Source of the DNA: Nibricoccus sp.
Lineage (GTDB): Bacteria > Verrucomicrobiota > Verrucomicrobiia > Opitutales > Opitutaceae
Reading direction: 5' to 3'
DNA: 64,000 nucleotides
Assembly (NCBI GenBank): GCA_047602425.1
Contig: JASGHG010000001.1
Location: 2,720,001 to 2,784,000, forward strand
Shown: piece after piece, positions 1 to 64,000 of the stretch
Numbering within the stretch: the stretch's first letter is position 1
How the letters are laid out: each line of letters begins with the position of its first letter
Program-made: the position numbers and the translations under genes
The notes under the pieces: generated by a model
Seen by the model: the letters and a program-made list of their open reading frames with translations, nothing else
The model's database searches: none
What the model was told of the DNA's origin: nothing

Positions 1-626
1 CAAATCCGGCTCTGGCCGAAGCGATGCACAGTTCGCCCGTGGTTCTCCACACGACCGAATATCGCAACAACATCGAGCTGGCTTTCACGGCCATGGCCGA
101 TGCGGCGGGAAAGATCATCGGCTATAAACGCACGGAAACCGAGGCGGACAAGGCGCGCAATTTCCTCAACTCCCGCGGCGTGCCTTTCACGCTCGCCCCT
201 GCACGGCCCAATGTGCCTCTCATGCTCGACGTGGCGGATCGCACGGTCACCGGTTTTGATACCAAGGCCTACGAGGTCGCCATTGCGCCGGCAGGATATC
301 CGAAGGCAGCGGACAAGGAAGCAATCAACTATCCGGTGGTAATCGTACTGCTCACGATTCTGATGACCTACGTCGCGATGGTTTACGGCCCGATCGCCGC
401 GTTTTTGGTCGAGCTTTTCCCGACGCACATTCGCTACACTTCAATGTCGCTGCCGTATCATATCGGTAACGGCTGGTTCGGTGGTTTCCTGCCACTGATC
501 GCCGCCTCGGTGGTGGTTTTCACCGGCGACATCTACGCCGGCCTGTGGTATCCCATCGGCGTCGCTTTCGTAGGCTTCCTCATCGGACTTGTCGCATTGC
601 CCGAAACGAAAGACAACGACCTCTGA
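1..626 (+). CDS. MFS transporter (metabolite:H+ symporter type), C-terminal part; 5' end lies outside the window
   Basis: Frame open from base 3. Motifs 'MVYGPIAAFLVELFPTHIRYTSMSLPYHIGNGWFGG' and terminal 'LPET' are typical of MHS-type MFS helices 10-12. Confidence 0.9.
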   Translation, partial: NPALAEAMHSSPVVLHTTEYRNNIELAFTAMADAAGKIIGYKRTETEADKARNFLNSRGVPFTLAPARPNVPLMLDVADRTVTGFDTKAYEVAIAPAGYPKAADKEAINYPVVIVLLTILMTYVAMVYGPIAAFLVELFPTHIRYTSMSLPYHIGNGWFGGFLPLIAASVVVFTGDIYAGLWYPIGVAFVGFLIGLVALPETKDNDL

Positions 627-766
627 GCGGCCGGGCTGCCGAGGGCTTTGCTGGTTGAGCGGCCCTCGCGTGTCGCTGGTGATCTTTGTCGACTGCTCTA
701 CGTCGATCAGGTTACCAGCGGCAATCGTTTGCGAAGGGATTTGTGGACGGAAACATGGTTAGGATC

Positions 767-1318
767 TTAACAATATTTGGATTTAACCGGCGTTAGTCTG
801 AGATGTTTCCGATAAATGAAGATGAAGCTCAATCCGGCGACGAGAGGTATAATCGCGCCGACGGAAATTCCCTTGAAGGAAACGTCACCAACCGGGTAAA
901 TCGCAGACTTCCAAATTTGCGAGTACCGGACGGGTACTTGACGATTTTCCCCCGCATCGGCGCGTGATATCCCAACATCGGTGAAATAGCCCAGGGATTC
1001 CCTATTTTCGTTATAAAGAAAGCCATTGGTGCCATAGTACTCGACCATTTGCCGGCCGCCCGGCCCGTATTTTTGTCCCCCGCGAACGATCAGTTGTTTG
1101 CGAAACAAGTGGGTATCGGCTGGTTCGAAATATCCCGGTGCGAAACTGAATCCAAAAATCACAATACCTAAGCTTAAGAGAATAAGAAGGCCACCGATGC
1201 CGAGGACGAACCAGCGGGCGATGTATTGTGATTCAAAGATGATGCCTTCCTTGGAATAGACAGCTGAAGTATCGACCGAAGCGGTTTCTCTCTTCTTTCG
1301 TTTAAACCGTGGTGACAT
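767..1318 (-). CDS. Hypothetical membrane protein (two TM helices flanking a soluble domain; DUF3592-like topology)
   Basis: 183-aa ORF with two hydrophobic segments; visibly AT-richer than its neighbours; start uncertain. Confidence 0.55.
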   Translation of the reverse strand: MSPRFKRKKRETASVDTSAVYSKEGIIFESQYIARWFVLGIGGLLILLSLGIVIFGFSFAPGYFEPADTHLFRKQLIVRGGQKYGPGGRQMVEYYGTNGFLYNENRESLGYFTDVGISRADAGENRQVPVRYSQIWKSAIYPVGDVSFKGISVGAIIPLVAGLSFIFIYRKHLRLTPVKSKYC

Positions 1319-1427
1319 TGGCGTTCGGGACTATGGATGGACGCCCGAATGATGGGCTCTCCAGAGAAATTGAGATGATCCGAGTTTGTGAAGCCGTGGT
1401 CCCGCCGAAAGCTTATTTTATTCAACT

Positions 1428-1461
1428 AAAAAGCGGGTCCGGAAAATTTCCGGACCCGCTT
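1428..1461 (-). terminator. Rho-independent terminator after amt
   Basis: Perfect inverted repeat AAGCGGGTCCGGAAA-A-TTTCCGGACCCGCTT, with a U-run on the minus strand. Confidence 0.85.
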
Positions 1462-1494
1462 GAAAGCGACAAACCGATCGTAGGCGGTAAGGGT

Positions 1495-2931
1495 TTACTC
1501 GATGATATAGCCCTCTTCGCCGTGTTCGGCGACGTCGAGTCCTTGCGATTCGTCTTCTTCGCTGACGCGGAGGCTGCCGAAGGCGTAGGCGACCAGTTTC
1601 GCGATCACGAGGGTAGCGACCACCGACCAGACGAGCACGAGGCCACCGGCTTTGATTTGTTCGAGCCAAAGCTTGTGATGAGCGATGGCTCCGACACCGG
1701 GATGAACCGAACTCGTGGCAAAGATACCAGCGAAGATTGTGCCGATCGTGCCACCGACGGCATGCACGCCGAAGGTGTCGAGCGAGTCGTCGTATTTAAA
1801 TTTTGCTTTGAGAAAATTACAGGCGCCAAACGTGGCGGCGCCGGCCACAAGTCCAATGAGAACGGCGTTGCCTGCGGTGACAAAGCCACTCGCCGGCGTG
1901 ATGGTAGCCAGGCCCGCGACCGCGCCTGAGCAGAAGCCGAGCACCGAAGGTTTGCCGCGATGGAGGTATTCGAGGAACGGCCAGGTGAAGCAGCCTGCGG
2001 CGGCGGCGAGCGTGGTTGTGACAAACGCGTTGACCGCGATGCCGTCGGCGGCAACGGCGCTGCCGGCATTGAAGCCATACCAGCCGGCCCAGAGCATGCC
2101 GGTGCCGGTCATACAGAAGACCATGCTGTGCGGCGGCATGGGTTCGCGGCCGTGGCCCATGCGTTTGCCGAGCACGATGCAGAGCGCGAGCGCGCTCCAA
2201 CCCGAAGTCATGTGGACAACGATGCCGCCGGCGAAATCGATAGCCTTGATTCCTGCGTTGGGATTGAGCAGACCGCTCATCCAACCGTCGACGCCCCAAA
2301 CCATGTGCGCGACCGGGAAGTAGACAACAAACATCCAGATAACGCTAAAAAGCATCACGGCTTTGAACTTCATGCGCTCGGCGATGGCGCCGATGGTGAG
2401 CGCCGGCGTGATGATGGCGAACATCAGCTGATAAACCATGAAGAGACTGTGCGGCACCCAGTTTGCATAGTCGCGATTGGGCTCGATGCCGACGCCGCGC
2501 AGAAAGCTGAAGTTCCAATTGCCGATAATGCCGTTGCCACGCGAGAACGTCAGACTGTATCCAAAAGCCCACCACAAAATCGTGACGATGCCGGCGAGGC
2601 CGAGGCATTGCGCGAGAATGGAGAGGACGTTTTTGCGCCGCACAAGGCCGCCATAGAAAAGAGCGAGGCCGGGCAACGTCATGAAAAGCACGAGCGCGGC
2701 GCTGGTCATCATCCATGCGCTGTGGCCGGGGCCGCCATTCGGAATTTTCGACACGGCCTGACCGTCCGTGACGCGGGCCGTGTTATTGACGTACGCTTCG
2801 AGATCGCCGAGTCGCTGCTCCGTTGTCGGTGCCGGAAGCGTAGAGGCCGGTGCAGTTTCTGCCGCGGCGCGTTGAAGAGGAACGATGAAGCCTGTCCAGG
2901 CCACAACGAGGATGCTGAGGATTTTTTTCAT
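1495..2931 (-). CDS. amtB: Ammonium transporter (Amt family) with signal peptide
   Basis: Motifs 'PGLALFYGGLVR', 'DFAGGIVVH', 'GWYGFNAGS', 'DDSLDTFGVH', 'GLDVAEHGE'. Start set at MKKILS (2931). Confidence 0.95.
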   Translation of the reverse strand: MKKILSILVVAWTGFIVPLQRAAAETAPASTLPAPTTEQRLGDLEAYVNNTARVTDGQAVSKIPNGGPGHSAWMMTSAALVLFMTLPGLALFYGGLVRRKNVLSILAQCLGLAGIVTILWWAFGYSLTFSRGNGIIGNWNFSFLRGVGIEPNRDYANWVPHSLFMVYQLMFAIITPALTIGAIAERMKFKAVMLFSVIWMFVVYFPVAHMVWGVDGWMSGLLNPNAGIKAIDFAGGIVVHMTSGWSALALCIVLGKRMGHGREPMPPHSMVFCMTGTGMLWAGWYGFNAGSAVAADGIAVNAFVTTTLAAAAGCFTWPFLEYLHRGKPSVLGFCSGAVAGLATITPASGFVTAGNAVLIGLVAGAATFGACNFLKAKFKYDDSLDTFGVHAVGGTIGTIFAGIFATSSVHPGVGAIAHHKLWLEQIKAGGLVLVWSVVATLVIAKLVAYAFGSLRVSEEDESQGLDVAEHGEEGYIIE

Positions 2932-2942
2932 AAGACGCCCGT

Positions 2943-2969
2943 AACGTTGGTTCGTCGGGCTGCGTTTCA
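2943..2969 (-). promoter_or_regulatory. Putative ECF-sigma promoter upstream of amt (TGAAAC-N17-CGTT)
   Basis: Motif read on the minus strand, ending 11 nt before the ATG; the same pattern recurs elsewhere in the window. Confidence 0.4.
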
Positions 2970-3331
2970 GCGGCACACGCTTGCGCCTTTGTGGATTGCA
3001 GGCGGTTTGGGAGCGTGGCGAGCTGGCGTCAGCCCTGTCCAGATACGGGAACTTGTGAGGCTAGCGCCGAAAAAGCGGATGAATAGCCTTTATCCAATGA
3101 AACGTTTTCATGGTGGCCCCAGCATCGATAGCGCTAAGATGCAAAGATCGTTAATATATATTTATAAAGGAGTAATGACGTGCCTGAAATCTTTTCACGA
3201 AGATGATGCGCCATATAAATGACAACCTCGCACTGGCCTAAAAATCCCGCAACCAGAAGGCCGCGACCGGAAATTCATGTTCCTTATTGGTCTGAGTTTG
3301 CATTCACTCTTTCCATAATTTTCTCGTTCTT

Positions 3332-4348
3332 GTGTCCGCAAAAATAGATCCACGCATTCTCGAAAGACTCCGACGGCTCCTTTGCAGTCTGCAGGACCAC
3401 ATTCGCGACGCTGTGATCGCGTCGCGCCGCGCGCATGCCAAGTCGTTTGCGAAAATCGTTGCGGTGACCGAGGCCGACACGATTTACCAAATCGATAAAA
3501 TCAGCGAGGCGGCGATTTTGAGCTGGTTCAAAAAAAACTGGCCGCGCACGTTGCCGGTAGAGCTGGTGATGGAGGGAATCGAGGATGGGGAAGAAGTGAC
3601 ATTTCCGCGCGGCACACCTGTCGAAAAGACCGCTTGGAAATGCATTTTGGATCCAATCGACGGCACTCGCTGTATTATGTACGACAAACGCAGTGCCTGG
3701 TCGCTGGGCGGCATCGCGCCGCAACGCGGGCCGAAGACGGAGCTTGCCGACATCGTTGTGGCGGCGATGACTGAGCTGCCCACGACGAAGCAGGCGCGCT
3801 CGGATCAATTCAGCGCCTTTCGCGGAGGAAAGCTACGCGCTATCGCCAAAAATCTTGCGACCGCCAGGGCGAATTCGTTGGCCATTCGTCCATCGCAAGC
3901 GCGGGATTTCAAGCACGGTTTTGCCTCTTTCTCCCGGTTTTTTCCCGACGGTCGTGCGCTCACCTCGCAGATCGAGGAAGCGCTCTGGCGCGAATTGCAT
4001 GCGGGTGAGCACGGGACGACGCCTTTGATTTTCGACGACCAATATATTTCGACCGGCGGACAGCTGCATGAATTGCTGACCGGGCGCGATCGCTTTGTCG
4101 GTGAGATTCGCCCATTGGTTTTCAAGAAACTCGGGATTGAGTCATCGCTGGTATGTCATCCCTACGACCTTTGCACGGCCCTGCTTTTGGAGGTGGCGGG
4201 TGGAGTGGTCGAGGCGCCTTTGGGTGGCGCGGTGCGCGCGCCTCTCGATACGACAAGTCCGGTCGCCTGGGTGGGCTACGCCAATCCAAAGCTGGCGAAA
4301 CTGCTGCGGCCTGTTTTGCACAACGTCCTGCGGGAATTTTTGGGATAA
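3332..4348 (+). CDS. Inositol monophosphatase / FIG superfamily phosphatase
   Basis: 'ILDPIDGT' metal-binding motif, upstream 'ME' and 'ID' motifs, C-terminal 'HPYD...EVAGG'. Confidence 0.85.
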   Translation: MSAKIDPRILERLRRLLCSLQDHIRDAVIASRRAHAKSFAKIVAVTEADTIYQIDKISEAAILSWFKKNWPRTLPVELVMEGIEDGEEVTFPRGTPVEKTAWKCILDPIDGTRCIMYDKRSAWSLGGIAPQRGPKTELADIVVAAMTELPTTKQARSDQFSAFRGGKLRAIAKNLATARANSLAIRPSQARDFKHGFASFSRFFPDGRALTSQIEEALWRELHAGEHGTTPLIFDDQYISTGGQLHELLTGRDRFVGEIRPLVFKKLGIESSLVCHPYDLCTALLLEVAGGVVEAPLGGAVRAPLDTTSPVAWVGYANPKLAKLLRPVLHNVLREFLG

Positions 4349-4588
4349 AATATTAGTAGACCCATTTGTTTTTTTCGCACGCTGTCGTGGGGTGGAGGCG
4401 GTGAACTGGCATCGGGCAAAGCCCTTGTTTTTGGCTTTTTTCAAAAATACTTACATAAGTTTCAGTATGGCAGTGGTTAAATTGCTAACATGATTGGCGG
4501 TACGGTCGCGTTTTTCACCAATCGCTTACCTACTTTTGGTTCGAACGGGTCGATAAAATAGGTGTCGATAGAGCCCATCAAGAAAGCC

Positions 4589-5242
4589 ATGAAACCCCTC
4601 TTCGTCGCGATCTCTTTTGTTTGTCTGGCGCCGCTGGCTTTTGCCGAACAAACGCCACAGGTGAAAAAGAAGGTGGGCGTGGCTTCAGTTCGAACGACCA
4701 AAGTCGAAGTGGCCAAACCGGAAGCGAGGCCCGCTCTTAACACCGCTGGGCGCTCGATCATGAGACTGAGCGAAGATGTGGATGTGCGGGGTCGCCCATG
4801 CAAGAGAGGTTGGTTGAAGCTACACTCGAACGGTATGCCCTCTTCGTTTACCGCCTCGTCGGAACTTGAGTTTGGAAAACTGAAAGTTCCGGCCGACACC
4901 TGGGTGATGCAGGATGAAAAAGGTCTTGTGGTGGCGTGTGCCTTGCCGCGCGATATGGAGATCCAAGGCGTGCTTTGCCGTGGAACGGGTGGCGCGAAGG
5001 GCGTGCAAATCGAAGTATATCCAAGCGGCGCGCTGAAGCGGGCCTTTTTAGCGAAGGATACTGTTATTCAAGGCGTGCCCTGCGCGTCGGGACTTGTTTC
5101 GGGAATGGTGGAATTCCACGAGGACGGCCAGCTCAAGAGCTGCAAATTAAGCGATGCCCATACGTACGCTGGCGTTGCTTACAAGAAGGGCGCACGGCTT
5201 GAGTTGCCAGCGGTGGACGGCGAAGCCATTGCGGCGAAGTGA
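4589..5242 (+). CDS. Exported hypothetical protein with MORN/YwqK-like beta-hairpin repeats
   Basis: Signal peptide MKPLF...AFA; repeated 'YPSGALK', 'FHEDGQLK', 'IQGVxC' units. Confidence 0.65.
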   Translation: MKPLFVAISFVCLAPLAFAEQTPQVKKKVGVASVRTTKVEVAKPEARPALNTAGRSIMRLSEDVDVRGRPCKRGWLKLHSNGMPSSFTASSELEFGKLKVPADTWVMQDEKGLVVACALPRDMEIQGVLCRGTGGAKGVQIEVYPSGALKRAFLAKDTVIQGVPCASGLVSGMVEFHEDGQLKSCKLSDAHTYAGVAYKKGARLELPAVDGEAIAAK

Positions 5243-5333
5243 GAAGTAGGCAAGCGCGTGGCGTTTTTTGCCTTACTGACGACTTTCTTTTTTCCCAATA
5301 AGAAAAACGCAAGGGGCGGGATCTAGTGATTTC

Positions 5334-5939
5334 CTACGAAGGAATTGTTTCGCGGAGAAAAGGCGTCAGCTCTGCTTTGAGGTATTGACGAGCTCGATAC
5401 AGACGGGTTTCGACGCCGCGCTCTGAGCAACCGGTGATGCGGCCGATTTCGCGATAGCAGAGATGTTCGTAGTGGTGAAGGAGCAGCGTGGTTTTGAGAT
5501 CGTGCGGCAGACGATCGATTGCGGTCGCGAGGGCGCTGAGCGCTTCAGAATGTTCCAATGTGCGATCCGGCGGCGGACCGTCATGGGCAATTTGCTGAGC
5601 CGGGGCAAAAGTGTTGGAGTTTGCGGATGGTTCGGTCGCATCCAGGCTGACCGAGGGATGACGTTTCCGCCAGCGGTGATGGTTGTGACAAAGGTTGGCG
5701 AGGATCGTGAAAAGCCAGGCGGAAAGGCGGGTGTCTTCGGCGAGACGCTTGTGTTGCTGATAGAGGCGAACGAAAACTTCGGCCACCAAGTCGTGAGCGT
5801 CGGTGGAGTTGTGCAGATAACGCCAGGCGAAGGCGAAGAGCGGTTTTTGCCAGCGCAGCATCAAGCGGTTCAGAGCGGTGTCATCACCGGTCTGGAGCGC
5901 GTGAAGATCGGCGCTGTCGTTGTCGGGGTTTTGAGTCAC
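5334..5939 (-). CDS. ECF sigma-70 factor
   Basis: Sigma2 'DAHDLVAEVF...AWLFTILANLC'; sigma4 'YREIGRITGCSERGVETRLYRAR'. Confidence 0.93.
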   Translation of the reverse strand: MTQNPDNDSADLHALQTGDDTALNRLMLRWQKPLFAFAWRYLHNSTDAHDLVAEVFVRLYQQHKRLAEDTRLSAWLFTILANLCHNHHRWRKRHPSVSLDATEPSANSNTFAPAQQIAHDGPPPDRTLEHSEALSALATAIDRLPHDLKTTLLLHHYEHLCYREIGRITGCSERGVETRLYRARQYLKAELTPFLRETIPS

Positions 5940-5960
5940 TGAAGGGGCGCTGCCCGTCTT

Positions 5961-6662
5961 CTAGAGAGAGCCGCTGCCGGGATTTTTGAAAGCTGGATTG
6001 AGGAGTTGGAGATACTGCTGCCGTTGCTGCGGGGTCATGACATCGGATGCCTCGGCGATCAATTTACGCGTGGATTCGGTGCATTCGCGATCGAGGCGGC
6101 GACGCTGTTCGACGTAACTGGCAAATTCGAGGAAATCGACCTGGCCGGCGGTTTGGCGGGTTTGTTCGAAGGACGCAAAGGCCTGTTGCATTTGCGAAAC
6201 CTTGTTTGCGAGAGCGATCAACCGAGGACTGAGTTGCTCGTGGACACTGCGAATGCGGGTCAATTGATCGTCGTTCAATTGCAGATCGGTTTTCATCCAC
6301 GCGAGAAGTGCGTCGAGGTTCGCGTTGCTCTGTTCGATGGAAGGGCCTCCATGAGATTCGAGCAAGGGGTCAATGAGCCGGAGATAACTTTGCGCCAGCT
6401 GGACGTTGCGTTGGGCGTGTTGCTGCGAAGTGCGCAGTTGAAATAGGAAAAGACCGAGCAGGACGCAGGTCGCCGCAAAGGCGATGCTGAAGGAGGGCCG
6501 GGAGAAAACGGTTTTCAGGCGATCGAGCCAACTGGGAGCGTCGTCGGGGTTGTCGGCCACGGCGATGCGACGCCAAACTTCAGGTTCGAGGTGCTCAGGT
6601 CCGGGCGTGCCCTTTCCCCATTGGTCGAGCAAGGTATCGAGCGGATCTTTGGGCGCTTGCAT
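5961..6662 (-). CDS. Probable anti-sigma factor fused to a periplasmic heavy-metal-sensor / Spy-CpxP-like helical domain
   Basis: N-terminal 'LDTLLDQW...VWRRIA', one TM helix, then 'WMKTDLQLNDDQ...MTPQQRQQY'. Ends 21 nt upstream of the sigma gene. Confidence 0.7.
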   Translation of the reverse strand: MQAPKDPLDTLLDQWGKGTPGPEHLEPEVWRRIAVADNPDDAPSWLDRLKTVFSRPSFSIAFAATCVLLGLFLFQLRTSQQHAQRNVQLAQSYLRLIDPLLESHGGPSIEQSNANLDALLAWMKTDLQLNDDQLTRIRSVHEQLSPRLIALANKVSQMQQAFASFEQTRQTAGQVDFLEFASYVEQRRRLDRECTESTRKLIAEASDVMTPQQRQQYLQLLNPAFKNPGSGSL

Positions 6663-7023
6663 GGGTTTGGCGGGTTGAAAAGGTTTGGAATAGAACGGCT
6701 GGGCGACAAAGAAAAACGGTTTATGCCGCAAGGAGCGTAACACCAATGACGGGGAAAGCCCTTCAAAAATTTCTGTCTTGGAGATCTGCAGCAACGACCA
6801 GGAAAAAACGCTATTTCACGCCACGCCGGTTGCCGGTCGCTCGCGATTTGAGCGGGAGGAAGGCTGAACTGTTTGTCATTTAATAGATGACAAACGGTTT
6901 TCTTCCCGATGCAGCCATTCGCGCGACTGGTGGTGGTGTGTGCGCGCATACCAACGCTGGACGGCGAACGGGGCGGCGCGATCGTTGGGCGAGGCGAATG
7001 GGCGAGCGCGGCGTGTTTTGCGC

Positions 7024-8421
7024 TTAGTTGTAGAGCCAGAATTGGCGCGTTTGCAAATGATAGAGTTGGTCGCGCTGCTGCCAGAGCTGGATGTAGGACT
7101 CGACGTTGACCTTGGCGCCGTCGCGGCGAATGGCGTTCCACCATTCGGTGGAACCGGTGTGGATGTTGAAGCTGCGGGAATCCTTGGCGTTGGCTCTGGC
7201 GAATGGGTTGGAATTAGTGAGCTTGCAGGCGAGACGCATCAGATGGAAGCTGAGCTCCGTGGGACGCCAGGCGGCCCAATCGATCACCTCAATGTAGATG
7301 CCGTAAGCGGGACGGCCCTGTTTGTCGGTGACAGTGATTTTGCGGAAGGCGAGGCCCGGGATACGCAAGACCTCAAGTTCGCGCAGGAGAGTGTCCGTGG
7401 GCAGGCCATTGAACGAGATGCCGCGAAAGGGGAATTGTTCGCCAACGCCGTGCTTGAAGCCGCCGATCTGACAGCCGAGTCCGGTCATGGCGTAACCGAT
7501 GACGGCGGGAAAATCTTGGATCTTGGGCGAGGTTGCGGTGTAGCGGAGCCCGGTCTCGGGCCAGCGCATGCTGCGACGCCAGCCTTTCATGGGAATGATG
7601 GTAAGGCGTCCGCGACGGCGCGTGTTCTCGTCGACATTGAGCATGCCGGGCGTCGACGCAGCCATGCGTGCGATTTCGCCAATGGTGAGGCCGTGGACGT
7701 AAGGGATGGGGTAGGCGCCAACGCCGGAGCCCATCCATTCGCGATCGAGGATGGGGCCATCGACTTTAAAACCGCCGAGAGGATTGGGCCGGTCGAGGAC
7801 GAACACAGGGACGTTGTTTTCGAAACAAGCTTCAATCGCGTACTTCATGCAGACATTGTAGGTATAGGAGCGCACGCCGATGTCCTGGAGGTCGATGACG
7901 AGGACATCGACGCCCTTGAGCTGCTCCTTTGTCGGTTTGTTGTGTTTCCCGTAGAGCGAGTAAGCGGGCAGGCCGGTACGACGGTCTATGGTGTCGGGGA
8001 TGTTTTCGCCGGCGGGGGTGTCGCCATAGATGCCATGTTCCGGTCCGAAGAGCGCGACGAGTTTCAGGTTTGTCGCCTTGCGAAGGATTTCGACGGTAGG
8101 AACACCGAACCGGTTGACACCGGCAGGGTGGGTGAGGAGTCCGACGCGTTTGCCGGCGAGAGGAGCGAAGTTGTCGGCAGCGAGTGTGTCGATGCCGAGC
8201 ATGACCGGGAAAATCAGCTCAAACTTTGGCGGCGTGAAGGAAGGCAGCGCGGGAATGGAGGTGACAGGCTTTTTGCCGTCCGCCGTTGCTGCGCCGGTCT
8301 TGGGGACGGTTTTTGGCGACGCGCTTTTTTTCGCGTTTGGATCGGAACTGCAGGCGGCGAGCACGAACAGCAGAAAAAACGGCAACAGAGAAACAACGAA
8401 GGTGCGAAGAAAGCGGCGCAT
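7024..8421 (-). CDS. namZ: Exo-beta-N-acetylmuramidase NamZ family (DUF1343) lipoprotein
   Basis: Lipobox LAAC; motifs 'LFGPEHG', 'DLQDIGVRSYTY', 'VLDRPNPLGG', 'HGLTIGE'. Confidence 0.9.
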   Translation of the reverse strand: MRRFLRTFVVSLLPFFLLFVLAACSSDPNAKKSASPKTVPKTGAATADGKKPVTSIPALPSFTPPKFELIFPVMLGIDTLAADNFAPLAGKRVGLLTHPAGVNRFGVPTVEILRKATNLKLVALFGPEHGIYGDTPAGENIPDTIDRRTGLPAYSLYGKHNKPTKEQLKGVDVLVIDLQDIGVRSYTYNVCMKYAIEACFENNVPVFVLDRPNPLGGFKVDGPILDREWMGSGVGAYPIPYVHGLTIGEIARMAASTPGMLNVDENTRRRGRLTIIPMKGWRRSMRWPETGLRYTATSPKIQDFPAVIGYAMTGLGCQIGGFKHGVGEQFPFRGISFNGLPTDTLLRELEVLRIPGLAFRKITVTDKQGRPAYGIYIEVIDWAAWRPTELSFHLMRLACKLTNSNPFARANAKDSRSFNIHTGSTEWWNAIRRDGAKVNVESYIQLWQQRDQLYHLQTRQFWLYN

Positions 8422-8492
8422 TCAGTTTTCGAATGTGGGCAACCACGGGGGCTCGTCGAGTGAGAAGCGCCGGAGTGGGGGAAGAATTTTCT

Positions 8493-9653
8493 TTAAAGCG
8501 CGTGCTGGATGGCGCGCGTCAAGTGAGTGCGCGCTTCACGCAAGGCGCGATCGAGTGGCACATCGGTTGGGGTGATCTCGTGCAGCGTGAGCAAGTCGTG
8601 CGCGGTGGAGGAGGCGATGAGGCCGGCGAAAAGCTGCACGCGTTTTCGGACAGCGAGGGCCTTGGTCAGGAGCGCGCCGGGGCCCTTGCCGCCGAGCGAC
8701 GTCGAATCGAAACGACCTTCGCCGGTGATGACGAGGTCGGCCTGCGCGAGTCGCGTGTCGAGGTCGATGGAGTCGGAAACAAAAGTGAAACCAGGCAACA
8801 GTTTGGCTCGGGCTGCGCAAACCAGGCCAAACGCGATGCCGCCTGCTGCACCCGAGCCTGGAGCATTGGGCAGGGTGAGTGGTTGGTGACAATGAGCGCA
8901 AAGCAGGTGGGCCATGCGTTCACTTGCGGTTTCCAACGCATTGAGTTCATCGGTGTGCAGGCCCTTTTGCGGCGCGAAGACGGCGGCGGCGCCTTTTGGA
9001 CCAAGCAAAGGGTTTGTAACGTCGCAGGCGATATGGATAGGGGGCAGCGTTGCGGGCACGGCACCTTCGATGCGAACAACTTGTTCCCAGCGCGACGGTG
9101 TGGGCGGCCGCAACGGAGTGCCGGTGGCATCGTGGAATTCGAAACCGAGGGCCGTGAGCGCGCCGACACCGAGGTCATGGGTCGCGCTGCCGCCGACGCC
9201 GAGGACGATGGATTTTGCGCCGAGTTCCGCTGCGGCTTTGATGAGCTGGCCGGTGCCGCGTGAAGTGGTTTCCCAGGGATTGCGCTGACCGGGCGGCAGG
9301 AGAGCCAGACCGCTGGCGGTCGCCATTTCGACGATGGCGAGAGTGCTTTCGGCGTCCGAGTCCGGGGAAAATTCGAGTTGGCTCAGTGCGGCGGTTGGTA
9401 TCCGACTTTTGGGTACAAAGGTGAGGCCGGCATCGACGAGTCCGCCGCGGGGGCCGGTGACCTGGCGGGCCACGCGCTGGCCGCCGAGGGCGGAGTGGAG
9501 GACATTTTCGAAACCATCCCCGCCATCGCTCAGCGGGCAGAGGTCAAGTTGCCATTCGGGATGTTTTTCGCCGAGCGCACGGGCGGCGGTCTCGCACGCT
9601 TCGGAGGCGGTGAGCGCATCCTTGAACTTGTCGAAAGCGACGAGCACGCGCAT
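8493..9653 (-). CDS. Glycerate kinase (GlxK/GarK family)
   Basis: Motifs 'DKFKDAL', 'PLSDGGDG', 'GVGGSATHD', 'GSGAAGG', 'ITGEGRFD'. Confidence 0.92.
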   Translation of the reverse strand: MRVLVAFDKFKDALTASEACETAARALGEKHPEWQLDLCPLSDGGDGFENVLHSALGGQRVARQVTGPRGGLVDAGLTFVPKSRIPTAALSQLEFSPDSDAESTLAIVEMATASGLALLPPGQRNPWETTSRGTGQLIKAAAELGAKSIVLGVGGSATHDLGVGALTALGFEFHDATGTPLRPPTPSRWEQVVRIEGAVPATLPPIHIACDVTNPLLGPKGAAAVFAPQKGLHTDELNALETASERMAHLLCAHCHQPLTLPNAPGSGAAGGIAFGLVCAARAKLLPGFTFVSDSIDLDTRLAQADLVITGEGRFDSTSLGGKGPGALLTKALAVRKRVQLFAGLIASSTAHDLLTLHEITPTDVPLDRALREARTHLTRAIQHAL

Positions 9654-9760
9654 GGAGCTAGTCTGTGGAGGTGCGGGTGAGATTAAAGCGAAAAACGGGA
9701 GGATTCGTTTCAATTGGGAATATACTCGGCAGGCGGGTGGTGGAAGGTTTGGCTCCGTGC

Positions 9761-10633
9761 ATGACCTCGCTTGCGCTTATTCTGCTGTTGATCGCAGCGG
9801 TGTTGCATGCGACGTGGAACTACTGGGCAAAGCGCGCGGGAGGCGGGCTGCCTTTTGTGTACCTGGTTAGCGTTATGATCGTTGCGGGCTACGTGCCGGT
9901 GGTGACGACGTGGTTAGTCTGGAAACCGCCAGCCTTGTCATGGTCGATGGCATGGGTGATTTTTGCGAGCGGATGCCTGAAAACTTCCTATTCTTTGTAT
10001 CTGCAACGTGGTTATAAACACGGCGATTTTTCGCTCATCTATCCACTGGCCCGCGGTACGGGTCCGTTGCTTTCGACCGTGGGTGCCGTGATATTGCTTG
10101 GGGAGCGACCGGGGCCGGCGGTGATCGCCGGCGGTTTTGTCGTGGTCGGGAGCATCTTTTATCTCACCGGAGGCCTGCGTTGGTTTGTGCGACGGTCGGA
10201 AGGCGAAGCTTCGGTCAATGGCCTGCGTTATGGTCTGATGTCAGGGGTCTTTATAGCGGCCTATACGCTTTGGGACCGCCAAGGTGTATCCTATTGGTTG
10301 ATACCGCCGGTGCTTTATGATGCGGGCACGGCTTTGACTCAACTCTGTCTGTTGACACCCTTCGCCTGGAGAAGGCGGGCGGAAGTTGCGCGAGAGTGGC
10401 GCGAACACCGCAAGCATGCCTTGGTCATGACGCTCGCGGCTCCGGCCGCGTATGTATTGGTGCTGACGGCCATGAGTTTCACGGCGGTGAGCTACGTTGC
10501 GCCTGCACGGGAGGTGAGCATTCTTATCGGAGCATTTTTTGGCGCGAAGTTTTTAAAAGAGAGCGACCATCGCCGTCGCCTTTGGGCTGCCGCTGCGATG
10601 GTAGTCGGTCTGGTCGCGCTGGCTTTAGGCTGA
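9761..10633 (+). CDS. EamA/DMT family transporter
   Basis: About 10 TM helices; motifs 'HATWN', 'GDFSLIYPLARG', 'YVAPARE'. Confidence 0.9.
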   Translation: MTSLALILLLIAAVLHATWNYWAKRAGGGLPFVYLVSVMIVAGYVPVVTTWLVWKPPALSWSMAWVIFASGCLKTSYSLYLQRGYKHGDFSLIYPLARGTGPLLSTVGAVILLGERPGPAVIAGGFVVVGSIFYLTGGLRWFVRRSEGEASVNGLRYGLMSGVFIAAYTLWDRQGVSYWLIPPVLYDAGTALTQLCLLTPFAWRRRAEVAREWREHRKHALVMTLAAPAAYVLVLTAMSFTAVSYVAPAREVSILIGAFFGAKFLKESDHRRRLWAAAAMVVGLVALALG

Positions 10634-10714
10634 TGAGGGGCAGGAGAGGTGCCTGCGTTTCCACAAGTCGCTTGCATGAATAAGCATTTCGGCCGAGTCT
10701 CGGAATGTCCGTCT

Positions 10715-11410
10715 ATGCTGAAGTCATTTCGCATTTCCCTTTTTGCCCTCTTTGCGTTTGCGGTAGTTCCGCTCTGTGCATCCGGACCTTATCTTGGCAA
10801 AGATGCACCGGATGGAGTTTTGCTTTTGCCGCCGCCGCCACCACCGGGCTCCGCGGAGGATATCGCTGACCGCGAGGCCGCTTTTCAGGTTTATTCGACA
10901 TGCACGCCCGAGCAATTTGCGGCCGGCGTGGATCAGCAGCGTGTGACGATCTTCCATCTCGCCCCTTCCGTCGGGGCGTGGTTCAAACCGGGGAAGTGCC
11001 CGAAAACGGAGGCGTTTTTCAAACAGATCACGGACGAATCTTTTCTTGTGACCCGACCCTTGAAACTGGTTTGGAAACGTCCGCGGCCTTATATCTCCGA
11101 CCCGGTTCGGTTTTCGAAAGTGATCGAGCCGGATCCGAATCCCACGCCCACTTATCCGAGCGGCCATGCGACTCGCGCGACACTTTACGCGCTGATTCTG
11201 GCGGAAATTTTTCCCGAACACCGCGACGAAATTTTGAACAAGGCATTGGAATCAGGCTGGCTGCGCGTGCAAGGCGGTGTGCATACGCCGCTAGACATCT
11301 ATGCCGGACGCACGCTCGGACGCGCAATTGCCCAAGCCTTCCTGCGCAATGCGGAATTTCAGCGCGATCTGGCCGAGGTGAAGGCGGAAATTGCCGCCGC
11401 GCAGAAATAA
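10715..11410 (+). CDS. PAP2-family (class A) acid phosphatase, exported
   Basis: Motifs K-x6-RP ('KLVWKRPRP'), 'YPSGH', 'LRVQGGVHTPLD'; signal peptide. Confidence 0.9.
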   Translation: MLKSFRISLFALFAFAVVPLCASGPYLGKDAPDGVLLLPPPPPPGSAEDIADREAAFQVYSTCTPEQFAAGVDQQRVTIFHLAPSVGAWFKPGKCPKTEAFFKQITDESFLVTRPLKLVWKRPRPYISDPVRFSKVIEPDPNPTPTYPSGHATRATLYALILAEIFPEHRDEILNKALESGWLRVQGGVHTPLDIYAGRTLGRAIAQAFLRNAEFQRDLAEVKAEIAAAQK

Positions 11411-11472
11411 CGCACAAACGCGGAAGCCAAAATCTCCGAACGGCGAGTGAAATTGCCCGGGTTGCCCGGCGC

Positions 11473-12684
11473 TTACTTTTTCAACTCGCTCAGGAAAATC
11501 ACGACATCGGAAGGTTTACCCCCGACGCTTGGGTCGGCAGGAGGAACCGAAAGGGTGACCGTTTGCGTGAGACTGCGCACGGGCTGACCTTGAGCGTCGA
11601 GGAATTCCAGCGTGGCTGAATGCTCGCCCGGAGGAAGTTCAAGAGCCGCAAAGCTGAGATACTGCGGAAGGTTATCCCAAGCGCGAATGTCGGCCTGCGG
11701 CGTCGTGGCGGAGGAGGCGATTTTGCTGATAATGCCGACCGTGGCGAGGGCGAGGGCGGTTTTGTCGGTATTGCGGCCGGGGCGATCGGCGGCGACGACA
11801 GCGCCCATCAAGGCGACGTCGCCAACGGTGTCGGAGGCTTGCTTGAAAACAGCTTTGTTGCCGAGCACATGGTCCATGACGCGCCCGCCGCGGGTGGTGG
11901 CTTGGAAATTCAAGTCGTCGAATGGCGGAAGCGCGACGCGACGGCCATCGATTTCGATGCGCGCCGAGCAAATGCGCGAGGGGCGGGTGAAAAACTTCAA
12001 CTCTTCGCCGAATTCGCCGCCGGTGTATTTGGTTGGGCCCTGGCCATATTCGACAAAGAGCATGACGTTGGCCTTGGGATTGTAATTGGGCGGAGTAGTT
12101 CTCCCTTGTTGTTTGGCGTTGGTGCGAGCCCGGGCGAGGGCGTCGGCGCCGTCGCCACCGAATTTTGCCGAAACCAATCCATCGAGGTAATCGAGCAGCA
12201 CGTAGTCGCCGGCGTAGGTTTTGTCGACAGTGTCGCTATCGAGAAGTTCGGCGGTGCGATAGAGGGCGCGGGCATTGTCGGGCTCGCCATCGCGCCAATA
12301 GACGATGCCCCGGTAGAAATTGGCCATCACGCGCTCGTAGGGCTCGCCGATGAAAGGCTTGTCGGACTCGTTGCGGAACAGGCGGCGCGATTTGGCGGCT
12401 TCGCTGTTAATGTTGCCGTAGTTGGCGGCTGCCTGGGCAAGCGCGGAGTCGAGCTTGGCTTTGGCCTCGTCAAACATGTCGCGGCGCAAGGCGGCGGCGG
12501 CGACACGGTATTCCCACAGCACGCGATCCTTTGCGGGTGCCACGGCGAGGTGGGCATTGTTGTCGACCACCGGGTCGCCGGTGTACGGGACCGGCGGTGG
12601 AGGCGGCACGGTTTCGCAGCCGGCGAGGATTATCACCGGCAAGAACAAGCAAAGGCGAAAACGAGTGGAGAGGCTTCGAAACAT
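11473..12684 (-). CDS. COG3014-like TPR lipoprotein
   Basis: Lipobox LAGC; 'GEPYERVMANFY', 'DNARA' and C-terminal 'ADIRAWDNLP' resemble the COG3014 family. Confidence 0.75.
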   Translation of the reverse strand: MFRSLSTRFRLCLFLPVIILAGCETVPPPPPVPYTGDPVVDNNAHLAVAPAKDRVLWEYRVAAAALRRDMFDEAKAKLDSALAQAAANYGNINSEAAKSRRLFRNESDKPFIGEPYERVMANFYRGIVYWRDGEPDNARALYRTAELLDSDTVDKTYAGDYVLLDYLDGLVSAKFGGDGADALARARTNAKQQGRTTPPNYNPKANVMLFVEYGQGPTKYTGGEFGEELKFFTRPSRICSARIEIDGRRVALPPFDDLNFQATTRGGRVMDHVLGNKAVFKQASDTVGDVALMGAVVAADRPGRNTDKTALALATVGIISKIASSATTPQADIRAWDNLPQYLSFAALELPPGEHSATLEFLDAQGQPVRSLTQTVTLSVPPADPSVGGKPSDVVIFLSELKK

Positions 12685-12786
12685 GAAGTGGAAAGAAATG
12701 AAAGACGCCGCGCGCGTTGGCAACACGGCGGCGTCAGGAAAACTGCGGCGGGCGGGACGACGGGCGTGTTGTCCGCTGCGCTGACG

Positions 12787-13773
12787 TTACTTGGACGTCA
12801 GCGTCATATCCTCCATGAGAGCAAGTGCGGTGGCTTCCGTGATATCGCGCACATCGTATTGACGGGCGACGCGACCGGCTTGCTGGCCACGACCGAGAAT
12901 GTCGGCCGAACTCGCTTGGCCGATGATGGCCGAATCAGAAAGACGGACGGCTGTAACCTGAATATCGGGCACCGAGACAACTTTGTCTTCGGAGACGCCG
13001 GTGACTGTGACGTTGCGGCTTGCGACGAGAACCTCGATGGCGACATCGGCCACTTTGGCGAGCGCTTCGCGGTCTTTGCGAGCGGCGTCATTGGCGGGGG
13101 CGACGAAATGATCGAGCGGTTTGTCGGCGATGAGCGAAGCGGCGACTTTTTGGTCGGCCAGCGCGGCGCCGGCCATGCGGAACGGACGGCCGAAAAGGCG
13201 TTCGACTTCACGCACAGTCTGCTTGTCGGCGAGCGTGGGCGCGGTTTTGTCGCCGGCGGTGTAGGTGTTTTGCGCGGAGACCGTGGTGCTCTTCGATTCG
13301 GAGGAGCCTTTACCGTGTCTGGCCGCGTCGTCGCGATTGCCAGTGCTGCCATTGACGACCACGTTGACCTGCGTTTGCGGCGCCGTGGTGGTGCCGGCTG
13401 GTTTGGGATCGCCCTCGAAATTGGATTTCTTTTCGCTTAGCGTGGATTCGGTTTTTTCCGTGCGACCGGAGAGCTTCAAGCCGGCGTTTTCATCGACGAG
13501 CTCGCGGTTGACGAAGAACAGCACGCGGGGCTTGTTGAGTTTTTCGTAAGTGCCACGAAAGGCGTCGATGACTTGTTTGGCCTTTTCTGGAGCGACCAGC
13601 GTACCCGATGGGCCATAGAGACGTTGGGCGGTTTCGGGTGTTTCGGGCGGTGGTGGAGTGGTGACGGGATAGGCCTGTTTGATCGGGACGGGAGGCTCGG
13701 GTTGATCGGCCGCAAAGGCGGGCGCCGAGACCGAGGCCGCGAGGACGAGGGAAAGCGTGAGACGGGTTTTCAT
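12787..13773 (-). CDS. Exported protein, probable CsgG/LpoB-like alpha/beta fold with a low-complexity insertion
   Basis: Signal peptide; 'KPRVLFFVN', 'VADVAIEV', 'AVRLSDSAIIG' strand pattern. Confidence 0.5.
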   Translation of the reverse strand: MKTRLTLSLVLAASVSAPAFAADQPEPPVPIKQAYPVTTPPPPETPETAQRLYGPSGTLVAPEKAKQVIDAFRGTYEKLNKPRVLFFVNRELVDENAGLKLSGRTEKTESTLSEKKSNFEGDPKPAGTTTAPQTQVNVVVNGSTGNRDDAARHGKGSSESKSTTVSAQNTYTAGDKTAPTLADKQTVREVERLFGRPFRMAGAALADQKVAASLIADKPLDHFVAPANDAARKDREALAKVADVAIEVLVASRNVTVTGVSEDKVVSVPDIQVTAVRLSDSAIIGQASSADILGRGQQAGRVARQYDVRDITEATALALMEDMTLTSK

Positions 13774-13863
13774 GATCGTGAATGGGACGAAGGGTTGGCC
13801 CGCGTCGAACGGGCAGGGTCGAACCTATTTAAAGACACAATCCGGCGGGAGAAGTGCCGCGGG

Positions 13864-14277
13864 TCAGCGGGCCTGGCGGACGCGGATGGTGTATTTCCGC
13901 GCCTGGTTGTTCATCGAGGTGAAGGTGACCGCCTCGGTGGTGTTTTCGCCAAGGATGAGCGTCTGCCAGGGCGTTTCGTCGCCGGTGGAAACGCCGTCCA
14001 CGGTTTTGAACACACAACCAACCTGGACCTGAATGCGGCGGCTTTCGCGGTTCTTGATGTTGGCGGTGACTTCGAGGCGGCCATCCGGAAGGTCACGGTA
14101 TTGGATGCCCGTGGAGGTGACCGAGTATTGGACCTGTTTATCCATTAGTACGAAGGCCTCGGTATTTTCGAGGGTGTACTTCGTGGTATCTTGCGGGGCA
14201 AACGGGCCGGGCTCGGTGGCGCAACCCGCGAGAAGAGCGAGTGCGGCGGCAGCGAGGGGAAGAGTGAATATTTTCAT
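13864..14277 (-). CDS. YcfL (DUF1425) family lipoprotein
   Basis: Lipobox LAGC; 'LEVTANIKN', 'W-x-TLIL' pattern; adjacent to an lpoB-like gene, as in enterobacterial ycfL-ycfM. Confidence 0.75.
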   Translation of the reverse strand: MKIFTLPLAAAALALLAGCATEPGPFAPQDTTKYTLENTEAFVLMDKQVQYSVTSTGIQYRDLPDGRLEVTANIKNRESRRIQVQVGCVFKTVDGVSTGDETPWQTLILGENTTEAVTFTSMNNQARKYTIRVRQAR

Positions 14278-14332
14278 GGTGTCGGTAGTCAGTACTGCGA
14301 TGACAGGCACGAACGGGTGCTTGTGCCGTTAA

Positions 14333-14965
14333 TTAACGGTAAGCTGCGTCTTCGAGGCCTTGTTTTTTGATTTCCGACGAACCTTCCCAGATGATCTCGC
14401 TCGTGCGGGCGTCGATGAGCTGGAAGGTATAGAGAACGTAGTCGCTCACGCCTGCCGAGGTGCGGCCGGACATACCGCCGAGTTTGCCGGTAAGGAAGTA
14501 GTCGGCACCTTTGAATTCCACGACGTTTGGATCGGAGCTGGCGGTGACGGCACCTTGTTGCTTGAGGTCACGTTCGCGTTCGAGCGCCTTCATGCGGTCG
14601 CGGGCGAGGAAGCGGACTTTGCCATTGGCGTTTTCGTTGAGCTGCGCGCGAATGCGATCCGTGAACAGATCCTTGTTGATGGCGAAACGCGTTTCGTTGA
14701 CGACCGGATCGATAACGATGCGCGGGGTGACTTTGGCATTGGCGATTTCGGGCGTGCTGAGGATCTTGCGCGCCATCTTGTCGGTGACGGCGACGAGATC
14801 CTGCGATTCGATCCCGGTGCCGGCGACGAAGCCGCGTTCATCGGCTTTCATTTCGGTGACGGGAACGCCCGAGGGATTTTGCACGCCACGGCTGGCGCAA
14901 CCCGCGAGAAAGAGCGATGCGGCCCCGGCGCTGAGGATAACAATTCGTTGTAGGTGGTTTTTCAT
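14333..14965 (-). CDS. lpoB: LpoB-like (penicillin-binding protein activator family) lipoprotein
   Basis: Lipobox LAGC; 'VVNET', 'GADYFLTG', 'FQLIDARTSEIIWEG'. Confidence 0.8.
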   Translation of the reverse strand: MKNHLQRIVILSAGAASLFLAGCASRGVQNPSGVPVTEMKADERGFVAGTGIESQDLVAVTDKMARKILSTPEIANAKVTPRIVIDPVVNETRFAINKDLFTDRIRAQLNENANGKVRFLARDRMKALERERDLKQQGAVTASSDPNVVEFKGADYFLTGKLGGMSGRTSAGVSDYVLYTFQLIDARTSEIIWEGSSEIKKQGLEDAAYR

Positions 14966-15076
14966 CGGTTTGATCTGAGTAGTGGTAGTCGGAAAAATGC
15001 GGACAATTCAACGGCGGGCGAGCGGGTTTTGCGTCCCGGGCTTGCCGCGCTGCGAGGCCAATCGGGATGCGGCGCC

Positions 15077-15652
15077 TTAGCGGCCGAACATGCCATTGGC
15101 CGAGCTCATATTCGAGGAGCCGCCGTAATAGTTATTGATGATGGTTACGTTTTGCGGCGAAGACGCTGCGGGCTGGGCTGCCTGAGCGGGCGCGGGTTGG
15201 GCTGCGGGCGCGCTCACAACCTGTACGGGCTGGGCATACTCATAGCTCGGCGAGTAATAAACGGGGCGGCTGTAGCTATAATAAAAAGAAGGATAACCCC
15301 ATCCGTATCCATAATGGCGATACGGACGCGCGTGGTATCCGTAGTAGTGCGAACCATAGCCATAACCGACGCCATAGCTCACGCTCACGCGCGGGCCCCC
15401 ATGATAGTAACCGCCACTGTAATAACCGCCGTGGTGCCCTCGCGAATCCGAGGAAGCTCCGATCAACGCTCCGGCGGTTGCGCCGAAAGCGGCTCCAGCG
15501 ACGACGTCGTTGCGGTCTCCAGAAGCGCTGCCAATAATCGCGCCAGCCACGCCACCAATCAAAGCGCCCTTCAGTGCGCGATCAGACGCCTGAGTGGTTG
15601 CCGGTGCAAGCGAGGCAACGAGCAACAAGGATAAAGTAATCGAGGTTTTCAT
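15077..15652 (-). CDS. Glycine-zipper exported protein with Gly/Tyr/His-rich low-complexity region
   Basis: Signal peptide; 'GALIGGVAGAIIG' and 'GAAFGATAGALIG' zippers; YG-rich tract; A/P/Q linker. Confidence 0.75.
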   Translation of the reverse strand: MKTSITLSLLLVASLAPATTQASDRALKGALIGGVAGAIIGSASGDRNDVVAGAAFGATAGALIGASSDSRGHHGGYYSGGYYHGGPRVSVSYGVGYGYGSHYYGYHARPYRHYGYGWGYPSFYYSYSRPVYYSPSYEYAQPVQVVSAPAAQPAPAQAAQPAASSPQNVTIINNYYGGSSNMSSANGMFGR

Positions 15653-15753
15653 CGTTTGAATGGGTCTGCGGTTATAGGAAGACATGTCATTCCAAGCAAG
15701 GTTTCAGGAATCGCCTCGTCCGGCTGCCGGCTAAAGAGCAAAATGCCTAATAG

Positions 15754-18700
15754 TCACTTTTGCGGGACCAAAAGCGGTGCCTTAACTTGCGCTTGAGCAG
15801 CAACTTTCCGACTGCGGACCCAGTTTGTAAAACGATCCAGATAGAGGTACGCCACCGGGGTGATATAGAGTGTCAGGAGCTGGGAAACCAGCAGACCGCC
15901 GACCACGGATAAGCCCAACGGACGCCGGGATTCCGCGCCTGCGCCCAGACCCAATGCGATTGGAATCGCTCCGGCCAGCGCGGCAAACGTGGTCATCATG
16001 ATCGGGCGGAAACGTACGAGGCAGGCTTGGAAAATTGCTTTTTCGGCTGAGGTTTCGCCTGCGTCCCGCGCGGACAAAGCAAAGTCGATCATCATGATCG
16101 CGTTCTTTTTCACGATGCCGATCAGCATGATAATACCGACATAGCCCATGATGTTGAGCTCTTCGCCGAAAGCCCAAAGCGTAAACAGCGCGCCGAAGCT
16201 CGCCGCCGGCAAACCTGACAAAATCGTGAGCGGATGGATAAAATCTTCGTAGAGAATGCCGAGCACAATATAGATCACGAGGACAGCCATGATGAGCAGC
16301 AGGCCAAGTCCTTTGAGCGATTCCGCAAACGCTTTGGCGCTGCCTTGGAAGGCGAAGCTAATGGTTTCGGGAAGATGCTGACGTGCGAGTGCCGTGATGG
16401 CATCGTTCGCGTGGCTCAGTGAAGCGCCGGGCTTGAGGTTGAACGAAATCGTGACGGCCGGCACCTGGCCGAGGTGGTTGACGGTAAGCGGGCCGACGGT
16501 GCGTTCGATGCTGGCGACGGCGCTGACCGGGACGAGTTTGCCGTTGCGCGCGCGCAAATGCAGCGACGGCAGGTCGTCGGGATCGCGTTGGAATTCCTGA
16601 CCCACCTCCATGATCACGTAGTATTGATTTGCCGGTGTGTAAATGGTCGACACCTGCCGCGAACCATAGGCGCTGTACAAGGCGTCCTCGATTTGCTGCG
16701 GGGTGAGGCCAAGCCGCGCGGCGCGGTCGCGGTCAATGGAAACGCGGGCCTGCGGACTGGAGATTTGCAGGTCGGAATTGACGTCCACGACCGCATCCAC
16801 TCCGCGGATACGCGTTTCCATGTCACGCGCCGCGGCGTAGAGTTCTTCGAGATCGCTGCCGAACAAGGTGAATTGGTACAACGCACGGCTTTGCTGGCCG
16901 CCGATGCGGATGGGCGGCGGCTGTTGCGGATAAACGCGAAGGCCGGGAACTTGAGCGAGATCGCGGCGCAGTTCCTGGATGACATCGCCGATCGGTTTGC
17001 GCTCGTCGCGATCCTTGAGGCGCATGAACATATTGCCGGAATTAACGGCTCCCTGACCGCCACCGCCCGCGACGGATGACATAAAGGCAGCGACATTCGG
17101 ATTCTTTGCCACGATCGCCGCGGCGGTTTCCTGGTGAAGAATCATCTCGTCGAACGAAATATCCTGCGATGCCTCGGTGGGCGCGCGCACCAAGCCATTG
17201 TCGTCGCTCGGGATGAACCCTTGCGGCAACGCGACCGCCAACAACGCGGTGAGCACGGCCATGCCGACCGCAACTCCCACGGTGGTTTTGCGCCATTGCA
17301 GGCTCACTCGCAGCGTCCGCTCATAGAGCGAGCGCATGCCATCGATAAAGCGCTCCGTATTCCGATAGAAACGACCATGCGTTTTGGCCGCCTCTTCCGA
17401 ATGCGGTTTTAAAAACCGGCTGCACAACATCGGCGTCAGTGTCAGCGACACGATTCCCGAAACGATGATCGATGCGGTGATCGTGATGGCGAATTCGTGC
17501 AGCAACCGCCCGAGAATGCCGCCCATGAACAGAATTGGGATAAACACGGCGACGAGCGACAGTGTCATCGAGAGAATCGTGAAACCGATTTCACCCGAAC
17601 CTTTGAAGGCCGCCTCGCGCACGGTCATGCCTTTTTCGGTGTAGCGAACGATGTTTTCCAACATCACGATCGCATCGTCGACCACGAAGCCCACGGAAAG
17701 CGTGAGCGCGAGCAGCGAGAAGTTGTCCAGCGTGTAGTCCAAAAAATACATCGCTACAAACGTGCCGAGCAGCGCCATGGGAATGGCCACGGCCGGGATG
17801 AGCGTGGCGCGCAGGGTACGCAGAAAGAGAAAGATCACCAAAACCACCAGACCGATGGAAAGCAGCAGCGTAAACTCCACGTCGTGGACCGCCTCACGGA
17901 TTGCCTCCGAGCTGTCGCGTAAAATTTCCAGACGAACCGAGGGTGGGATTTGCTGTTCGAACTGCGGCATCAAGGCGCGGATGCGATCCACCACTTCGAC
18001 GGTGTTGGTGCCTGGCTGGCGTTGCACGGCGAGCACCACGGCGCGGTTGCCCTTGCCCCCCGTGTAATACCAGCTCGCGATGCGGCGATTTTGCACGCTG
18101 TCGATCACCTCGGCGATTTCGCCGAGACGCACGGGCGCGCTGTTGCGGTAGGCCACCACGAGGTCGCGAAATTCTTCCGCAGTGTCGAGCTGGCCGGTGG
18201 CGACGACCTGCATGGCTTGTTTGGTGCCATCGAGCACGCCGGTTGGCAGGTTGACATTATGTGCGGCGAGGGCGCTACGAACCTCATCGATTGCAATGCC
18301 GCGCGAGGCGAGAGCCTCGGGATTCAGGCGGACGCGCAAAGCGTATTTCTGTGAACCGAAAACCTGCACCTGTGCGACGCCGTCGACCATCGAAATGCGC
18401 TGTGCGACCAACGTTTCGGCATACTCGTTGACCATCGATAGCGGCAGGGTGGGGGAACTAAACGCCAGAAACATAATCGGCGAATCCGCGGGATTCGCCT
18501 TTTGCAATGAAGGCGGCGCCGGCATATCGGTCGGCAAGCGGCGTTGCACAGCGGCGATGGCGGCCTGCACGTCCTGCGCCGCAGCGTCGATGTTACGTTC
18601 GAGCGTGAAGGTGAGTGTGATCTGGGTCGAGCCGAGCGCGCTGGTCGAGACCATCGACTCGATGCCGGCGATGGTGGAAAACTGTTGCTCAAGCGGAGTG

Positions 18701-18891
18701 GCGACAGCCGATGCCATCGTTTCGGGCGTGGCGCCGGGCAGACCCGCGCTGACCTGAATCGTCGGGAAGTCGACGCGCGGAAGATCGTTCACCGGCAGGA
18801 GCCGGAAAGCCATGACGCCGAAGACGCACAGCGCCGCGGTCAGCAGCGTGGTCATCACTGGTCGGCGTATGCAAATTGCGGGAAGATTCAT
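15754..18891 (-). CDS. RND efflux permease (MdtB/MdtC-like, HAE1)
   Basis: Motifs 'GFVVDDAIVMLENI', 'GIVKKNAIMMIDF', 'RFRPIMMTT'; about 1045 aa. Confidence 0.95.
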   Translation of the reverse strand: MNLPAICIRRPVMTTLLTAALCVFGVMAFRLLPVNDLPRVDFPTIQVSAGLPGATPETMASAVATPLEQQFSTIAGIESMVSTSALGSTQITLTFTLERNIDAAAQDVQAAIAAVQRRLPTDMPAPPSLQKANPADSPIMFLAFSSPTLPLSMVNEYAETLVAQRISMVDGVAQVQVFGSQKYALRVRLNPEALASRGIAIDEVRSALAAHNVNLPTGVLDGTKQAMQVVATGQLDTAEEFRDLVVAYRNSAPVRLGEIAEVIDSVQNRRIASWYYTGGKGNRAVVLAVQRQPGTNTVEVVDRIRALMPQFEQQIPPSVRLEILRDSSEAIREAVHDVEFTLLLSIGLVVLVIFLFLRTLRATLIPAVAIPMALLGTFVAMYFLDYTLDNFSLLALTLSVGFVVDDAIVMLENIVRYTEKGMTVREAAFKGSGEIGFTILSMTLSLVAVFIPILFMGGILGRLLHEFAITITASIIVSGIVSLTLTPMLCSRFLKPHSEEAAKTHGRFYRNTERFIDGMRSLYERTLRVSLQWRKTTVGVAVGMAVLTALLAVALPQGFIPSDDNGLVRAPTEASQDISFDEMILHQETAAAIVAKNPNVAAFMSSVAGGGGQGAVNSGNMFMRLKDRDERKPIGDVIQELRRDLAQVPGLRVYPQQPPPIRIGGQQSRALYQFTLFGSDLEELYAAARDMETRIRGVDAVVDVNSDLQISSPQARVSIDRDRAARLGLTPQQIEDALYSAYGSRQVSTIYTPANQYYVIMEVGQEFQRDPDDLPSLHLRARNGKLVPVSAVASIERTVGPLTVNHLGQVPAVTISFNLKPGASLSHANDAITALARQHLPETISFAFQGSAKAFAESLKGLGLLLIMAVLVIYIVLGILYEDFIHPLTILSGLPAASFGALFTLWAFGEELNIMGYVGIIMLIGIVKKNAIMMIDFALSARDAGETSAEKAIFQACLVRFRPIMMTTFAALAGAIPIALGLGAGAESRRPLGLSVVGGLLVSQLLTLYITPVAYLYLDRFTNWVRSRKVAAQAQVKAPLLVPQK

Positions 18892-18913
18892 GGATGACTC
18901 CAGTCGGGGCGCG

Positions 18914-20077
18914 TTATTTTTTCGTCTGCTTTTTGACGCTGAGGGCCGCGGCTTCTTCCAGCGTGCGGACAACCACCTTGGCGCCCGGCACGAGCCGGAT
19001 CTGGCCATCGGTCACGATCGTGTCGCCTTCGTCGATGCCTTTGGCGATGGAAGTGAGTTCCCCGGCGGCGCGTGCAATGGTCACGTCGCGTAACTCCACG
19101 GTGTTGTCGGGCTTCAAAATGTATGCCTGGCGGCCCTTTTGTCCGACTTGAATGGCCGAGGTGGGCACGACGATTTGGTTGGCCTCGATGCCAAGGTTCA
19201 ACTCGACGTTGACGAAACGGCCAGGCCAGAGCGCATGATCCGTGTTTTCAAAACGGGCTTTGAGCGTGATCATGCCGGTAGTGGGGTCGACGGTGTTGTC
19301 GACGAAGTCCACCACGCCATCCGCCTGCAGGGAGGAGTCTTCGCGTCCGGTGACGCGCACGGACATGTTGTTGGTTGCGAATGCGGCCCGTACAGCGTCG
19401 ACCAGTCGCTCGGGCACCGCGAAGGAGACGGAGATGGGAGCCAGTTGGTTGATGGTGACAATGGAGGACGCGGCGTCGTTGGCTTTTACCAAAGCGCCCT
19501 CGTGCAACAGGCGTTGGCCGGTGCGGTCTGCGATGGGCGCGCGGATTTCGGCGTAGCCGAGTTGTAGTTGAGCATTGGCTACAAAGGCCTCTTTTGCGGC
19601 GACCTGCGCCTTGGTGGATTCGGCTTGGGTGACCAACTGGGCGTATTGCTCTTTGGAAACGACCGAAGCCTGATCGAGCTGGTGGTAACGCTCGGCATCC
19701 GTAGCGGCGCGATTAGCTTGGGCGCGGGCATTAACGAGATCGGCTTGTGCGATCTGCAGGCTGTTTTCAAAAGGTCGCTTATCGAGCGAGACGAGCAAAT
19801 CGCCCGCTTTGACCTCGTCGCCCTCGGTGAACGCCACGCTCTGGATAATACCATCGACCTGGCTTTTGACCGCAACACTGCGCAATGCCTGAACGGTGCC
19901 GATCGCTTTCTGGGTGATCGGCATCGCCTGACGCGTGGCCTTTGCCACTTGGACCGGCACGGGTTGCGGCGTGCGTGGACCGGTCGCGTTTCGGCTGCAT
20001 CCGGCGAAAAAAACCGCTGCACCCAGCAAGCAACATGACACCAGACCGACACTACGCATCCAGAAAGAGAGTTTCAT
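18914..20077 (-). CDS. RND periplasmic adaptor (MdtA-like membrane fusion lipoprotein)
   Basis: Lipobox FAGC; lipoyl and hairpin motifs; 'VDPTTG', 'LWPGRFV'. Confidence 0.95.
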   Translation of the reverse strand: MKLSFWMRSVGLVSCCLLGAAVFFAGCSRNATGPRTPQPVPVQVAKATRQAMPITQKAIGTVQALRSVAVKSQVDGIIQSVAFTEGDEVKAGDLLVSLDKRPFENSLQIAQADLVNARAQANRAATDAERYHQLDQASVVSKEQYAQLVTQAESTKAQVAAKEAFVANAQLQLGYAEIRAPIADRTGQRLLHEGALVKANDAASSIVTINQLAPISVSFAVPERLVDAVRAAFATNNMSVRVTGREDSSLQADGVVDFVDNTVDPTTGMITLKARFENTDHALWPGRFVNVELNLGIEANQIVVPTSAIQVGQKGRQAYILKPDNTVELRDVTIARAAGELTSIAKGIDEGDTIVTDGQIRLVPGAKVVVRTLEEAAALSVKKQTKK

Positions 20078-20107
20078 TGTAACAAGTTCAACGGATTTAG
20101 CCCATCT

Positions 20108-20133
20108 GACGCAAACCGGGATTTGCAGTTACA
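20108..20133 (-). promoter_or_regulatory. Putative ECF-sigma promoter of the RND operon (TGTAAC-N16-CGTC)
   Basis: Read on the minus strand, ending 30 nt upstream of the ATG. Confidence 0.5.
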
Positions 20134-20334
20134 GCAACCTTTGGCCTCAAAACGTTCCATTTGTTTCGCCCGTGCGAGATCGCCAACCATCTTCAAGTCA
20201 CCAAACGTCGCGGAACACGCATCGGCAGCCGTTGTCCAGCCGCCCGGCCTTTGGCTGTTTTTTGGCGATTTGTAAATTTGCCGCTTTGAAATCCCCGTTT
20301 TCTTGATCATTCTCCGCTCAATCGACCCCAAGGC

Positions 20335-22821
20335 ATGAATACTACTCGTTCCATGAAACGCATCCTCGTCGGCGGTCTTGCCACCGCTTTGGTCATCCTC
20401 TCAGCCCACGCCATTAGCGCCGACAAACTCGCCGCGCTGCGTGCCAAAGCCGAAGCCGGCGACGGCCCTTCCCAATATGAACTCGGCCTTGCCTACGCTG
20501 ATCCGCAAGAGCCGATGGCCGATATCACGGAAGCCTACGTCTGGTTCACCCTCGCCGCCGAAAATGGCGCGCCGGGCAAAGCCTACATGATCGTGACCAA
20601 CCAGATGTCGCCCCAGCAACTGGCCGAGGGAAAAAAACTTTTGGAGCAACGCCGCGCGGACCTGGCCGCCCATCGCCCGATCATCGCCAGCACTCCGGTC
20701 GCACGCGCGGACTCTTCCAGCCCGGTCTCGCCCATTGTCGGCGCCTCGCCAGAACCAGATAATACCGCCATCAAGACCGAGCTTGCCAAGGCCACTGCCG
20801 AACTTGCCGCTGCTAAAAAAGAGACCCAGCAGATCAAGGCCGAACTGGAAAAAGCCAACCAGGCCGCTCTCGAAAAATTGAGGACCGAGCGCGACGAACT
20901 CGCCGCAACCGTCGCCAAGTACACCAACGAAATTTCCACCATGCGCGCCGCCGCGGCGAACTTCGAAGGCGAACGCAACGGCCTCAAGCAACAGATTGCC
21001 GAAGCCGGCAAATCTTCCAAGGAGTCGAAGGATACCCTCGCGGCCGATCTCGCCGCCACCAACGCAAAACTCAAAACCGCCGAGAACGAACTCTCCAAGG
21101 CCGACACCAATCTCAAGGCGCTTACCGAAGCCAAACAGTCGCTCGCCTCGCTGAGCGACCAAGTGCAAAAACTCACGGCCGAGAATCAACGCCTCGCCAA
21201 CCTGTCCAAACAAACGGAATCGGCTTCCGCCGAAAAACTCGCCGCCTCCGACAAGGTGCTCGGCGAAACCAAGGCCGAACTCGCCCGGGCTCAGGCCAGT
21301 CTCGCCGCCGCCACGACTCAAGCCGCGAGCGCGGCCAGCCTCGGCTCCGACCTTGCCGCTCTTCGCTCGGCCAACACCGATCTAAATGGACAGGTACAAA
21401 AACTCACCGCCGAAAAAGACCAGGCGCTTGCGCAAGCCGCACAAGCTTCCGCCCAGGCTCGCGAACAAATCGAAGCGCTCGCCGGTAAATTGAAAGCGAG
21501 CGAAATGAACGCGGCCAGTTCACTCGCCGAAAACGCCGAACTCACCAAGCAGATTGCCACCCTTCAGTCCGCTCCTCCAAAAGACAATCCGGAGACTGCC
21601 GCCCAACTCGCCAAGCTCACCGCCGATTTGCAGACGGCGCAAAATACCGCTGCCCAGGAAAAACAGGCGCTGGCCGCCCAGCTCCAGGCCACTCAGGCCG
21701 CCGCCGAGAAGGCGAATGCCGACAATGCCGAACTTTCCAAGCAACTCGCCGCGCTTCAGGCCAAACCAAAAAAAGATCCCGAGTCCAAGGCCAAGCTCGA
21801 CAAGCTCGCCGCCGAACTTGACGCCGCCAAACTCGCGCAGCGCGCCATTGAGGAGGAGAAGGAGTCTCTCGCCTCCAGCCTCAAGAAAACTGAAAAAGCC
21901 CTCGCCAAGGCCACTGAGGATCGCGACGAATTGGAACAAAAACTAAAAGCCACCGACAAACCTTCCAAGAAGGAAGCCGCCGCCAGGGCCCAAGTCGAAC
22001 AGCTCAAGGCCGAACTCGAAGCTGCCCGGGCCGCTCAAGCCGGTTCTTCCAGCGGGGACCTCGAAAAAGCGCGCCAGGAAGTCGCCGCGCTGCAGGCCAA
22101 ACTTAGCGAAACTGAACAGGCCCTCGCCGCAGCCAAAGCCGCTCCTGCCACGGCCGTCGCCTCCGCCGAAACGCCAGCTTCCGCCGAAACTCCTGCCGCT
22201 GCCCCCGCTGGCGATGCCGCTGCTGCGAACGAAACCGTTGCTAATCTCCAAAAAGAGCTCAACGAAAGCCAGATCAAACTCGATGCCGCGCTTCGTTCCT
22301 TCCAACTCCAGCAGGCGGAGATTGATCGTCTGCAAAACGCCCTCGCGAACATTGACAACGAGCGCGCCTCCGTGGTCGACAAGCTCAAGCTCGCCCGCGA
22401 CGAAGCTTCCAACGCCGCCAGCCGCGCCTCGGCCAACAACGATGCCGCTGCTCAGCTTGCCGGCGTGCGCGAACAACTTCGCCAGACACAAAACCAGCTC
22501 GCCAGCATCGCCTATGAAAACACCGAGCTGAAACACCGCCTCTCCTACGGTTCACCGTCGTCCAATACACTTACGCCGCTGCCATTGCCCTCCACGGTTG
22601 CCACCACGCCGCCGAACCGTCCGGGCAACACCAGGACCGCCGCGGTGGAAACACCCGCCGCGCCTCGCACGCACACCGTGGCCGCTGGCGAAAGTCTTTC
22701 TGGCATCGCCAAACGCTACTACGGCAGCGCCAATCGCTGGCAGGAAATCCTCGACGCCAACAAAGGCACCTTGAAGAGCCCCGCCGCCTTGCGTCCCGGC
22801 ATGAAGCTCAAGATCCCGTAA
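20335..22821 (+). CDS. Exported Sel1-repeat / long coiled-coil / C-terminal LysM protein
   Basis: Signal peptide; 'AEAGDGPSQYELGLAY...EAYVWFTLAAENG'; about 600 aa of A/K/E/L/Q heptads; LysM 'HTVAAGESLSGIAKRYYG...LRPGMKLKIP'. Confidence 0.88.
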   Translation: MNTTRSMKRILVGGLATALVILSAHAISADKLAALRAKAEAGDGPSQYELGLAYADPQEPMADITEAYVWFTLAAENGAPGKAYMIVTNQMSPQQLAEGKKLLEQRRADLAAHRPIIASTPVARADSSSPVSPIVGASPEPDNTAIKTELAKATAELAAAKKETQQIKAELEKANQAALEKLRTERDELAATVAKYTNEISTMRAAAANFEGERNGLKQQIAEAGKSSKESKDTLAADLAATNAKLKTAENELSKADTNLKALTEAKQSLASLSDQVQKLTAENQRLANLSKQTESASAEKLAASDKVLGETKAELARAQASLAAATTQAASAASLGSDLAALRSANTDLNGQVQKLTAEKDQALAQAAQASAQAREQIEALAGKLKASEMNAASSLAENAELTKQIATLQSAPPKDNPETAAQLAKLTADLQTAQNTAAQEKQALAAQLQATQAAAEKANADNAELSKQLAALQAKPKKDPESKAKLDKLAAELDAAKLAQRAIEEEKESLASSLKKTEKALAKATEDRDELEQKLKATDKPSKKEAAARAQVEQLKAELEAARAAQAGSSSGDLEKARQEVAALQAKLSETEQALAAAKAAPATAVASAETPASAETPAAAPAGDAAAANETVANLQKELNESQIKLDAALRSFQLQQAEIDRLQNALANIDNERASVVDKLKLARDEASNAASRASANNDAAAQLAGVREQLRQTQNQLASIAYENTELKHRLSYGSPSSNTLTPLPLPSTVATTPPNRPGNTRTAAVETPAAPRTHTVAAGESLSGIAKRYYGSANRWQEILDANKGTLKSPAALRPGMKLKIP

Positions 22822-22847
22822 GCAGCAGACGCATTTTCATCCTCTTT

Positions 22848-22875
22848 AGCGGCGTCTCCTCGATGCCGCTTTTTT
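22848..22875 (+). terminator. Rho-independent terminator
   Basis: AGCGGCGTC-tcctc-GATGCCGCT followed by a T-run. Confidence 0.8.
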
Positions 22876-22940
22876 GTTGGGATGGCAGGGAGATTCCTGC
22901 TCTCGTTTGCAAACCGTTCCGCCTGCTGCAGCCTGTTGCT

Positions 22941-23480
22941 ATGCCCGAGACCATTGATCTCACGCAGCTTCTTGTTCGTCGTGCTGAGTTCAAACGATTC
23001 CTCACGTCCCGCCTGGGTGGAAATGACGCGGACGCGGAAGATCTTTTGCAGAACAGCCTGACCAAAGCCCTGCATGCAGCCGCTACCGTGAACGATCGGG
23101 AAAAACTTATTCCTTGGTTCTACCAAGTGCTTCGGCATGCGGTTGTCGACCACGTGCGCAGTCATCAGGCTCTCCGAAAACGAGAGGATCAATGGACACT
23201 CGAAACCGCGGCGTTGGGGGATGAGGAAAGTCATCAACACGTTTGCCGATGCTTCGAAAGCCTTTTGCCCACGCTCAAGCCTCTGCATGCCGAACTGCTG
23301 CGTCGCGTAGAAATGAACAATGAAAACGTCGCGCAAACCGCATCTGCGCTCGGACTGACTGCTGGGAACGCCAGTGTCATCCTGCACCGTGCACGCAAGG
23401 AATTGCGTCATCAGTTGGAAGCTTTTTGCGGCCCGTGCGCGGATAAAACCTGCTTCGACTGCGATTGCGGCGAAGCCTAG
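22941..23480 (+). CDS. ECF sigma factor with linker CxC and C-terminal Cys-rich domain (CorE-like)
   Basis: 'DAEDLLQ', 'WFYQVLR', linker 'HVCRC', tail 'CGPCADKTCFDCDC'; next to a P1B-ATPase. Confidence 0.85.
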   Translation: MPETIDLTQLLVRRAEFKRFLTSRLGGNDADAEDLLQNSLTKALHAAATVNDREKLIPWFYQVLRHAVVDHVRSHQALRKREDQWTLETAALGDEESHQHVCRCFESLLPTLKPLHAELLRRVEMNNENVAQTASALGLTAGNASVILHRARKELRHQLEAFCGPCADKTCFDCDCGEA

Positions 23481-23496
23481 CCTCTGTTGAAATCGT

Positions 23497-23522
23497 TGTA
23501 AGGTTCGGCAAACGACTCCGTC
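23497..23522 (+). promoter_or_regulatory. Putative ECF promoter of the Cu-ATPase gene (TGTAAG-N16-CGTC)
   Basis: Lies in the 53-nt gap between the sigma gene and the ATPase, ending 11 nt before ATG 23534. Confidence 0.5.
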
Positions 23523-23533
23523 TGCCGGTTGTC

Positions 23534-25604
23534 ATGCATACTCATTCATCCGATCACCACCATCCGCCTCCTGCATCGTCGTCCACTCCGTGCCACAGCC
23601 ATCCTGCCGCCGGCGAATTGGCACGGACTGACGCTCCTGTCTACATGGGCCTGCCGCACGAACGCGTTCTGCGACCGCGTTTTTGGGTGGCGATCGCGCT
23701 CAGCCTGCCGATTTTCGTGCTGGCAATGGGAGAAATGGTCCCCGGTCCTGCGCGACCTGCTTCCATCCGCGCGGGTTTCCGGCTGGATACAGTTTGCTCT
23801 GACCACGCCCGTCTTTTTTTGGTGTGGCTGGTTTTTTATTCGTCGCTGGTGGAAATCCATCCGCGAGCGCGATACCAACATGTTTACGCTGACCGTCACC
23901 GGTACGGGCGCGGCGTATTTCTACAGCACCGCAGCTTTGCTTTTTCCAAAAATATTTGCCACCGCCACAACGCACGGCGGGCACGGAATACCGCTTTATT
24001 TCGAGGCTGCGGCCGTAATCACGACGATCGTCCTTCTTGGCCAGATTCTGGAGCAGCGCGCCCATGCCCGCACGGATGCGGCTATTCGCGCGCTCATGGA
24101 TCTCGCTCCGGCTTTTGCCCATCGCGTCGTCGATGGTCAGGAACACGATATTCCCCTCGATCAAGTTCAGGTCGGCGACTTGTTGAGAGTCCGCCCCGGC
24201 GAGCGAATCCCGACCGACGGTGCCGTGACTGACGGCGCAAGTGCGGTCGACGAATCGATGCTCACGGGGGAACCGATGCCAGTAGCCAAAATGGCCGGCG
24301 ATACGGTGAGCGGCGGTACGCTCAATGCCAACGGCACTCTTTTGCTCCGCGCCGAACGCGTCGGCCGCGACACGCTTCTGGCCCAGATCATCCATCTGGT
24401 AGAAGAGGCGCAGGAGAGCGAAGCGCCGATCCAGCGGCTCGCCGACCGTGTGTCCAATTGGTTTATTCCTGCTGTCGCCGCCGTTGCTGCCGTCACGTTT
24501 GGACTTTGGCTATGGTTGGGGCCTGAACCGCGACTCATTCACGCCCTCGTCAATGCCGTGGCCGTCCTGATCATCGCCTGTCCCTGTGCGTTGGGTCTTG
24601 CCACGCCGGTTTCGCTCGTCACCGCCATCGGCCGGGGCGCACAGGCGGGTGTGCTGGTACGCGACGCCGCGGCGCTGGAAAGGCTCGCTCATGCCGATAC
24701 ACTGTTAATCGACAAAACCGGCACTCTGACGGAAGGCAAACCGGTTGTCACCGCGCTTGCTCCCGCTGCCAGTTTCGACGAAGCCAAACTGCTCGTGCTG
24801 GCCGCTTCGGCTGAGAGTGCGAGTGAGCATCCTTTGGCTCGGGCCATCGTGGCCGAGGCGATTGCCCGCCAACTCGCGCTTCGGCCTGCGACCGGTTTTT
24901 CCGCGCAGCCCGGTTTTGGGGTTCGTGCGACGGTTGATGGCCGGCTGGTCGAAATCGGCCGGGCGCCCAACACCAATGTCCCCTTTGACGATACCACGCT
25001 GGTCGGTGTGCAGATTGACGGGCAGCACGCCGGCACAATCGCATTGAGCGATCCGCTGAAAGTCACGACAGCCGCCGCAATCAACGAACTGCATCATCTC
25101 GGTTTTAAGATTATCATGGTTACCGGCGACCGAAAACCCATCGCTGCTCAGATCGCCGCGCAATTGCGCCTCGACGGTTATCACGCCAGTGTCACGCCCG
25201 AAGAGAAACAAAAGCTCGTCACCGAACTGCGCGCCAGCGGTAAACACGTGGTCTTCGCCGGCGACGGCATCAACGACGCTCCGGCCCTCGCTGCCGCCGA
25301 AGTGAGCATAGCGATGGGAACAGGCACGGACGTCGCGATGGCCAGCGCAGGCCTTGTGCTCGTGAAGGGCGACTTGCGCGGCATCGTCAAGGCCGTGCAT
25401 CTCAGTCGCGCCACGCTGGCCAACATCAAACAGAATCTCTTCCTTGCGTTCGTTTATAACGCGCTCGGCATTCCGGTGGCGGCGGGCGTGTTGTATCCAT
25501 TTTTTGGATGGCTGCTCAGTCCGATGCTCGCCGGGGTCGCCATGAGCCTGAGTTCGCTCAGCGTCGTTTCGAATGCCCTGCGGTTGCGCCGGGCGAAATT
25601 GTGA
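23534..25604 (+). pseudogene. copA: Cu(I)-translocating P1B-type ATPase with an apparent 1-nt insertion near 23740-23747 (true pseudogene or sequence error)
   Basis: The His-rich N-terminus and first TM helix ([22 protein letters not shown]) are in one frame. The rest ([36 protein letters not shown]) is in the +1 frame. Confidence 0.85.
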
Positions 25605-25752
25605 ACGTTTTAGCGTGGCATGGCTATCGCGCCTCGCCCGAGAGTGGAGTCATGGCTGAAGCAAGTGGCTGGAATTTAAGGGCGTGCTAAGACCTGAATT
25701 AAGTCAGCTAGCGTTCGGACTGCCTTTTAGCGTTCCCCCCATATTTGCCTTC

Positions 25753-25780
25753 GGAACCCGGCTTCGTTTATAACGTCTAA
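25753..25780 (+). promoter_or_regulatory. Putative ECF/sigmaE-type promoter (GGAAC-N16-CGTCTAA)
   Basis: Ends 7 nt before the ATG of the downstream lipoprotein. Confidence 0.5.
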
Positions 25781-25787
25781 TCTTCGT

Positions 25788-26234
25788 ATGAAACTACTCC
25801 TGCTTCCGCTCCTTTGTCTGGCTGCCGCGCTCACCGGGTGCAGCACGGTGAGCAGTCGTATCGACGAAAAATCCGCGTATTTCAACACCCTCGACGCGCA
25901 AACCCAAGAGCGTCTGAAACGCAGCGCCGTCAAGGTCGGCGATACGCAGGACATGGTCTACATCGCCTTCGGCCAGCCTGATCGGACCCGCGAAAAAGTC
26001 ACCGGGTCGGCTCAGGAAACCGTGTGGATTTATAACACTTACCGGTCGGAATATGCCGGTACGCATTTCGCGGGTTACCACCGTCAGGTGTATTATAATC
26101 CGCGGACGAATACCCGACGGATTTACTACGATCCCGTGTACGTCTCGGCCTATCGTGAAAGGACCGAGGAATATATGCGCGTGATTTTCAGGGGAGGCTT
26201 GGTCAGCGCCATTGAGCAACAGGCGTACAATTGA
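25788..26234 (+). CDS. Lipoprotein with SmpA/OmlA-like domain
   Basis: Lipobox LTGC; 'VKVGDTQDMVYIAFGQPD', 'W-x-Y', terminal 'F-x-GG-x-VSAI'. Confidence 0.7.
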   Translation: MKLLLLPLLCLAAALTGCSTVSSRIDEKSAYFNTLDAQTQERLKRSAVKVGDTQDMVYIAFGQPDRTREKVTGSAQETVWIYNTYRSEYAGTHFAGYHRQVYYNPRTNTRRIYYDPVYVSAYRERTEEYMRVIFRGGLVSAIEQQAYN

Positions 26235-26270
26235 AACCCCCTCGATCCGCAACCAACGGCTCCACCTAAT

Positions 26271-26297
26271 AAAAAGCCCGGCCGGATGGCCGGGCTT
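26271..26297 (-). terminator. Rho-independent terminator between convergent genes
   Basis: AAGCCCGGCC-ggat-GGCCGGGCTT, with an A-run on the + side. Confidence 0.75.
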
Positions 26298-26321
26298 CGT
26301 TATTGAAAAGGGTGGACTGGC

Positions 26322-26642
26322 TCAGCTCGGCGAGATCGCGCGGGCGTGTATCCAGAAACGTGAGACAACGAGGGTGTCGCGCTTCAGGTCATAGCCGAAT
26401 TCGGTGTCGATGACCTGCCAGTTGACCGAGGCGCCGTTGCTGTTGTTGGTGCCGGCGGAAGCCAGCGAGCGGAGCCGCTGCCACTCGCGCACAGCCAACA
26501 ATCGTGCAGAGATAAAGGCCTCCTCGATCGTTCGGTAGACACCGCAGGCTTGGGTCTTCTGCATGGGTTTGCCCTCCTCGGTCGGAACCAGGGAGAAATG
26601 CAGGACCGCATACTCTTCAGGACCAAATGGCGTGTCTTTCAT
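26322..26642 (-). CDS. Hypothetical protein
   Basis: 106-aa ORF with a sigmaE-like promoter motif upstream (26673-26699) and a terminator downstream. Confidence 0.6.
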   Translation of the reverse strand: MKDTPFGPEEYAVLHFSLVPTEEGKPMQKTQACGVYRTIEEAFISARLLAVREWQRLRSLASAGTNNSNGASVNWQVIDTEFGYDLKRDTLVVSRFWIHARAISPS

Positions 26643-26710
26643 AGCGAAGTGGATTGAGCGGGAACTGTGCCAATTGACCGCTTCCACGCAAGAAGGTTCG
26701 GCGCGGGCAA

Positions 26711-27463
26711 TCAGGTTTTTCCGAAAAACTCCCAGCAGAGTACGGCGGTTGCCGATGCCACATTCAGGGATTCCACTAAGCCTGTGCCGGGTATGGTGAC
26801 GAGCGTGGAACAGGCCTTGGCGACGTCGGGCGCGAGACCGTGCTCTTCATTGCCCAGCACGAGCGCCACCGGTTTTGCGATCGACGCCGGATCGGTTTTT
26901 GATGCTTTGCGCAACGACACGGCGCCGACCACCGCTGTGCCAATCACGCGATAATGTGCGCCGAGCTCGCGACAGAATGTCGCCAGATTTTTCGCCGCAA
27001 GAATTTCCACATTCTCCAGACCGCCTTCGGAAATGCGGTGCGCCGCTTCGCCGGGCAAGGCCTGTTGCGGATGATCCGCGACGACGATTTGCCTGACGCC
27101 GAAAAACACCGCGGTGCGCGCAATCGCGCCGAGATTGTGGGCGTTGCCGACGCGGTCGAGGATGAGCAGCGGTGCTTTTGCCTGCGCCCACTTGGCGATA
27201 TCGGCCGACGTTGGTGCACGAAGGCCCTGTTGCTCAACGATGGCGACGATGCCCGCGTGGTGCAGCGTTCCCGAAATTTTCTCCAATTCAACTGGTTCGA
27301 CACAGCGGTAGACTTTGCGGGCGGCGGCGAGCGCCTTGCAGATGGCGCCGATTTTGCGACCGGTGGCGTAGTCGAAATAGAGACGCTTGATCGAGGCAGG
27401 ATTGGCTTTGAAACGGGCTTCGACCGTGGCCAGTCCGCAGATGGGGATTTCCTTGGCTTTCAT
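26711..27463 (-). CDS. SpoU/TrmH-family RNA 2'-O-methyltransferase (YfiF-like)
   Basis: Motifs 'HNLGAIART', 'LVLGNEEHG', 'VESLNVA'; overlaps the upstream gene by 4 nt. Confidence 0.9.
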   Translation of the reverse strand: MKAKEIPICGLATVEARFKANPASIKRLYFDYATGRKIGAICKALAAARKVYRCVEPVELEKISGTLHHAGIVAIVEQQGLRAPTSADIAKWAQAKAPLLILDRVGNAHNLGAIARTAVFFGVRQIVVADHPQQALPGEAAHRISEGGLENVEILAAKNLATFCRELGAHYRVIGTAVVGAVSLRKASKTDPASIAKPVALVLGNEEHGLAPDVAKACSTLVTIPGTGLVESLNVASATAVLCWEFFGKT

Positions 27464-28464
27464 GCGTTCACTTCTCCCACGAGGGTAAACTCTTCGCGGT
27501 CGTGATAAAGATGCCGGATGCGCAGCCCGCTCGTACGCGTGGCAAGCACGCCGCCTGGTGCGGAAATTTCGCGCAGCAAAGCCACCGGATCCACGCGGCC
27601 AAATTTCAAGATCACAACAAAACGCCGGCACCAGCCTTGCGCGATCCATGGCTCGATCAAGTTGCGCATCACGTGATGCGGTTCCTCGACCAAATCGCAA
27701 AACAACCAGTCGATCACCTCGCCCTGCGCGGGTTGAAAACGAAACGCGTCCTCACGGCGGTGCTCAATCAACGCATTGTCCAGCGCGCCGCCTTTGAGTG
27801 GGCCGTTGTCGACGGCAATGACACGAGCGCCGCGTTTTGCCGCGCTGTAACTCCAGCCGCCCGGCGCTGCGCCGAGATCGATCACGGTTTCGCCCGGGGC
27901 CGGTTCACGACCGAAAACGACATAGGCTTCCTCGACTTTCAGATATGAACGCGACGGCGCCAGTGGGTCGTCCGCCATGCGGCGCTGTCCGCCGAACACG
28001 CACTCGCGCGCCGCGAAAATCCGACCGAAATCGGCAAAGAAAATGAACAATCCGCGCACCTTGGCCACGCCTCTCGGCTTGTCGGGGGAGGCGAGTTTGG
28101 ACACGCGCGACATGCGTTTACGCAAAAGTTCGCCGAATGCTTTTTCCACGCCGTCCGCCCGGCGGTCGAGGCCATCGAGCCCCGCCGCCATCTCGAAGAT
28201 TAATGGCCACGACGCTTCGAAGCGCTCGGCCTTTGCCGAACTGAGGAAAAAGTCCAAGATTTTGCCCGCGATTCCGTTGACGGTGTCCGCAACGATTTCG
28301 ACTGGGTCGAACAAAACAGCATGGGCAAAACAAAATTCAGGCAGCGGAGAACGCGCTTGCGCCACCCGCAACCAACCCTGCCCAAGCTCGGTCGCCACAA
28401 TGCCATGCCCGCGCAACTCCTTTTCGAGGTGGGTTTCATATCCGGGCTGGCAGCGAAAAATCAT
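27460..28464 (-). CDS. rlmM: 23S rRNA C2498 2'-O-methyltransferase-like (FtsJ fold)
   Basis: Motifs 'APSRSYLKVEEA', 'DLGAAPGGW', 'AVDNG', 'WLFCDLVE'. Confidence 0.8.
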   Translation of the reverse strand: MIFRCQPGYETHLEKELRGHGIVATELGQGWLRVAQARSPLPEFCFAHAVLFDPVEIVADTVNGIAGKILDFFLSSAKAERFEASWPLIFEMAAGLDGLDRRADGVEKAFGELLRKRMSRVSKLASPDKPRGVAKVRGLFIFFADFGRIFAARECVFGGQRRMADDPLAPSRSYLKVEEAYVVFGREPAPGETVIDLGAAPGGWSYSAAKRGARVIAVDNGPLKGGALDNALIEHRREDAFRFQPAQGEVIDWLFCDLVEEPHHVMRNLIEPWIAQGWCRRFVVILKFGRVDPVALLREISAPGGVLATRTSGLRIRHLYHDREEFTLVGEVNA

Positions 28465-28535
28465 AGGCTTCGATATTCTTCGAACGTGACGCGCCCGCCG
28501 TTTGCGGCGAGGATAAAACCGCAATCCCCGCCGGT

Positions 28536-28562
28536 GAACCATTTCCCTTCACATCGGTCAAA
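28536..28562 (+). promoter_or_regulatory. Putative sigmaE-type promoter (GAACCA-N16-TCAAA)
   Basis: Resembles the RpoE consensus GAACTT-N16-TCAAA; ends 20 nt before the BON gene. Confidence 0.45.
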
Positions 28563-28582
28563 ACTCCAACCGCACTCGCATC

Positions 28583-29065
28583 ATGAAACTCTTTATCTTC
28601 CTTCTCGGCGCCGCGGCTGGCGCGTACGGCTTCTACTATTATCAGACGCGAAATGTCGAAACTCAGCCCAAGAAAGACGCGGCGCATTCGTCGACGACGG
28701 GCACAGGTGAGACGTCGCCTTCCTTTTCCGACCGCGTGAAAGAGGACGCAAAATCCGCGAAGGATACGGTCGGCAAGGAACTGGAGCATGCTGGACAAGT
28801 GGTGAAGACCAAGGCTGTCGAAGTCGGCGCGACGGTTTCCAGCGCGGCCTCCAACGCCCGCATTGTTGGCACGATCAAGGCCAAGTTTGCGCTCGATAAC
28901 GAACTGAAGGCGCGTGCGATCAATGTCGATTGCGACAACGGCCATGTGACCCTGAACGGCACCGTTGCCACAACAGCGCTTATCGACAAAGCCGTCAGAA
29001 TGGCGCTGGAAACTGACGGTGTCACCAAGGTGCAATCCATGCTGACCGTGACGGCGGAGCGGTAA
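28583..29065 (+). CDS. BON-domain (OsmY-like) protein with N-terminal membrane anchor
   Basis: 'INVDCDNGHVTLNGTV...TDGVTKVQSMLTV'. Confidence 0.88.
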   Translation: MKLFIFLLGAAAGAYGFYYYQTRNVETQPKKDAAHSSTTGTGETSPSFSDRVKEDAKSAKDTVGKELEHAGQVVKTKAVEVGATVSSAASNARIVGTIKAKFALDNELKARAINVDCDNGHVTLNGTVATTALIDKAVRMALETDGVTKVQSMLTVTAER

Positions 29066-29162
29066 TTCCCGCGGAAGATCACTATTGTTCGCCTTGTTGG
29101 TGATAGACGGTTTATCGGCGGTCCAGCTCTGCGCTTATGCGTAGAGGACTAGCGCTGCTGAC

Positions 29163-29429
29163 TTACGCGGTTTTGAGCCGCGCTTTCACTGCTGCGAGGT
29201 CGAGGCCGTCAATCTGTACGACTTTTTGGCGGGATTTGTCTCCTTGGACGAGCGTGACGGCGCGGCGATGCAGGCCGAGGGTTTCGGCGACAAATTCGCA
29301 GAGCTCGTCATTGGCCCGGCCTTCGAGCGCGGGAGCGTGGACTTTAACCTTCAACGCATCGCCAAGCCAGCCGGCGATAGCATTTTTCGTCGCATTGGGA
29401 ATGGCTTTGATCGCAAGCCGGCAATTCAT
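29163..29429 (-). CDS. DUF167 (YggU family) protein
   Basis: 'LKVKVHAPALEGRAN', 'GDKSRQK'. Confidence 0.9.
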   Translation of the reverse strand: MNCRLAIKAIPNATKNAIAGWLGDALKVKVHAPALEGRANDELCEFVAETLGLHRRAVTLVQGDKSRQKVVQIDGLDLAAVKARLKTA

Positions 29430-29444
29430 TTCGCGCGGATTAGT

Positions 29445-30944
29445 TCAAGCGAGCGCTTCGGCAAGTTCGGCGATGATGTCTTCGGCGGGTTCGCAACCGA
29501 GGGAAAGGCGGATGAGCTCAGGGTCGAGTCCGCAGGAAGCCAGTGTTTCGCGCCCGCTTTCGCTGGTGACGAGGTCGTAGTGGGCGAGGAAAATGAAAGG
29601 GCAGACCAGCGTGGTTTTCATGCCGAAGCTTGCGCCCTTGGGCAGGCGCAGCCGGTCGTAGAATTCCGTCAAGGGCATGTCGACGGAGAATGAAATCATG
29701 CTGGCAAAAGCGTCGGAGCGGTGCGCGAGACGCAGGAAGTTCTCGCGCGAATCCGGATGGTGCGACCAGCGCAAATTGCGGATGCGCGGATGTTGGCGAA
29801 GAAATTCTAGGACGATGGGAGCTGTTTCGTTAACGCGCGTAATCACGGTCTGGTAGGCGCCGATTTGCGTGGCCAGCCGGGAAATGTCGCGCGAATAAAC
29901 AGGTTCCAAGTGCGAGGGCAGCTGGCGACGGAACTCATCGGCGAACGGACTCTGCGGATTCACGGCCACGGCCCCCATGATGACGTCGCCTTCGTTGGCG
30001 GCGTACTTGGTCAGGCTGTTCACGGCGATGTCGCAATGCGGCAGCACGTCGATGTTGAGCGGCGAGGCGATCGTGGGATCGACGATGAAGAGCGCTCCGT
30101 TGTTGCGACAGAGTTCGCCGATTGCGGGCAGATCTGTCGTTTGGATTAAGGGATTGGTTGGCGTCTCGGTGATGACGCCTGCGATTTCGCTTCCGCGTTC
30201 CGCAAAGATTTTTTGCAGGGCGGCAAGGTCGAAGACGTCGTAGAGGAAGATGTAGTCGCGCGCGGGATCGGCCGTGAATTTTTTCAGGATGGCGATGGTG
30301 TCGAGGTAGAGCCAGCCGAGTTGGATCCAAACCGTGCGTTTGCGCGGTTTTTGGAGCGCGGAGGCGATCCGGAAGGCGGCGTAGATGGCGTTCATGCCGC
30401 TGCACGCGAGGAAGATGTCCTCGGGGCCCGTGCCGAAGGCTTGGGCGACGGCGGTTTTCACGCGTCCCGGCGCATAGCCATCGAAAGAAGGCTCGTCCTG
30501 CAGAACGGAAATTTCGCCGACGCGCAGCAGGTAGTCCTCCGCTTCCCGGGAGGAAAGGAGAGCGCCGGTGTGTTGCAGGAAAGTTTTGGCGCTGGCGAAC
30601 GTCTCGGCATTTTGAGGGAACGCCACGCCGCTGATTCCTTCATGGTGGATGACCTTTGTTTCGACAGGTTTTAACCACGCTTGGAGCGCCTGCGCGGCGC
30701 CTTGGGAGGCGGTGAGCCAGGCCTGTTGCCCCGCGAGGCCGAGTTGTTTCACGACGTGTTCGGCTGCCTGCTTCAGGTACGGATGTTGCACGAAGCGCGG
30801 GTATCCGGAACACAGGTGGCGCATCGTCTCAGGGGCCTTCGTCTCGTAGCCAATAATATCGCCCATGGTCGGCAGGCTGCAGGAAACGCCATGGACGCTG
30901 GCGGGAATGCGTTTACCGAGAGGAATGTGAGTGAAGGCGGACAT
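29445..30944 (-). CDS. PLP-dependent Cys/Met metabolism enzyme, cystathionine gamma-synthase-like
   Basis: Motifs 'SGMNA', 'ETPTNP', 'VDPT', 'SLTKY' (PLP Lys), 'GASFG', 'LIRLSLGCE'. Confidence 0.85.
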   Translation of the reverse strand: MSAFTHIPLGKRIPASVHGVSCSLPTMGDIIGYETKAPETMRHLCSGYPRFVQHPYLKQAAEHVVKQLGLAGQQAWLTASQGAAQALQAWLKPVETKVIHHEGISGVAFPQNAETFASAKTFLQHTGALLSSREAEDYLLRVGEISVLQDEPSFDGYAPGRVKTAVAQAFGTGPEDIFLACSGMNAIYAAFRIASALQKPRKRTVWIQLGWLYLDTIAILKKFTADPARDYIFLYDVFDLAALQKIFAERGSEIAGVITETPTNPLIQTTDLPAIGELCRNNGALFIVDPTIASPLNIDVLPHCDIAVNSLTKYAANEGDVIMGAVAVNPQSPFADEFRRQLPSHLEPVYSRDISRLATQIGAYQTVITRVNETAPIVLEFLRQHPRIRNLRWSHHPDSRENFLRLAHRSDAFASMISFSVDMPLTEFYDRLRLPKGASFGMKTTLVCPFIFLAHYDLVTSESGRETLASCGLDPELIRLSLGCEPAEDIIAELAEALA

Positions 30945-31067
30945 TGGCTGCGAAGTGAAACGAGGAAGTAGACATGCCTAGCCACTGGGCGGCGGCAGGC
31001 GAACAAAAAGACAGCGATCGCAGTTTGCCTTTGCGCGCCCGGTGCATTTCATGGCGCTTTTTCCCGC

Positions 31068-31826
31068 ATGAAACTTGTCTCGTGGAACGTGAATGGCGTG
31101 CGCGCCGTGCTTAAAAAGGATTTGTTGAAGATCATGGATGCTTTTGACGCTGACGTGATTTGTTTTCAGGAAACCAAGGCGCATCCAGGCGATGTGCAGC
31201 ATGTAGCCTGGGCGCATGGCTACGAGGCGTTTTGGAACTCGGCGGTGAAAAAAGGCTACAGCGGCACGGTCGTCTTCACGCGGGAAAAACCGCTCAACGT
31301 GACGAATGGCATTGGTTCGGCCGCGCATGACGGCGAGGGGCGCGTGATCACCGTGGAGTTTGCCGATTTTTATCTGGTTAACGTCTACCAGCCGAATTCG
31401 CAGCGCGGGCTCACGCGGCTCGACTACCGCGTGAAGGAATGGGATCCGGCCTTCCGCGCCTACCTCAAGAAGCTCGACAAGAAAAAGCCGGTGGTCTTTT
31501 GCGGCGATCTCAACGTGGCGCACACCGAGATCGATCTGGCCAATCCGAAGACCAACCGTCGCAACGCCGGATTCACCGACGAGGAGCGCGCGAGTTTTTC
31601 CGCGCTGCTGGCCGAGGGGTTTGTCGATACGTTTCGCGAGTTCGAAAAAGGCCCCGGCCATTATACTTGGTGGAGCCAGATGGCCAACTGCCGGGCGCGC
31701 AACATTGGGTGGCGCGTCGATTACTTTGTCGCTAGCGAAAGGTTTAAGCCATCGCTTAAGAAGGCATTTATCAGTCCCGACGTGATGGGCAGCGACCATT
31801 GCCCGGTCGGATTGGAGTTGAAATGA
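31068..31826 (+). CDS. xth: Exodeoxyribonuclease III / AP endonuclease
   Basis: Motifs 'SWNVNG', 'QETK', 'CGDLNVAH', 'GWRVDY', 'GSDHCP'. Confidence 0.96.
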   Translation: MKLVSWNVNGVRAVLKKDLLKIMDAFDADVICFQETKAHPGDVQHVAWAHGYEAFWNSAVKKGYSGTVVFTREKPLNVTNGIGSAAHDGEGRVITVEFADFYLVNVYQPNSQRGLTRLDYRVKEWDPAFRAYLKKLDKKKPVVFCGDLNVAHTEIDLANPKTNRRNAGFTDEERASFSALLAEGFVDTFREFEKGPGHYTWWSQMANCRARNIGWRVDYFVASERFKPSLKKAFISPDVMGSDHCPVGLELK

Positions 31827-32332
31827 AGAATGTGCGCACGCTGCCGCAGGAATTGAAGCACCTGATGCTGGCCGCGCCGAAGCTCACGCTTGGCGTGGCT
31901 GAAAGCCTGACCTGTGGAAATTTACAGGCGAAGATTGGTTCGGTTTCGGGTGCATCGGAGTTTTTTTGCGGCGGGCTGACGGCCTACGCGTTGGAACAGA
32001 AAGTGCGGCATCTGGGCGTAGAGCGGGCGCAGGCCGAAGCAGTGAATAGCGTCTCGGCTCCGGTGGCCGAGCAGATGGCCTTGGGCGCATCCCGGCTTTT
32101 TGGGACGGATTTGGGTCTGGCCACGACGGGTTACGCGGAACCGGACCCCGGGCGGAATGTGCGCGAACCTTTTGCGTTTTGGGCCTTGGCGCATGTTCGG
32201 CCCGGCAAGGAAACCTTAGTGTTTAGCGGGCGAATCGAGTGCGTCGGGGCCAGCCGTACCGAGGCCCAGCAATGGGTGGCCGATGCGGCGCTGGGCGAAT
32301 TGGTGGGATATCTGGCCAAACTGCGGGCGTAA
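31823..32332 (+). CDS. CinA C-terminal / NMN amidohydrolase (PncC-like)
   Basis: Motifs 'AESLTCG', 'SGASEFFCGG...Y...K', 'ATTGYA'. Confidence 0.85.
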   Translation: MKNVRTLPQELKHLMLAAPKLTLGVAESLTCGNLQAKIGSVSGASEFFCGGLTAYALEQKVRHLGVERAQAEAVNSVSAPVAEQMALGASRLFGTDLGLATTGYAEPDPGRNVREPFAFWALAHVRPGKETLVFSGRIECVGASRTEAQQWVADAALGELVGYLAKLRA

Positions 32333-32345
32333 CCGGTTTTTTTTA

Positions 32346-32714
32346 TTACAATCCTCGCGCTTCCACTTCGTCCTCGTCCCAACCGAGATAGTGACCAAGT
32401 TCGTGCAAGTAGGTGAGTTTAACCTCCTCATCATAACGGGATGGTTCGCCTTCGGCCTCGTCGTAAATGTTTTCGAGAAAGAGGAAAATCTGCGCGGGAA
32501 CCGCGTTGCCTGTTCCGCTTTCGAACCCCCGGGGTTCGCCCACGAAAAGCCCCATGATGTCATCTTCGAATTCGCCACCCAAAATCTCTGCACTCGGCCA
32601 GTCGTGGTAGCTGACGGGTAGTTTTTGCGCGAGGGCGTGGAGCTCCGGCGGCAGCTTTTTCTGCGTGCGGGCAACGACTTGCTGGGCGCGGGCAATGAGT
32701 TGCGAATCTGTCAT
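32346..32714 (-). CDS. Minimal zincin-like metallopeptidase family protein
   Basis: 'MGLFVG', 'TYLHELGHYLG' (HExxH). Confidence 0.85.
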   Translation of the reverse strand: MTDSQLIARAQQVVARTQKKLPPELHALAQKLPVSYHDWPSAEILGGEFEDDIMGLFVGEPRGFESGTGNAVPAQIFLFLENIYDEAEGEPSRYDEEVKLTYLHELGHYLGWDEDEVEARGL

Positions 32715-32719
32715 CGGCC

Positions 32720-32746
32720 TGAAACATTTCCCACCTATCCGGCGTC
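32720..32746 (+). promoter_or_regulatory. Putative ECF promoter (TGAAAC-N17-CGTC)
   Basis: Lies in the 70-nt divergent gap upstream of the Spy-like gene. Confidence 0.55.
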
Positions 32747-32784
32747 TGTGCAAGTGTTCACAAAAACATCAAATTCATCACACT

Positions 32785-33237
32785 ATGAAAAGCATGCTCA
32801 AATTACCCCTGGTAGCCGTCGCCTTCGCGCTCGCCGTTCCGTTCTCGTTCGCCCAAGAAAAAGACGCTCCGCCGCCACCTCCTCCGGGCGAACACGGCCC
32901 CAAAGACGGCCCTGGCCGTGGTGGTCCGCGTGGGGACCGTTTTAAGATGCTGGTTGAGAAGCTGGGTCTGACCGAGGATCAGCAGGCCAAGATCAAGCCA
33001 ATCCTCGCCGAGGAAATGCAGGCCATCAAGACGGTGCGCGATGACGCTTCTTTAGAGCGTGAAGCCAAATGGACGAAGATTCGTGAAATCATCCAGGCTC
33101 ACAATGAGAAGATCAAACCGATCCTCACGCCTGAACAGCTCAAGAAGCTTGAGGAAATGAAAGACGATTTTCGTGGTCGCGGTCCGGGCGGTCCCGGCGG
33201 CCCTCGCAAGGAAAAGGGCGACAAGCCCAAGGAGTAA
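32785..33237 (+). CDS. Spy/CpxP-like periplasmic LTxxQ protein
   Basis: Signal peptide; 'LGLTEDQ' and 'ILTPEQ' motifs; G/P/R-rich flanks. Confidence 0.85.
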   Translation: MKSMLKLPLVAVAFALAVPFSFAQEKDAPPPPPPGEHGPKDGPGRGGPRGDRFKMLVEKLGLTEDQQAKIKPILAEEMQAIKTVRDDASLEREAKWTKIREIIQAHNEKIKPILTPEQLKKLEEMKDDFRGRGPGGPGGPRKEKGDKPKE

Positions 33238-33273
33238 TCTCAGTCGCATCTCCCGCGCGTTTCAGTTTTTTCG

Positions 33274-33306
33274 ACGCCGGTCCGTTTGGGCCGGCGTTTT
33301 CTTTTT
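33274..33306 (+). terminator. Rho-independent terminator
   Basis: ACGCCGGTCC-gttt-GGGCCGGCGT followed by a T-rich tract. Confidence 0.7.
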
Positions 33307-33342
33307 GGACACGAGCGGGCACGCCGCGCACCATGGCGGCCC

Positions 33343-34584
33343 ATGAGCAAACTTCGCATTATTGTCGCAGGTGGCGGCGCCGCCGGCTTTTTTGCCGCCA
33401 TCGCGGCGGCCGAGGCGAATCCGGCGGCGGAGGTGCTCCTCTACGAACTGACGGCTAACCTCCTCGCGAAGGTGCGCGTTTCGGGCGGCGGCCGCTGCAA
33501 CGTCACGCATTCCTGCTTCGAGCCGTGTGAATTAGTGAAACGTTATCCGCGCGGCGGTCGCGAATTGCTCGGGGCATTTTCCCGCTGGCAACCCCGCGAT
33601 ACGATCGCGTGGTTCGAAACGCGTGGCGTGGAACTGAAAACCGAGGACGACGGGCGGATGTTCCCGGTAACGGATGATTCGGCAACGATCGTGGATTGCC
33701 TGGTGCGCTCGGCCGAAAAAGCCCACGTTAAAATTCGCACGGGTTGTGGCATCACCGAGGTGCAGCCTTTGCCGGAAGGCGGCGGATTTTTGCTCACGCT
33801 CACGGGTGGCGAGACGACTGGCTGCGACCGATTGCTCATCGCCACCGGCGGCGGTAAAATGGCGGGCGGTCTCGGCTTGGCACAGAAACTCGGCCACACC
33901 ATTGAGCCTCCGGTGCCCTCGCTTTTCACATTTCACATCGACGATCCGCGCCTCAAAGATCTGGCCGGGCTCGCGGTCGAAAACGCCGCCGTGTCTGTAT
34001 CGGACTTTAAACTACGCGAAACGGGGCCGGTGCTGATTACGCACTGGGGGCTGAGCGGGCCCGCCATCCTTCGGCTTTCCGCGTGGGGCGCGCGCTCGCT
34101 GCAAGGCGTCGATTATAAATTTCCCCTGTTGGTCAACTGGCTGGCCGGCCGCAACGTGGATCAGGCGCGGGGCGAACTTGTCGCGGCGCGCGCATCAAAC
34201 GCTCGCAAGCAGATCGGTACATGGAATCCGCTTTCGCTGCCGTCGCGGTTATGGGAGCGCTTACTGATGGCGGCAAACGTGCCGGCGACCACCATCTGGA
34301 GCAATTTGTCGAACCAGGCGGCAGGCGCCATTGCGACACAGGCCGCTGCGGGCATTTTCCAGGTAAATGGCAAGAGCATGAACAAGGAGGAGTTCGTGAC
34401 CTGCGGCGGCGTGAAACTGGGGGAAGTTGATTTCAAGACCATGCAGAGCCGCGTGCGGCCGGGCCTGTTTTTCGCCGGCGAGGTGCTCGATATCGACGGG
34501 GTGACGGGTGGTTTTAACTTTCAGGCAGCCTGGACCACCGGCTGGCTGGCCGGAAAGGCGATGGCAGCAGGTTCGTTGTCATGA
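33343..34584 (+). CDS. HI0933/BaiN/YhiN family flavoprotein
   Basis: Motifs 'GGGAAG', 'KVRVSGGGRCNVT', 'THWGLSGP', 'VTCGGV', 'GGFNFQAAW'. Confidence 0.93.
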   Translation: MSKLRIIVAGGGAAGFFAAIAAAEANPAAEVLLYELTANLLAKVRVSGGGRCNVTHSCFEPCELVKRYPRGGRELLGAFSRWQPRDTIAWFETRGVELKTEDDGRMFPVTDDSATIVDCLVRSAEKAHVKIRTGCGITEVQPLPEGGGFLLTLTGGETTGCDRLLIATGGGKMAGGLGLAQKLGHTIEPPVPSLFTFHIDDPRLKDLAGLAVENAAVSVSDFKLRETGPVLITHWGLSGPAILRLSAWGARSLQGVDYKFPLLVNWLAGRNVDQARGELVAARASNARKQIGTWNPLSLPSRLWERLLMAANVPATTIWSNLSNQAAGAIATQAAAGIFQVNGKSMNKEEFVTCGGVKLGEVDFKTMQSRVRPGLFFAGEVLDIDGVTGGFNFQAAWTTGWLAGKAMAAGSLS

Positions 34585-35525
34585 TGTCCTATTGGGAAAT
34601 TCTTTTGCTCATCCTGCCGGTCTTCGCGTTGATCGCGATTGGTGTGGGCTTGCGCCGGCTTTCGTGGCTCACGACCGAGGCCGATGCCAGCCTGCTCAAG
34701 GTCGTGGTGAACTACCTCTACCCGTGTCTCATCCTGGATAATGTCCTGAACAACGAGGCGCTTCGCAATCCCTCGAATCTTCTCCTGGCGCCGCTTACCG
34801 GTTTTGGCCTGATGTCATTGTGTATTGGAATTGGTTTGGTAGCGGCGCGGACGATCGGACTCAAGAAAGGCGAGGGGCTGCGCACTTTCGCGTTTGCCGT
34901 TGGCATCAACAACTACGGCTACATCCCCATTCCGCTCATGACAGCGCTGTTTGGTGCGGACAGCGTGGGCTTGTTGCTCGTGCACAATGTCGGTTGCGAA
35001 GCCGCCATCTGGACCGTGGGGATTTTTGTGCTAACTGGGTTGTCGTGGCGCGAGGGCTGGAAGAAACTCGTCAATCCACCGGTGATCGCGTTGATCCTCG
35101 CGGTGGCGGGCAATCTACTTCACGTCGGTCCGCATCTGCCCGACGTGGTAACGGTGACCATTCACCAGAGTGCGGTCTGCGCAATTCCTCTCGGGTTGAT
35201 CTTGATCGGAGGCGTGCTGGACGAATTTCTTGGCCAGCCTCGTTCGCTTTTCGATCCGAGTATTTCGATGGCCTCGTGTTTGTTACGGCTGGCCATTTTC
35301 CCCGTGCTTTATCTGCTGATGGCAAGATTTCTGCCCTGCACGCTGGAATTGAAACGCATCATCATCGTTGAAGGTGCGATGCCGTCGGGAATTTTGCTGA
35401 TTGTGATCGCCAAGCATTACGGCGGCCATCCACTGACCGCGGTGCGCGTGGTGATCGGCACGACGGCGGCGGGAATCCTTGTCATACCTTTGTGGATACG
35501 GCTGGGCCTGGCGTGGGTGTTTTGA
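34581..35525 (+). CDS. AEC (auxin efflux carrier) family transporter
   Basis: About 10 TM helices; 'NNYGYIPIPL', 'NPP', 'AMPS'. Confidence 0.88.
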   Translation: MMSYWEILLLILPVFALIAIGVGLRRLSWLTTEADASLLKVVVNYLYPCLILDNVLNNEALRNPSNLLLAPLTGFGLMSLCIGIGLVAARTIGLKKGEGLRTFAFAVGINNYGYIPIPLMTALFGADSVGLLLVHNVGCEAAIWTVGIFVLTGLSWREGWKKLVNPPVIALILAVAGNLLHVGPHLPDVVTVTIHQSAVCAIPLGLILIGGVLDEFLGQPRSLFDPSISMASCLLRLAIFPVLYLLMARFLPCTLELKRIIIVEGAMPSGILLIVIAKHYGGHPLTAVRVVIGTTAAGILVIPLWIRLGLAWVF

Positions 35526-35536
35526 AGGCGGGAAAT

Positions 35537-35566
35537 AAAAAAAGCCGCAGCGTGAGACTGCGGCCT
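35537..35566 (-). terminator. Rho-independent terminator after the tonB-like gene
   Basis: A7-GCCGCAG-cgtgaga-CTGCGGC on the + strand. Confidence 0.7.
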
Positions 35567-35590
35567 TGGGAAAAATTTCTCGGACTGCGC

Positions 35591-35965
35591 TCAGGATTCG
35601 TCGAGGCTGAACTTGATCGGGATGACGAGGCTGATCTTGACCGGCGCGCCGTCTTTTTTGGCGGGCGTGAATTTCCAGCCCTTCACCGCGTTAACGGCGG
35701 CTTGTTCGAAGCCAGGATTGCTCGATTTCGAAACGGAGCAGTTGGTGACGATACCGCTTTCGTCGATTTCGACTTTAACGGCGACGACGCCTGAAACGCC
35801 GTCACGGCGCAGGTTCGCCGGATATTCCGGCGGCGGTGTTTTGACCGGCGTCGGGCGGACGTCGAACGCCGCATTTTCGGCTGCCGTGGCGGACAGCGCG
35901 GAAATAGAGCCCAGCACGAAGCTGAGAGACAGAACTTTCAGGACAGAAGACTTAACGTGTTTCAT
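35591..35965 (-). CDS. Short TonB C-terminal domain protein
   Basis: Signal peptide; 'PEYP...GVSGVVAVKVEIDESG', 'WKFTPAKKDG'. Confidence 0.88.
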   Translation of the reverse strand: MKHVKSSVLKVLSLSFVLGSISALSATAAENAAFDVRPTPVKTPPPEYPANLRRDGVSGVVAVKVEIDESGIVTNCSVSKSSNPGFEQAAVNAVKGWKFTPAKKDGAPVKISLVIPIKFSLDES

Positions 35966-36135
35966 AGATTCGAAGCCGTTTTTGAACGCGGCGGGGAATT
36001 TGTTAGCAGTCATTTTACGCTTGTGGAGGGAAAACAGGCGAACCGGGGAATGAACCCCAGAAAGCGTTGGGAGTTTGCTCGGATTTCCGCTTGCGAAACC
36101 ACCCCAGCGCGTTGCTATGGCGGGCTCTTTTCACG

Positions 36136-38484
<2,349 letters not shown>

Positions 38485-38536
38485 GAACAGGCTGATTCTC
38501 TGGTTGGCAGCGAATCAGCCGAGCATCTTCCGATAC

Positions 38537-41026
38537 TTACTTCCGACGCGCAGCTGCTCGCATCGCGATTGCTGCGCTCAAAGCTGCGAAATACCAGAGT
38601 CCGACCGCTCCACCACCACCGCTGTTACCTGGGGCTGGAGATGGCGCGGGCGCGCCCGACGAAGAGCTACTTGAGCTGCTCGAAGAGGAGGATGACGAGG
38701 AACTTGAGCTGCTGCTCGAAGAAGAGCTGGAGGATGACGACGAACTAGAGCTGCCATTGGCCGTCAGGACAGCGACTCCCATTTGAGTGACGCCGCTCGA
38801 CGACGCAGTTGTTCCCGACAGCAGCAAGCGGCCATCGTCCGCAAAAGAAATCCCGTACGCGAACCGGTCCGTCAGATCTGGAACAGAAAAATTAGTATCC
38901 AAGGTGCCATCGGCGTTCAACCGGACGACGCCGCTCACGGAGACGCCATTGTACGAATCGAAGTCGCCGGAAACAACCACGCGTCCGTCGGTTTGAATGG
39001 CGATAGCTTCGATGTCTGGATTGGAGCCACCCAAGGTAAAACCAGTGCCGGTCGCAAATGTTGTATCCAGCGTGCCGTTTGTATTCAGACGAGCAATACC
39101 GTTGCGGGATGTGCTGTTGAACGTCGAGAACGAGCCGCCGGCAAGAATACGACCGTCGCTTTGCACCGCGACGGCGGTTACCGTCCCATCGAATCCGGTG
39201 CCAGGCGAAAAAGAGGTGTCGAGACTTCCATTGGTATTTAGGCGTGCGATGCGGCCCCGTGAAGTGCCATTGAAGGAAGTGAATGAACCGCCGGCCACAA
39301 TTCGGTTGTCCGACGGCTGCAGCGCTATCGCATACACGTAAGAGTTGAACCCTGTTCCGACGTTGAACGCGCTATCGGCCGTTCCGTTGGAGTTGAGTCT
39401 CACAATGTAGTTTTGCGATGCATCGTCGTACGTGGAGAAAAAGCCGCCCACCACAAGGCGTCCATCGGGCTGTTGTACGATTGAAGTAACACCTCCGTTG
39501 AATGCAGTGCCGGGATTGAAACTGGTATCGCGCCCTCCGTCGGCGTTGAAGCGCGCAATTCGATTCAAGGACACACCATTTAGTTGAGTAAAGAAACCGC
39601 CCACCACGATTCGATCGTCGGCTTGCACGACCACCGTATTGACGTCGCTGCCGCTAAAGACGCTGGTGTTGAAGGTGGTGTCCAACGTGCCATTGGCGTT
39701 CAATCTCGTGAAGTAATAACGAACGATATTGTTCACTAAATTGAAGGAGCCGCCTACAATAAACTTTCCATTTGCAAGAGGTACAATGTGGGCGGCGCCC
39801 GCGGTCCGTGAATTGCCGCTTAGCGCGGTGTTCAACGCCCCCATGGAGGTCAAACGGGCGATCCCCGGGGTGGCTGTGCCATTGAAATTTAGGAACGATC
39901 CACCTGCGATAATGCCGCCACCCGATTCGATCATGAGAGCATAGACGTTGCTGTCGAACCCAGGGCTAGGAAGAAACGTCGGATCTACTGTACCATCGTT
40001 TTTCAGGCGAATGATATTGCTCCGGGCGATGCCATTATAACTGGAGAAAAATCCCCCGGCCAAAATCATGCCGTCGGATTGCAGCGCCACGGAAGCGACG
40101 CTGCCATTAAATCCGGAGCCTATGACAAAACTTGTATCCAGCGTGCCATCGGTGTTGACGCGTGCGATGTAGTTTTGCGCGGTTCCGTTGAACTGCCCAA
40201 AAAGTCCCGCCGCGATGATCTTTCCATCGGATTGCAGGGCTACGGAAGAGACAGAGGAATCAAAACCCGTGCCAGGATTGAAGGATGAATCCAAAGATCC
40301 ATCGGAATTCAGGCGGGCAATACCCGTGCGAGAGGCGCCGGTGCTCGGGATAAACAGTCCACCAGCGATAATTTTTCCACCGGATTGCAGTGCCAGTGAA
40401 AACACAGTTCCATTGAATCCGGTCGGCGGAACGAATGTCGTGTCCAAGGCTCCCGTCGATGTTAGCCGGGCAAGACCACGGCGCGTCGTTCCGTTGTATT
40501 GAGTGAAGGTACCACCTGCCAAAACAGATCCATCTGATTGCACGGCGAGAGTGCGCACGCGGCCGTTGAAACCGCCGCTGGTGCTGCGAAACGTCGAATC
40601 AAGCAACCCATTTGGGAGCAGACGCGCAATGCCGCCACGAGCCGAACCATTCACCTGGGTAAAATCACCGGCGATCAAGATATACCCGTCGGATTGAACT
40701 GCTATCGCACGGATGCTGCCATTCGGCGCGAGGCTGGAACTAAACGCCAAGTCCAAGGTGAAGTCGGAATTGAATTTGGCGACATAGCTGCGCGATCTGC
40801 CTGCGATGGTTGTGAAGTCGCCACCAACGATAAAACCGCCGTCCGAGGTTGCGGCGACGGCATTGATGATCGCGTTGCTTTCCAGCGCGGTCGCAAATGT
40901 GGGATCGACCCGATAGGTATCCCCATAAGTGATCGCTGCTTGAGCGAGGGCGGTCCCGAAGAAAATCCCGAGAAAACCGAATTTGAAAAGAAGGGTCACT
41001 ACACCACCAAAAGAAGATGATTTCAT
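38537..41026 (-). CDS. Secreted delta-60 repeat beta-propeller protein with poly-Ser linker and GlyGly-CTERM-like anchor
   Basis: Signal peptide; 13 full plus one split 'V..Q.DG.I..GG.F...NG.....IARL..DG.LD..F' repeats; 32 Ser; tail 'GGGGAVGLWYFAALSAAIAMRAAARRK'. Confidence 0.88.
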   Translation of the reverse strand: MKSSSFGGVVTLLFKFGFLGIFFGTALAQAAITYGDTYRVDPTFATALESNAIINAVAATSDGGFIVGGDFTTIAGRSRSYVAKFNSDFTLDLAFSSSLAPNGSIRAIAVQSDGYILIAGDFTQVNGSARGGIARLLPNGLLDSTFRSTSGGFNGRVRTLAVQSDGSVLAGGTFTQYNGTTRRGLARLTSTGALDTTFVPPTGFNGTVFSLALQSGGKIIAGGLFIPSTGASRTGIARLNSDGSLDSSFNPGTGFDSSVSSVALQSDGKIIAAGLFGQFNGTAQNYIARVNTDGTLDTSFVIGSGFNGSVASVALQSDGMILAGGFFSSYNGIARSNIIRLKNDGTVDPTFLPSPGFDSNVYALMIESGGGIIAGGSFLNFNGTATPGIARLTSMGALNTALSGNSRTAGAAHIVPLANGKFIVGGSFNLVNNIVRYYFTRLNANGTLDTTFNTSVFSGSDVNTVVVQADDRIVVGGFFTQLNGVSLNRIARFNADGGRDTSFNPGTAFNGGVTSIVQQPDGRLVVGGFFSTYDDASQNYIVRLNSNGTADSAFNVGTGFNSYVYAIALQPSDNRIVAGGSFTSFNGTSRGRIARLNTNGSLDTSFSPGTGFDGTVTAVAVQSDGRILAGGSFSTFNSTSRNGIARLNTNGTLDTTFATGTGFTLGGSNPDIEAIAIQTDGRVVVSGDFDSYNGVSVSGVVRLNADGTLDTNFSVPDLTDRFAYGISFADDGRLLLSGTTASSSGVTQMGVAVLTANGSSSSSSSSSSSSSSSSSSSSSSSSSSSSSSSSGAPAPSPAPGNSGGGGAVGLWYFAALSAAIAMRAAARRK
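38657..38752 (-). repeat. Poly-serine coding tract (32 codons, all six Ser codons used)
   Basis: Translated by hand from the minus strand. Confidence 0.9.
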
Positions 41027-41415
41027 GTGAACAAGGATTGGCCTAAAATCGATCTAAGCATCGTCATAACAGCGCTCCTGCACAGGACGACACAAGAAGC
41101 AAATGGTGAAAATGTTATCTAAAACGCCAATCGGGCGTATTAGATAATGTCTTTATAAAAATGCAGCTTTGGGAAGTGCTTTGTTGAATAGTTAGTCAAC
41201 GAGTCGCTGACTTCGCATCGGGAGCGGGATCGCTTCTTATTTTATAGAAATCGGTCCGCCGACGAAATTTCACATGTTTCCTTAGTCAAAGTGACCCATT
41301 AGGTTACTTTGGTGTCTGGAGGGCGGCGGCATAGTTGATGAGCCCGATCTTGAGAAAATTAAAGAAGCCCGAATTTCACCCATTCTTTCGCTGTAAACCC
41401 GGTCATCGATCCTGG

Positions 41416-41901
41416 TTAGTGAGTTTTACTCGGTGGGCCGATTGTTTTGGGCGCAGGCGGAGGTTTGGGCGGACAAATGATGCCCATAAGAAGAACGATT
41501 TCCTCGTCCTTTGCTGGCTCGGTCTGTGGTTTTGCTTCGGTTGTGGTCGATTGTGGAGCGGGGATGGGCTCGGGTTTCTTCGGCGAAGTGCAGCCGGCGG
41601 CGAAGCCGAGCGTGGTGGCCGCCAGCGCACCGACGCCCAATTGGCGGAAAGTGCTTTTTAAACCGGCCATTTTTAGTTCCTCGGCGGTGACGAGTTCGCC
41701 AGAAAGCCGGCGGTAAAATGCGGCGCAGACTTCCTCGGTTCCGAGTTTCGCGAGGACGACTTCGCGTTCGGCGCGCGAAATGAGCGACAGGTTGGGAATG
41801 TTTCGCTGGCAGGTTTCGCAATAACGCGCTTTGGCCGCTCCTTTCATGCTGTCCCACGGGATTGGGCAGACGAAGGACAATTGGGGTGCTTGCTCTTTCA
41901 T
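41416..41901 (-). CDS. Hypothetical protein: Cys-rich N-terminal domain, hydrophobic segment ending in a lipobox-like AAGC, Pro-rich tail
   Basis: 'CPIPWDSM...RYCETCQRNI.NLS...VCAAF', then 'LGVGALAATTLGFAAGC' and 'LLMGIIC'. Confidence 0.7.
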   Translation of the reverse strand: MKEQAPQLSFVCPIPWDSMKGAAKARYCETCQRNIPNLSLISRAEREVVLAKLGTEEVCAAFYRRLSGELVTAEELKMAGLKSTFRQLGVGALAATTLGFAAGCTSPKKPEPIPAPQSTTTEAKPQTEPAKDEEIVLLMGIICPPKPPPAPKTIGPPSKTH

Positions 41902-42036
41902 CGACACGAATGATTTAGCGTATCCTGCTTGATGGTCGAGTTGGAAACCGAAAGTGGCGCGCTGACAGAGGCTCGGGTTCGCAAATCCAGTTGCGCCGGG
42001 GCGATGGGTGGAGATTGTACGCGAGATTCATACCCT

Positions 42037-44124
42037 ATGACCCCTGCAGGATCCTTTTCTAAATGGCCGCGCGTGCTCGCATGGAGCGCGGTGTCGCTGG
42101 CTGGCGTGTTTTCTTTGGCGGTGTTGGCCTGGTCGAGAGGCGAGCCAGTCAACGCATTGTGGGTCGTGATCGCGTCGGTATGCGTGTTCGCGATATCCTA
42201 TCGGTTTCACAGCGCCTGGTTGATGGCAAAGGTGCTCACACTCGACGAATTGCGGGCGACGCCGGCGGTGGTGCATGAGGACGGACGCGATTTCGTGAAG
42301 ACGAATCGTTGGGTGGTGTTTGGGCATCATTTCGCGGCGATTGCCGGGCCGGGCCCGCTGGTGGGGCCGGTGCTGGCGGCGCAATTTGGATTTTTACCGG
42401 GTCTTTTGTGGATGTTGATTGGTGCGACTTTAGGCGGTGCGGTGCACGACTCGGTGATTTTATTCTGTTCGACGCGGCGGCGCGGAAAATCGCTCGGACA
42501 AATGATCAGTGAGGAAATCAATCCCCTGGCAGGCATAATCGCGTTAGTGAGCATTTTGGCGATTTTAGTTATCTTGATCGCAGTGCTGGGACTGGTGGTG
42601 GTCAACGCGCTGGCGGAAAGCCCCTGGGGCCTGTTCACAATTGCGGCGACGATGCCGATAGCGGTTTTCATGGGGCTGGCGATGCGCGGCGCCGGGCACA
42701 ATTCCAAGGCATTGCTTTGGATCAGTGTGCTGGGTGTGGTGGCTTTACTGGCGTCGGTCTACGCGGGAAAGTTTGTGCATGATTCGGCGACTTGGTCGGC
42801 GGTTTTCACTCTGAAAGGCACGACGCTGGCGTGGTGGATGATCGGCTACGGGTTGCTGGCTTCGGTGCTGCCGGTGTGGCTGTTGCTCGCGCCGCGCGAC
42901 TACCTGAGCACGTTCATGAAAATTGGAACGGTTGCACTGCTGGCGGTGGCGATTGTGGCAATAGCGCCGATGTTGAAAATGCCATCGGTCACGAAATTCG
43001 TCGACGGCACGGGACCGGTGCTGGCCGGGTCGGTTTTTCCTTTCTGTTTTATTACGATCGCATGTGCCGCCGTGTCGGGTTTTCACTCGCTGATCTCATC
43101 GGGCACGACGCCAAAAATGATCACGCGCGAGAGCGATATCCGGGTGATTGGTTATGGTGCGATGGTTACGGAGATGCTGGTCGGCGTGATGGCGTTGATC
43201 GCGGCATGTGCGATGGAGCCGGGTGAATATTTTTCGGTGAATATGAAAGGTACGCCTGCGGTGGTCGTGGCAAAGGTGACCGCGCTGGGATATCCGGTGA
43301 CGGAGGCGCAGATGGCGTCGCTTGCGGCGGACGTGGGCGAACAAACCATGATTGGGCGCACGGGCGGAGCGCCGACGTTTGCAGTGGGCATGGCCAAAAT
43401 CTTTTCGAGCGTGCTTGGCAGCAAAGCGGCGCTCGCGCTGTGGTATCACTTTGCGATCATGTTCGAGGCGTTATTTATTCTCACGACCATCGACGCGGGA
43501 ACGCGGGTGGGACGATTCTTGATGCAGGATTTGCTGGGGCGGGTGTGGTCACCCCTGGGGCAGACTCGTTCGACCGTGGGCAATGTGGTGGCGAGTGCGG
43601 CGTTTGTTGCCGCTTGGGGTTGGTTTTTGTACGCAGGTGTGATCGATCCGCTCGGCGGCATCAACAGCCTCTGGCCAATCTTCGGCGTGGCCAACCAGTT
43701 GCTCGCCGTGCTGGCGCTGGCGCTCGGCACGACGGTGTTGATCAAGATGGGGCGTGTACGGTATCTCTGGGCGACGATTGGACCATTGATCTGGTTGCTT
43801 GCGGTAACGATGACCGCGGGCTGGATGAAGATTTTCAGCGGCGATCCTCGTGTGGGTTTCCTTAGGGCCGCCGCGGATCTCCGGGCGAAAATCGCCGCGG
43901 GCGGCACAAGCGCCGGCCAGGTTGACGTCTGGCAGCATCAGCTGACCAATAGTTATGTCAACGTCGCGGTGACGGGCGCTTTCATGTTTTTGGTTCTGCT
44001 GGTTGTTTTGGTTTGTGCGCGTGAATGGTGGCTTTTGCTGGGGAAGCATCGCCAGCCAGTGTTGCGCGAGGAACCTTACGTAACGTTATCGGCTGAGGAG
44101 CGAGGCCAGTTGCTCGCGCGGTGA
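42037..44124 (+). CDS. cstA: Carbon starvation protein A family transporter (CstA/BtsT)
   Basis: Motifs 'FGHHFAAIAGPGPLVGP', 'PVWLLLAPRDYLS', 'SGFHSLISSGTT', 'GRTGGAPTFAVG'. Confidence 0.95.
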   Translation: MTPAGSFSKWPRVLAWSAVSLAGVFSLAVLAWSRGEPVNALWVVIASVCVFAISYRFHSAWLMAKVLTLDELRATPAVVHEDGRDFVKTNRWVVFGHHFAAIAGPGPLVGPVLAAQFGFLPGLLWMLIGATLGGAVHDSVILFCSTRRRGKSLGQMISEEINPLAGIIALVSILAILVILIAVLGLVVVNALAESPWGLFTIAATMPIAVFMGLAMRGAGHNSKALLWISVLGVVALLASVYAGKFVHDSATWSAVFTLKGTTLAWWMIGYGLLASVLPVWLLLAPRDYLSTFMKIGTVALLAVAIVAIAPMLKMPSVTKFVDGTGPVLAGSVFPFCFITIACAAVSGFHSLISSGTTPKMITRESDIRVIGYGAMVTEMLVGVMALIAACAMEPGEYFSVNMKGTPAVVVAKVTALGYPVTEAQMASLAADVGEQTMIGRTGGAPTFAVGMAKIFSSVLGSKAALALWYHFAIMFEALFILTTIDAGTRVGRFLMQDLLGRVWSPLGQTRSTVGNVVASAAFVAAWGWFLYAGVIDPLGGINSLWPIFGVANQLLAVLALALGTTVLIKMGRVRYLWATIGPLIWLLAVTMTAGWMKIFSGDPRVGFLRAAADLRAKIAAGGTSAGQVDVWQHQLTNSYVNVAVTGAFMFLVLLVVLVCAREWWLLLGKHRQPVLREEPYVTLSAEERGQLLAR

Positions 44125-46021
44125 CGGGATGGACGGCCCTGAAAATCGTTGTGACCGACCTAGCGCGCACCGGCATTGGCCGGGGGCTTGATCCGTTTTG
44201 GTGTAATTTGATGACAAAACGGACGAGCGAAACAACCTCGTCATCGGAGAGGTATTCACGTCCGGCCATCGGGGTGTTGGGCTGGCCAAATTTGACGATG
44301 CGGGCGAGTTGCAACTCTTTCGAAGGGTCGGACTCGGTGGTGTGTCGCCACGGGTCGCGGGTAAAGTCCGGGGGACGTAAGCTGAGTTGCGACGCGAGCG
44401 GTCCATCGCCGCGTCCTTCGACGCCATGGCAGCTGGAGCATAGTTCGGTGAAACGCTTGCGCTGTTTTGTTTCGGTAAAGATGGTTGCGCTAGGCGAAGG
44501 ACGCCAAGCCTGCGCGGTCTCGGCGCGGATCGTGACGTCGTCATCGCCGAGTGTTCCGAGGTAGGCGACGAGCGCGGGACCGCGTGGATCATTTTCTTTG
44601 AAAAGATGCGCGTAGGACGGCATGCGCGAATCCGGGGTGAGGCTTCGCGGAGCGATCAAGTGGAGACGGTTCCATTCGGCGGTCCGCCGGCTGGCGATTT
44701 GCGATAGATCGGGGCCTTGACGACGGTTGCCATAAAGTGGCGGTTTTTGGGGCAGACTTTTGGCCAGCGGAATTGCGGAACCCCAACGTTCGACGTCGGC
44801 TGTGCCGGGGCGCACGTATTGCGAATGGCAGTGAATGCAGCCTTCGGAAATGTAGATCTCGCGTCCAAGTTTGACGATCGAATCGTCGGCCCTGCTGTCC
44901 GGGGGATATAGAAGAACGATTGCGAGCAAAGGCAAAGAACCCGCAACAGGGCGCAGGCGCCTGATTCCCCAGTGGCGAACCAGAAGGGCCAAACACGCAA
45001 CCACGGCTGCACTCACGACAAACGAGAGTGGAATTTCATGCAGCGATTGCACCATGCCAATTCCCATGGCGGAACCAAACCAACCGGAAGCGGCAAAAAG
45101 CAGCCCCGCCAGCCAGGCGCGGCCGCCTTGCGCAGGGTAGAAGACGAGTGCCGTCGAATAGATTGAAACGCCGGCGGTGTACAGAACACGAGTTGCGGAA
45201 GGGACGTCGTTGTTTTGGCAGAGCAGCACGCAGGCACCAAGCAGGACGACCAGCGCAATGCCGATGGCCAGTGGTTGCAGTTTGCGGTCGAGCAGCAGGC
45301 CTGCAATCACGGCGGCACCGAGATGGACGAGGGCATTTTGTTCCAGCACGGAGCCGCCCTGCCAGGTCGCGATTTTTAGATGTGGACTGTGCTGAAGGAT
45401 GAAGAAGGCAGCCGAGTCGATCCACACCAGGGTGAGAAATAAAACCACCCACACCGCGACAATCCGTGGGTGATATTCAGGAATGGCGGGCTTTTCGACC
45501 GGCGTGCTTCGGACGCGAAACGAAATCAATAGACCGACTAAAGCGGCTATGATTGCGACAACTGTTTGAACTTGCGGTGAGGCGTTGAAGATGGGTGGCT
45601 GGTTGCAAATCGCGTAGGCCAGCCCGGTGCCGACGCCACAGCAAAGACCGAGATGTTTAATCCCCCCGGTGGGCCGCAAGCAGAGCACGAGCGACACCGT
45701 CGTCCAAGCGAGGCTGCCGCCGACGGCGACAGCGGAGACAATAGCTAACACTTGGTTCTGGGCGAGCAGGCTGAGTCCGGCCGCGAGTCCGCAACTGGCA
45801 AATCCCAAGGTGAGTTGACGGGAGCCAATGCTTTCGCGAAACCATTTGGCAGCGGCAACACTTCCGCCAATTCCGGCGAGTCCGAGTGCCGCCATCAGCG
45901 GTTTTAAGCCGGCTTCCTGCACGACGGCGCGCAGGTTTTCGATGAATGCGAATTCGGCGAAGATCAGAAAATACACATAGACCGCTGCAATCGCGAGGAT
46001 GCTGGTGAGGGCATCCTTCAT
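43982..46021 (-). CDS. Fusion: MFS-like multi-pass membrane domain + CcoO/FixO-like cytochrome c + second class I cytochrome c domain
   Basis: About 12 hydrophobic helices with 'AGLLLDRK'; 'GCIHCHSQYVRP', 'GNRRQGPDL', 'PDSRMPSY' (CcoO-like); 'CSSCHG...NTPM' second haem. The C-terminal ~65 aa look like read-through. Confidence 0.82.
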   Translation of the reverse strand: MKDALTSILAIAAVYVYFLIFAEFAFIENLRAVVQEAGLKPLMAALGLAGIGGSVAAAKWFRESIGSRQLTLGFASCGLAAGLSLLAQNQVLAIVSAVAVGGSLAWTTVSLVLCLRPTGGIKHLGLCCGVGTGLAYAICNQPPIFNASPQVQTVVAIIAALVGLLISFRVRSTPVEKPAIPEYHPRIVAVWVVLFLTLVWIDSAAFFILQHSPHLKIATWQGGSVLEQNALVHLGAAVIAGLLLDRKLQPLAIGIALVVLLGACVLLCQNNDVPSATRVLYTAGVSIYSTALVFYPAQGGRAWLAGLLFAASGWFGSAMGIGMVQSLHEIPLSFVVSAAVVACLALLVRHWGIRRLRPVAGSLPLLAIVLLYPPDSRADDSIVKLGREIYISEGCIHCHSQYVRPGTADVERWGSAIPLAKSLPQKPPLYGNRRQGPDLSQIASRRTAEWNRLHLIAPRSLTPDSRMPSYAHLFKENDPRGPALVAYLGTLGDDDVTIRAETAQAWRPSPSATIFTETKQRKRFTELCSSCHGVEGRGDGPLASQLSLRPPDFTRDPWRHTTESDPSKELQLARIVKFGQPNTPMAGREYLSDDEVVSLVRFVIKLHQNGSSPRPMPVRARSVTTIFRAVHPVTARATGLAPQPITLRKVPRATLAGDASPAKATIHAHKPKQPAEPKT

Positions 46022-46031
46022 GCTCGGCTGA

Positions 46032-46454
46032 TCAGACGCTTGAGCTATTGACGGCGGAGGCATTGCTCGCGGCGAGTTTTTTGACGAGCCAGAGTTGGAA
46101 TCCGACGAGGGCAAAGTCGGTGGCGGGTACGCTGATCCATGCGAACGACAGCCAGCCAAGCGCGATGGCCGTTCCGGAAAAGGCGCCGGCAGAAATCCGG
46201 AAGAGGATCGTGAGTTCGAGCGTCAAACGCAGGCGATCGGGCCCGCCACGAACCAAGGCCCAGAGGTAACACGCGCCGACCGCGCCGACGAACGCACCGA
46301 CAAATCGCAGATAAACGAGCGCCTCGCCTTCAGGCGTAGCCACGCGCATCAAGGGCAGGACGAGGCGCGGAAAGAAGACGAGCCCCAAGCCGGTGCAGAG
46401 GTCGAGAGCTCCGGCGACTAGAGCGAGAAGGCGGGCAATGGAGGGGATGGGCAT
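46032..46454 (-). CDS. Small four-TM membrane protein
   Basis: 140 aa with four hydrophobic segments; 11 and 10 nt from its neighbours. Confidence 0.75.
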   Translation of the reverse strand: MPIPSIARLLALVAGALDLCTGLGLVFFPRLVLPLMRVATPEGEALVYLRFVGAFVGAVGACYLWALVRGGPDRLRLTLELTILFRISAGAFSGTAIALGWLSFAWISVPATDFALVGFQLWLVKKLAASNASAVNSSSV

Positions 46455-46465
46455 CGTGAAGCAGA

Positions 46466-47767
46466 CTAAAGATTGCGCTCAAGAAATCGAGGACGTTGCA
46501 AAAACCAGGACAGCGACACCGCCCACATGACCAGTCCGGCCACGAGGCGGATGCCATAACAGGTTTGCGACCAGCCGCGACTAAGGAAGAGCGAGCTGGG
46601 ATCGGTGTACTCGGTCCAGCCTAGCGCGGCCAGCGCGACAATATGCAAGCCCAACGCTCCCTGCCACACATGGAAACCGCGCGTGATCGGACGGTCGGGG
46701 TCGAGCAGATTGAGGATCGCGAGGTTAAAGCAGGTGACGAGACCGGCGAGTGCGAGGTGGGCGTGAGCCACGAAGCCATTGGTGAATTTCAATCGCTCCG
46801 AAATACCGGGCAGGAAAAAGACGAAGCCGGAAATCACCAGCAACAACCACCAGAAGAAGGCTGCGACAAGCCAGCGTCGGGCGACGGAAGGCCAAAGATA
46901 GCCGTGAAAATGCTGCCAGCCGAGTGGTATCCACATGGCCAATACGCCAAGCCCGGCCTGTTGGGAGGCGCTCTTGCTTGAGGCGTGACCATGGCTGATC
47001 ACCAGATACACCGCTACGGAGATCGCGTACATCGTCCAGAAAGTGCTTTGGCGCTGGCGAACGTCGGCGGTGCGTGCCGGGACATCCAGCAGGAGCGGAA
47101 TGAGTCCGTAGATGGCGATGATGCCGAGCGTGGAGGCCAGCAAACTTGCACCGGTTGCGCCTCCGCTGTCAGGGTTGACTGGCGGATACACCTCGCGTCC
47201 CGAGGCCCAAAAGAGCGCCGGCGGAACGGCGAGCAACAATAGCAAAAAACCGAACTGGGAAAGCCGCTCCAAAGTTTTTAATGCGCGCCGGTTTGTCCAA
47301 AATTGCCAGACGAGCCCCAGCCAGAGAACGGTCATCGCCGCCGGCAGAAGCGGGCGCGCCCAACCATCCCAGTCGATGAAGATTTTTCCGCTGCTGAGGC
47401 CGCAGAGCCAGGAAATGCCGGCGGCCGCTAGGGCCAGCGACCACGCTCGCAAGGCCACCCGGTTCAGCCGGGCCGTGCTCGCATTTGGGCCGCGGCCAAT
47501 CCAACGGAGCAAGACGCCCACGAGCGGCAGCGAGCACCAGCCGTAGAGCTGCCAGTCGAGGTGGAGGGGGATCCAGCGTCCGTAGGTAAAGGGCGCGAGT
47601 TTATCTCCAAGCGCGGGCCAGAGTAACAAGATCGCCAGCAATACGCCCACGCTGTTGGCGGCGACGAGCCAGAAAAGGCTGTGCCGGGATACGCTTCGGG
47701 CCAGCGAGATCCAGGCCGCGGCTTGGGCGGGCGGAACTGGCCGGGGGACATCGCTCATGGCAGGCAA
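46466..47767 (-). CDS. Divergent CcoN-like haem-copper oxidase superfamily subunit I lacking a canonical CuB site
   Basis: 'TYGRWIPLHLD' ~ CcoN 'SFGRLRPLHTN'; 'GLSSGKIFID' ~ 'GFTSSKEYAE'; 'KFTNGFVAHAHLALAG' ~ 'HYTDWTIGHVHAGALG'; 'IRLVAG' ~ 'VRMIGG'. Start may be 47758. Confidence 0.8.
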   Translation of the reverse strand: MPAMSDVPRPVPPAQAAAWISLARSVSRHSLFWLVAANSVGVLLAILLLWPALGDKLAPFTYGRWIPLHLDWQLYGWCSLPLVGVLLRWIGRGPNASTARLNRVALRAWSLALAAAGISWLCGLSSGKIFIDWDGWARPLLPAAMTVLWLGLVWQFWTNRRALKTLERLSQFGFLLLLLAVPPALFWASGREVYPPVNPDSGGATGASLLASTLGIIAIYGLIPLLLDVPARTADVRQRQSTFWTMYAISVAVYLVISHGHASSKSASQQAGLGVLAMWIPLGWQHFHGYLWPSVARRWLVAAFFWWLLLVISGFVFFLPGISERLKFTNGFVAHAHLALAGLVTCFNLAILNLLDPDRPITRGFHVWQGALGLHIVALAALGWTEYTDPSSLFLSRGWSQTCYGIRLVAGLVMWAVSLSWFLQRPRFLERNL

Positions 47768-47773
47768 GGCCGT

Positions 47774-48451
47774 TCACTCTTCCGTGAGTTGGCCGTCGCG
47801 CACCCGGATGCGACGATGGCAGGCCTCGGCAAAACGCCTCTCGTGGGTCGCAAGAATCACGGCGATACGACTTTGCTCCGCGAGTGTGCGTAGGAGCGCG
47901 AAGACGGTTTCGCCGGTTTTTTCGTCGAGGGAACCGGTGGGTTCGTCGGCAAGGATGATGTTGGGCGAATTCATGAGCGCGCGGCAGATGGCGGTGCGCT
48001 GGCGTTCGCCGCCGGAAAGATCCTGAATGCGGTGATTGAGCCGGTGGCCGATGCCGACTTGTTCGGCAAGCTCGCGAAGGCGATTCGCAGCCACAGCGGG
48101 CGCCATTCCTGCGGCAATGGCGGGCACGCGGAGGTTTTCCACCACGGTGAGATCGGCGATGAGATTGTGCAGTTGAAAAACGAACCCAAGATGGCGCCGG
48201 CGAAGGACGAGGCGATCGGTTTCGCTGCGCGGGTCGAGCGAGCATACGCGCAGTTCGCCACTGTCGGGCAGGTCGAGTCCGCCGATCAGATGAAGCAGGG
48301 TGCTTTTTCCGGAACCGGACGATCCCCACAAAGCGACGAGTTCGCCCGCGCCGACTTCGAGGTTGGCATCGCGCAACACGGAAATAGCGCCCTTGTCGTA
48401 GGTTTTCCAGACGCTGCGTACGGAAACAAGATTTTGGCCGGGACTATTCAT
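47774..48451 (-). CDS. ABC transporter ATP-binding protein (LolD/MacB-like)
   Basis: Motifs 'GSSGSGKST', 'GFVFQ', 'LSGGERQR', 'ILADEPTG', 'ATH'. Confidence 0.96.
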   Translation of the reverse strand: MNSPGQNLVSVRSVWKTYDKGAISVLRDANLEVGAGELVALWGSSGSGKSTLLHLIGGLDLPDSGELRVCSLDPRSETDRLVLRRRHLGFVFQLHNLIADLTVVENLRVPAIAAGMAPAVAANRLRELAEQVGIGHRLNHRIQDLSGGERQRTAICRALMNSPNIILADEPTGSLDEKTGETVFALLRTLAEQSRIAVILATHERRFAEACHRRIRVRDGQLTEE

Positions 48452-49556
48452 AGCGCAGGGCTTCCGCAGGTTGAATGCGCGAGGCGAAACGCGCGGGATA
48501 AATGGCACCGGCCACGGCTGTGCCGATGGCGGTGAGCACGATGCCGACGACGATCAGCGGTTGGACGCTGGCCTGAATGTAGCCGTGGAATTGCGGTACG
48601 TTTTGAAGAATTCCGAGGACCGCGATGCCGAGCGAGAAACCGAGGACAAGTCCGGCGAGTGCAATGGCGATGGCTTCGCCAAAAATCAGCGCGGCCACCT
48701 GACCGGTGGAGAAGCCGCAGACGCGAAGAATGGCGATTTCGCGGATGCGGCTGAAAACGGAGAGCAGCATTGTGTTGGCCACGCCGAGCCCGCCGAGGAG
48801 AAACGCGCAGATGCCGACCGCCCACGCCGTGAAATGCAGGATTTTGAACTGCGTGTAGCTCTGGTTGAACTCGCGGTTTTCGAGCGCGATGAGTTTGGGA
48901 TATTTTGCTTCGATGGCGGCCTTGAATTGGGCGCCGGTTTTTTGGTCGCGAAGTTTTACGGCGATGATGGAGCAGGCGTTTTCCTTATGAAAAAATTCCT
49001 GAGCATCCTTGAGCGGCAGGAAGACGCCGCCGTCCTCGAAGCCGTTTTCGGTTTTGAAAATACCGCCAACCTTCAGCTCGATTGCGCCGATTTCCAGCAT
49101 TGCGCCGGGCTTGGCTTCAAGAAACTCGGCGGCGCGCGAACCGAGAAAAATTTCTCCATCGTTTTTACCGAACCTTTCGCGTGAGCCAAAACGCCATTCG
49201 GCTTTTGCGAGCCGCGGATCGGCTGGATCGACGCCGAAGCAGGTGATGATCGGATGTCCGGGTGCGGAAACGATGCCGAAAAGCAGCGGATTGGCTGATT
49301 CGACCTCCGGCTGGGTTCGGACAGCGTCGACCTGCTCCATCGTGACGGAGCTGAAGAACAGATCGGAAACGTTGCGTTCGAAAACGAGATAGTGGCTGTC
49401 GGTTGCCAGGATGCGCTCGAACATGCCGATCGCACCGGTGACGATCGCGAGGATCGTGAGCATGGCGGCCACGCCGAAGCCGATGCCGGCGACGCCGATG
49501 GCGGCGCGGATGCGGTGACGACGAAGGTTGATGAGGATCAGCGAGAGCAGACGCAT
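48444..49556 (-). CDS. ABC transporter permease (MacB/FtsX family)
   Basis: TM1, large periplasmic domain, then three TM helices; 'RIREIAILRVCG', 'YPARFASRIQPAEALRYE'. Confidence 0.93.
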   Translation of the reverse strand: MRLLSLILINLRRHRIRAAIGVAGIGFGVAAMLTILAIVTGAIGMFERILATDSHYLVFERNVSDLFFSSVTMEQVDAVRTQPEVESANPLLFGIVSAPGHPIITCFGVDPADPRLAKAEWRFGSRERFGKNDGEIFLGSRAAEFLEAKPGAMLEIGAIELKVGGIFKTENGFEDGGVFLPLKDAQEFFHKENACSIIAVKLRDQKTGAQFKAAIEAKYPKLIALENREFNQSYTQFKILHFTAWAVGICAFLLGGLGVANTMLLSVFSRIREIAILRVCGFSTGQVAALIFGEAIAIALAGLVLGFSLGIAVLGILQNVPQFHGYIQASVQPLIVVGIVLTAIGTAVAGAIYPARFASRIQPAEALRYE

Positions 49557-49595
49557 GCGACGAAGGATCGGATGATGCCTAAACCGACCATGGCA

Positions 49596-50156
49596 TCAAG
49601 CGCCGCCCGCGACGCGTCCTTCAAGGTGAAATTTGATCTTCAGCAGAGGGTTCACCTTGAGCATGCCGAACTTTTTGAAAATCGGTAAGCCGTAGTCTTG
49701 CGTATCCAGCGGGAATTCACTGTCGAGTTTACAGGTGCCGTCGGTTTGAATCAGGATGGTGACGGGGAAACTGATTTCCTTGGTTACTCCGTGCAGTGTG
49801 AATTTTCCATTGGCATTGTAGAGGTCGCCTCCAACGGGTTTAAGCGAATCCATCACATAGAGGCAGTCGGGAAATTTTTCGGTTTCCTGCCAGTGGTTCA
49901 TTTCAACGTCGCGTTTGTCCTTGCCCGTTTTCACATCGGTGAAACGGAATTTGACTTGGGCACTTTCAACGCGTTTTGCCGCGGGATCGACCGCGATGGC
50001 GGCGTCATATGCGGGAAGACTGGCGGTAAAACTATCCATGGTTGCCTTCACCGCGACCTCGATTTTGGAGCGATCCTTGTCGATGGTGAGAGGAACGGCA
50101 AACGATGGCAGTGAAGCGAGCACGAAGAGTGCGGTGGAAAACAGGAGATTTTTCAT
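49596..50156 (-). CDS. YceI-family periplasmic lipid/polyisoprenoid-binding protein
   Basis: Signal peptide; 'TGKDKRD', 'GKFTLHGVTKEI', 'DYGL'. Confidence 0.9.
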   Translation of the reverse strand: MKNLLFSTALFVLASLPSFAVPLTIDKDRSKIEVAVKATMDSFTASLPAYDAAIAVDPAAKRVESAQVKFRFTDVKTGKDKRDVEMNHWQETEKFPDCLYVMDSLKPVGGDLYNANGKFTLHGVTKEISFPVTILIQTDGTCKLDSEFPLDTQDYGLPIFKKFGMLKVNPLLKIKFHLEGRVAGGA

Positions 50157-50281
50157 ACGAAATGGCCCTTTGAATGTTGAAACAAACAGCTTGGCGTCGG
50201 CAGTGAACCGTAGCCTAGACGTTATATTAGGCAATGGGCGGTTAGATTTGTTTCCTGAAGTTTTCAGGAACCGCCCGGAGT

Positions 50282-52303
50282 TTACCGGGGCGTATGAGCG
50301 ACCACGAGCTCCTTTGTGAGGTGCATCGAGTTGGCGGCCGCGGTTTCAGCGGGCGTCAGTGCGCGGTAGAGGCGGTTCTTGTAAAGATAACTCGCGGTTT
50401 GGTAGTACGCGATGGTTTCCGGGATGTCGTCGCAGCTGTTGTCGCTGCGTGGGGTGAGCGTGAACGTGTTGGGATTGTAGCTATATTGGGTGGTTCCCCG
50501 GACGGGTTTCAAGACTGCGAGCATGCCCGGCTCATAAAGGCCAAGACGCTGGTAGTTGCCGATGAGGGCCCGGCGGTCACCGGTGGCGCGGCGAACGTCC
50601 CACCCGAAGAAGCGACTTGGATAAGACCAGTTGAGCAGGCCGAGCAGCGTCGGCGCGTAATCAACCTGGCTGGTAAGGTCGGCAATGTGGCCGGGGGCGA
50701 TCTGGCCGCCGGGCGCGTAGACGAACAGAGGAATGTGATAGTTCTGTACGGGTAGTTCGGTTTTTCCGGCGGAGGAGGCGCAGTGGTCGGCAACGACGAC
50801 AAAGACCGTGTTTTTAAACCAAGGGCGGGTCGAAGCCTCGCGGATGAACTGGCCGATGGCGAAGTCGGTGTATTTCACTGCGCCGGCCCGACCGGAGATT
50901 TTCGACGGCAAGTCGATTTTACCCTCGGGGTAGGTGAAGGGCCGATGGTTCGAAGTGGTCATCACGAAATGGAAAAACGGTTTTCCCTCGGCGGCGGCGC
51001 GGTCCGCCTCGCGCAGGGTCCAACGGTAAAGATCCTCATCGCAGGCGCCCCACGCATTGGCGAAGGTGATGTCGCTTTTCGCAACCCCGGCGCGGTCGAC
51101 AACGCGATAACCATTGTGACCGAAGAAATAGTTCATGTTGTCGAAGTACCCGTAGCCGCCATAAATGAACGCAGTATCGTAGCCTTTGCTTTGAAAAACC
51201 GAACCAAGGGTGAACAGGTTTTCATTGTGCGGGCGTTTGACGAGTGAGCGGCCCGGGGTGGGGGGAATCGAGAGCGTGAGGGCTTCCATGCCGCGGTCGG
51301 TGCGTGTGCCGGTGGCGTAGAAGTTGTCGAAGACCAGGCTTTGACGGGCGAGAGCCTCCAGTTCGGGCGTAAGCCGCGACGCGCGGTTGAAGATGCTGAG
51401 AAAATCGGCGCTCAGGCTTTCAACCGTGATCTGGATGACATTGAGTTTTAGTTCTGGACCCTGGTTTTTGACGAAGCGGAGCGTATCCCGGGGATTGTTG
51501 CCCAGAGGCATGCTGCCGTCGTAGGCGAGCTCGGAATGCAACTTTTTGAAAGCCTCATCGAGCGGGAGCGTCGCGTAAAACTGGTCGTAATCGAGTTCGT
51601 TGTTGCGGAAGGCGGCGAAGAGCGACCAGACGCCGTTTTTGGCGAGCTCGCGATTGTAGTTATTGGCGAACGACGGCAGGCGGTCTGAGTCCAGCACGAT
51701 GCCCGCCACGAGCGCGGCGCCGAACCAGCCGCAAGCTCCCAACCAGCGTTGCCCGGCGCTTTCGGTGGCGTCGTCCAGCCAGCGGCGAACCCAGCCGGTG
51801 CGCAGCACGAAGGCATAGGCGGCGATCGTGACGGCAAAAATCCCGGCGAAGATCCAGGGCATCGGGTAGGATTCGCGGATGTTGTCGATCACCTCGTGGG
51901 TGTAGACGAGATAGTCGACTGCGATGAAATTGAAGCGGGCGCTGAACTCATCCCAGAACACCCACTCGGAAACCGCACCAAAAAGACAGAGCCAAAGTGC
52001 GCCCATGAGGCATAGGTGGGCGAGCCCCCGCGCCCAGAGTCTTTCGAAAAACCGCGCGGGCAGCGCCGTGAGCAGCAGGATCACCGGCAGCGCGAACAAC
52101 AGGCTTGCGCCAAGATCGAAAAGCAGGCCCCAGGCGAACGCGGCTACCAAACTGCTGTCGAAGCTGACTGCGGCGACGGATTTTGCCAGCAAAGCAAGCC
52201 GGGTGGTCAGGGAGACCGCGCCAAAAAGCACGAGGAATATGAGCACGCCGCCGTGCCGCCGTTCAAGAAGGCGAAAAAAGGTCGAACGCAAAGGAAGTCG
52301 CAT
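50282..52303 (-). CDS. LTA synthase / sulfatase family membrane protein
   Basis: Five N-terminal TM helices; 'ITVESLS', 'TGTRTDRG', 'TTSNHRP', 'VADH'. Confidence 0.92.
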   Translation of the reverse strand: MRLPLRSTFFRLLERRHGGVLIFLVLFGAVSLTTRLALLAKSVAAVSFDSSLVAAFAWGLLFDLGASLLFALPVILLLTALPARFFERLWARGLAHLCLMGALWLCLFGAVSEWVFWDEFSARFNFIAVDYLVYTHEVIDNIRESYPMPWIFAGIFAVTIAAYAFVLRTGWVRRWLDDATESAGQRWLGACGWFGAALVAGIVLDSDRLPSFANNYNRELAKNGVWSLFAAFRNNELDYDQFYATLPLDEAFKKLHSELAYDGSMPLGNNPRDTLRFVKNQGPELKLNVIQITVESLSADFLSIFNRASRLTPELEALARQSLVFDNFYATGTRTDRGMEALTLSIPPTPGRSLVKRPHNENLFTLGSVFQSKGYDTAFIYGGYGYFDNMNYFFGHNGYRVVDRAGVAKSDITFANAWGACDEDLYRWTLREADRAAAEGKPFFHFVMTTSNHRPFTYPEGKIDLPSKISGRAGAVKYTDFAIGQFIREASTRPWFKNTVFVVVADHCASSAGKTELPVQNYHIPLFVYAPGGQIAPGHIADLTSQVDYAPTLLGLLNWSYPSRFFGWDVRRATGDRRALIGNYQRLGLYEPGMLAVLKPVRGTTQYSYNPNTFTLTPRSDNSCDDIPETIAYYQTASYLYKNRLYRALTPAETAAANSMHLTKELVVAHTPR

Positions 52304-52403
52304 GAGGGTAGGCTGGAGGGGCTGGAAAATAGTGCGCAGTGCAGAGGGTAGACGCAGTATCTTATTTCTTGTTCAATGAAGTTTCAACCGCATGGTCGTG
52401 TTC

Positions 52404-53504
52404 ATGCCCGATGCCAAACCGTTTACCTTTGTCTGTGGACCGGACGACTACCTTGTCAACCGGTTGGGGAAGGAACGTTTCGAGGAACTGGCGAAGGACA
52501 TTACTGACGAATTTTCGCGTGAGGTACTCAGTGGGTTCGCCAACAATGTCGGTGAAGTCGAGGCGGCCGTCAATCGCTTCCGCGAGAGCGTGCAGACGAT
52601 CTCGATGTTTGGTGGCAAGCGTGCGGTTTGGCTTAAGGACGTGAATTTTCTCGCCGACACGGTGACCGGCCGCGCCGAAAGCACGCTGAAGCTTGTCGAG
52701 GATTTGCAGGCGATCCTCGCTGCGATCAATCCGGCGGAGGTGGCGGTGGTTGTGACGGCTGCGCCTGTCGATCGCCGCCGCTCATTTCCGAAATGGTGCG
52801 AAAAGAACGCCGATTTTACCGTTGTCGGCGGCGAAGGCGAAGGCGCAGCTCAGGCCCTGGCCGGATTGGTGGTGGGCGAAGCGGATAGTTGGGGCGTGTC
52901 ATTTGGTGAAGGGGCGCTGGAACTGTTGCTCGCAAAAGTTGGCGCCAATACCCGTCTGCTCATCGAAGAAACGCACAAACTCGCGGCGTACATTGGCGAC
53001 GAGAAAACGATTAAGGAGGAACATGTTGCCGACCTCACGCCCAACGTGGCCGAAGGCGATTTTTTTGAGGCGGCCGAAGCGTTTTTCAGCGGCGATCTCA
53101 AGTGGACATTGCGGGCGCTCGAACACCATTTTTTCACCGGCGGCGACGCGCGGCCGATCATCGCGGCACTGCAAAACCGAAACCGTATTCTGCTCCAAAT
53201 CCGCGCGCTCCTCGATTCCGGCGAAGTCAAACTCGGACCGCGTGGGCTCGACAAAAGCGGCTTTGACCGGGCCGCGGCCACGCACGCACCGAACTTCGTC
53301 GGTGTGACTGAAAAAAGTTCATATAATCTCTTCACACAAAATCCGTGGTACCTCGGCAAACTCGCGAGCACAGCCAAGCTGCCGCCCCTGCGTCGCTTGA
53401 TCGACAATCAACAGGAATTCATCAACGCCTTCGAAGAAATCATCCGCCGTCCCGATGAGCCTGAGGAAGTTATGCGCGAGATGGCCGTGCGTTGTCTGAC
53501 ATGA
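52404..53504 (+). CDS. holA: DNA polymerase III subunit delta
   Basis: 'GPDDYL', 'SMFGGKRAV', 'E..KL..Y'; size and helical C-terminus fit HolA. Confidence 0.85.
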   Translation: MPDAKPFTFVCGPDDYLVNRLGKERFEELAKDITDEFSREVLSGFANNVGEVEAAVNRFRESVQTISMFGGKRAVWLKDVNFLADTVTGRAESTLKLVEDLQAILAAINPAEVAVVVTAAPVDRRRSFPKWCEKNADFTVVGGEGEGAAQALAGLVVGEADSWGVSFGEGALELLLAKVGANTRLLIEETHKLAAYIGDEKTIKEEHVADLTPNVAEGDFFEAAEAFFSGDLKWTLRALEHHFFTGGDARPIIAALQNRNRILLQIRALLDSGEVKLGPRGLDKSGFDRAAATHAPNFVGVTEKSSYNLFTQNPWYLGKLASTAKLPPLRRLIDNQQEFINAFEEIIRRPDEPEEVMREMAVRCLT

Positions 53505-53694
53505 AATAAGCAACCATCTGGTTTATTCCGGGCCGCGCGATTCGGGTGCGTGCCAGTTTCGTGTACATCCCATGTCGTCAGTCGTTGGAATGCTTTACCA
53601 AGTCTCTTACTTTCGATTTGCCCTGACGGACGAACCGTTGTGACTGGTCGGTGTCTGTCGCGCCGCCCCACGCGTCCCGATGCATCTTCCAGCC

Positions 53695-55134
53695 ATGACC
53701 ACCGAGCTCGCTTCCTCCTCCGCCATTCCCAACGTCCTCGCCGAACGCTACGCCTCGCCCGCGATGAAAGACATCTGGTCTCCCGCCGGCCGCATCGCAA
53801 TCGAGCGCGATTTCTGGATCGCCGTGATGAAAGCCCAGCGCGATCTCGGCGTGGCCATTCCGGCCGAGGCGATTGCAGACTACGAGCGGGTTAAAGATCG
53901 GATCGATCTCGTCTCCATTGCTGCGCGCGAACGCAAAACCCTGCACGACGTGAAGGCGCGCATCGAGGAGTTTTCCGACCTTGCCGGACGCCAGTTCATC
54001 CACCTCGGACTCACGAGCCGCGACCTGACCGAAAACGTCGAACAGCTCCAAATTCACCGTGCCCTCCAGGTTGTCCGCATGAAAACGGCTGCGGCGTTGC
54101 TTGCGCTTTCGAAACGCGCCGCCGCTCACCGCGATCTCATGCTTACGGGTCGCACGCACAACGTTCCCGCCCAACCAACCACTCTCGGCAAACGCATCGC
54201 CATGTTCGGCCAGGAAATGCTAGCGGCCTACACGCGGTTCGACGAACTCGTTGAACGCTATCCTGTGCGCGGCCTTAAAGGCGCAGTTGGCACCCAGCTC
54301 GACCAGTACACGCTCATGGGCGGCAAGGCGGACAAAGTCGCCAAGCTCGAAGCGCGCGTGATCAAACACCTCGGCTTCAAAGGCGCGCTTTTCGCCGTCG
54401 GCCAGGTTTACCCGCGCTCGCTCGATTTCGAAGTCGTCAGTGCGCTCCATCAAATCGGCGCCTCCGCCGCGAGCTTTGCCACGACGCTGCGCCTCATGGC
54501 CGGTCAAGGCTTGCTCACCGAAGGTTTTCAGGAAGGCCAGGTCGGCTCCTCGGCGATGCCTCACAAGGTTAACGCGCGAAATTGCGAACGCGTTTGCGGT
54601 TTCTCCACGATTCTCTCCGGCTACGTCACGATGACGGGTGCGCTCGCCGGCCACCAATGGAACGAAGGCGACGTTTCCTGCTCTGTCGTGCGTCGTGTCG
54701 CGTTGCCCGACGCGTTCTACGCGATCGACGGCCTGCTCGAAACCTTCGTCACCATCCTGCGTCAGATGGACGTCTTTCCGGCCGTGATCGCCGCGGAAAA
54801 CGTACGCAACCTGCCCTTCCTCGCCACAACCACCATCTTGATGGAATCCGTCAAGACCGGCGCCGGACGCGAAACCGCCCATGAAGCGATCAAGGAGCAC
54901 GCCCTTGCCGCTGCGAAGTCGATTCGCAACGGCGAAGACGCCAACATGATCGCCCGCCTCTCCGGCGACAAACGCCTCGGATTGAAGCGCGAAAAACTCG
55001 AAGCCATCCTTGCCGATGGCTCTAGGTTCGTCGGCGCCGCCCCGGAACAGGTCGATGAATTCGTCGCCACCGTTGCTCCGCTGGCGAAGAAGATCAAAGG
55101 CGCCGCGACCTACCAGCCGGGAAAATTGCTGTAG
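53695..55134 (+). CDS. purB: Adenylosuccinate lyase
   Basis: Motifs 'ERYAS', 'IHLGLTS', 'GRTHNVPAQPTT', 'GSSAMPHKVN'. Confidence 0.95.
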   Translation: MTTELASSSAIPNVLAERYASPAMKDIWSPAGRIAIERDFWIAVMKAQRDLGVAIPAEAIADYERVKDRIDLVSIAARERKTLHDVKARIEEFSDLAGRQFIHLGLTSRDLTENVEQLQIHRALQVVRMKTAAALLALSKRAAAHRDLMLTGRTHNVPAQPTTLGKRIAMFGQEMLAAYTRFDELVERYPVRGLKGAVGTQLDQYTLMGGKADKVAKLEARVIKHLGFKGALFAVGQVYPRSLDFEVVSALHQIGASAASFATTLRLMAGQGLLTEGFQEGQVGSSAMPHKVNARNCERVCGFSTILSGYVTMTGALAGHQWNEGDVSCSVVRRVALPDAFYAIDGLLETFVTILRQMDVFPAVIAAENVRNLPFLATTTILMESVKTGAGRETAHEAIKEHALAAAKSIRNGEDANMIARLSGDKRLGLKREKLEAILADGSRFVGAAPEQVDEFVATVAPLAKKIKGAATYQPGKLL

Positions 55135-55534
55135 CCTTTATCGTGGAGTTGGATCGCAAGACATATCCCATTTTGTATACGTTCCGACCGATAGAAGATC
55201 GGCTTGTCACACATCCAGCGGACGGTCGCGTCGTCGGATTTCCTGATCATCCATTTTTGAAAGTGTCGATGCCGAAGGGAATGTTCAAAGTCACTGATGA
55301 TTCCACTAATACGATTGTCGGTGCTGAGTTGTTTTCTACTTGGCTGTTGCTCCGATGGTTAGGGTTGGGTTTTTGGATATTTCAATCAGCTTCCGCTTTC
55401 TTTACTTGTGGCGTGACGGAAGGATGATCGTCGAATGCGAAAATCCGCAGGTGAGTTACCTTTTCCTAGCGGTTGGATGTGTCCAGTGGTATAAGTTACG
55501 CGGTACTTAAGAACTGGAATCTTTGTAGAAAGCT

Positions 55535-56098
55535 TTAAATTGGTTTGAGGTGTAAACTATTTTGTAGGCTGATTTTCTTTTTTCCTCGGAGCAGCCGCCT
55601 GACGCGCCAGCGTTGCTCCTTGTTCACGATGTAGCCGACGCAACGTTTGGCGCCGCAGCGGCAGGGGTGCAGGCGCCATTCGGCGTAAGGGAAACCATAG
55701 TCGAAAGTGAGTTCCTCGCCGACGGCGATGTTGCGACGGGCGACGATCCAGATGTGACCGCCAATGTTGTCGGCACGGCAGTTTGGCGCACAGGAATGGT
55801 TAATCAGGCGAGCGATGTTGCGCACGGAGCGGCCATCGAGGTCGTGCGTTTTGTTGAGATCGAAGATGTACACACAATCGTCGCCGCCTCGCTTTTGGCG
55901 TTCCAAGCGTTGTTCTTCGCGTTTGCGCGATTCGGCTTTGGTGATGCGTTCACCCGTATACTCGATCACCCGTGTGCCGTCAGGGATGTCGCATCGGGCA
56001 TAAACGCCGCGGCCATGAATCGCGGACTGACGGGCGGAGATCCAGCGGCTGGTGACGTGCTTGGTCGTTTTCTGCTTTTTTGGGGAAAGGCGGGCCAT
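55535..56098 (-). CDS. SET-domain protein-lysine methyltransferase with post-SET Cys motif
   Basis: Motifs 'IHGRG', 'RLINHSCAPN', 'GEELTFDY', 'CRCGAKRC'. Confidence 0.92.
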   Translation of the reverse strand: MARLSPKKQKTTKHVTSRWISARQSAIHGRGVYARCDIPDGTRVIEYTGERITKAESRKREEQRLERQKRGGDDCVYIFDLNKTHDLDGRSVRNIARLINHSCAPNCRADNIGGHIWIVARRNIAVGEELTFDYGFPYAEWRLHPCRCGAKRCVGYIVNKEQRWRVRRLLRGKKKISLQNSLHLKPI

Positions 56099-56204
56099 GG
56101 TCGGACGTAAGGGCCGGAAACCATACGATCGCGCGGTCGCAAAACAAGCCCGACTCAAAGCTCATGCGGGGAAGCCTGCGACGCTGCCTGCCTGGATCGA
56201 AACG

Positions 56205-57176
56205 TTATTTCTTTCCCGCGGGAGCGTCGGACGGTTTTTTTTCTGCGGTGGGCTCGTCCATCTCGATGACCTTGAGTTCGCCGGCGCCGACCGTGCCTTT
56301 ACGGTTGATGCGTTTGTCGACGATGGTTGGTTCGTTCATTTCGCGGCCGAAGTAGGATTTACCGCTGGAGACGAGCGTCGGGATGGTCTCGGAGATTGAA
56401 AGTCCCTGGGCGGGCGTACTCATTTTTGTCCGCCAGAGCAGCTTGCGCTCGCCCTTGGCGAGTGCACCGGCATCGTAAGCGGAAACGACGACAAAATAGC
56501 AGTCGTCGAGAATTTGGTCGACCAAGCTGCGATTAAGTTCGGTGCGGACTGAAAACATGTACACCGGGTCGATCCCGATGGGTGCGGCATTTCCGGGCAC
56601 CGTTGCTCGTTCGCGGTCGATCAAGGCGGCCTCGAATTCCTTGGCGAACTTTGTGCCACCGACAAGTTGGGCGCGCGAAAGGAGGTTGCGGTGTCCCACG
56701 TCGCGAAAACCGCCCATGTCCGTTTCCAGATCGGCTTTGTCCAGCCGGGCATGCACACCCCAAAAATAAAAGAGCGCGAGAGTGGCGGGATGGTCTTTAT
56801 CCGCGAGATTGTAGTGTCGGCTGGCAAAAGAACTTTGGATAAACCGCTGCAGGTCCTCTTCCGGAACTTTGCCGGCATCGTCGACGCCATGGCCGCGGTG
56901 CTGATAACCCATCGAATTGATGATGTAGTAAGACGGCTTTTCCGCCGTGGGCGGGGGCAGTTTTTTGCCCTCATCCGTCATTTCCGTGATGACGGAGATG
57001 GCCAGAAGCGGGTGCGATTGAAGGGCGGTGGGAAGCAGCGAGGAGAAAAAATAGGACCATTCCTTCCGCCGCTCTTCGGCCGTGCGAGGCGATCTGGAGT
57101 CGGCCGCGGCGACAATCGTCGATGCGGCAGACAGGCTGACGATGCACAACAACAGCTTGGGCAGGGTTGCTTTCAT
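56205..57176 (-). CDS. Exported hypothetical protein (possible DUF4136-like fold)
   Basis: Signal peptide; 'YFVVVSAYD...LLWRT' strand pattern. Confidence 0.6.
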   Translation of the reverse strand: MKATLPKLLLCIVSLSAASTIVAAADSRSPRTAEERRKEWSYFFSSLLPTALQSHPLLAISVITEMTDEGKKLPPPTAEKPSYYIINSMGYQHRGHGVDDAGKVPEEDLQRFIQSSFASRHYNLADKDHPATLALFYFWGVHARLDKADLETDMGGFRDVGHRNLLSRAQLVGGTKFAKEFEAALIDRERATVPGNAAPIGIDPVYMFSVRTELNRSLVDQILDDCYFVVVSAYDAGALAKGERKLLWRTKMSTPAQGLSISETIPTLVSSGKSYFGREMNEPTIVDKRINRKGTVGAGELKVIEMDEPTAEKKPSDAPAGKK

Positions 57177-57394
57177 GGAGAATGCGACGAAGCGGGCGAA
57201 GAGCGGAGTTTACTCGAACTGCGATGCCGGAGCGGGTGACGCGCAATCTTTGGCGGGATCGGCCGCGCATGGCAAATACTATGCTAGCGGCGCAATTTGC
57301 ATGATTTAGCGGAAATTTGGGTTTGCCACAGCCGGGGGGGAGTCGCTTCCTTTGTCCCTCACGTTACTTTAAAACCTCTTATCACAACACTGCC

Positions 57395-58651
57395 ATGGCT
57401 GAACTCGTAGGAAATGTTTTGGTGGGCCAATCCGGTGGCCCCACCGCCGTTATTAACGCCAGTGTGGCCGGCGTCGTCGCCGAGGCCCTCAACCACGGCT
57501 GCATCGAAGAAATTTACGGCTGTCTCAACGGCGTCCTTGGCATCCTCCAAGAAGACCTCATCGACCTCGCCTCCGAATCGCAGCAGACCATTCGTGGTCT
57601 CCGCCACACTCCTGGCGCCGCGCTCGGCACCTGCCGTTACAAACTCAAAAAGCAGGCCGATTTCGAACGCGTGCTCGAAGTTTTCAAGGCGCACAACATT
57701 CGCTATTTCTTCTACGCGGGCGGCAACGACTCGCAGGACACCGCCGACAAAATTTCCAAGCTCGCCCAACAACAGGGTTACGAGCTCCGCGTCATCGGCG
57801 TGCCAAAGACGATCGATAACGATCTCCCCGTCACCGACCACTGCCCCGGCTACGGCAGCGTCGTGAAACATATCTGCACGACCGTTCGCGAGCTCGCTTG
57901 CGACCACGAAGCGATGGGCCAGCACGACCTCGTCTCGATCGTCGAAGTCATGGGCCGCAACGCTGGTTGGATTGCCGCCGGCGCCTCGCTCGCGAAACGC
58001 CGCGACCAGCCGCACGACGCTCCGCACCTGATCTATTTGCCTGAAGTCGCGTTCAGCACCGAAAAATTCATCGAAGACGTAAAACGCGTCCTCAAGCGCG
58101 AGAAGTATTGCATGGTGGTCGTTGGCGAAGGCCTGATCGACGCCGATGGCAATTACGTTTCCGCCGCCGAAGCAACCGACGCCTTCGGCCACGCCCAACT
58201 CGGCGGTGCCGCCGAATACCTCCAAGGTTTGGTTGAGCAAAATCTCCCCGGCATCAAAGCCCGCACCGCCAAGTTCGGCATCGCCCAGCGTGCCGCCGCT
58301 CATGCCGGTTCGAAGACCGACGCCGACGAAGCCTTCATGGCTGGCCAGGCCGCAGTCAAAGCCGCGATTAACGGCGAAACCGACAAAATGGTCACGCTCG
58401 TCCGCGTCGACGGCGATCATTACACCTGCGAAACCGGCCTTGCTCCGCTGAGCGACATCGCCAACGGCGTGAAGAAGCTTCCCCGCGAATGGATCAACGA
58501 AGACGGCGTCAGCATGAACTTCCAGTTCCAACGCTATGCGCTTCCGCTGATCCAGGGCGAAACTCCGGTCCCGTACGAGAACGGTCTGCCCAACTTCGCA
58601 AAACTCGAAAAAGTTCGCGTCGACAAAATCCTCGGCGCTTACGAACTCTGA
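57395..58651 (+). CDS. pfp: Phosphofructokinase, PPi-dependent type
   Basis: 'GQSGG', 'GGNDS' (Asp) and 'PKTIDND' (Lys) are PPi-type signature residues; 'MGR'. Confidence 0.88.
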   Translation: MAELVGNVLVGQSGGPTAVINASVAGVVAEALNHGCIEEIYGCLNGVLGILQEDLIDLASESQQTIRGLRHTPGAALGTCRYKLKKQADFERVLEVFKAHNIRYFFYAGGNDSQDTADKISKLAQQQGYELRVIGVPKTIDNDLPVTDHCPGYGSVVKHICTTVRELACDHEAMGQHDLVSIVEVMGRNAGWIAAGASLAKRRDQPHDAPHLIYLPEVAFSTEKFIEDVKRVLKREKYCMVVVGEGLIDADGNYVSAAEATDAFGHAQLGGAAEYLQGLVEQNLPGIKARTAKFGIAQRAAAHAGSKTDADEAFMAGQAAVKAAINGETDKMVTLVRVDGDHYTCETGLAPLSDIANGVKKLPREWINEDGVSMNFQFQRYALPLIQGETPVPYENGLPNFAKLEKVRVDKILGAYEL

Positions 58652-58678
58652 GCGAAAGCTGAGTCAAAAGTTTCAATC

Positions 58679-58708
58679 AAAGCCGGTCCATCTGGACCGG
58701 CTTTTTTG
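58679..58708 (+). terminator. Rho-independent terminator, possibly bidirectional
   Basis: AAAGCCGGTCCA-tc-TGGACCGGCTTT followed by T's. Confidence 0.85.
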
Positions 58709-58751
58709 GTTTCTTGGTAGACTGCGTTGATCCGGATCAGCGGGTGGCTCT

Positions 58752-60980
58752 TTACCGCCGCTTTTTGGTAGTAGGTGTGCCTGGTGGTTTTGTTCCGCTG
58801 CCTAACCAGTCGGGCAGTGCAGGGGTTTGGGGTGAATCGAGCAGGTTTTTCCATTCCACATCAGTCAGTTGTTCAGCGGAATCATATTCGTAGTATTGCA
58901 TGACCGAACCAGCGCAAAGCACCTGCATGCCGTTCCAAGGGTAAAGCACGTAAAAGTTTCTTGGGCGGCCAATCGCGGCGGCCAGAGATTTGTTGCGCAA
59001 AGGATCGTGGCTTACAGCTACCCAGCGTGGCGCGTCATCGTGCGGTGATAGCCAGGAATTGCCGAAATAGCCCATAACGCGAGCCAGCGATTGCCCATAG
59101 CTGCGCAGGAAGTTTTCTTCATCAATCGTCCAGGGTTGGTGACGTGGTTGTTTTTGGGCCAGAGCTTCGAGAGTGTGTGTGATCCGGCTGAGCAGGAGCC
59201 AGCGCTGTTGCAACGTGGATGGGTTGGCATCGCCAAATAACTCGATGCCTGATTTTGGCTTCTCGGCTTCTTCGAGTTCACGCGAATCGAAACACTTGTT
59301 ATCGGCAAAATAGTCATGACATTTGTCGATGAGCCGCGCCATTCGCGCGAAAAACTCCGGGTTGTCTTCCACGAAGCCTGGCGGCACGGAGATCAGTCCC
59401 ATAAAAAGGGCGTTTGCCTTGGCCTGTAGTGTGAACGTGTGGCGCATCTGGGCCCAACCGCCCAGTGCGGTTTGGCAGCTTTTGGCGTCCCACGCTTCTC
59501 TCTTCATAAAGGCAGGAGCGTCGTCGGCCGGAGGTAAAAAGAGTGCGCTGAGAGCGTCCAGATACTGCGAATAAATGTGCGGGCACTTCCACCAATGGTA
59601 TTCCGCATCTTTTTCGGCGGAACGCATTTCGCGCGTGCGGCGAATCGTCTTCAGATCGGTTTCCGTCAGTCGATGCTCTGCGAAAGTCGAGCCGAGCAAT
59701 GCAGCGACAGCGAGTCCTTGAGGTTTCTGTTGTTGGTCGATGAGAGTTTGAAAGAGGATCGCATCAAAGATCCGTGCGGCTGAAAGCACACGGAAGGTGA
59801 GTTGGTGAGCGAGCGTGCCCAACGGTATTTGTGCCTGCAGGTCGGAATTGATCAGGCAGCGCTGTTCGGTGATGAGCTGTCGCAAAAGCGTGACGCGCAG
59901 TCGTTCGAGTTCGGAGTCGTATGCAGCTTCATCCAGTGGCTTTTCCTGCAACTGGCTGTACTTCGTGCGCAGATCTTCGAGGGTCAGATCGTCGGGTATG
60001 CCTAGGAGTCCTTTTCCTCCCTCGTTTTCAATGGCTTGCCCCGATTCACTGTAAGCAAAACGCAGCAGCAAGATTGCATCGAATTCTGCGGGGTGACCGC
60101 TGCGGAATGGAATCATTTGCAGCCAGCGTACGGCCCGAAAATAAGCTGAGAGTTTTTTGGAGGTCGCATAGAAACCGACGGGTTTGCAGAGGCGATAATC
60201 CAGCGCGATGAGCGAATGTGGTTCGGGTGGGCCGAGCCAGACGGGCAACTCGGTGGCGGAGGCCAGACGGATTTTCTCGGCTTGGGCGGAAATTTCTTCG
60301 CGGAGGGCTGGATCGAAAAGTTCAAGCGAGCCGCCAAGGAGAATGATCGCGGGACCGAGCACGCGCTGGTCATGCTGGAGGGCGACCTCCATGCGTTTTT
60401 GCGGCAACATCTTTTTGTCCACGACTTTTTTCGCAGACAAGAGAAGTCGCTCCAATCGCTCGCGCAGCGTCATGGCTTCGCGAAATTCCAGTTCGCGGTA
60501 GGAGTCCTCGAAGAGCACGTGAAACGCGTTTAGAAGAGAGTCGCTCGTTACGTAGACCGGTCCACCCAGATACGGCTCAAATGACTGCTTCACGGCAGGG
60601 CCGTAGGCTATCTGCTGTTTTTCCAGCAAAGCGATAGTTGCGGTGTCAATGTCTTTACTAGCTGCCTTTTGTTTCCAGTCGTAGCTGTCGGTTGGCAAAG
60701 GCAACCGGGAGCGCAAGGCATGTGCTATGTTTCCTTCGGTTGAACGGCGTTTTTCTTCTTCTAATTTTTGATGGGATAAAAGTTGTTCTGGCGTCAGCGC
60801 GGCTTCCCATCGTGCGTTGGCTTCACGCCACTTCTGATTGGCAATGGCGTACTCTGTCTGGGACATGTTGCCTCGGTATGGGGAGTCTGGTGGCGGCGGA
60901 AAAGGCGCTATTTGCGCGCCTAGCGTATATGCAAAAATCAGCGAGAAGATGAATGCCGCCGCGAAATCAGTGGTACGCAT
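58752..60980 (-). CDS. DUF3160-domain exported protein
   Basis: Signal peptide; 'PVYVTSDSLL..FH', 'DY..CKPVGFY', 'YFRAVRWL', 'LGGWAQMRHTF.LQAK', 'GFVE', 'LTD.EW'. Confidence 0.75.
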   Translation of the reverse strand: MRTTDFAAAFIFSLIFAYTLGAQIAPFPPPPDSPYRGNMSQTEYAIANQKWREANARWEAALTPEQLLSHQKLEEEKRRSTEGNIAHALRSRLPLPTDSYDWKQKAASKDIDTATIALLEKQQIAYGPAVKQSFEPYLGGPVYVTSDSLLNAFHVLFEDSYRELEFREAMTLRERLERLLLSAKKVVDKKMLPQKRMEVALQHDQRVLGPAIILLGGSLELFDPALREEISAQAEKIRLASATELPVWLGPPEPHSLIALDYRLCKPVGFYATSKKLSAYFRAVRWLQMIPFRSGHPAEFDAILLLRFAYSESGQAIENEGGKGLLGIPDDLTLEDLRTKYSQLQEKPLDEAAYDSELERLRVTLLRQLITEQRCLINSDLQAQIPLGTLAHQLTFRVLSAARIFDAILFQTLIDQQQKPQGLAVAALLGSTFAEHRLTETDLKTIRRTREMRSAEKDAEYHWWKCPHIYSQYLDALSALFLPPADDAPAFMKREAWDAKSCQTALGGWAQMRHTFTLQAKANALFMGLISVPPGFVEDNPEFFARMARLIDKCHDYFADNKCFDSRELEEAEKPKSGIELFGDANPSTLQQRWLLLSRITHTLEALAQKQPRHQPWTIDEENFLRSYGQSLARVMGYFGNSWLSPHDDAPRWVAVSHDPLRNKSLAAAIGRPRNFYVLYPWNGMQVLCAGSVMQYYEYDSAEQLTDVEWKNLLDSPQTPALPDWLGSGTKPPGTPTTKKRR

Positions 60981-61245
60981 AAAGAAGAAGACGTGCTTCG
61001 ATAAGGTTTCTTAACGCGTTACTGCGAGCCAGCGAGTTGATTCTCCAGGCATCACGGAAGGGTTGGTTGTTGGGGTGGGTTGCGGTTATAAATTGAAACC
61101 GCCGCCTCAACGTTGGAGCGCTCGGGGGCGGCGGGGTTGGCCGGCAGCGTCGGCAGGTGCCGGTGGGTGTGGTATTGGCCGGCGGAAATCGCCGATGCAA
61201 AGTTCGACTGTTAAAGGCGGATCAAAGTTCCTGGATGTTCGATGT

Positions 61246-61419
61246 TCACAGTTCCGCGACCGTAGTGGCTGGTTGTGCGGGAGAAGTGGGCGCGACCGGA
61301 GCGACCTGAGTTTGCGCGACCGATGGAGTGGGCGTGCGATTGGCGGGATCGAAAACGGCAAGTAGGGCGCCGGCAAAAACGGTGGCAATCAGCAGCGGAA
61401 ACGAGAGTGAATCTTTCAT
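61246..61419 (-). CDS. Small 57-aa protein (N-terminal TM/signal, Pro/Thr/Ala-rich tail); below the ORF-track cutoff
   Basis: MKDSLSFPLLIATVFAGALLAVFDPANRTPTPSVAQTQVAPVAPTSPAQPATTVAEL*; ECF-type promoter motif upstream. Confidence 0.6.
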   Translation of the reverse strand: MKDSLSFPLLIATVFAGALLAVFDPANRTPTPSVAQTQVAPVAPTSPAQPATTVAEL

Positions 61420-61444
61420 GACGGATATGGTTTATATCCGGCCA

Positions 61445-61471
61445 GACGCAGTTTCGGGCGCCGGCGTTTCA
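61445..61471 (-). promoter_or_regulatory. Putative ECF promoter (TGAAAC-N17-CGTC)
   Basis: Same boxes and spacing as the motif at 32720-32746; ends 25 nt upstream of the small ORF. Confidence 0.55.
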
Positions 61472-61656
61472 AAGTTGCGCGAAAGAAAAAACGGAAAATT
61501 TCTGTGACGCGTGTAACTTTTTCCGTTCAGACCGTGTGCGGGACACCCGCTACCGCTTTCGGCTGTCTCATGAAGTTTGTCACGTAATACGTTACAAGCT
61601 GATCGCTAGAGCCAAAAACACGGATGAAGCGATTGAGTTAGGAAGAAGCGGAGCGG

Positions 61657-62238
61657 TTAGCTGCAGGTGGCTTCCTTCACGAGGGCGGCGAACGCTTCGG
61701 GCATGGCGATGGTGAGGGCAAGTTCCTGCGCGCGTGGACTCATCTTGCGCCAAGTCTTGCGGATGATGTCGACGTACTTTTCGCGGGTGTATTCGGCATG
61801 TTGCGTGGCGAAGTCGGCGATTTCGGTATCCAGAAAAACGAGACAGGCGGCGTCTTCGAGCGCTTGGGTGCCTGGATTGGTTTTCAATCCGGTCTTCGAG
61901 ACCCATGTTGCAACTTCTTCGGCTTCGGGAGCGGGTACGCCAGCCTGCACAAGGAGTTCGCGGGCGCGATCAGCTTGTTTTTTGTAGAGGGATTTTCTCC
62001 AGGCGTGATAGCCAGGTTTGTCGAGCGGGTAACTGGCGCGGGGCACGGACCAACGTTCAAGGTGTTGGCAGCGGGCGGCGAGGCGCAGGACCGGCGAAGC
62101 ATCGGGTGCGACTTGCGCGATCCACCGTTCCATATTGTCGGCGTAGGCTAGTTCGGCCGGTTGTCCGTTGGCGGTGCGCTTGGGGTCGGCGGAATGAGCC
62201 TGGTCGATCAGCGCGCGGGCTTTCTGATAATTTTCCAT
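61657..62238 (-). CDS. DUF4202 family protein
   Basis: 'IDQAHSADP', 'LAARCQHLERW..PR..YP', 'QALEDAACLVFL', 'KTWRKMS'. Confidence 0.85.
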   Translation of the reverse strand: MENYQKARALIDQAHSADPKRTANGQPAELAYADNMERWIAQVAPDASPVLRLAARCQHLERWSVPRASYPLDKPGYHAWRKSLYKKQADRARELLVQAGVPAPEAEEVATWVSKTGLKTNPGTQALEDAACLVFLDTEIADFATQHAEYTREKYVDIIRKTWRKMSPRAQELALTIAMPEAFAALVKEATCS

Positions 62239-62247
62239 CGTCTCCGA

Positions 62248-62850
62248 CTATACGAGGGAGTCGCCAATGGAAAGCTCGGGTGCGCTTTTTTCGGCGCAGC
62301 GGTCGTAGAGTTCGCGAAGGGCTTCGCGGATATTGCCGCGGTGGTGTCGGTGCAGGCGATGGGCTTCGTGGCTGGAGAGATCGACGCCGAGCGAACTGAC
62401 AAGTTCTTGAAGGAGCTGAGGGGAAGTGACGCAGCGGTGCAGGACCGGCAGGCGATTGGCTCGATGGGTGGTTATGATCAGCATGCCGGCGCGGCGCGTG
62501 GCTCGCCGGAAGCGGAGCCACTGAAAGAGCGAGAGTTGTTCAGCTCCGTCGACCAGCACGGCATCGTTGGCGTCGAGCTTGTCAAAAAACGCCGCGTCGA
62601 AAACGGCGGACAGACGTGGCGATTCGGCGCTGAGACGGATGAGGGTCATGCGGCGTCCCGGGCGCGCAAGGCGGACCATGAGGTCTTCGAGGAGCGTGGT
62701 TTTACCCGAACCTTTTGGACCCACCAGGGCGCCGCGACCGCAATGGTAGTTGAGTTTTTCGATGAGAGGCGCCCAGGAGCTTTCATCGAGACGGTAGCGT
62801 TCGCGGAGTACGCGGTCGGTGGAGAACGGGTTCTCGCGGGCGGGAATCAT
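62248..62850 (-). CDS. Small AAA+/P-loop ATPase
   Basis: 'NPF', Walker A 'GPKGSGKTT', Walker B 'VLVDGAEQ', sensor-2-like 'GNIRE'. Confidence 0.8.
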   Translation of the reverse strand: MIPARENPFSTDRVLRERYRLDESSWAPLIEKLNYHCGRGALVGPKGSGKTTLLEDLMVRLARPGRRMTLIRLSAESPRLSAVFDAAFFDKLDANDAVLVDGAEQLSLFQWLRFRRATRRAGMLIITTHRANRLPVLHRCVTSPQLLQELVSSLGVDLSSHEAHRLHRHHRGNIREALRELYDRCAEKSAPELSIGDSLV

Positions 62851-62985
62851 GTTGTGGTTAGGGTGCGCGGCGTCGCGGGCAGAGGCTACGCAAGGCGGTG
62901 TGACGAAAGCGGGAAGGAGCGGCTGGAACCGCGCGCGGATGTTAAAGAAGCTGGATTGGAATAGACCGGGTTTCTGGCGGTTGGT

Positions 62986-63357
62986 TCACGCGTGGAGGAG
63001 AATTTCTTTTCCGCTGGGACTGAGAAAGAATTCGCAGCGGGCGGTGCGCGATTGTGGTTCGGCAACAAGTTCGACAGCCCAGATTAACGAAATGAGCTTG
63101 CCGGAAAACGACCAAGGAGAACGTGGGAGGGTAAAGCGAATCTTGGCTTCGCCAGCGGCGGCCTGGGCGGAAATTTGCTCGGTGGCGATGACCTCGACGT
63201 CCTCGGTGCCTTTGCCGCGCGTGTACCAGAAGAGACGCACCTCAAGGGACGTGGGCTTGGAGGACAGCGCCCAAAGCACGGAGAGTTCAAGCATCTCGCC
63301 GGGTTTAAAGGCGGTGCGGTTGTTGTCGATGAAAAGGCCGAGTTCGTCGTTGCTCAT
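62986..63357 (-). CDS. Hypothetical beta-sandwich (arrestin/SpoOM-like) protein
   Basis: Alternating beta-strand pattern; 4-nt overlap with the upstream gene. Confidence 0.65.
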   Translation of the reverse strand: MSNDELGLFIDNNRTAFKPGEMLELSVLWALSSKPTSLEVRLFWYTRGKGTEDVEVIATEQISAQAAAGEAKIRFTLPRSPWSFSGKLISLIWAVELVAEPQSRTARCEFFLSPSGKEILLHA

Positions 63358-64000
63358 TGGGTGGAGCCTCCGGGGGCGATTTCGTAGGAGAATTCCTCTT
63401 TCACATCGGGCCAGCGCGGGATGGTGCCATGGAGCTTAAGAGCCCAGATGATTTTGTTATTGGGCGCCTTGAAACTATGCATGGCGCCGGCCGGAATTTG
63501 GACTTTGGCGGAGCCGGCCTGCATCGCGGTCGGGTCGGTTGTATCTAACAATTGGATGCGGGAAAAAGTTTCCTTGTCGGTCGGCGTGTCGGTGCCACGA
63601 CGGTAAGTCGCCTCCTCGCGTCCCTCGAGCGAAAGCTGAAAGCGACTCAGGCGATCCGTACGGCCGGCGAATTCCCAGCTGACCTCAATCGTTTCGCCCG
63701 GACAAGCCACACCGCGGCTAACAGTGAGGCTTGGCCGCGGATTGAACAGCGCCATGCCCTGATAAACGACGCCGCCGATCAAGCCGAGTCCCACCGCGAC
63801 GAATGGCAGGAGAAACAGCCCCATGAAAAGACCGATGCCGCTCCATGTTTGATTGAGAAGAAAAACGGAAACAATGCCGTTCCAGAAGACAGCCATCACG
63901 AGGAGACCGATGAGCTTGGCCTTGGGCGAGGTGGTGGGTGCGAGCGTGCAAGGTCCGGATATTTCAAAGGATTCGAAAGCCGATTGGGATGCGCTGGACT
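63354..64000 (-). CDS. Membrane protein (often DUF3592-containing), C-terminal part; 5' end lies outside the window
   Basis: Frame open to the window edge; 'FWNGIVSVF', 'LPFVAVGL', C-terminal 'I..WPDV.EEF'. Confidence 0.7.
   Translation of the reverse strand, partial: SSASQSAFESFEISGPCTLAPTTSPKAKLIGLLVMAVFWNGIVSVFLLNQTWSGIGLFMGLFLLPFVAVGLGLIGGVVYQGMALFNPRPSLTVSRGVACPGETIEVSWEFAGRTDRLSRFQLSLEGREEATYRRGTDTPTDKETFSRIQLLDTTDPTAMQAGSAKVQIPAGAMHSFKAPNNKIIWALKLHGTIPRWPDVKEEFSYEIAPGGSTQ

Follow-up and report, generated by a model that had tools for sequence, protein, structure and literature searches.

What does a bacterium do with a gene in which a membrane transporter runs on into two c-type cytochromes, and do the haems act upon the transporter at all? 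Such a gene lies on the minus strand of the window analysed here, a 64,000-nucleotide stretch of a Nibricoccus sp. (Opitutaceae) contig (Table 1). Its open reading frame (46021-43982) encodes 679 amino acids uninterrupted by a stop and contains all the strings on which a first-pass annotation had relied (RVRSTPVEKPAIPEYHPR, AGLLLDRK, CIHCH, RMPSY, CSSCH and NTPM); translation, AlphaFold2 and profile search agree with that annotation that this single frame encodes a 12-helix MFS fold followed by a CcoO-like domain and then a further cytochrome c. An assembly artefact or frameshift can be ruled out, since 119 of the 120 homologues listed cover 81-90% of the query, the recurrence that had been proposed as a check, and exactly two CxxCH motifs are kept in 116/116 rows of homologue alignment A1 (5/120 homologues omitted, four near-duplicates and one partial). 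Members of two phyla from soil and fresh water share the fusion, which is conserved in Opitutaceae and in Acidobacteriota. Its true start is probably ATG 46063, 14 codons upstream of ATG 46021 from which we number residues, because the three closest homologues begin with MPLPP. At the other end the protein extends 75 residues past L604, compared with 4-22 in 115 homologues, and GC3 falls there to 0.49 versus 0.64-0.65; judged by this length and composition, the last 72 residues are a read-through private to this copy, overlapping the 3′ end of cstA on the opposite strand. In the open-access literature we found no relevant description of the fusion protein or of its operon.

Table 1. Features of the fusion gene and of its operon in the window (residues counted from ATG 46021).
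Feature	Position	Strand	Basis or detail
Fusion gene	43982..46063	-	probable start ATG 46063
Non-conserved C-terminal read-through	43985..44200	-	length and GC3 versus homologues
Second mono-haem class I cytochrome c domain	44201..44473	-	CxxCH 44426-44440, Met585 44267-44269
CcoO-like cytochrome c domain	44546..44881	-	CxxCH 44825-44839, Met467 44621-44623
13th segment, residues 349-378	44888..44977	-	basic n-region, hydrophobic h-region, predicted signal-peptidase-I site SRA/DD (cut after SRA)
12-helix MFS-fold domain, residues 1-356	44954..46021	-	AlphaFold2, Foldseek, VIA-align
Motif-A-like GxxxDR, loop 8-9	45281..45301	-	100/116 rows
140-aa membrane protein, DUF4345-like (below cut-off)	46032..46454	-	profile score
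430-aa haem-copper-oxidase-fold protein	46466..47758	-	fold and histidine alignment
ABC ATPase, LolD/MacB-like	47774..48508	-	profile match
ABC permease, MacB_PCD + FtsX, LolC/E/F- and MacB-like	48444..49556	-	profile match, solved relatives
YceI-family lipocalin (isoprenoid-binding family)	49596..50156	-	PF04264, 73.9 bits
LTA-synthase/phosphoglycerol-transferase-like membrane sulfatase, accessory	50282..52303	-	17/64 loci

The N-terminal part adopts the MFS fold that had been predicted for it: AlphaFold2 places 12 long helices at residues 2-356 with high confidence, arranged as two six-helix halves, the best VIA-align match is an MFS transporter (Z 29.0, rmsd 3.4, 337 residues aligned), all 50 VIA-align rows listed span this stretch, and Foldseek likewise ranks MFS transporters at the top. 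The motif-A-like AGLLLDRK is present as noted before, yet its place has to be corrected, for it represents the loop 8-9 repeat of motif A and is found in loop 2-3 in 0/116 rows. PF07690 matches 5 of 28 family members, NCBIfam has no name for any of 28 MFS rows, and the ESM Atlas was uninformative, giving unnamed clusters plus one with MFS_1 in 18% of its members. The domain belongs to an unnamed MFS family of ~600 clusters, separate from CcoA/CalT. Its conserved residues are Y136, N140, D202, Q210, W220, H233, Y281, Y288 and W314, with D202 (helix 7) and H233 (helix 8) invariant, and those of the cavity are identical in fused and stand-alone transporters. CcoA-type copper import was considered and rejected because the CalT motifs, defined as MxxxM in helix 7 and HxxxM in helix 8 (PMC6362234), are missing: the first occurs in 0/116 rows and 1/150 representatives and the second in 0/116 and 0/150, helix 8 reading H233xxxA237.

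Both haem domains proved to be what they had been taken for. PF02433 (FixO) matches residues 385-477 with 98.9 bits (cut-off 29.6) and the RMP methionine is present in 116/116 rows, while PF00034 matches residues 524-603 with 44 bits and M585, the ligand expected of a second His/Met cytochrome c, is likewise kept in 116/116. The first domain scores 115-117 bits against solved CcoO, though 100.3 bits against TIGR00781, below the cut-off of 200.65 and along model positions 52-143 of 232 only. The suggestion that the second domain replaces CcoP was rejected: it has one CxxCH, where CcoP is di-haem and carries an anchor of its own, reaches 17.8 bits against TIGR00782 (CcoP; cut-off 179.95), resembles 6h5l_B (72 bits) more than CcoP (39.7 bits) and is missing in 11 of the 84 haem-bearing fusions, and the genome possesses a ccoNO-ccoP operon of its own. 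Attachment of c-type haem is extracytoplasmic, and the haem domains of the fusion are for this reason almost certainly periplasmic.

Between transporter and cytochrome lies a 13th hydrophobic segment, overlooked so far, which resembles a signal peptide that has been retained and in Opitutaceae carries a predicted peptidase site; AlphaFold2 gives pLDDT below 50 at residues 360-378. CcoO itself has one N-terminal membrane anchor, which is not cleaved. Under patterns picked after the data had been seen, a loose peptidase motif occurs in 97/116 rows versus 58 ± 5 in 2000 shuffles (maximum 73), a strict one in 50/116 versus 12 ± 3, and within Opitutales the motif occurs in 48/59 against 30 ± 3 expected from shuffles. 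It is not enriched among distant members (16/45 versus 11 ± 3; strict 4/45 versus 4), and these would probably stay tethered. Moreover, stand-alone cytochrome genes open with the same segment (5 loci in one set, 7 in another). On these patterns we lean, with some reserve, to cleavage at the AxA site in Opitutaceae and an uncleaved anchor in Acidobacteriota. If the segment is cleaved, the haem-stained band of 70 kDa predicted earlier may be absent in Opitutaceae.

Homologues do occur as two separate genes: many genomes split transporter from cytochrome, in some by ~15 kb or >300 kb, but the fused form recurs in two phyla. The best 150 representatives comprise 73 three-domain proteins, 11 of MFS and CcoO, 65 of MFS only and 1 broken; on a 147-tip tree (6/150 representatives omitted for a short domain, or as haem-free with a length outside 340-420) fused and solo states changed at least 21 times, and true gene junctions (TGA/ATG or TCATGA) are seen in loci L056 and L055. 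The first-pass model, an intact polypeptide wired so that the haem redox state drives or gates transport, therefore fares badly, with separate genes in many genomes, a signal-peptide-like segment before the haem domains and the same cavity residues in solo copies. It could draw on the presence of the fusion in 60/80 genome loci and two phyla, and on the distant, probably tethered members, but the linker is flexible, non-conserved and probably cleavable, 65/150 representatives stand alone, and the transporter has no conserved Cys and a sole conserved His, H233; we consider it very improbable. As the fusion has been kept in two phyla, some selective benefit of linkage is nevertheless suggested, and it might chiefly couple expression and membrane targeting.

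If not with the transporter, with what would the cytochrome work? The likely partner is the CcoN-like protein encoded upstream, which has an oxidase fold (Z 27.5 to 4xyd, Z 27.0 to 3mk7) equally near cNOR and cbb3 at 13-15% family identity to CcoN, and by analogy with cbb3 the CcoO-like domain would quite probably dock on it. In 4/80 loci the DUF4345-like protein is fused to it. Identity-matrix correlations between the partners (0.73-0.88) reflect kinship and were not used as evidence. The window's copy keeps all three haem histidines, H66 in helix II and H332 and H334 in helix X; among 104 family members H66 and H332 are kept in 104/104 and H334 in 83/104. Eight long fused forms out of 120 were omitted from alignment A2. 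The helix VI CuB histidine is missing in 104/104 (WYGHN-type motif 0/104; two aligners agree), as judged by alignment to CcoN. The helix VII pair reads S-H in the window's protein. An SHH near helix VII (H261 99/104, H262 84/104) is found in most relatives, not in the window's copy, which has SSK with S261 in place of the first His, and because this pair is kept most members may still have a site for a second metal. In oxidases of the C family the catalytic subunit is defined by its three CuB histidines together with a cross-link between His and Tyr (PMC11214002); the CcoN-like protein does not have the three. Thus, we are confident that the CcoN-like/CcoO-like pair is not an O2-reducing cbb3 oxidase. 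That it still works as an atypical terminal oxidase, or as an NO reductase, around a rearranged metal site appears highly unlikely to us. The fold, a CcoO domain better conserved (mean identity 0.62) than the membrane parts (0.43-0.46) and the precedent of gNOR, in which one active-site His is replaced by Asp (PMC11214002), speak in its favour, but it has to face the lost helix VI His, the second helix X His missing in 21/104, a copy in the window that has also given up the SHH pair, two complete CcoN in two complete cbb3 oxidases elsewhere in the host genome, and genes that drop, not rise, at low O2. No denitrification gene recurs near the CcoN-like loci.

The drop at low O2 comes from a study of Terriglobus roseus and Acidobacterium capsulatum in which the "cbb3" genes were, surprisingly, not induced at nanomolar O2 (PMC8407424). 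In A. capsulatum they fell at low O2 with log2FC of -2.2 to -3.6 (padj < 1e-6), ACP_0885 by -2.7 and -3.6, and in T. roseus their expression was very low and weakly O2-dependent (log2FC -0.9 to -1.5, padj 0.04-0.37) (PMC8407424). The operon is labelled a high-affinity respiratory oxidase by databases and by one study; judging by motifs in the qPCR primers that were published, the "cbb3 oxidases" of these Acidobacteriota would be members of the CcoN-like pseudo-oxidase family, although the spacing control of the A. capsulatum forward primer was unspecific (31 matches at either offset, 0 or -3). With the family assignment made through these primer motifs, ACP_0885 departs from the low-oxygen expression of cbb3.

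The other operon genes point towards lipids. In the 64 genome loci whose upstream DNA reaches 4.5 kb or more, the ABC genes are present in 63, YceI in 61 and a short-chain prenyl synthase in 53; together with a two-component system they make up a conserved operon, a MacB/LolCDE-type ABC transporter being included, and the same genes are found in distant metagenome loci. The closest solved YceI is 5ixh. For the permease, the list of 13 solved relatives consists of LolC/E/F, MacB, YtrF and a permease without a name; HrtAB is not named there, though the ABC pair may still be a haem exporter of that kind. Accessory neighbours are lipid-acting (PAP2, ArnT-like, sulfatase, metallo-hydrolase), and no cytochrome b561 was seen in the window's operon or in the 57 neighbours that were scanned. 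The promoter and terminator scan stayed at chance (1 versus 2.0; 11 versus 12.3). The window's operon is without prenyl synthase and two-component system, both lost in this genome; the isoprenoid step would therefore be dispensable, or this copy is eroding. A role in copper or other metal stress, in which SHH and D202/H233 serve as metal sites under a CusRS-like regulator, is improbable in our opinion. The regulators do match best the heavy-metal CusRS-type NCBIfam models TIGR01387 and TIGR01386, D202 and H233 are invariant in helices 7 and 8 and the His pair is present in 84-99/104 partners, yet both regulator matches are below cut-off with PmrA/QseB models close, CalT motifs are absent in 116/116 rows, prenyl synthase and YceI would have no clear role, and no copper chaperone or efflux gene recurs in the scanned neighbourhoods.

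A partner without a full copper site points to a likely oxygen-induced, lipid-handling redox system of the envelope, not to a respiratory oxidase. That the haem domains serve lipid protection in the manner of LcoA-BcnA, a cytochrome b561 and a YceI lipocalin that defend against peroxyl radicals and are dispensable at low O2 (PMC9113575), is the reading we tentatively prefer. The signal-peptide-like segment would export the haem domains, likely to be cleaved off the transporter in Opitutaceae, and these would relay electrons to the oxidase-fold haem protein rather than gate the transporter. Perhaps a short isoprenoid is the product of the prenyl synthase; this compound, or a lipid related to it, would then be taken through the inner membrane and out of it by the MFS and the LolCDE-like ABC and handed to YceI in the periplasm, where the haem chain would reduce it again on YceI or clear lipid peroxides as in LcoA-BcnA; reading these steps as one lipid pathway is by analogy and equally tentative. 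A bolder version, about which we are rather doubtful, sees in the respiration-abandoning oxidase-fold family and the transporter-cytochrome polyprotein a complete isoprenoid shuttle, running from synthesis through flipping by the new MFS family, LolCDE-like extraction and YceI carriage to redox recycling by the haem chain, where the tether of Acidobacteriota may couple flipping to redox. Alternatively, the haem module could be a tailoring oxidase acting on a prenyl compound or membrane lipid whose product is exported by MFS, ABC and YceI, with no damage quenching involved. The synthase looks active (DDLPCMD and DDxxD motifs), of the helix X ligands only H332, the open high-spin haem histidine, is kept in 104/104, the export machinery is near universal and stronger expression at high O2 agrees with an enzyme that uses O2; but the synthase is lacking in the host genome and in 11/64 loci and no prenyl-transferase or cyclase recurs, and we hold this to be unlikely.

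With regard to the lipid redox reading itself, several observations run against it: a prenyl diphosphate of short chain has no redox activity and neither head-group nor prenyl-transferase genes recur in the scanned neighbourhoods, the O2 response of T. roseus is weak, the regulators score best, below cut-off, as CusRS-type and the window's operon is synthase-less.

Databases annotate hundreds of genes as cbb3 subunits in bacteria that abound in soil and fresh water, and surveys of microaerobic respiration can include such genes as markers. Should these genes belong to a pseudo-oxidase system, such counts are wrong, and the non-induction of "cbb3" at nanomolar O2 in T. roseus and A. capsulatum (PMC8407424) is simply explained. 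The haem-copper superfamily would also come to include a family in which the copper histidine of helix VI is gone, the most deviant case described so far being gNOR with one histidine replaced (PMC11214002). Finally, an unnamed MFS family is defined and seen joined to c-type cytochromes.

Comparison with known systems delineates what is particular here. In the bifunctional CcoO/cytochrome c model PRK14486 a further cytochrome c domain likewise follows CcoO (95 bits), but the fusion scores far below its cut-off of 447 and the model has no MFS domain. The cytochrome b-c1 polyprotein FbcH of Bradyrhizobium also consists of a polytopic membrane protein, an internal signal sequence and a c-type cytochrome and is cleaved after export, yet its products are both subunits of one known complex, unlike the transporter and cytochrome of the fusion. 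With CcoA/CalT (PMC6362234) the transporter shares the MFS fold, a His in helix 8 and a genomic link to cbb3-like genes, and differs in having an Asp in helix 7 instead of MxxxM. LcoA-BcnA (PMC9113575) likewise links a YceI gene to a membrane haem protein with a role tied to oxygen; the putative system described here differs in that the haem protein has an oxidase fold, not b561, and adds c-type haems, MFS, ABC and prenyl synthase. The cbb3 oxidase CcoNO(Q)P (3MK7, 8SMR) resembles it in the CcoO-like domain, the 12-helix-fold partner and the haem histidines, whereas the partner here has no helix VI CuB histidine, an altered helix VII pair and no CcoP, the CcoO domain is truncated, joined to an MFS and preceded by a signal-like segment, and the operon carries YceI, prenyl synthase and ABC. 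NO reductases carry a non-haem metal site built of three His, or of two His with an Asp or Asn, and a Glu. Similarly, cNOR (NorBC), gNOR and NOD (PMC11214002) share the C-branch fold (Z 27.5 to 4xyd) and a cytochrome c second subunit, but in contrast to gNOR the CcoN-like family has no helix VI His and varies at either helix VII position or at the two together.

The minus-strand ORF of the fusion contains every motif that the first-pass annotation had quoted, and Pfam placed FixO at residues 385–477 and cytochrome c at residues 524–603, confirming a CcoO-like and a second cytochrome c domain in one ORF. The N-terminal 370 residues gave no credible Pfam match; the AlphaFold2 model (input alignment of 116 rows, overall pTM 0.61) has 12 confident helices over residues 2–356, a stretch at 360–378 with pLDDT below 50, then both haem domains and, last, a disordered tail. 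Residues 1–356 align with MFS transporters in VIA-align (top Z 29.0, rmsd 3.4, 337 aligned) and Foldseek concurs, thus the proposed MFS fold is upheld. Lys and Arg are enriched following helices 2, 4, 6, 8, 10 and 12, a distribution that puts both predicted termini of the MFS domain in the cytoplasm. Since c-type haem domains are located outside the cytoplasm, a 13th crossing would be needed to place them there.

Translation probably begins at ATG 46063. The final 72 residues, a read-through private to this copy, overlap cstA; at the nearest related locus (L035) a stop codon and a short gap occupy this position. The second haem domain had been suggested to replace CcoP, yet it scores higher against 6h5l_B, a hypothetical di-haem cytochrome (72 bits), than against CcoP (39.7 bits), and the fusion does not pass membership tests for CcoA, CcoP or full CcoO. 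One homologous protein, P0307 (1016 aa), is extended by a metallo-beta-lactamase-fold hydrolase, whose family adjoins the operon in 13/80 genome and 17/80 metagenome loci. Elsewhere in the window, the anchor of a Delta-60-repeat protein resembles a GlyGly-CTERM sorting signal.

Coordinates of features in the window, its genome and related loci (L-numbers)
Feature	Locus	Position	Strand	Remarks
Fusion ORF	window	46021–43982	minus	679 residues
Read-through tail/convergent cstA 3′ end	window	43982–44124		143-base overlap
R588 of fusion	window	44258–44260		His after axial Met in 100/116 fusions
S261-K262 of partner	window	46976–46981		SSK in place of SHH
Delta-60-repeat beta-propeller protein	window	38537–41026		long poly-Ser linker, Gly-rich C-terminal membrane anchor
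Fused ccoNO + ccoP operon	L001, own genome	4.99 Mb		ccoG, ccoI-like assembly genes
Second ccoN/ccoO + cytochrome c	L002, own genome	3.27 Mb		directly after alternative complex III cluster
Solo MFS gene	L057	9404–10657		relic 13th hydrophobic segment; directly before LTA-synthase-like gene; cytochrome elsewhere
Solo MFS gene	L058	9223–10485		as L057
Stand-alone CcoO-like gene	L055	8468–8986		Cys after hydrophobic stretch
Stand-alone CcoO-like gene	L056	10584–11075		as L055
Di-haem cytochrome c peroxidase (CCP_MauG)	L046	14514–16325		just upstream of yceI, one distant genome; MMPL transporter downstream, ABC pair missing
Unnamed 290-residue protein	L039	2374–3240		between sulfatase and PAP2 genes in 12/80 genome loci; no Pfam or NCBIfam match

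The fusion is real and, in the open-access literature searched, no description of the protein or its operon was found. It recurs in many other genomes: 1553/7997 scored candidates match, 119 of the 120 matches listed cover 81–90% of the query (proteins named Opitutus terrae and Rariglobus hedericola are among them), and two CxxCH occur in 116/116 aligned rows. Within the phylum sample of 401 genomes, 13 (the window's included) carry the full-length fusion and 2 MFS + CcoO only, while stand-alone MFS or separated genes are the best arrangement in 10. An MFS-domain profile search gave 600 clusters at 50% identity, the best 150 comprising 73 three-domain, 11 MFS+CcoO, 65 MFS alone (some possibly cut) and 1 broken. 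In Acidobacteriota, the fusion is present in Thermoanaerobaculia, Terriglobus roseus, Acidicapsa and Terracidiphilus. On a midpoint-rooted FastTree built from 147 MFS domains, there are at least 21 switches between fused and solo, versus 46 ± 3 with shuffled labels. The L057/L058 arrangement looks like gene fission, and the pairing of an MFS gene with a neighbouring LTA-synthase-like one is reminiscent of the LtaA flippase. The Cys of the L055/L056 genes is possibly a lipoprotein signal, and the anchoring mode seems free to vary.

That two phyla have kept the fusion suggests that linkage has some value. The first-pass annotation had proposed a transporter wired to a di-haem carrier, with redox-coupled or redox-gated transport. 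Residues 349–378 run from a basic into a hydrophobic stretch and on to SRA|DD, and the same kind of segment starts stand-alone cytochrome genes. Signal-peptidase patterns, both picked after the data were looked at, fit 97/116 rows when loose (58 ± 5 in shuffles) and 50/116 when strict (12 ± 3); Opitutales loci are enriched (48/59 versus 30 ± 3), and distant metagenome loci show no enrichment (16/45 versus 11 ± 3). We infer from these patterns that the linker would be cleaved in Opitutaceae and, in distant lineages, would stay uncleaved as a tether. The cavity residues Y136, N140, D202, Q210, H233, Y281, Y288 and W314 are conserved to the same extent whether the copy is fused (84) or solo (60), and the CcoA motifs, as defined in PMC6362234, were not found in the MFS domain. 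Together these features argue against redox gating, and redox-gated transport is highly improbable.

The partner, a 430-residue CcoN-like protein two genes upstream, has, by structural comparison including Foldseek, a haem-copper-oxidase fold (Z 27.5 to cNOR 4xyd, 27.0 to cbb3 3mk7). Aligned to CcoN with either MAFFT or HMMER, it keeps the haem histidines of helices II and X, has lost the helix VI WYGHN stretch and shows D/S-H as its helix VII pair. Among 104 family members H66 and H332 are invariant, H334 occurs in 83 and a WYGHN-type motif in none. The partner does not qualify as a cbb3 catalytic subunit, and its forming an atypical oxidase or NO reductase with the haem domains appears very unlikely; two complete CcoN are present elsewhere in the genome. 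Five residues after the helix VII pair lies an SHH motif (H261 in 99/104, H262 in 84/104) that could be a shifted metal site; metal-stress handling by the operon is nonetheless quite unlikely. Murali et al. (PMC11214002) describe gNOR as the first family replacing one active-site histidine. The second histidine of helix X is missing from a distant clade (L162, L171, L182, L185 and 17 more metagenome loci), which reads GHSLLAMAG; three residues on, a Met kept in 101/104 might stand in for that histidine as haem ligand.

The window's operon lies on one strand with gene spacing of −65 to 125 bases. Of 120 genome loci retrieved via the partner, the best 80 give the order yceI, prenyl synthase, ABC permease, ABC ATPase, CcoN-like, DUF4345-like, fusion, regulator and kinase, with 55 three-domain fusions, 5 MFS+CcoO, 7 cytochromes without MFS, 9 MFS only (7 near contig ends) and 4 too short. 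Where upstream DNA sufficed (64 loci), the ABC pair was found in 63, YceI in 61, the synthase in 53, regulators in 41 and a sulfatase in 17, counts that are not independent as these sets are kin and overlap the phylum sample. Of the 80 metagenome loci, many of them short, 51 contain the partner, 36 YceI and 34 the synthase. The synthase belongs to the short-chain FPP/GGPP type and has both aspartate motifs; a role of the operon in biosynthetic tailoring is rather unlikely. The window's genome lacks this synthase (best matches elsewhere 30% and 27%) and no regulators were found at its locus; with these losses, S261-K262 and R588, the lineage may be eroding or re-specialising.

T. roseus DSM 18391, which we take to be strain KBS 63, encodes the fusion as P0443 (40% over 630 residues), inferred to be Terro_4250. 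Trojan et al. (PMC8407424) reported lowered expression at low O2, weakly so in T. roseus, for genes including Terro_4248 and ACP_0885, an unexpected behaviour for genes labelled as cbb3 oxidases; the probable link of these genes to the partner family comes from primer-encoded motifs. Translated, the Terro_4248 primers read LVIIAI and LCWWIV; members of the partner family agree with these at 5–6 of 6 residues and canonical CcoN at no more than 3 of 6, and the stated 283-base product is predicted exactly in 16/20 members of that clade. MAMAGF, translated from the ACP_0885 reverse primer, is the helix X motif of the partner family, with 5 or 6 of the 6 residues matched in 46/104.

The haem domains would likely serve as subunit II of the copper-site-deficient partner, and the MFS domain would likely transport a lipid-like solute. 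In view of YceI, the prenyl synthase, the LolCDE-like ABC pair, neighbours that modify lipids and stronger expression when O2 is high, LcoA-BcnA is the closest working model: there, according to PMC9113575, lipid peroxidation is limited by a YceI lipocalin together with a membrane haem protein, both dispensable when O2 is low. Both systems pair YceI with a membrane haem protein; by this analogy the operon may, tentatively and somewhat short of an even chance, likewise limit lipid peroxidation.

Follow-up and report, generated by a model that had tools for sequence, protein, structure and literature searches.

A contig of Nibricoccus sp. (Opitutaceae; JASGHG010000001.1) encodes a protein that resembles CcoN, subunit I of the cbb3-type oxidases, and in which the histidines of the CuB site seem to be missing. 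We asked whether such a protein still belongs with the haem-copper oxidases or nitric oxide reductases (NORs) and, if it does not, what it might do. The window analysed is the whole 64,000-nucleotide stretch from position 2,720,001 to 2,784,000 of that contig. A first-pass annotation, made from the letters of the window, had read the gene as a di-haem b protein with an open high-spin site, acting as an electron conduit, a gas sensor or a catalyst of different chemistry. The gene and the stretches that carry the ligand argument are as follows.

46466..47767, minus strand: CcoN-derived 12-helix membrane protein without a canonical CuB site (open reading frame, family profile, alignment to CcoN)
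47561..47563, minus strand: His69, equivalent to CcoN His60, a low-spin haem b ligand
47372..47386, minus strand: KIFID loop, equivalent to CcoN KEYAE
47123..47164, minus strand: GGATGASLLASTLG, cap and start of a shortened helix VI, with Ala207 (47147-47149) at the position of the CuB ligand His207
46973..46993, minus strand: His259-Gly-His261-Ala-Ser-Ser264-Lys265, end of helix VII and the following loop; His259 aligns to CcoN His257/258
46904..46915, minus strand: QHFH (residues 285-288), end of predicted helix VIII
46757..46765, minus strand: His335-Ala-His337, equivalent to CcoN His345 (haem b3) and His347 (haem b)

Fold and ligands of the CcoN-like protein

The reading frame (47767-46466, minus strand) gives 433 residues from a TTG or 430 from the ATG at 47758, which is likely the start, and all motifs quoted in the first-pass annotation were present in its translation. 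On its own the protein was a sub-threshold match to Pfam COX1 (PF00115; E 7e-4, 19 bits against a cut-off of 34.8), TIGR00780, the curated cbb3 model, gave no match, and a single-sequence PDB search gave no significant one. Homology became significant with the family profile, whose PDB matches were to CcoN only (E 2e-11). Over its full length the protein has the 12-helix fold of a haem-copper-oxidase catalytic subunit; it shows about 15% identity to CcoN and shares with it the motifs GR..PLH, GK..[DE] and [KH][FY]T...H.H. It descends from cbb3 subunit I and is a member of the superfamily by fold.

Ligand positions were assigned by profile-profile alignment of the CcoN-like family to 31 CcoN sequences from the same genome set, with P. 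stutzeri numbering taken from the 3MK7 alignment. The CcoN residues compared were the haem, CuB, cross-link, proton-channel and proximal positions, and site geometry was deduced from sequence register. H207, H257, H258 and Y251 were kept in 31/31 CcoN, H207 by construction because the sequences were extracted through their GHN motif. Family column counts refer to 398 pooled, partly redundant sequences of at least 370 residues.

The helix II His and helix X HxH were retained, as had been claimed, with H69, H335 and H337 aligning at high confidence to H60, H345 and H347. His occupied these columns in 397/398, 398/398 and 316/398 sequences, respectively, and by this pattern the protein is predicted to bind haem b and haem b3. 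The helix VI CuB ligand has been lost, again as annotated: H207 is replaced by A207 within 'TG-A-S'. Alignment confidence here is low, but the register is supported by 19 relatives with Gly-His-Ser or Gly-His-Asn exactly at this position, all of which also carry H259. Thr205 and Ser212 in this region are nearly invariant in the family. From the GAT cap to the proline that ends helix VI there are 21 residues, compared to 32 in CcoN, which makes the helix about 11 residues shorter.

In helix VII, H257 corresponds to H259 and H258 to G260, at very low alignment confidence. The adjacent HH pair is absent, as first described; one His, H259, is probably a remaining former CuB ligand. Positions 264-265 are His-His in most relatives and Ser264-Lys265 here. 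The protein has ten His in all (29, 69, 259, 261, 286, 288, 335, 337, 366 and 375), and since His259 and His261 alone lie near the old site, a three-His metal site cannot form. The register thus places at most these two around a CuB or FeB position.

Other landmarks of CcoN have also changed. In the KIFID loop Lys is kept and E122 is replaced by I129, as annotated, but the acid at E125 persists as D132 (Asp or Glu in 384/398). The reported change of 'EG' to 'SG' in helix IX was confirmed (E323 is S313), and R57 and H337 of CcoN are represented by I66 and K327 (Lys in 395/398). In the register of the first-pass annotation, Y254 would be the candidate for the cross-linked Tyr; that column holds Tyr in 62/398 sequences. 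No Tyr was found in columns 249-256, around Y251, in 148/195 rows of the family tree, and the partner His is gone. The family shows no conservation at the proton-channel and proximal positions Y223, H243, Y317 and E323, while the T215 position is the nearly invariant S212 and Y220 is present here, with alignment confidence ranging from very low to fairly high across these sites. The suggestion that QHFH might offer alternative ligands was rejected, because the motif is unconserved (His at 286 in 55/398; Arg the commonest residue at 288) and, by CcoN topology, at the cytoplasmic end of helix VIII.

Variation of the distal site across the family

Of 8000 candidates scored in a single-sequence search, 777 were homologues, and a profile search yielded 200 clusters (50% identity) at E values of 1e-30 or below. 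In a FastTree phylogeny of 195 non-redundant members and 7 CcoN, the family formed one clade with 100% SH-like support. The gene was found in 16/301 genomes of the phylum, including 12/26 other genomes of the same taxonomic family, and in 1/4 same-genus genomes examined. A scan of Acidobacteriota detected it in at least 2/301 genomes, a count that may be low because five candidates per genome were scored.

His335 is the sole residue called never lost, with no changes on the 195-row tree; His was gained or lost 31 times at column 259, 23 times at 264 and 34 times at 265. The Opitutaceae-type pattern combines H259 with the loop pair H264-H265, and the pair is present in 102/120 of the closest homologues. 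In the gene's own clade it has been lost in 14 of the top 15 matches. H207 occurs in 0/120 of the closest homologues; the helix VI His is thus absent among them but present in the 19 GHS/GHN relatives. A group with names such as Thermoanaerobaculia has H250 in 102/105 members and four His in 71/105. In an Acidobacteriaceae clade (Terracidiphilus names), E211 and E250 are present and H337 is lost in 79/79 scored loci (80 fetched).

Since distal patterns differ among clades, no distal His is needed family-wide; going by these residues, some clades might have rebuilt a metal site from three or four His, or Glu, near the old one. The annotated 'open high-spin site' therefore describes the protein here, which has no three-His site, but not the whole family, many of whose members do carry His on the distal side. 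Likewise, 'di-haem b protein' suits this sequence, which keeps both haem b ligands, but not the Acidobacteriaceae clade. In that clade (L094-L173) the second low-spin haem ligand is Leu or Phe, with Glu at 211, 250 and mostly 73, and its protein may bind a single haem or ligate its haems differently. Another clade (L051, L052, L067, L068, L074, L080, L081, L177, L178) has retained the His of helix VI (as GHS or GHN) and also carries H259 and Asn264; having two of the three CuB ligands, it is possibly an intermediate. Compensation between His207 and His264 was considered and dropped, as the tree holds at most three independent pairs, too few for statistics.

Gene neighbourhood and selection

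The operon around the gene is conserved in two phyla, Verrucomicrobia and Acidobacteria, with differing gene order. It comprises a prenyl-diphosphate synthase, a YceI protein, a Lol/MacB-type ABC transporter, the CcoN-like gene, a small membrane protein, an MFS-CcoO-cytochrome c fusion and a two-component system. In the window the gene has these neighbours:

50282..52303, minus strand: LTA-synthase-like sulfatase-family membrane protein, upstream and outside the conserved core
49596..50156, minus strand: YceI-family periplasmic polyisoprenoid-binding protein (PF04264, E 2e-20; best PDB match 5IXH, BcnA)
48444..49556, minus strand: MacB/Lol-type (FtsX-like) ABC permease, nearest LolE/LolF
47774..48451, minus strand: LolD-like ABC ATPase, whose likely ATG overlaps the permease stop
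46032..46454, minus strand: small membrane protein with a weak DUF4345 match, fused in some relatives to the CcoN-like C-terminus
43982..46021, minus strand: fusion of an MFS-fold domain, a CcoO/FixO cytochrome c (CxxCH, Met ligand motif; PF02433, E 4e-28) and a second cytochrome c domain (PF00034)

Neighbours were counted solely where the contig leaves room. At the best 80 of 240 genome loci, the ABC ATPase was found in 74/76, the permease in 72/74, the prenyl synthase in 55/68, YceI in 50/52, the small membrane protein in 64/77, the MFS domain in 64/71 and CcoO in 68/68. The corresponding counts at acidobacterial loci with room were 66/66, 52/52, 47/47, 31/31, 63/63, 54/54 and 47/47; there, YceI is shifted to the end and the two-component pair lies divergent upstream (37/45 long loci). 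The nearest models to the linked sensor kinase and regulator are of heavy-metal type, below cut-off. Three loci (L076, L174, L176) hold the prenyl synthase, CcoN-like gene, small protein and MFS-CcoO with no adjacent ABC pair, and six others (L020, L030, L037, L040, L042, L182) have no synthase, their MFS domain being separate from CcoO or encoded elsewhere.

The permease is the most conserved gene of the operon, with 89% identity to the same-genus orthologue compared to 63% for the CcoN-like gene. Its conservation, far stronger than that of the haem protein, suggests a fixed cargo. It is almost exactly 370 residues long in both phyla and has invariant periplasmic motifs. In the fusion, PF02433 scored above cut-off, identifying a CcoO-type cytochrome c subunit, while a fold search on the N-terminal MFS domain named no specific family and hence no substrate. 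From its last Met motif the fusion continues for another 90 residues, where the median over 119 loci is 25, and its 3' end overlaps that of the convergent cstA by 143 bp (43982-44124). This overlong end is probably the scar of a deletion that removed the two-component genes. Upstream, the LTA-synthase-like gene is possibly co-transcribed with the operon; a promoter and terminator scan, including a promoter-like site upstream of this gene, stayed at chance level. A lipid A phosphatase-like PAP2 gene (e.g. L004:4761-5543) lies upstream on the same strand in 14/81 loci, and these neighbours give the operon an envelope-remodelling context.

Orthologues of the operon prenyl synthase and regulator are absent from the Nibricoccus sp. 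genome, and its same-genus relative (G168) also lacks the synthase; each of the two has two prenyl synthases. The operon synthase is a third copy, present solely with the full operon, in 3/5 genomes tested. It has Ala-Ser before the first Asp-rich motif, which we take to point to a C20-or-longer product. Phytoene/squalene synthase (PF00494) was found in none of the five genomes, and a carotenoid or hopanoid use of the operon synthase was rejected on that ground. A link between loss of the loop HH pair and loss of synthase or regulator was also discarded, as no association was seen: across 78 loci, some redundant, HH and synthase were both present in 52, HH alone in 11, synthase alone in 11 and neither in 4.

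Three other oxidases of the genome, an A-type oxidase, a fused CcoNO and a second CcoN beside alternative complex III, have intact ligand motifs, and a canonical ccoN scored above cut-off in 17/20 other carriers of the CcoN-like gene. Both observations count in favour of the lipid-redox proposal made below. The complex-III-linked CcoN is the sole paralogue in the genome matched by the family profile (E 3e-12) and so may resemble the family's ancestor. It belongs to a ligand-intact CcoN-CcoO-cytochrome c set that follows the alternative complex III genes (G000:C1:3268977-3271782, L003).

The losses in this lineage (loop HH, prenyl synthase, regulators) and a cytochrome fusion that runs about 65 codons beyond its usual end, into cstA, would fit a decaying or vestigial cbb3 copy. 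The gene, however, has an open frame, and comparison with the G168 orthologue gave dN 0.33 with saturated synonymous sites (pS 0.78). Its identity to 13 more distant genomes was 44-57%, compared to 46-57% for an HH-bearing control, with no rate increase against outgroups. The gene is under purifying selection, and relaxed selection, which the first-pass annotation had raised against its own reading, was not what we observed. Together with the 777 homologues and their fully supported monophyly, this makes decay exceedingly improbable.

A possible lipid-redox enzyme and its alternatives

Compared with cbb3 CcoN, the protein has the same 12-helix fold, equivalents of His60/His345/His347 and a CcoO/FixO-type cytochrome partner. 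It differs in the change of His207 to Ala, the lack of a His257-His258 pair and of a conserved cross-link Tyr, the shortened helix VI (by about 11 residues), the replacement of E122, R57, E323 and H337, and the apparent loss of proton-channel residues; its operon has YceI, ABC, MFS and prenyl synthase genes, not ccoQP/ccoGHIS. In place of the CuB triad H207, H257 and H258, the register gives A207, H259 and G260. The FeB site of cNOR, qNOR and nNOR consists of three His and a Glu (PMC11214002), and no helix VI His or Glu is present here (A207, A211). gNOR is described as the first family with a replaced active-site His (PMC11214002); by comparison, the CcoN-like family has no fixed His set, and the Nibricoccus clade no conserved Glu. 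The gNOR, eNOR, sNOR and bNOR families are of B-family origin with a cupredoxin/CuA-type subunit II, whereas the partner here is a FixO cytochrome c and the profile matches CcoN alone. The family is not among the eNOR, sNOR, gNOR, nNOR, NOD and putative N2O reductase families named in the available part of PMC11214002. It thus falls outside cbb3 and the NORs and within the superfamily by fold, in agreement with the annotation's view that the protein fits neither oxidase nor NOR. Since CuB and the Tyr cofactor are absent, and apparently the proton channel too, four-electron O2 reduction is not expected, and a missing Tyr has been used as a criterion against O2 reduction (PMC11214002).

A literature search, with subscription journals outside its scope, returned no description of the family or operon. 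Pei et al. 2014 reportedly described HCO-homology (HCOH) families, including NnrS, with reduced His sets, most with two His and one haem; these could already include the CcoN-like family.

Beyond the observed fold, ligand pattern, purifying selection and conserved gene set, we tentatively propose that the protein is a haem enzyme of the inner membrane, linked to cytochrome c, that carries out redox chemistry on an isoprenoid lipid or a lipid peroxide at the periplasmic face. The constant company of a prenyl synthase, a lipid-extractor-type ABC transporter and YceI points to an isoprenoid substrate. His69 and His337 would hold haem b and His335 a five-coordinate haem b3, with electrons passing from two His/Met-ligated c haems to haem b and then b3, as in cbb3. 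The shorter helix VI would open the distal pocket of b3 to lipid, and b3 would carry out one- or two-electron, peroxidase-like chemistry, which we prefer over O2 activation because a cytochrome c donor suits it better. The prenyl synthase would provide a C20-type isoprenoid, which the ABC transporter would extract and load onto YceI; in the Nibricoccus lineage, where the dedicated synthase is gone, the lipid would have to come from a housekeeping enzyme. Taken as a whole, the operon could, again tentatively, encode a system of the envelope in which a geranylgeranyl-derived lipid is made, moved (MFS), modified by redox chemistry at a copper-free b3 wired to cytochrome c, and extracted onto YceI by the Lol-type ABC.

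YceI proteins carry octaprenyl compounds or ubiquinone-8; together with a di-haem b-type cytochrome they serve in defence against lipid peroxyl radicals and peroxides (PMC9113575). Controlled by the two-component system, the module might protect or remodel the envelope much as LcoA (a cytochrome b561) works with BcnA. The two systems share a YceI lipocalin linked to a membrane b-type cytochrome (PMC9113575), with BcnA (5IXH) the nearest structure; the present one, a functional analogue at most, differs in using an HCO-fold cytochrome with a c-type partner, not b561, and in adding a prenyl synthase, ABC and MFS. No cytochrome b561 domain was found among the scanned operon proteins. With LolCDE/LolDF and MacB the operon shares an FtsX/MacB_PCD permease, a LolD-like ATPase and a periplasmic lipid carrier; it differs in scoring below the family cut-offs, in a single 370-residue permease with motifs of its own and in a carrier that is YceI, not LolA.

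Several observations count against the lipid-redox proposal. The operon prenyl synthase is missing from Nibricoccus sp., its same-genus relative and 13/68 loci with room, and three loci (L076, L174, L176) have no adjacent ABC pair. The helix VI and VII registers are of low alignment confidence, the nearest sensor-kinase model is of heavy-metal type, below cut-off, and the three or four His or Glu near the site in other clades might bind metal. The drop in expression of acidobacterial members at low O2, described below, fits an oxygenase too, and many peroxide-defence genes of Acidobacterium capsulatum rose at low O2 (PMC11636273).

An oxygenase or oxidase role in biosynthesis, in which haem b3 tailors a geranylgeranyl-derived precursor and the ABC transporter and YceI export a new isoprenoid product, is a doubtful but serious alternative. 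It is unlikely that His250/His259/His264/His265, or Glu211/Glu250, replace the triad in a rebuilt metal site serving an NO or O2 reductase or scavenger like gNOR, with the copy here stripped. The Nibricoccus clade lacks these residues yet is under selection, the family as a whole has no conserved distal His, a 207/264 swap is seen in three origins, too few for statistics, and the lipid genes would be left unexplained. Neither nirK nor nirS was found in Nibricoccus sp. or its same-genus relative, and a link to denitrification was discarded, with nirK above cut-off in 1/5 genomes.

We consider it quite unlikely that the protein is a pure conduit, passing electrons from YceI-bound or membrane prenyl-quinol to the cytochrome c pool of the periplasm while haem b3 catalyses nothing. 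In favour of this, the two c haems and the ligands of haem b have been retained here, and ubiquinone-8 is bound by YceI proteins (PMC9113575), but the single-His b3 ligand is invariant while a whole clade lost the second haem b ligand, and a wire would keep the reverse. Very unlikely, in turn, is a module for metal or haem handling, or a gas or redox sensor, feeding the linked two-component system in an HrtAB/HssRS-like or copper-related way. The nearest kinase and regulator models are of heavy-metal type, the periplasmic loop is His-rich and an MFS domain is present; an FtsX-type permease with a two-component system resembles HrtAB-HssRS. These regulator matches are below cut-off, however, the permease is much nearer LolE/F (1e-18) than 7W78 (5e-8), which we take to be HrtB, and the genome retains the haem protein but lost the regulators. 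Among the roles offered by the first-pass annotation, 'catalyst of different chemistry' therefore fits best, given a b3 ligand kept in 398/398 sequences and a gene that travels with isoprenoid-lipid genes; conduit and sensor are less favoured.

The family may already have been met in published work under another name. A. capsulatum ACP_0885 and Terriglobus roseus Terro_4248 have been counted as cbb3 high-affinity oxidase genes (PMC5900883, PMC8407424). When translated, the qPCR primers for both (PMC8407424 supplement) match motifs of the CcoN-like family: the reverse primers fit xxWW and xAMAGF, and, given products of 283 and 338 bp, the forward primers land on matching stretches of 81 clade sequences but not of the 31 canonical CcoN. 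The published order ccoN, unknown cco gene, ccoO (PMC8407424) agrees with the operon, and from these matches both genes appear to belong to the family. Their transcripts were low and dropped with O2: log2FC for ACP_0885 was -2.7 at 0.1 uM and -3.6 at 0.001 uM O2, and for Terro_4248 -1.1 (not significant) and -1.5 (PMC8407424 Data Set S2). In A. capsulatum many peroxide-defence genes went up, not down, at low O2 (PMC11636273). The authors left undecided whether the enzyme had lost its role in proton motive force (PMC8407424).

Membership would explain why these 'cbb3' genes are uninduced at nanomolar O2, and some genes counted as 'high-affinity oxidases' would then be misnamed. Databases call many family members 'cbb3-type subunit I', and the extent of microaerobic respiration among soil Acidobacteria and Verrucomicrobia may be overestimated in genome surveys. 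The haem-copper oxidase subunits that have been characterised act on O2 or NO, which they reduce at a site of two metals; a widespread and conserved family that has no fixed site for the second metal would broaden the chemistry of the superfamily and reveal what its scaffold does in the absence of copper. If the lipid-redox proposal is true, the family would provide the first case of a haem-copper-oxidase catalytic subunit that acts on an organic molecule, its distal pocket rebuilt in at least four ways among clades. Cultured carriers exist, which makes the proposal directly testable.

Two ESM Atlas clusters are possibly further divergent HCO families: one of 91 members (about 428 residues, commonest in Chloroflexota, COX1 in 46%, feature score 0.91) and one from Nitrospirota (348 residues, TM 0.55). 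Elsewhere in the window, five ORFs of 273-606 residues (1960-4348, 11620-13440, 30978-31799, 56205-57176) had no Pfam match at E 1e-5. The window also encodes a bacterial SET-domain protein (55535-56158) and an 829-residue protein (38537-41026) that carries 11 DUF5122 beta-propeller repeats, a long linker of Ser residues and, at its C-terminus, a hydrophobic tail resembling a sorting signal.
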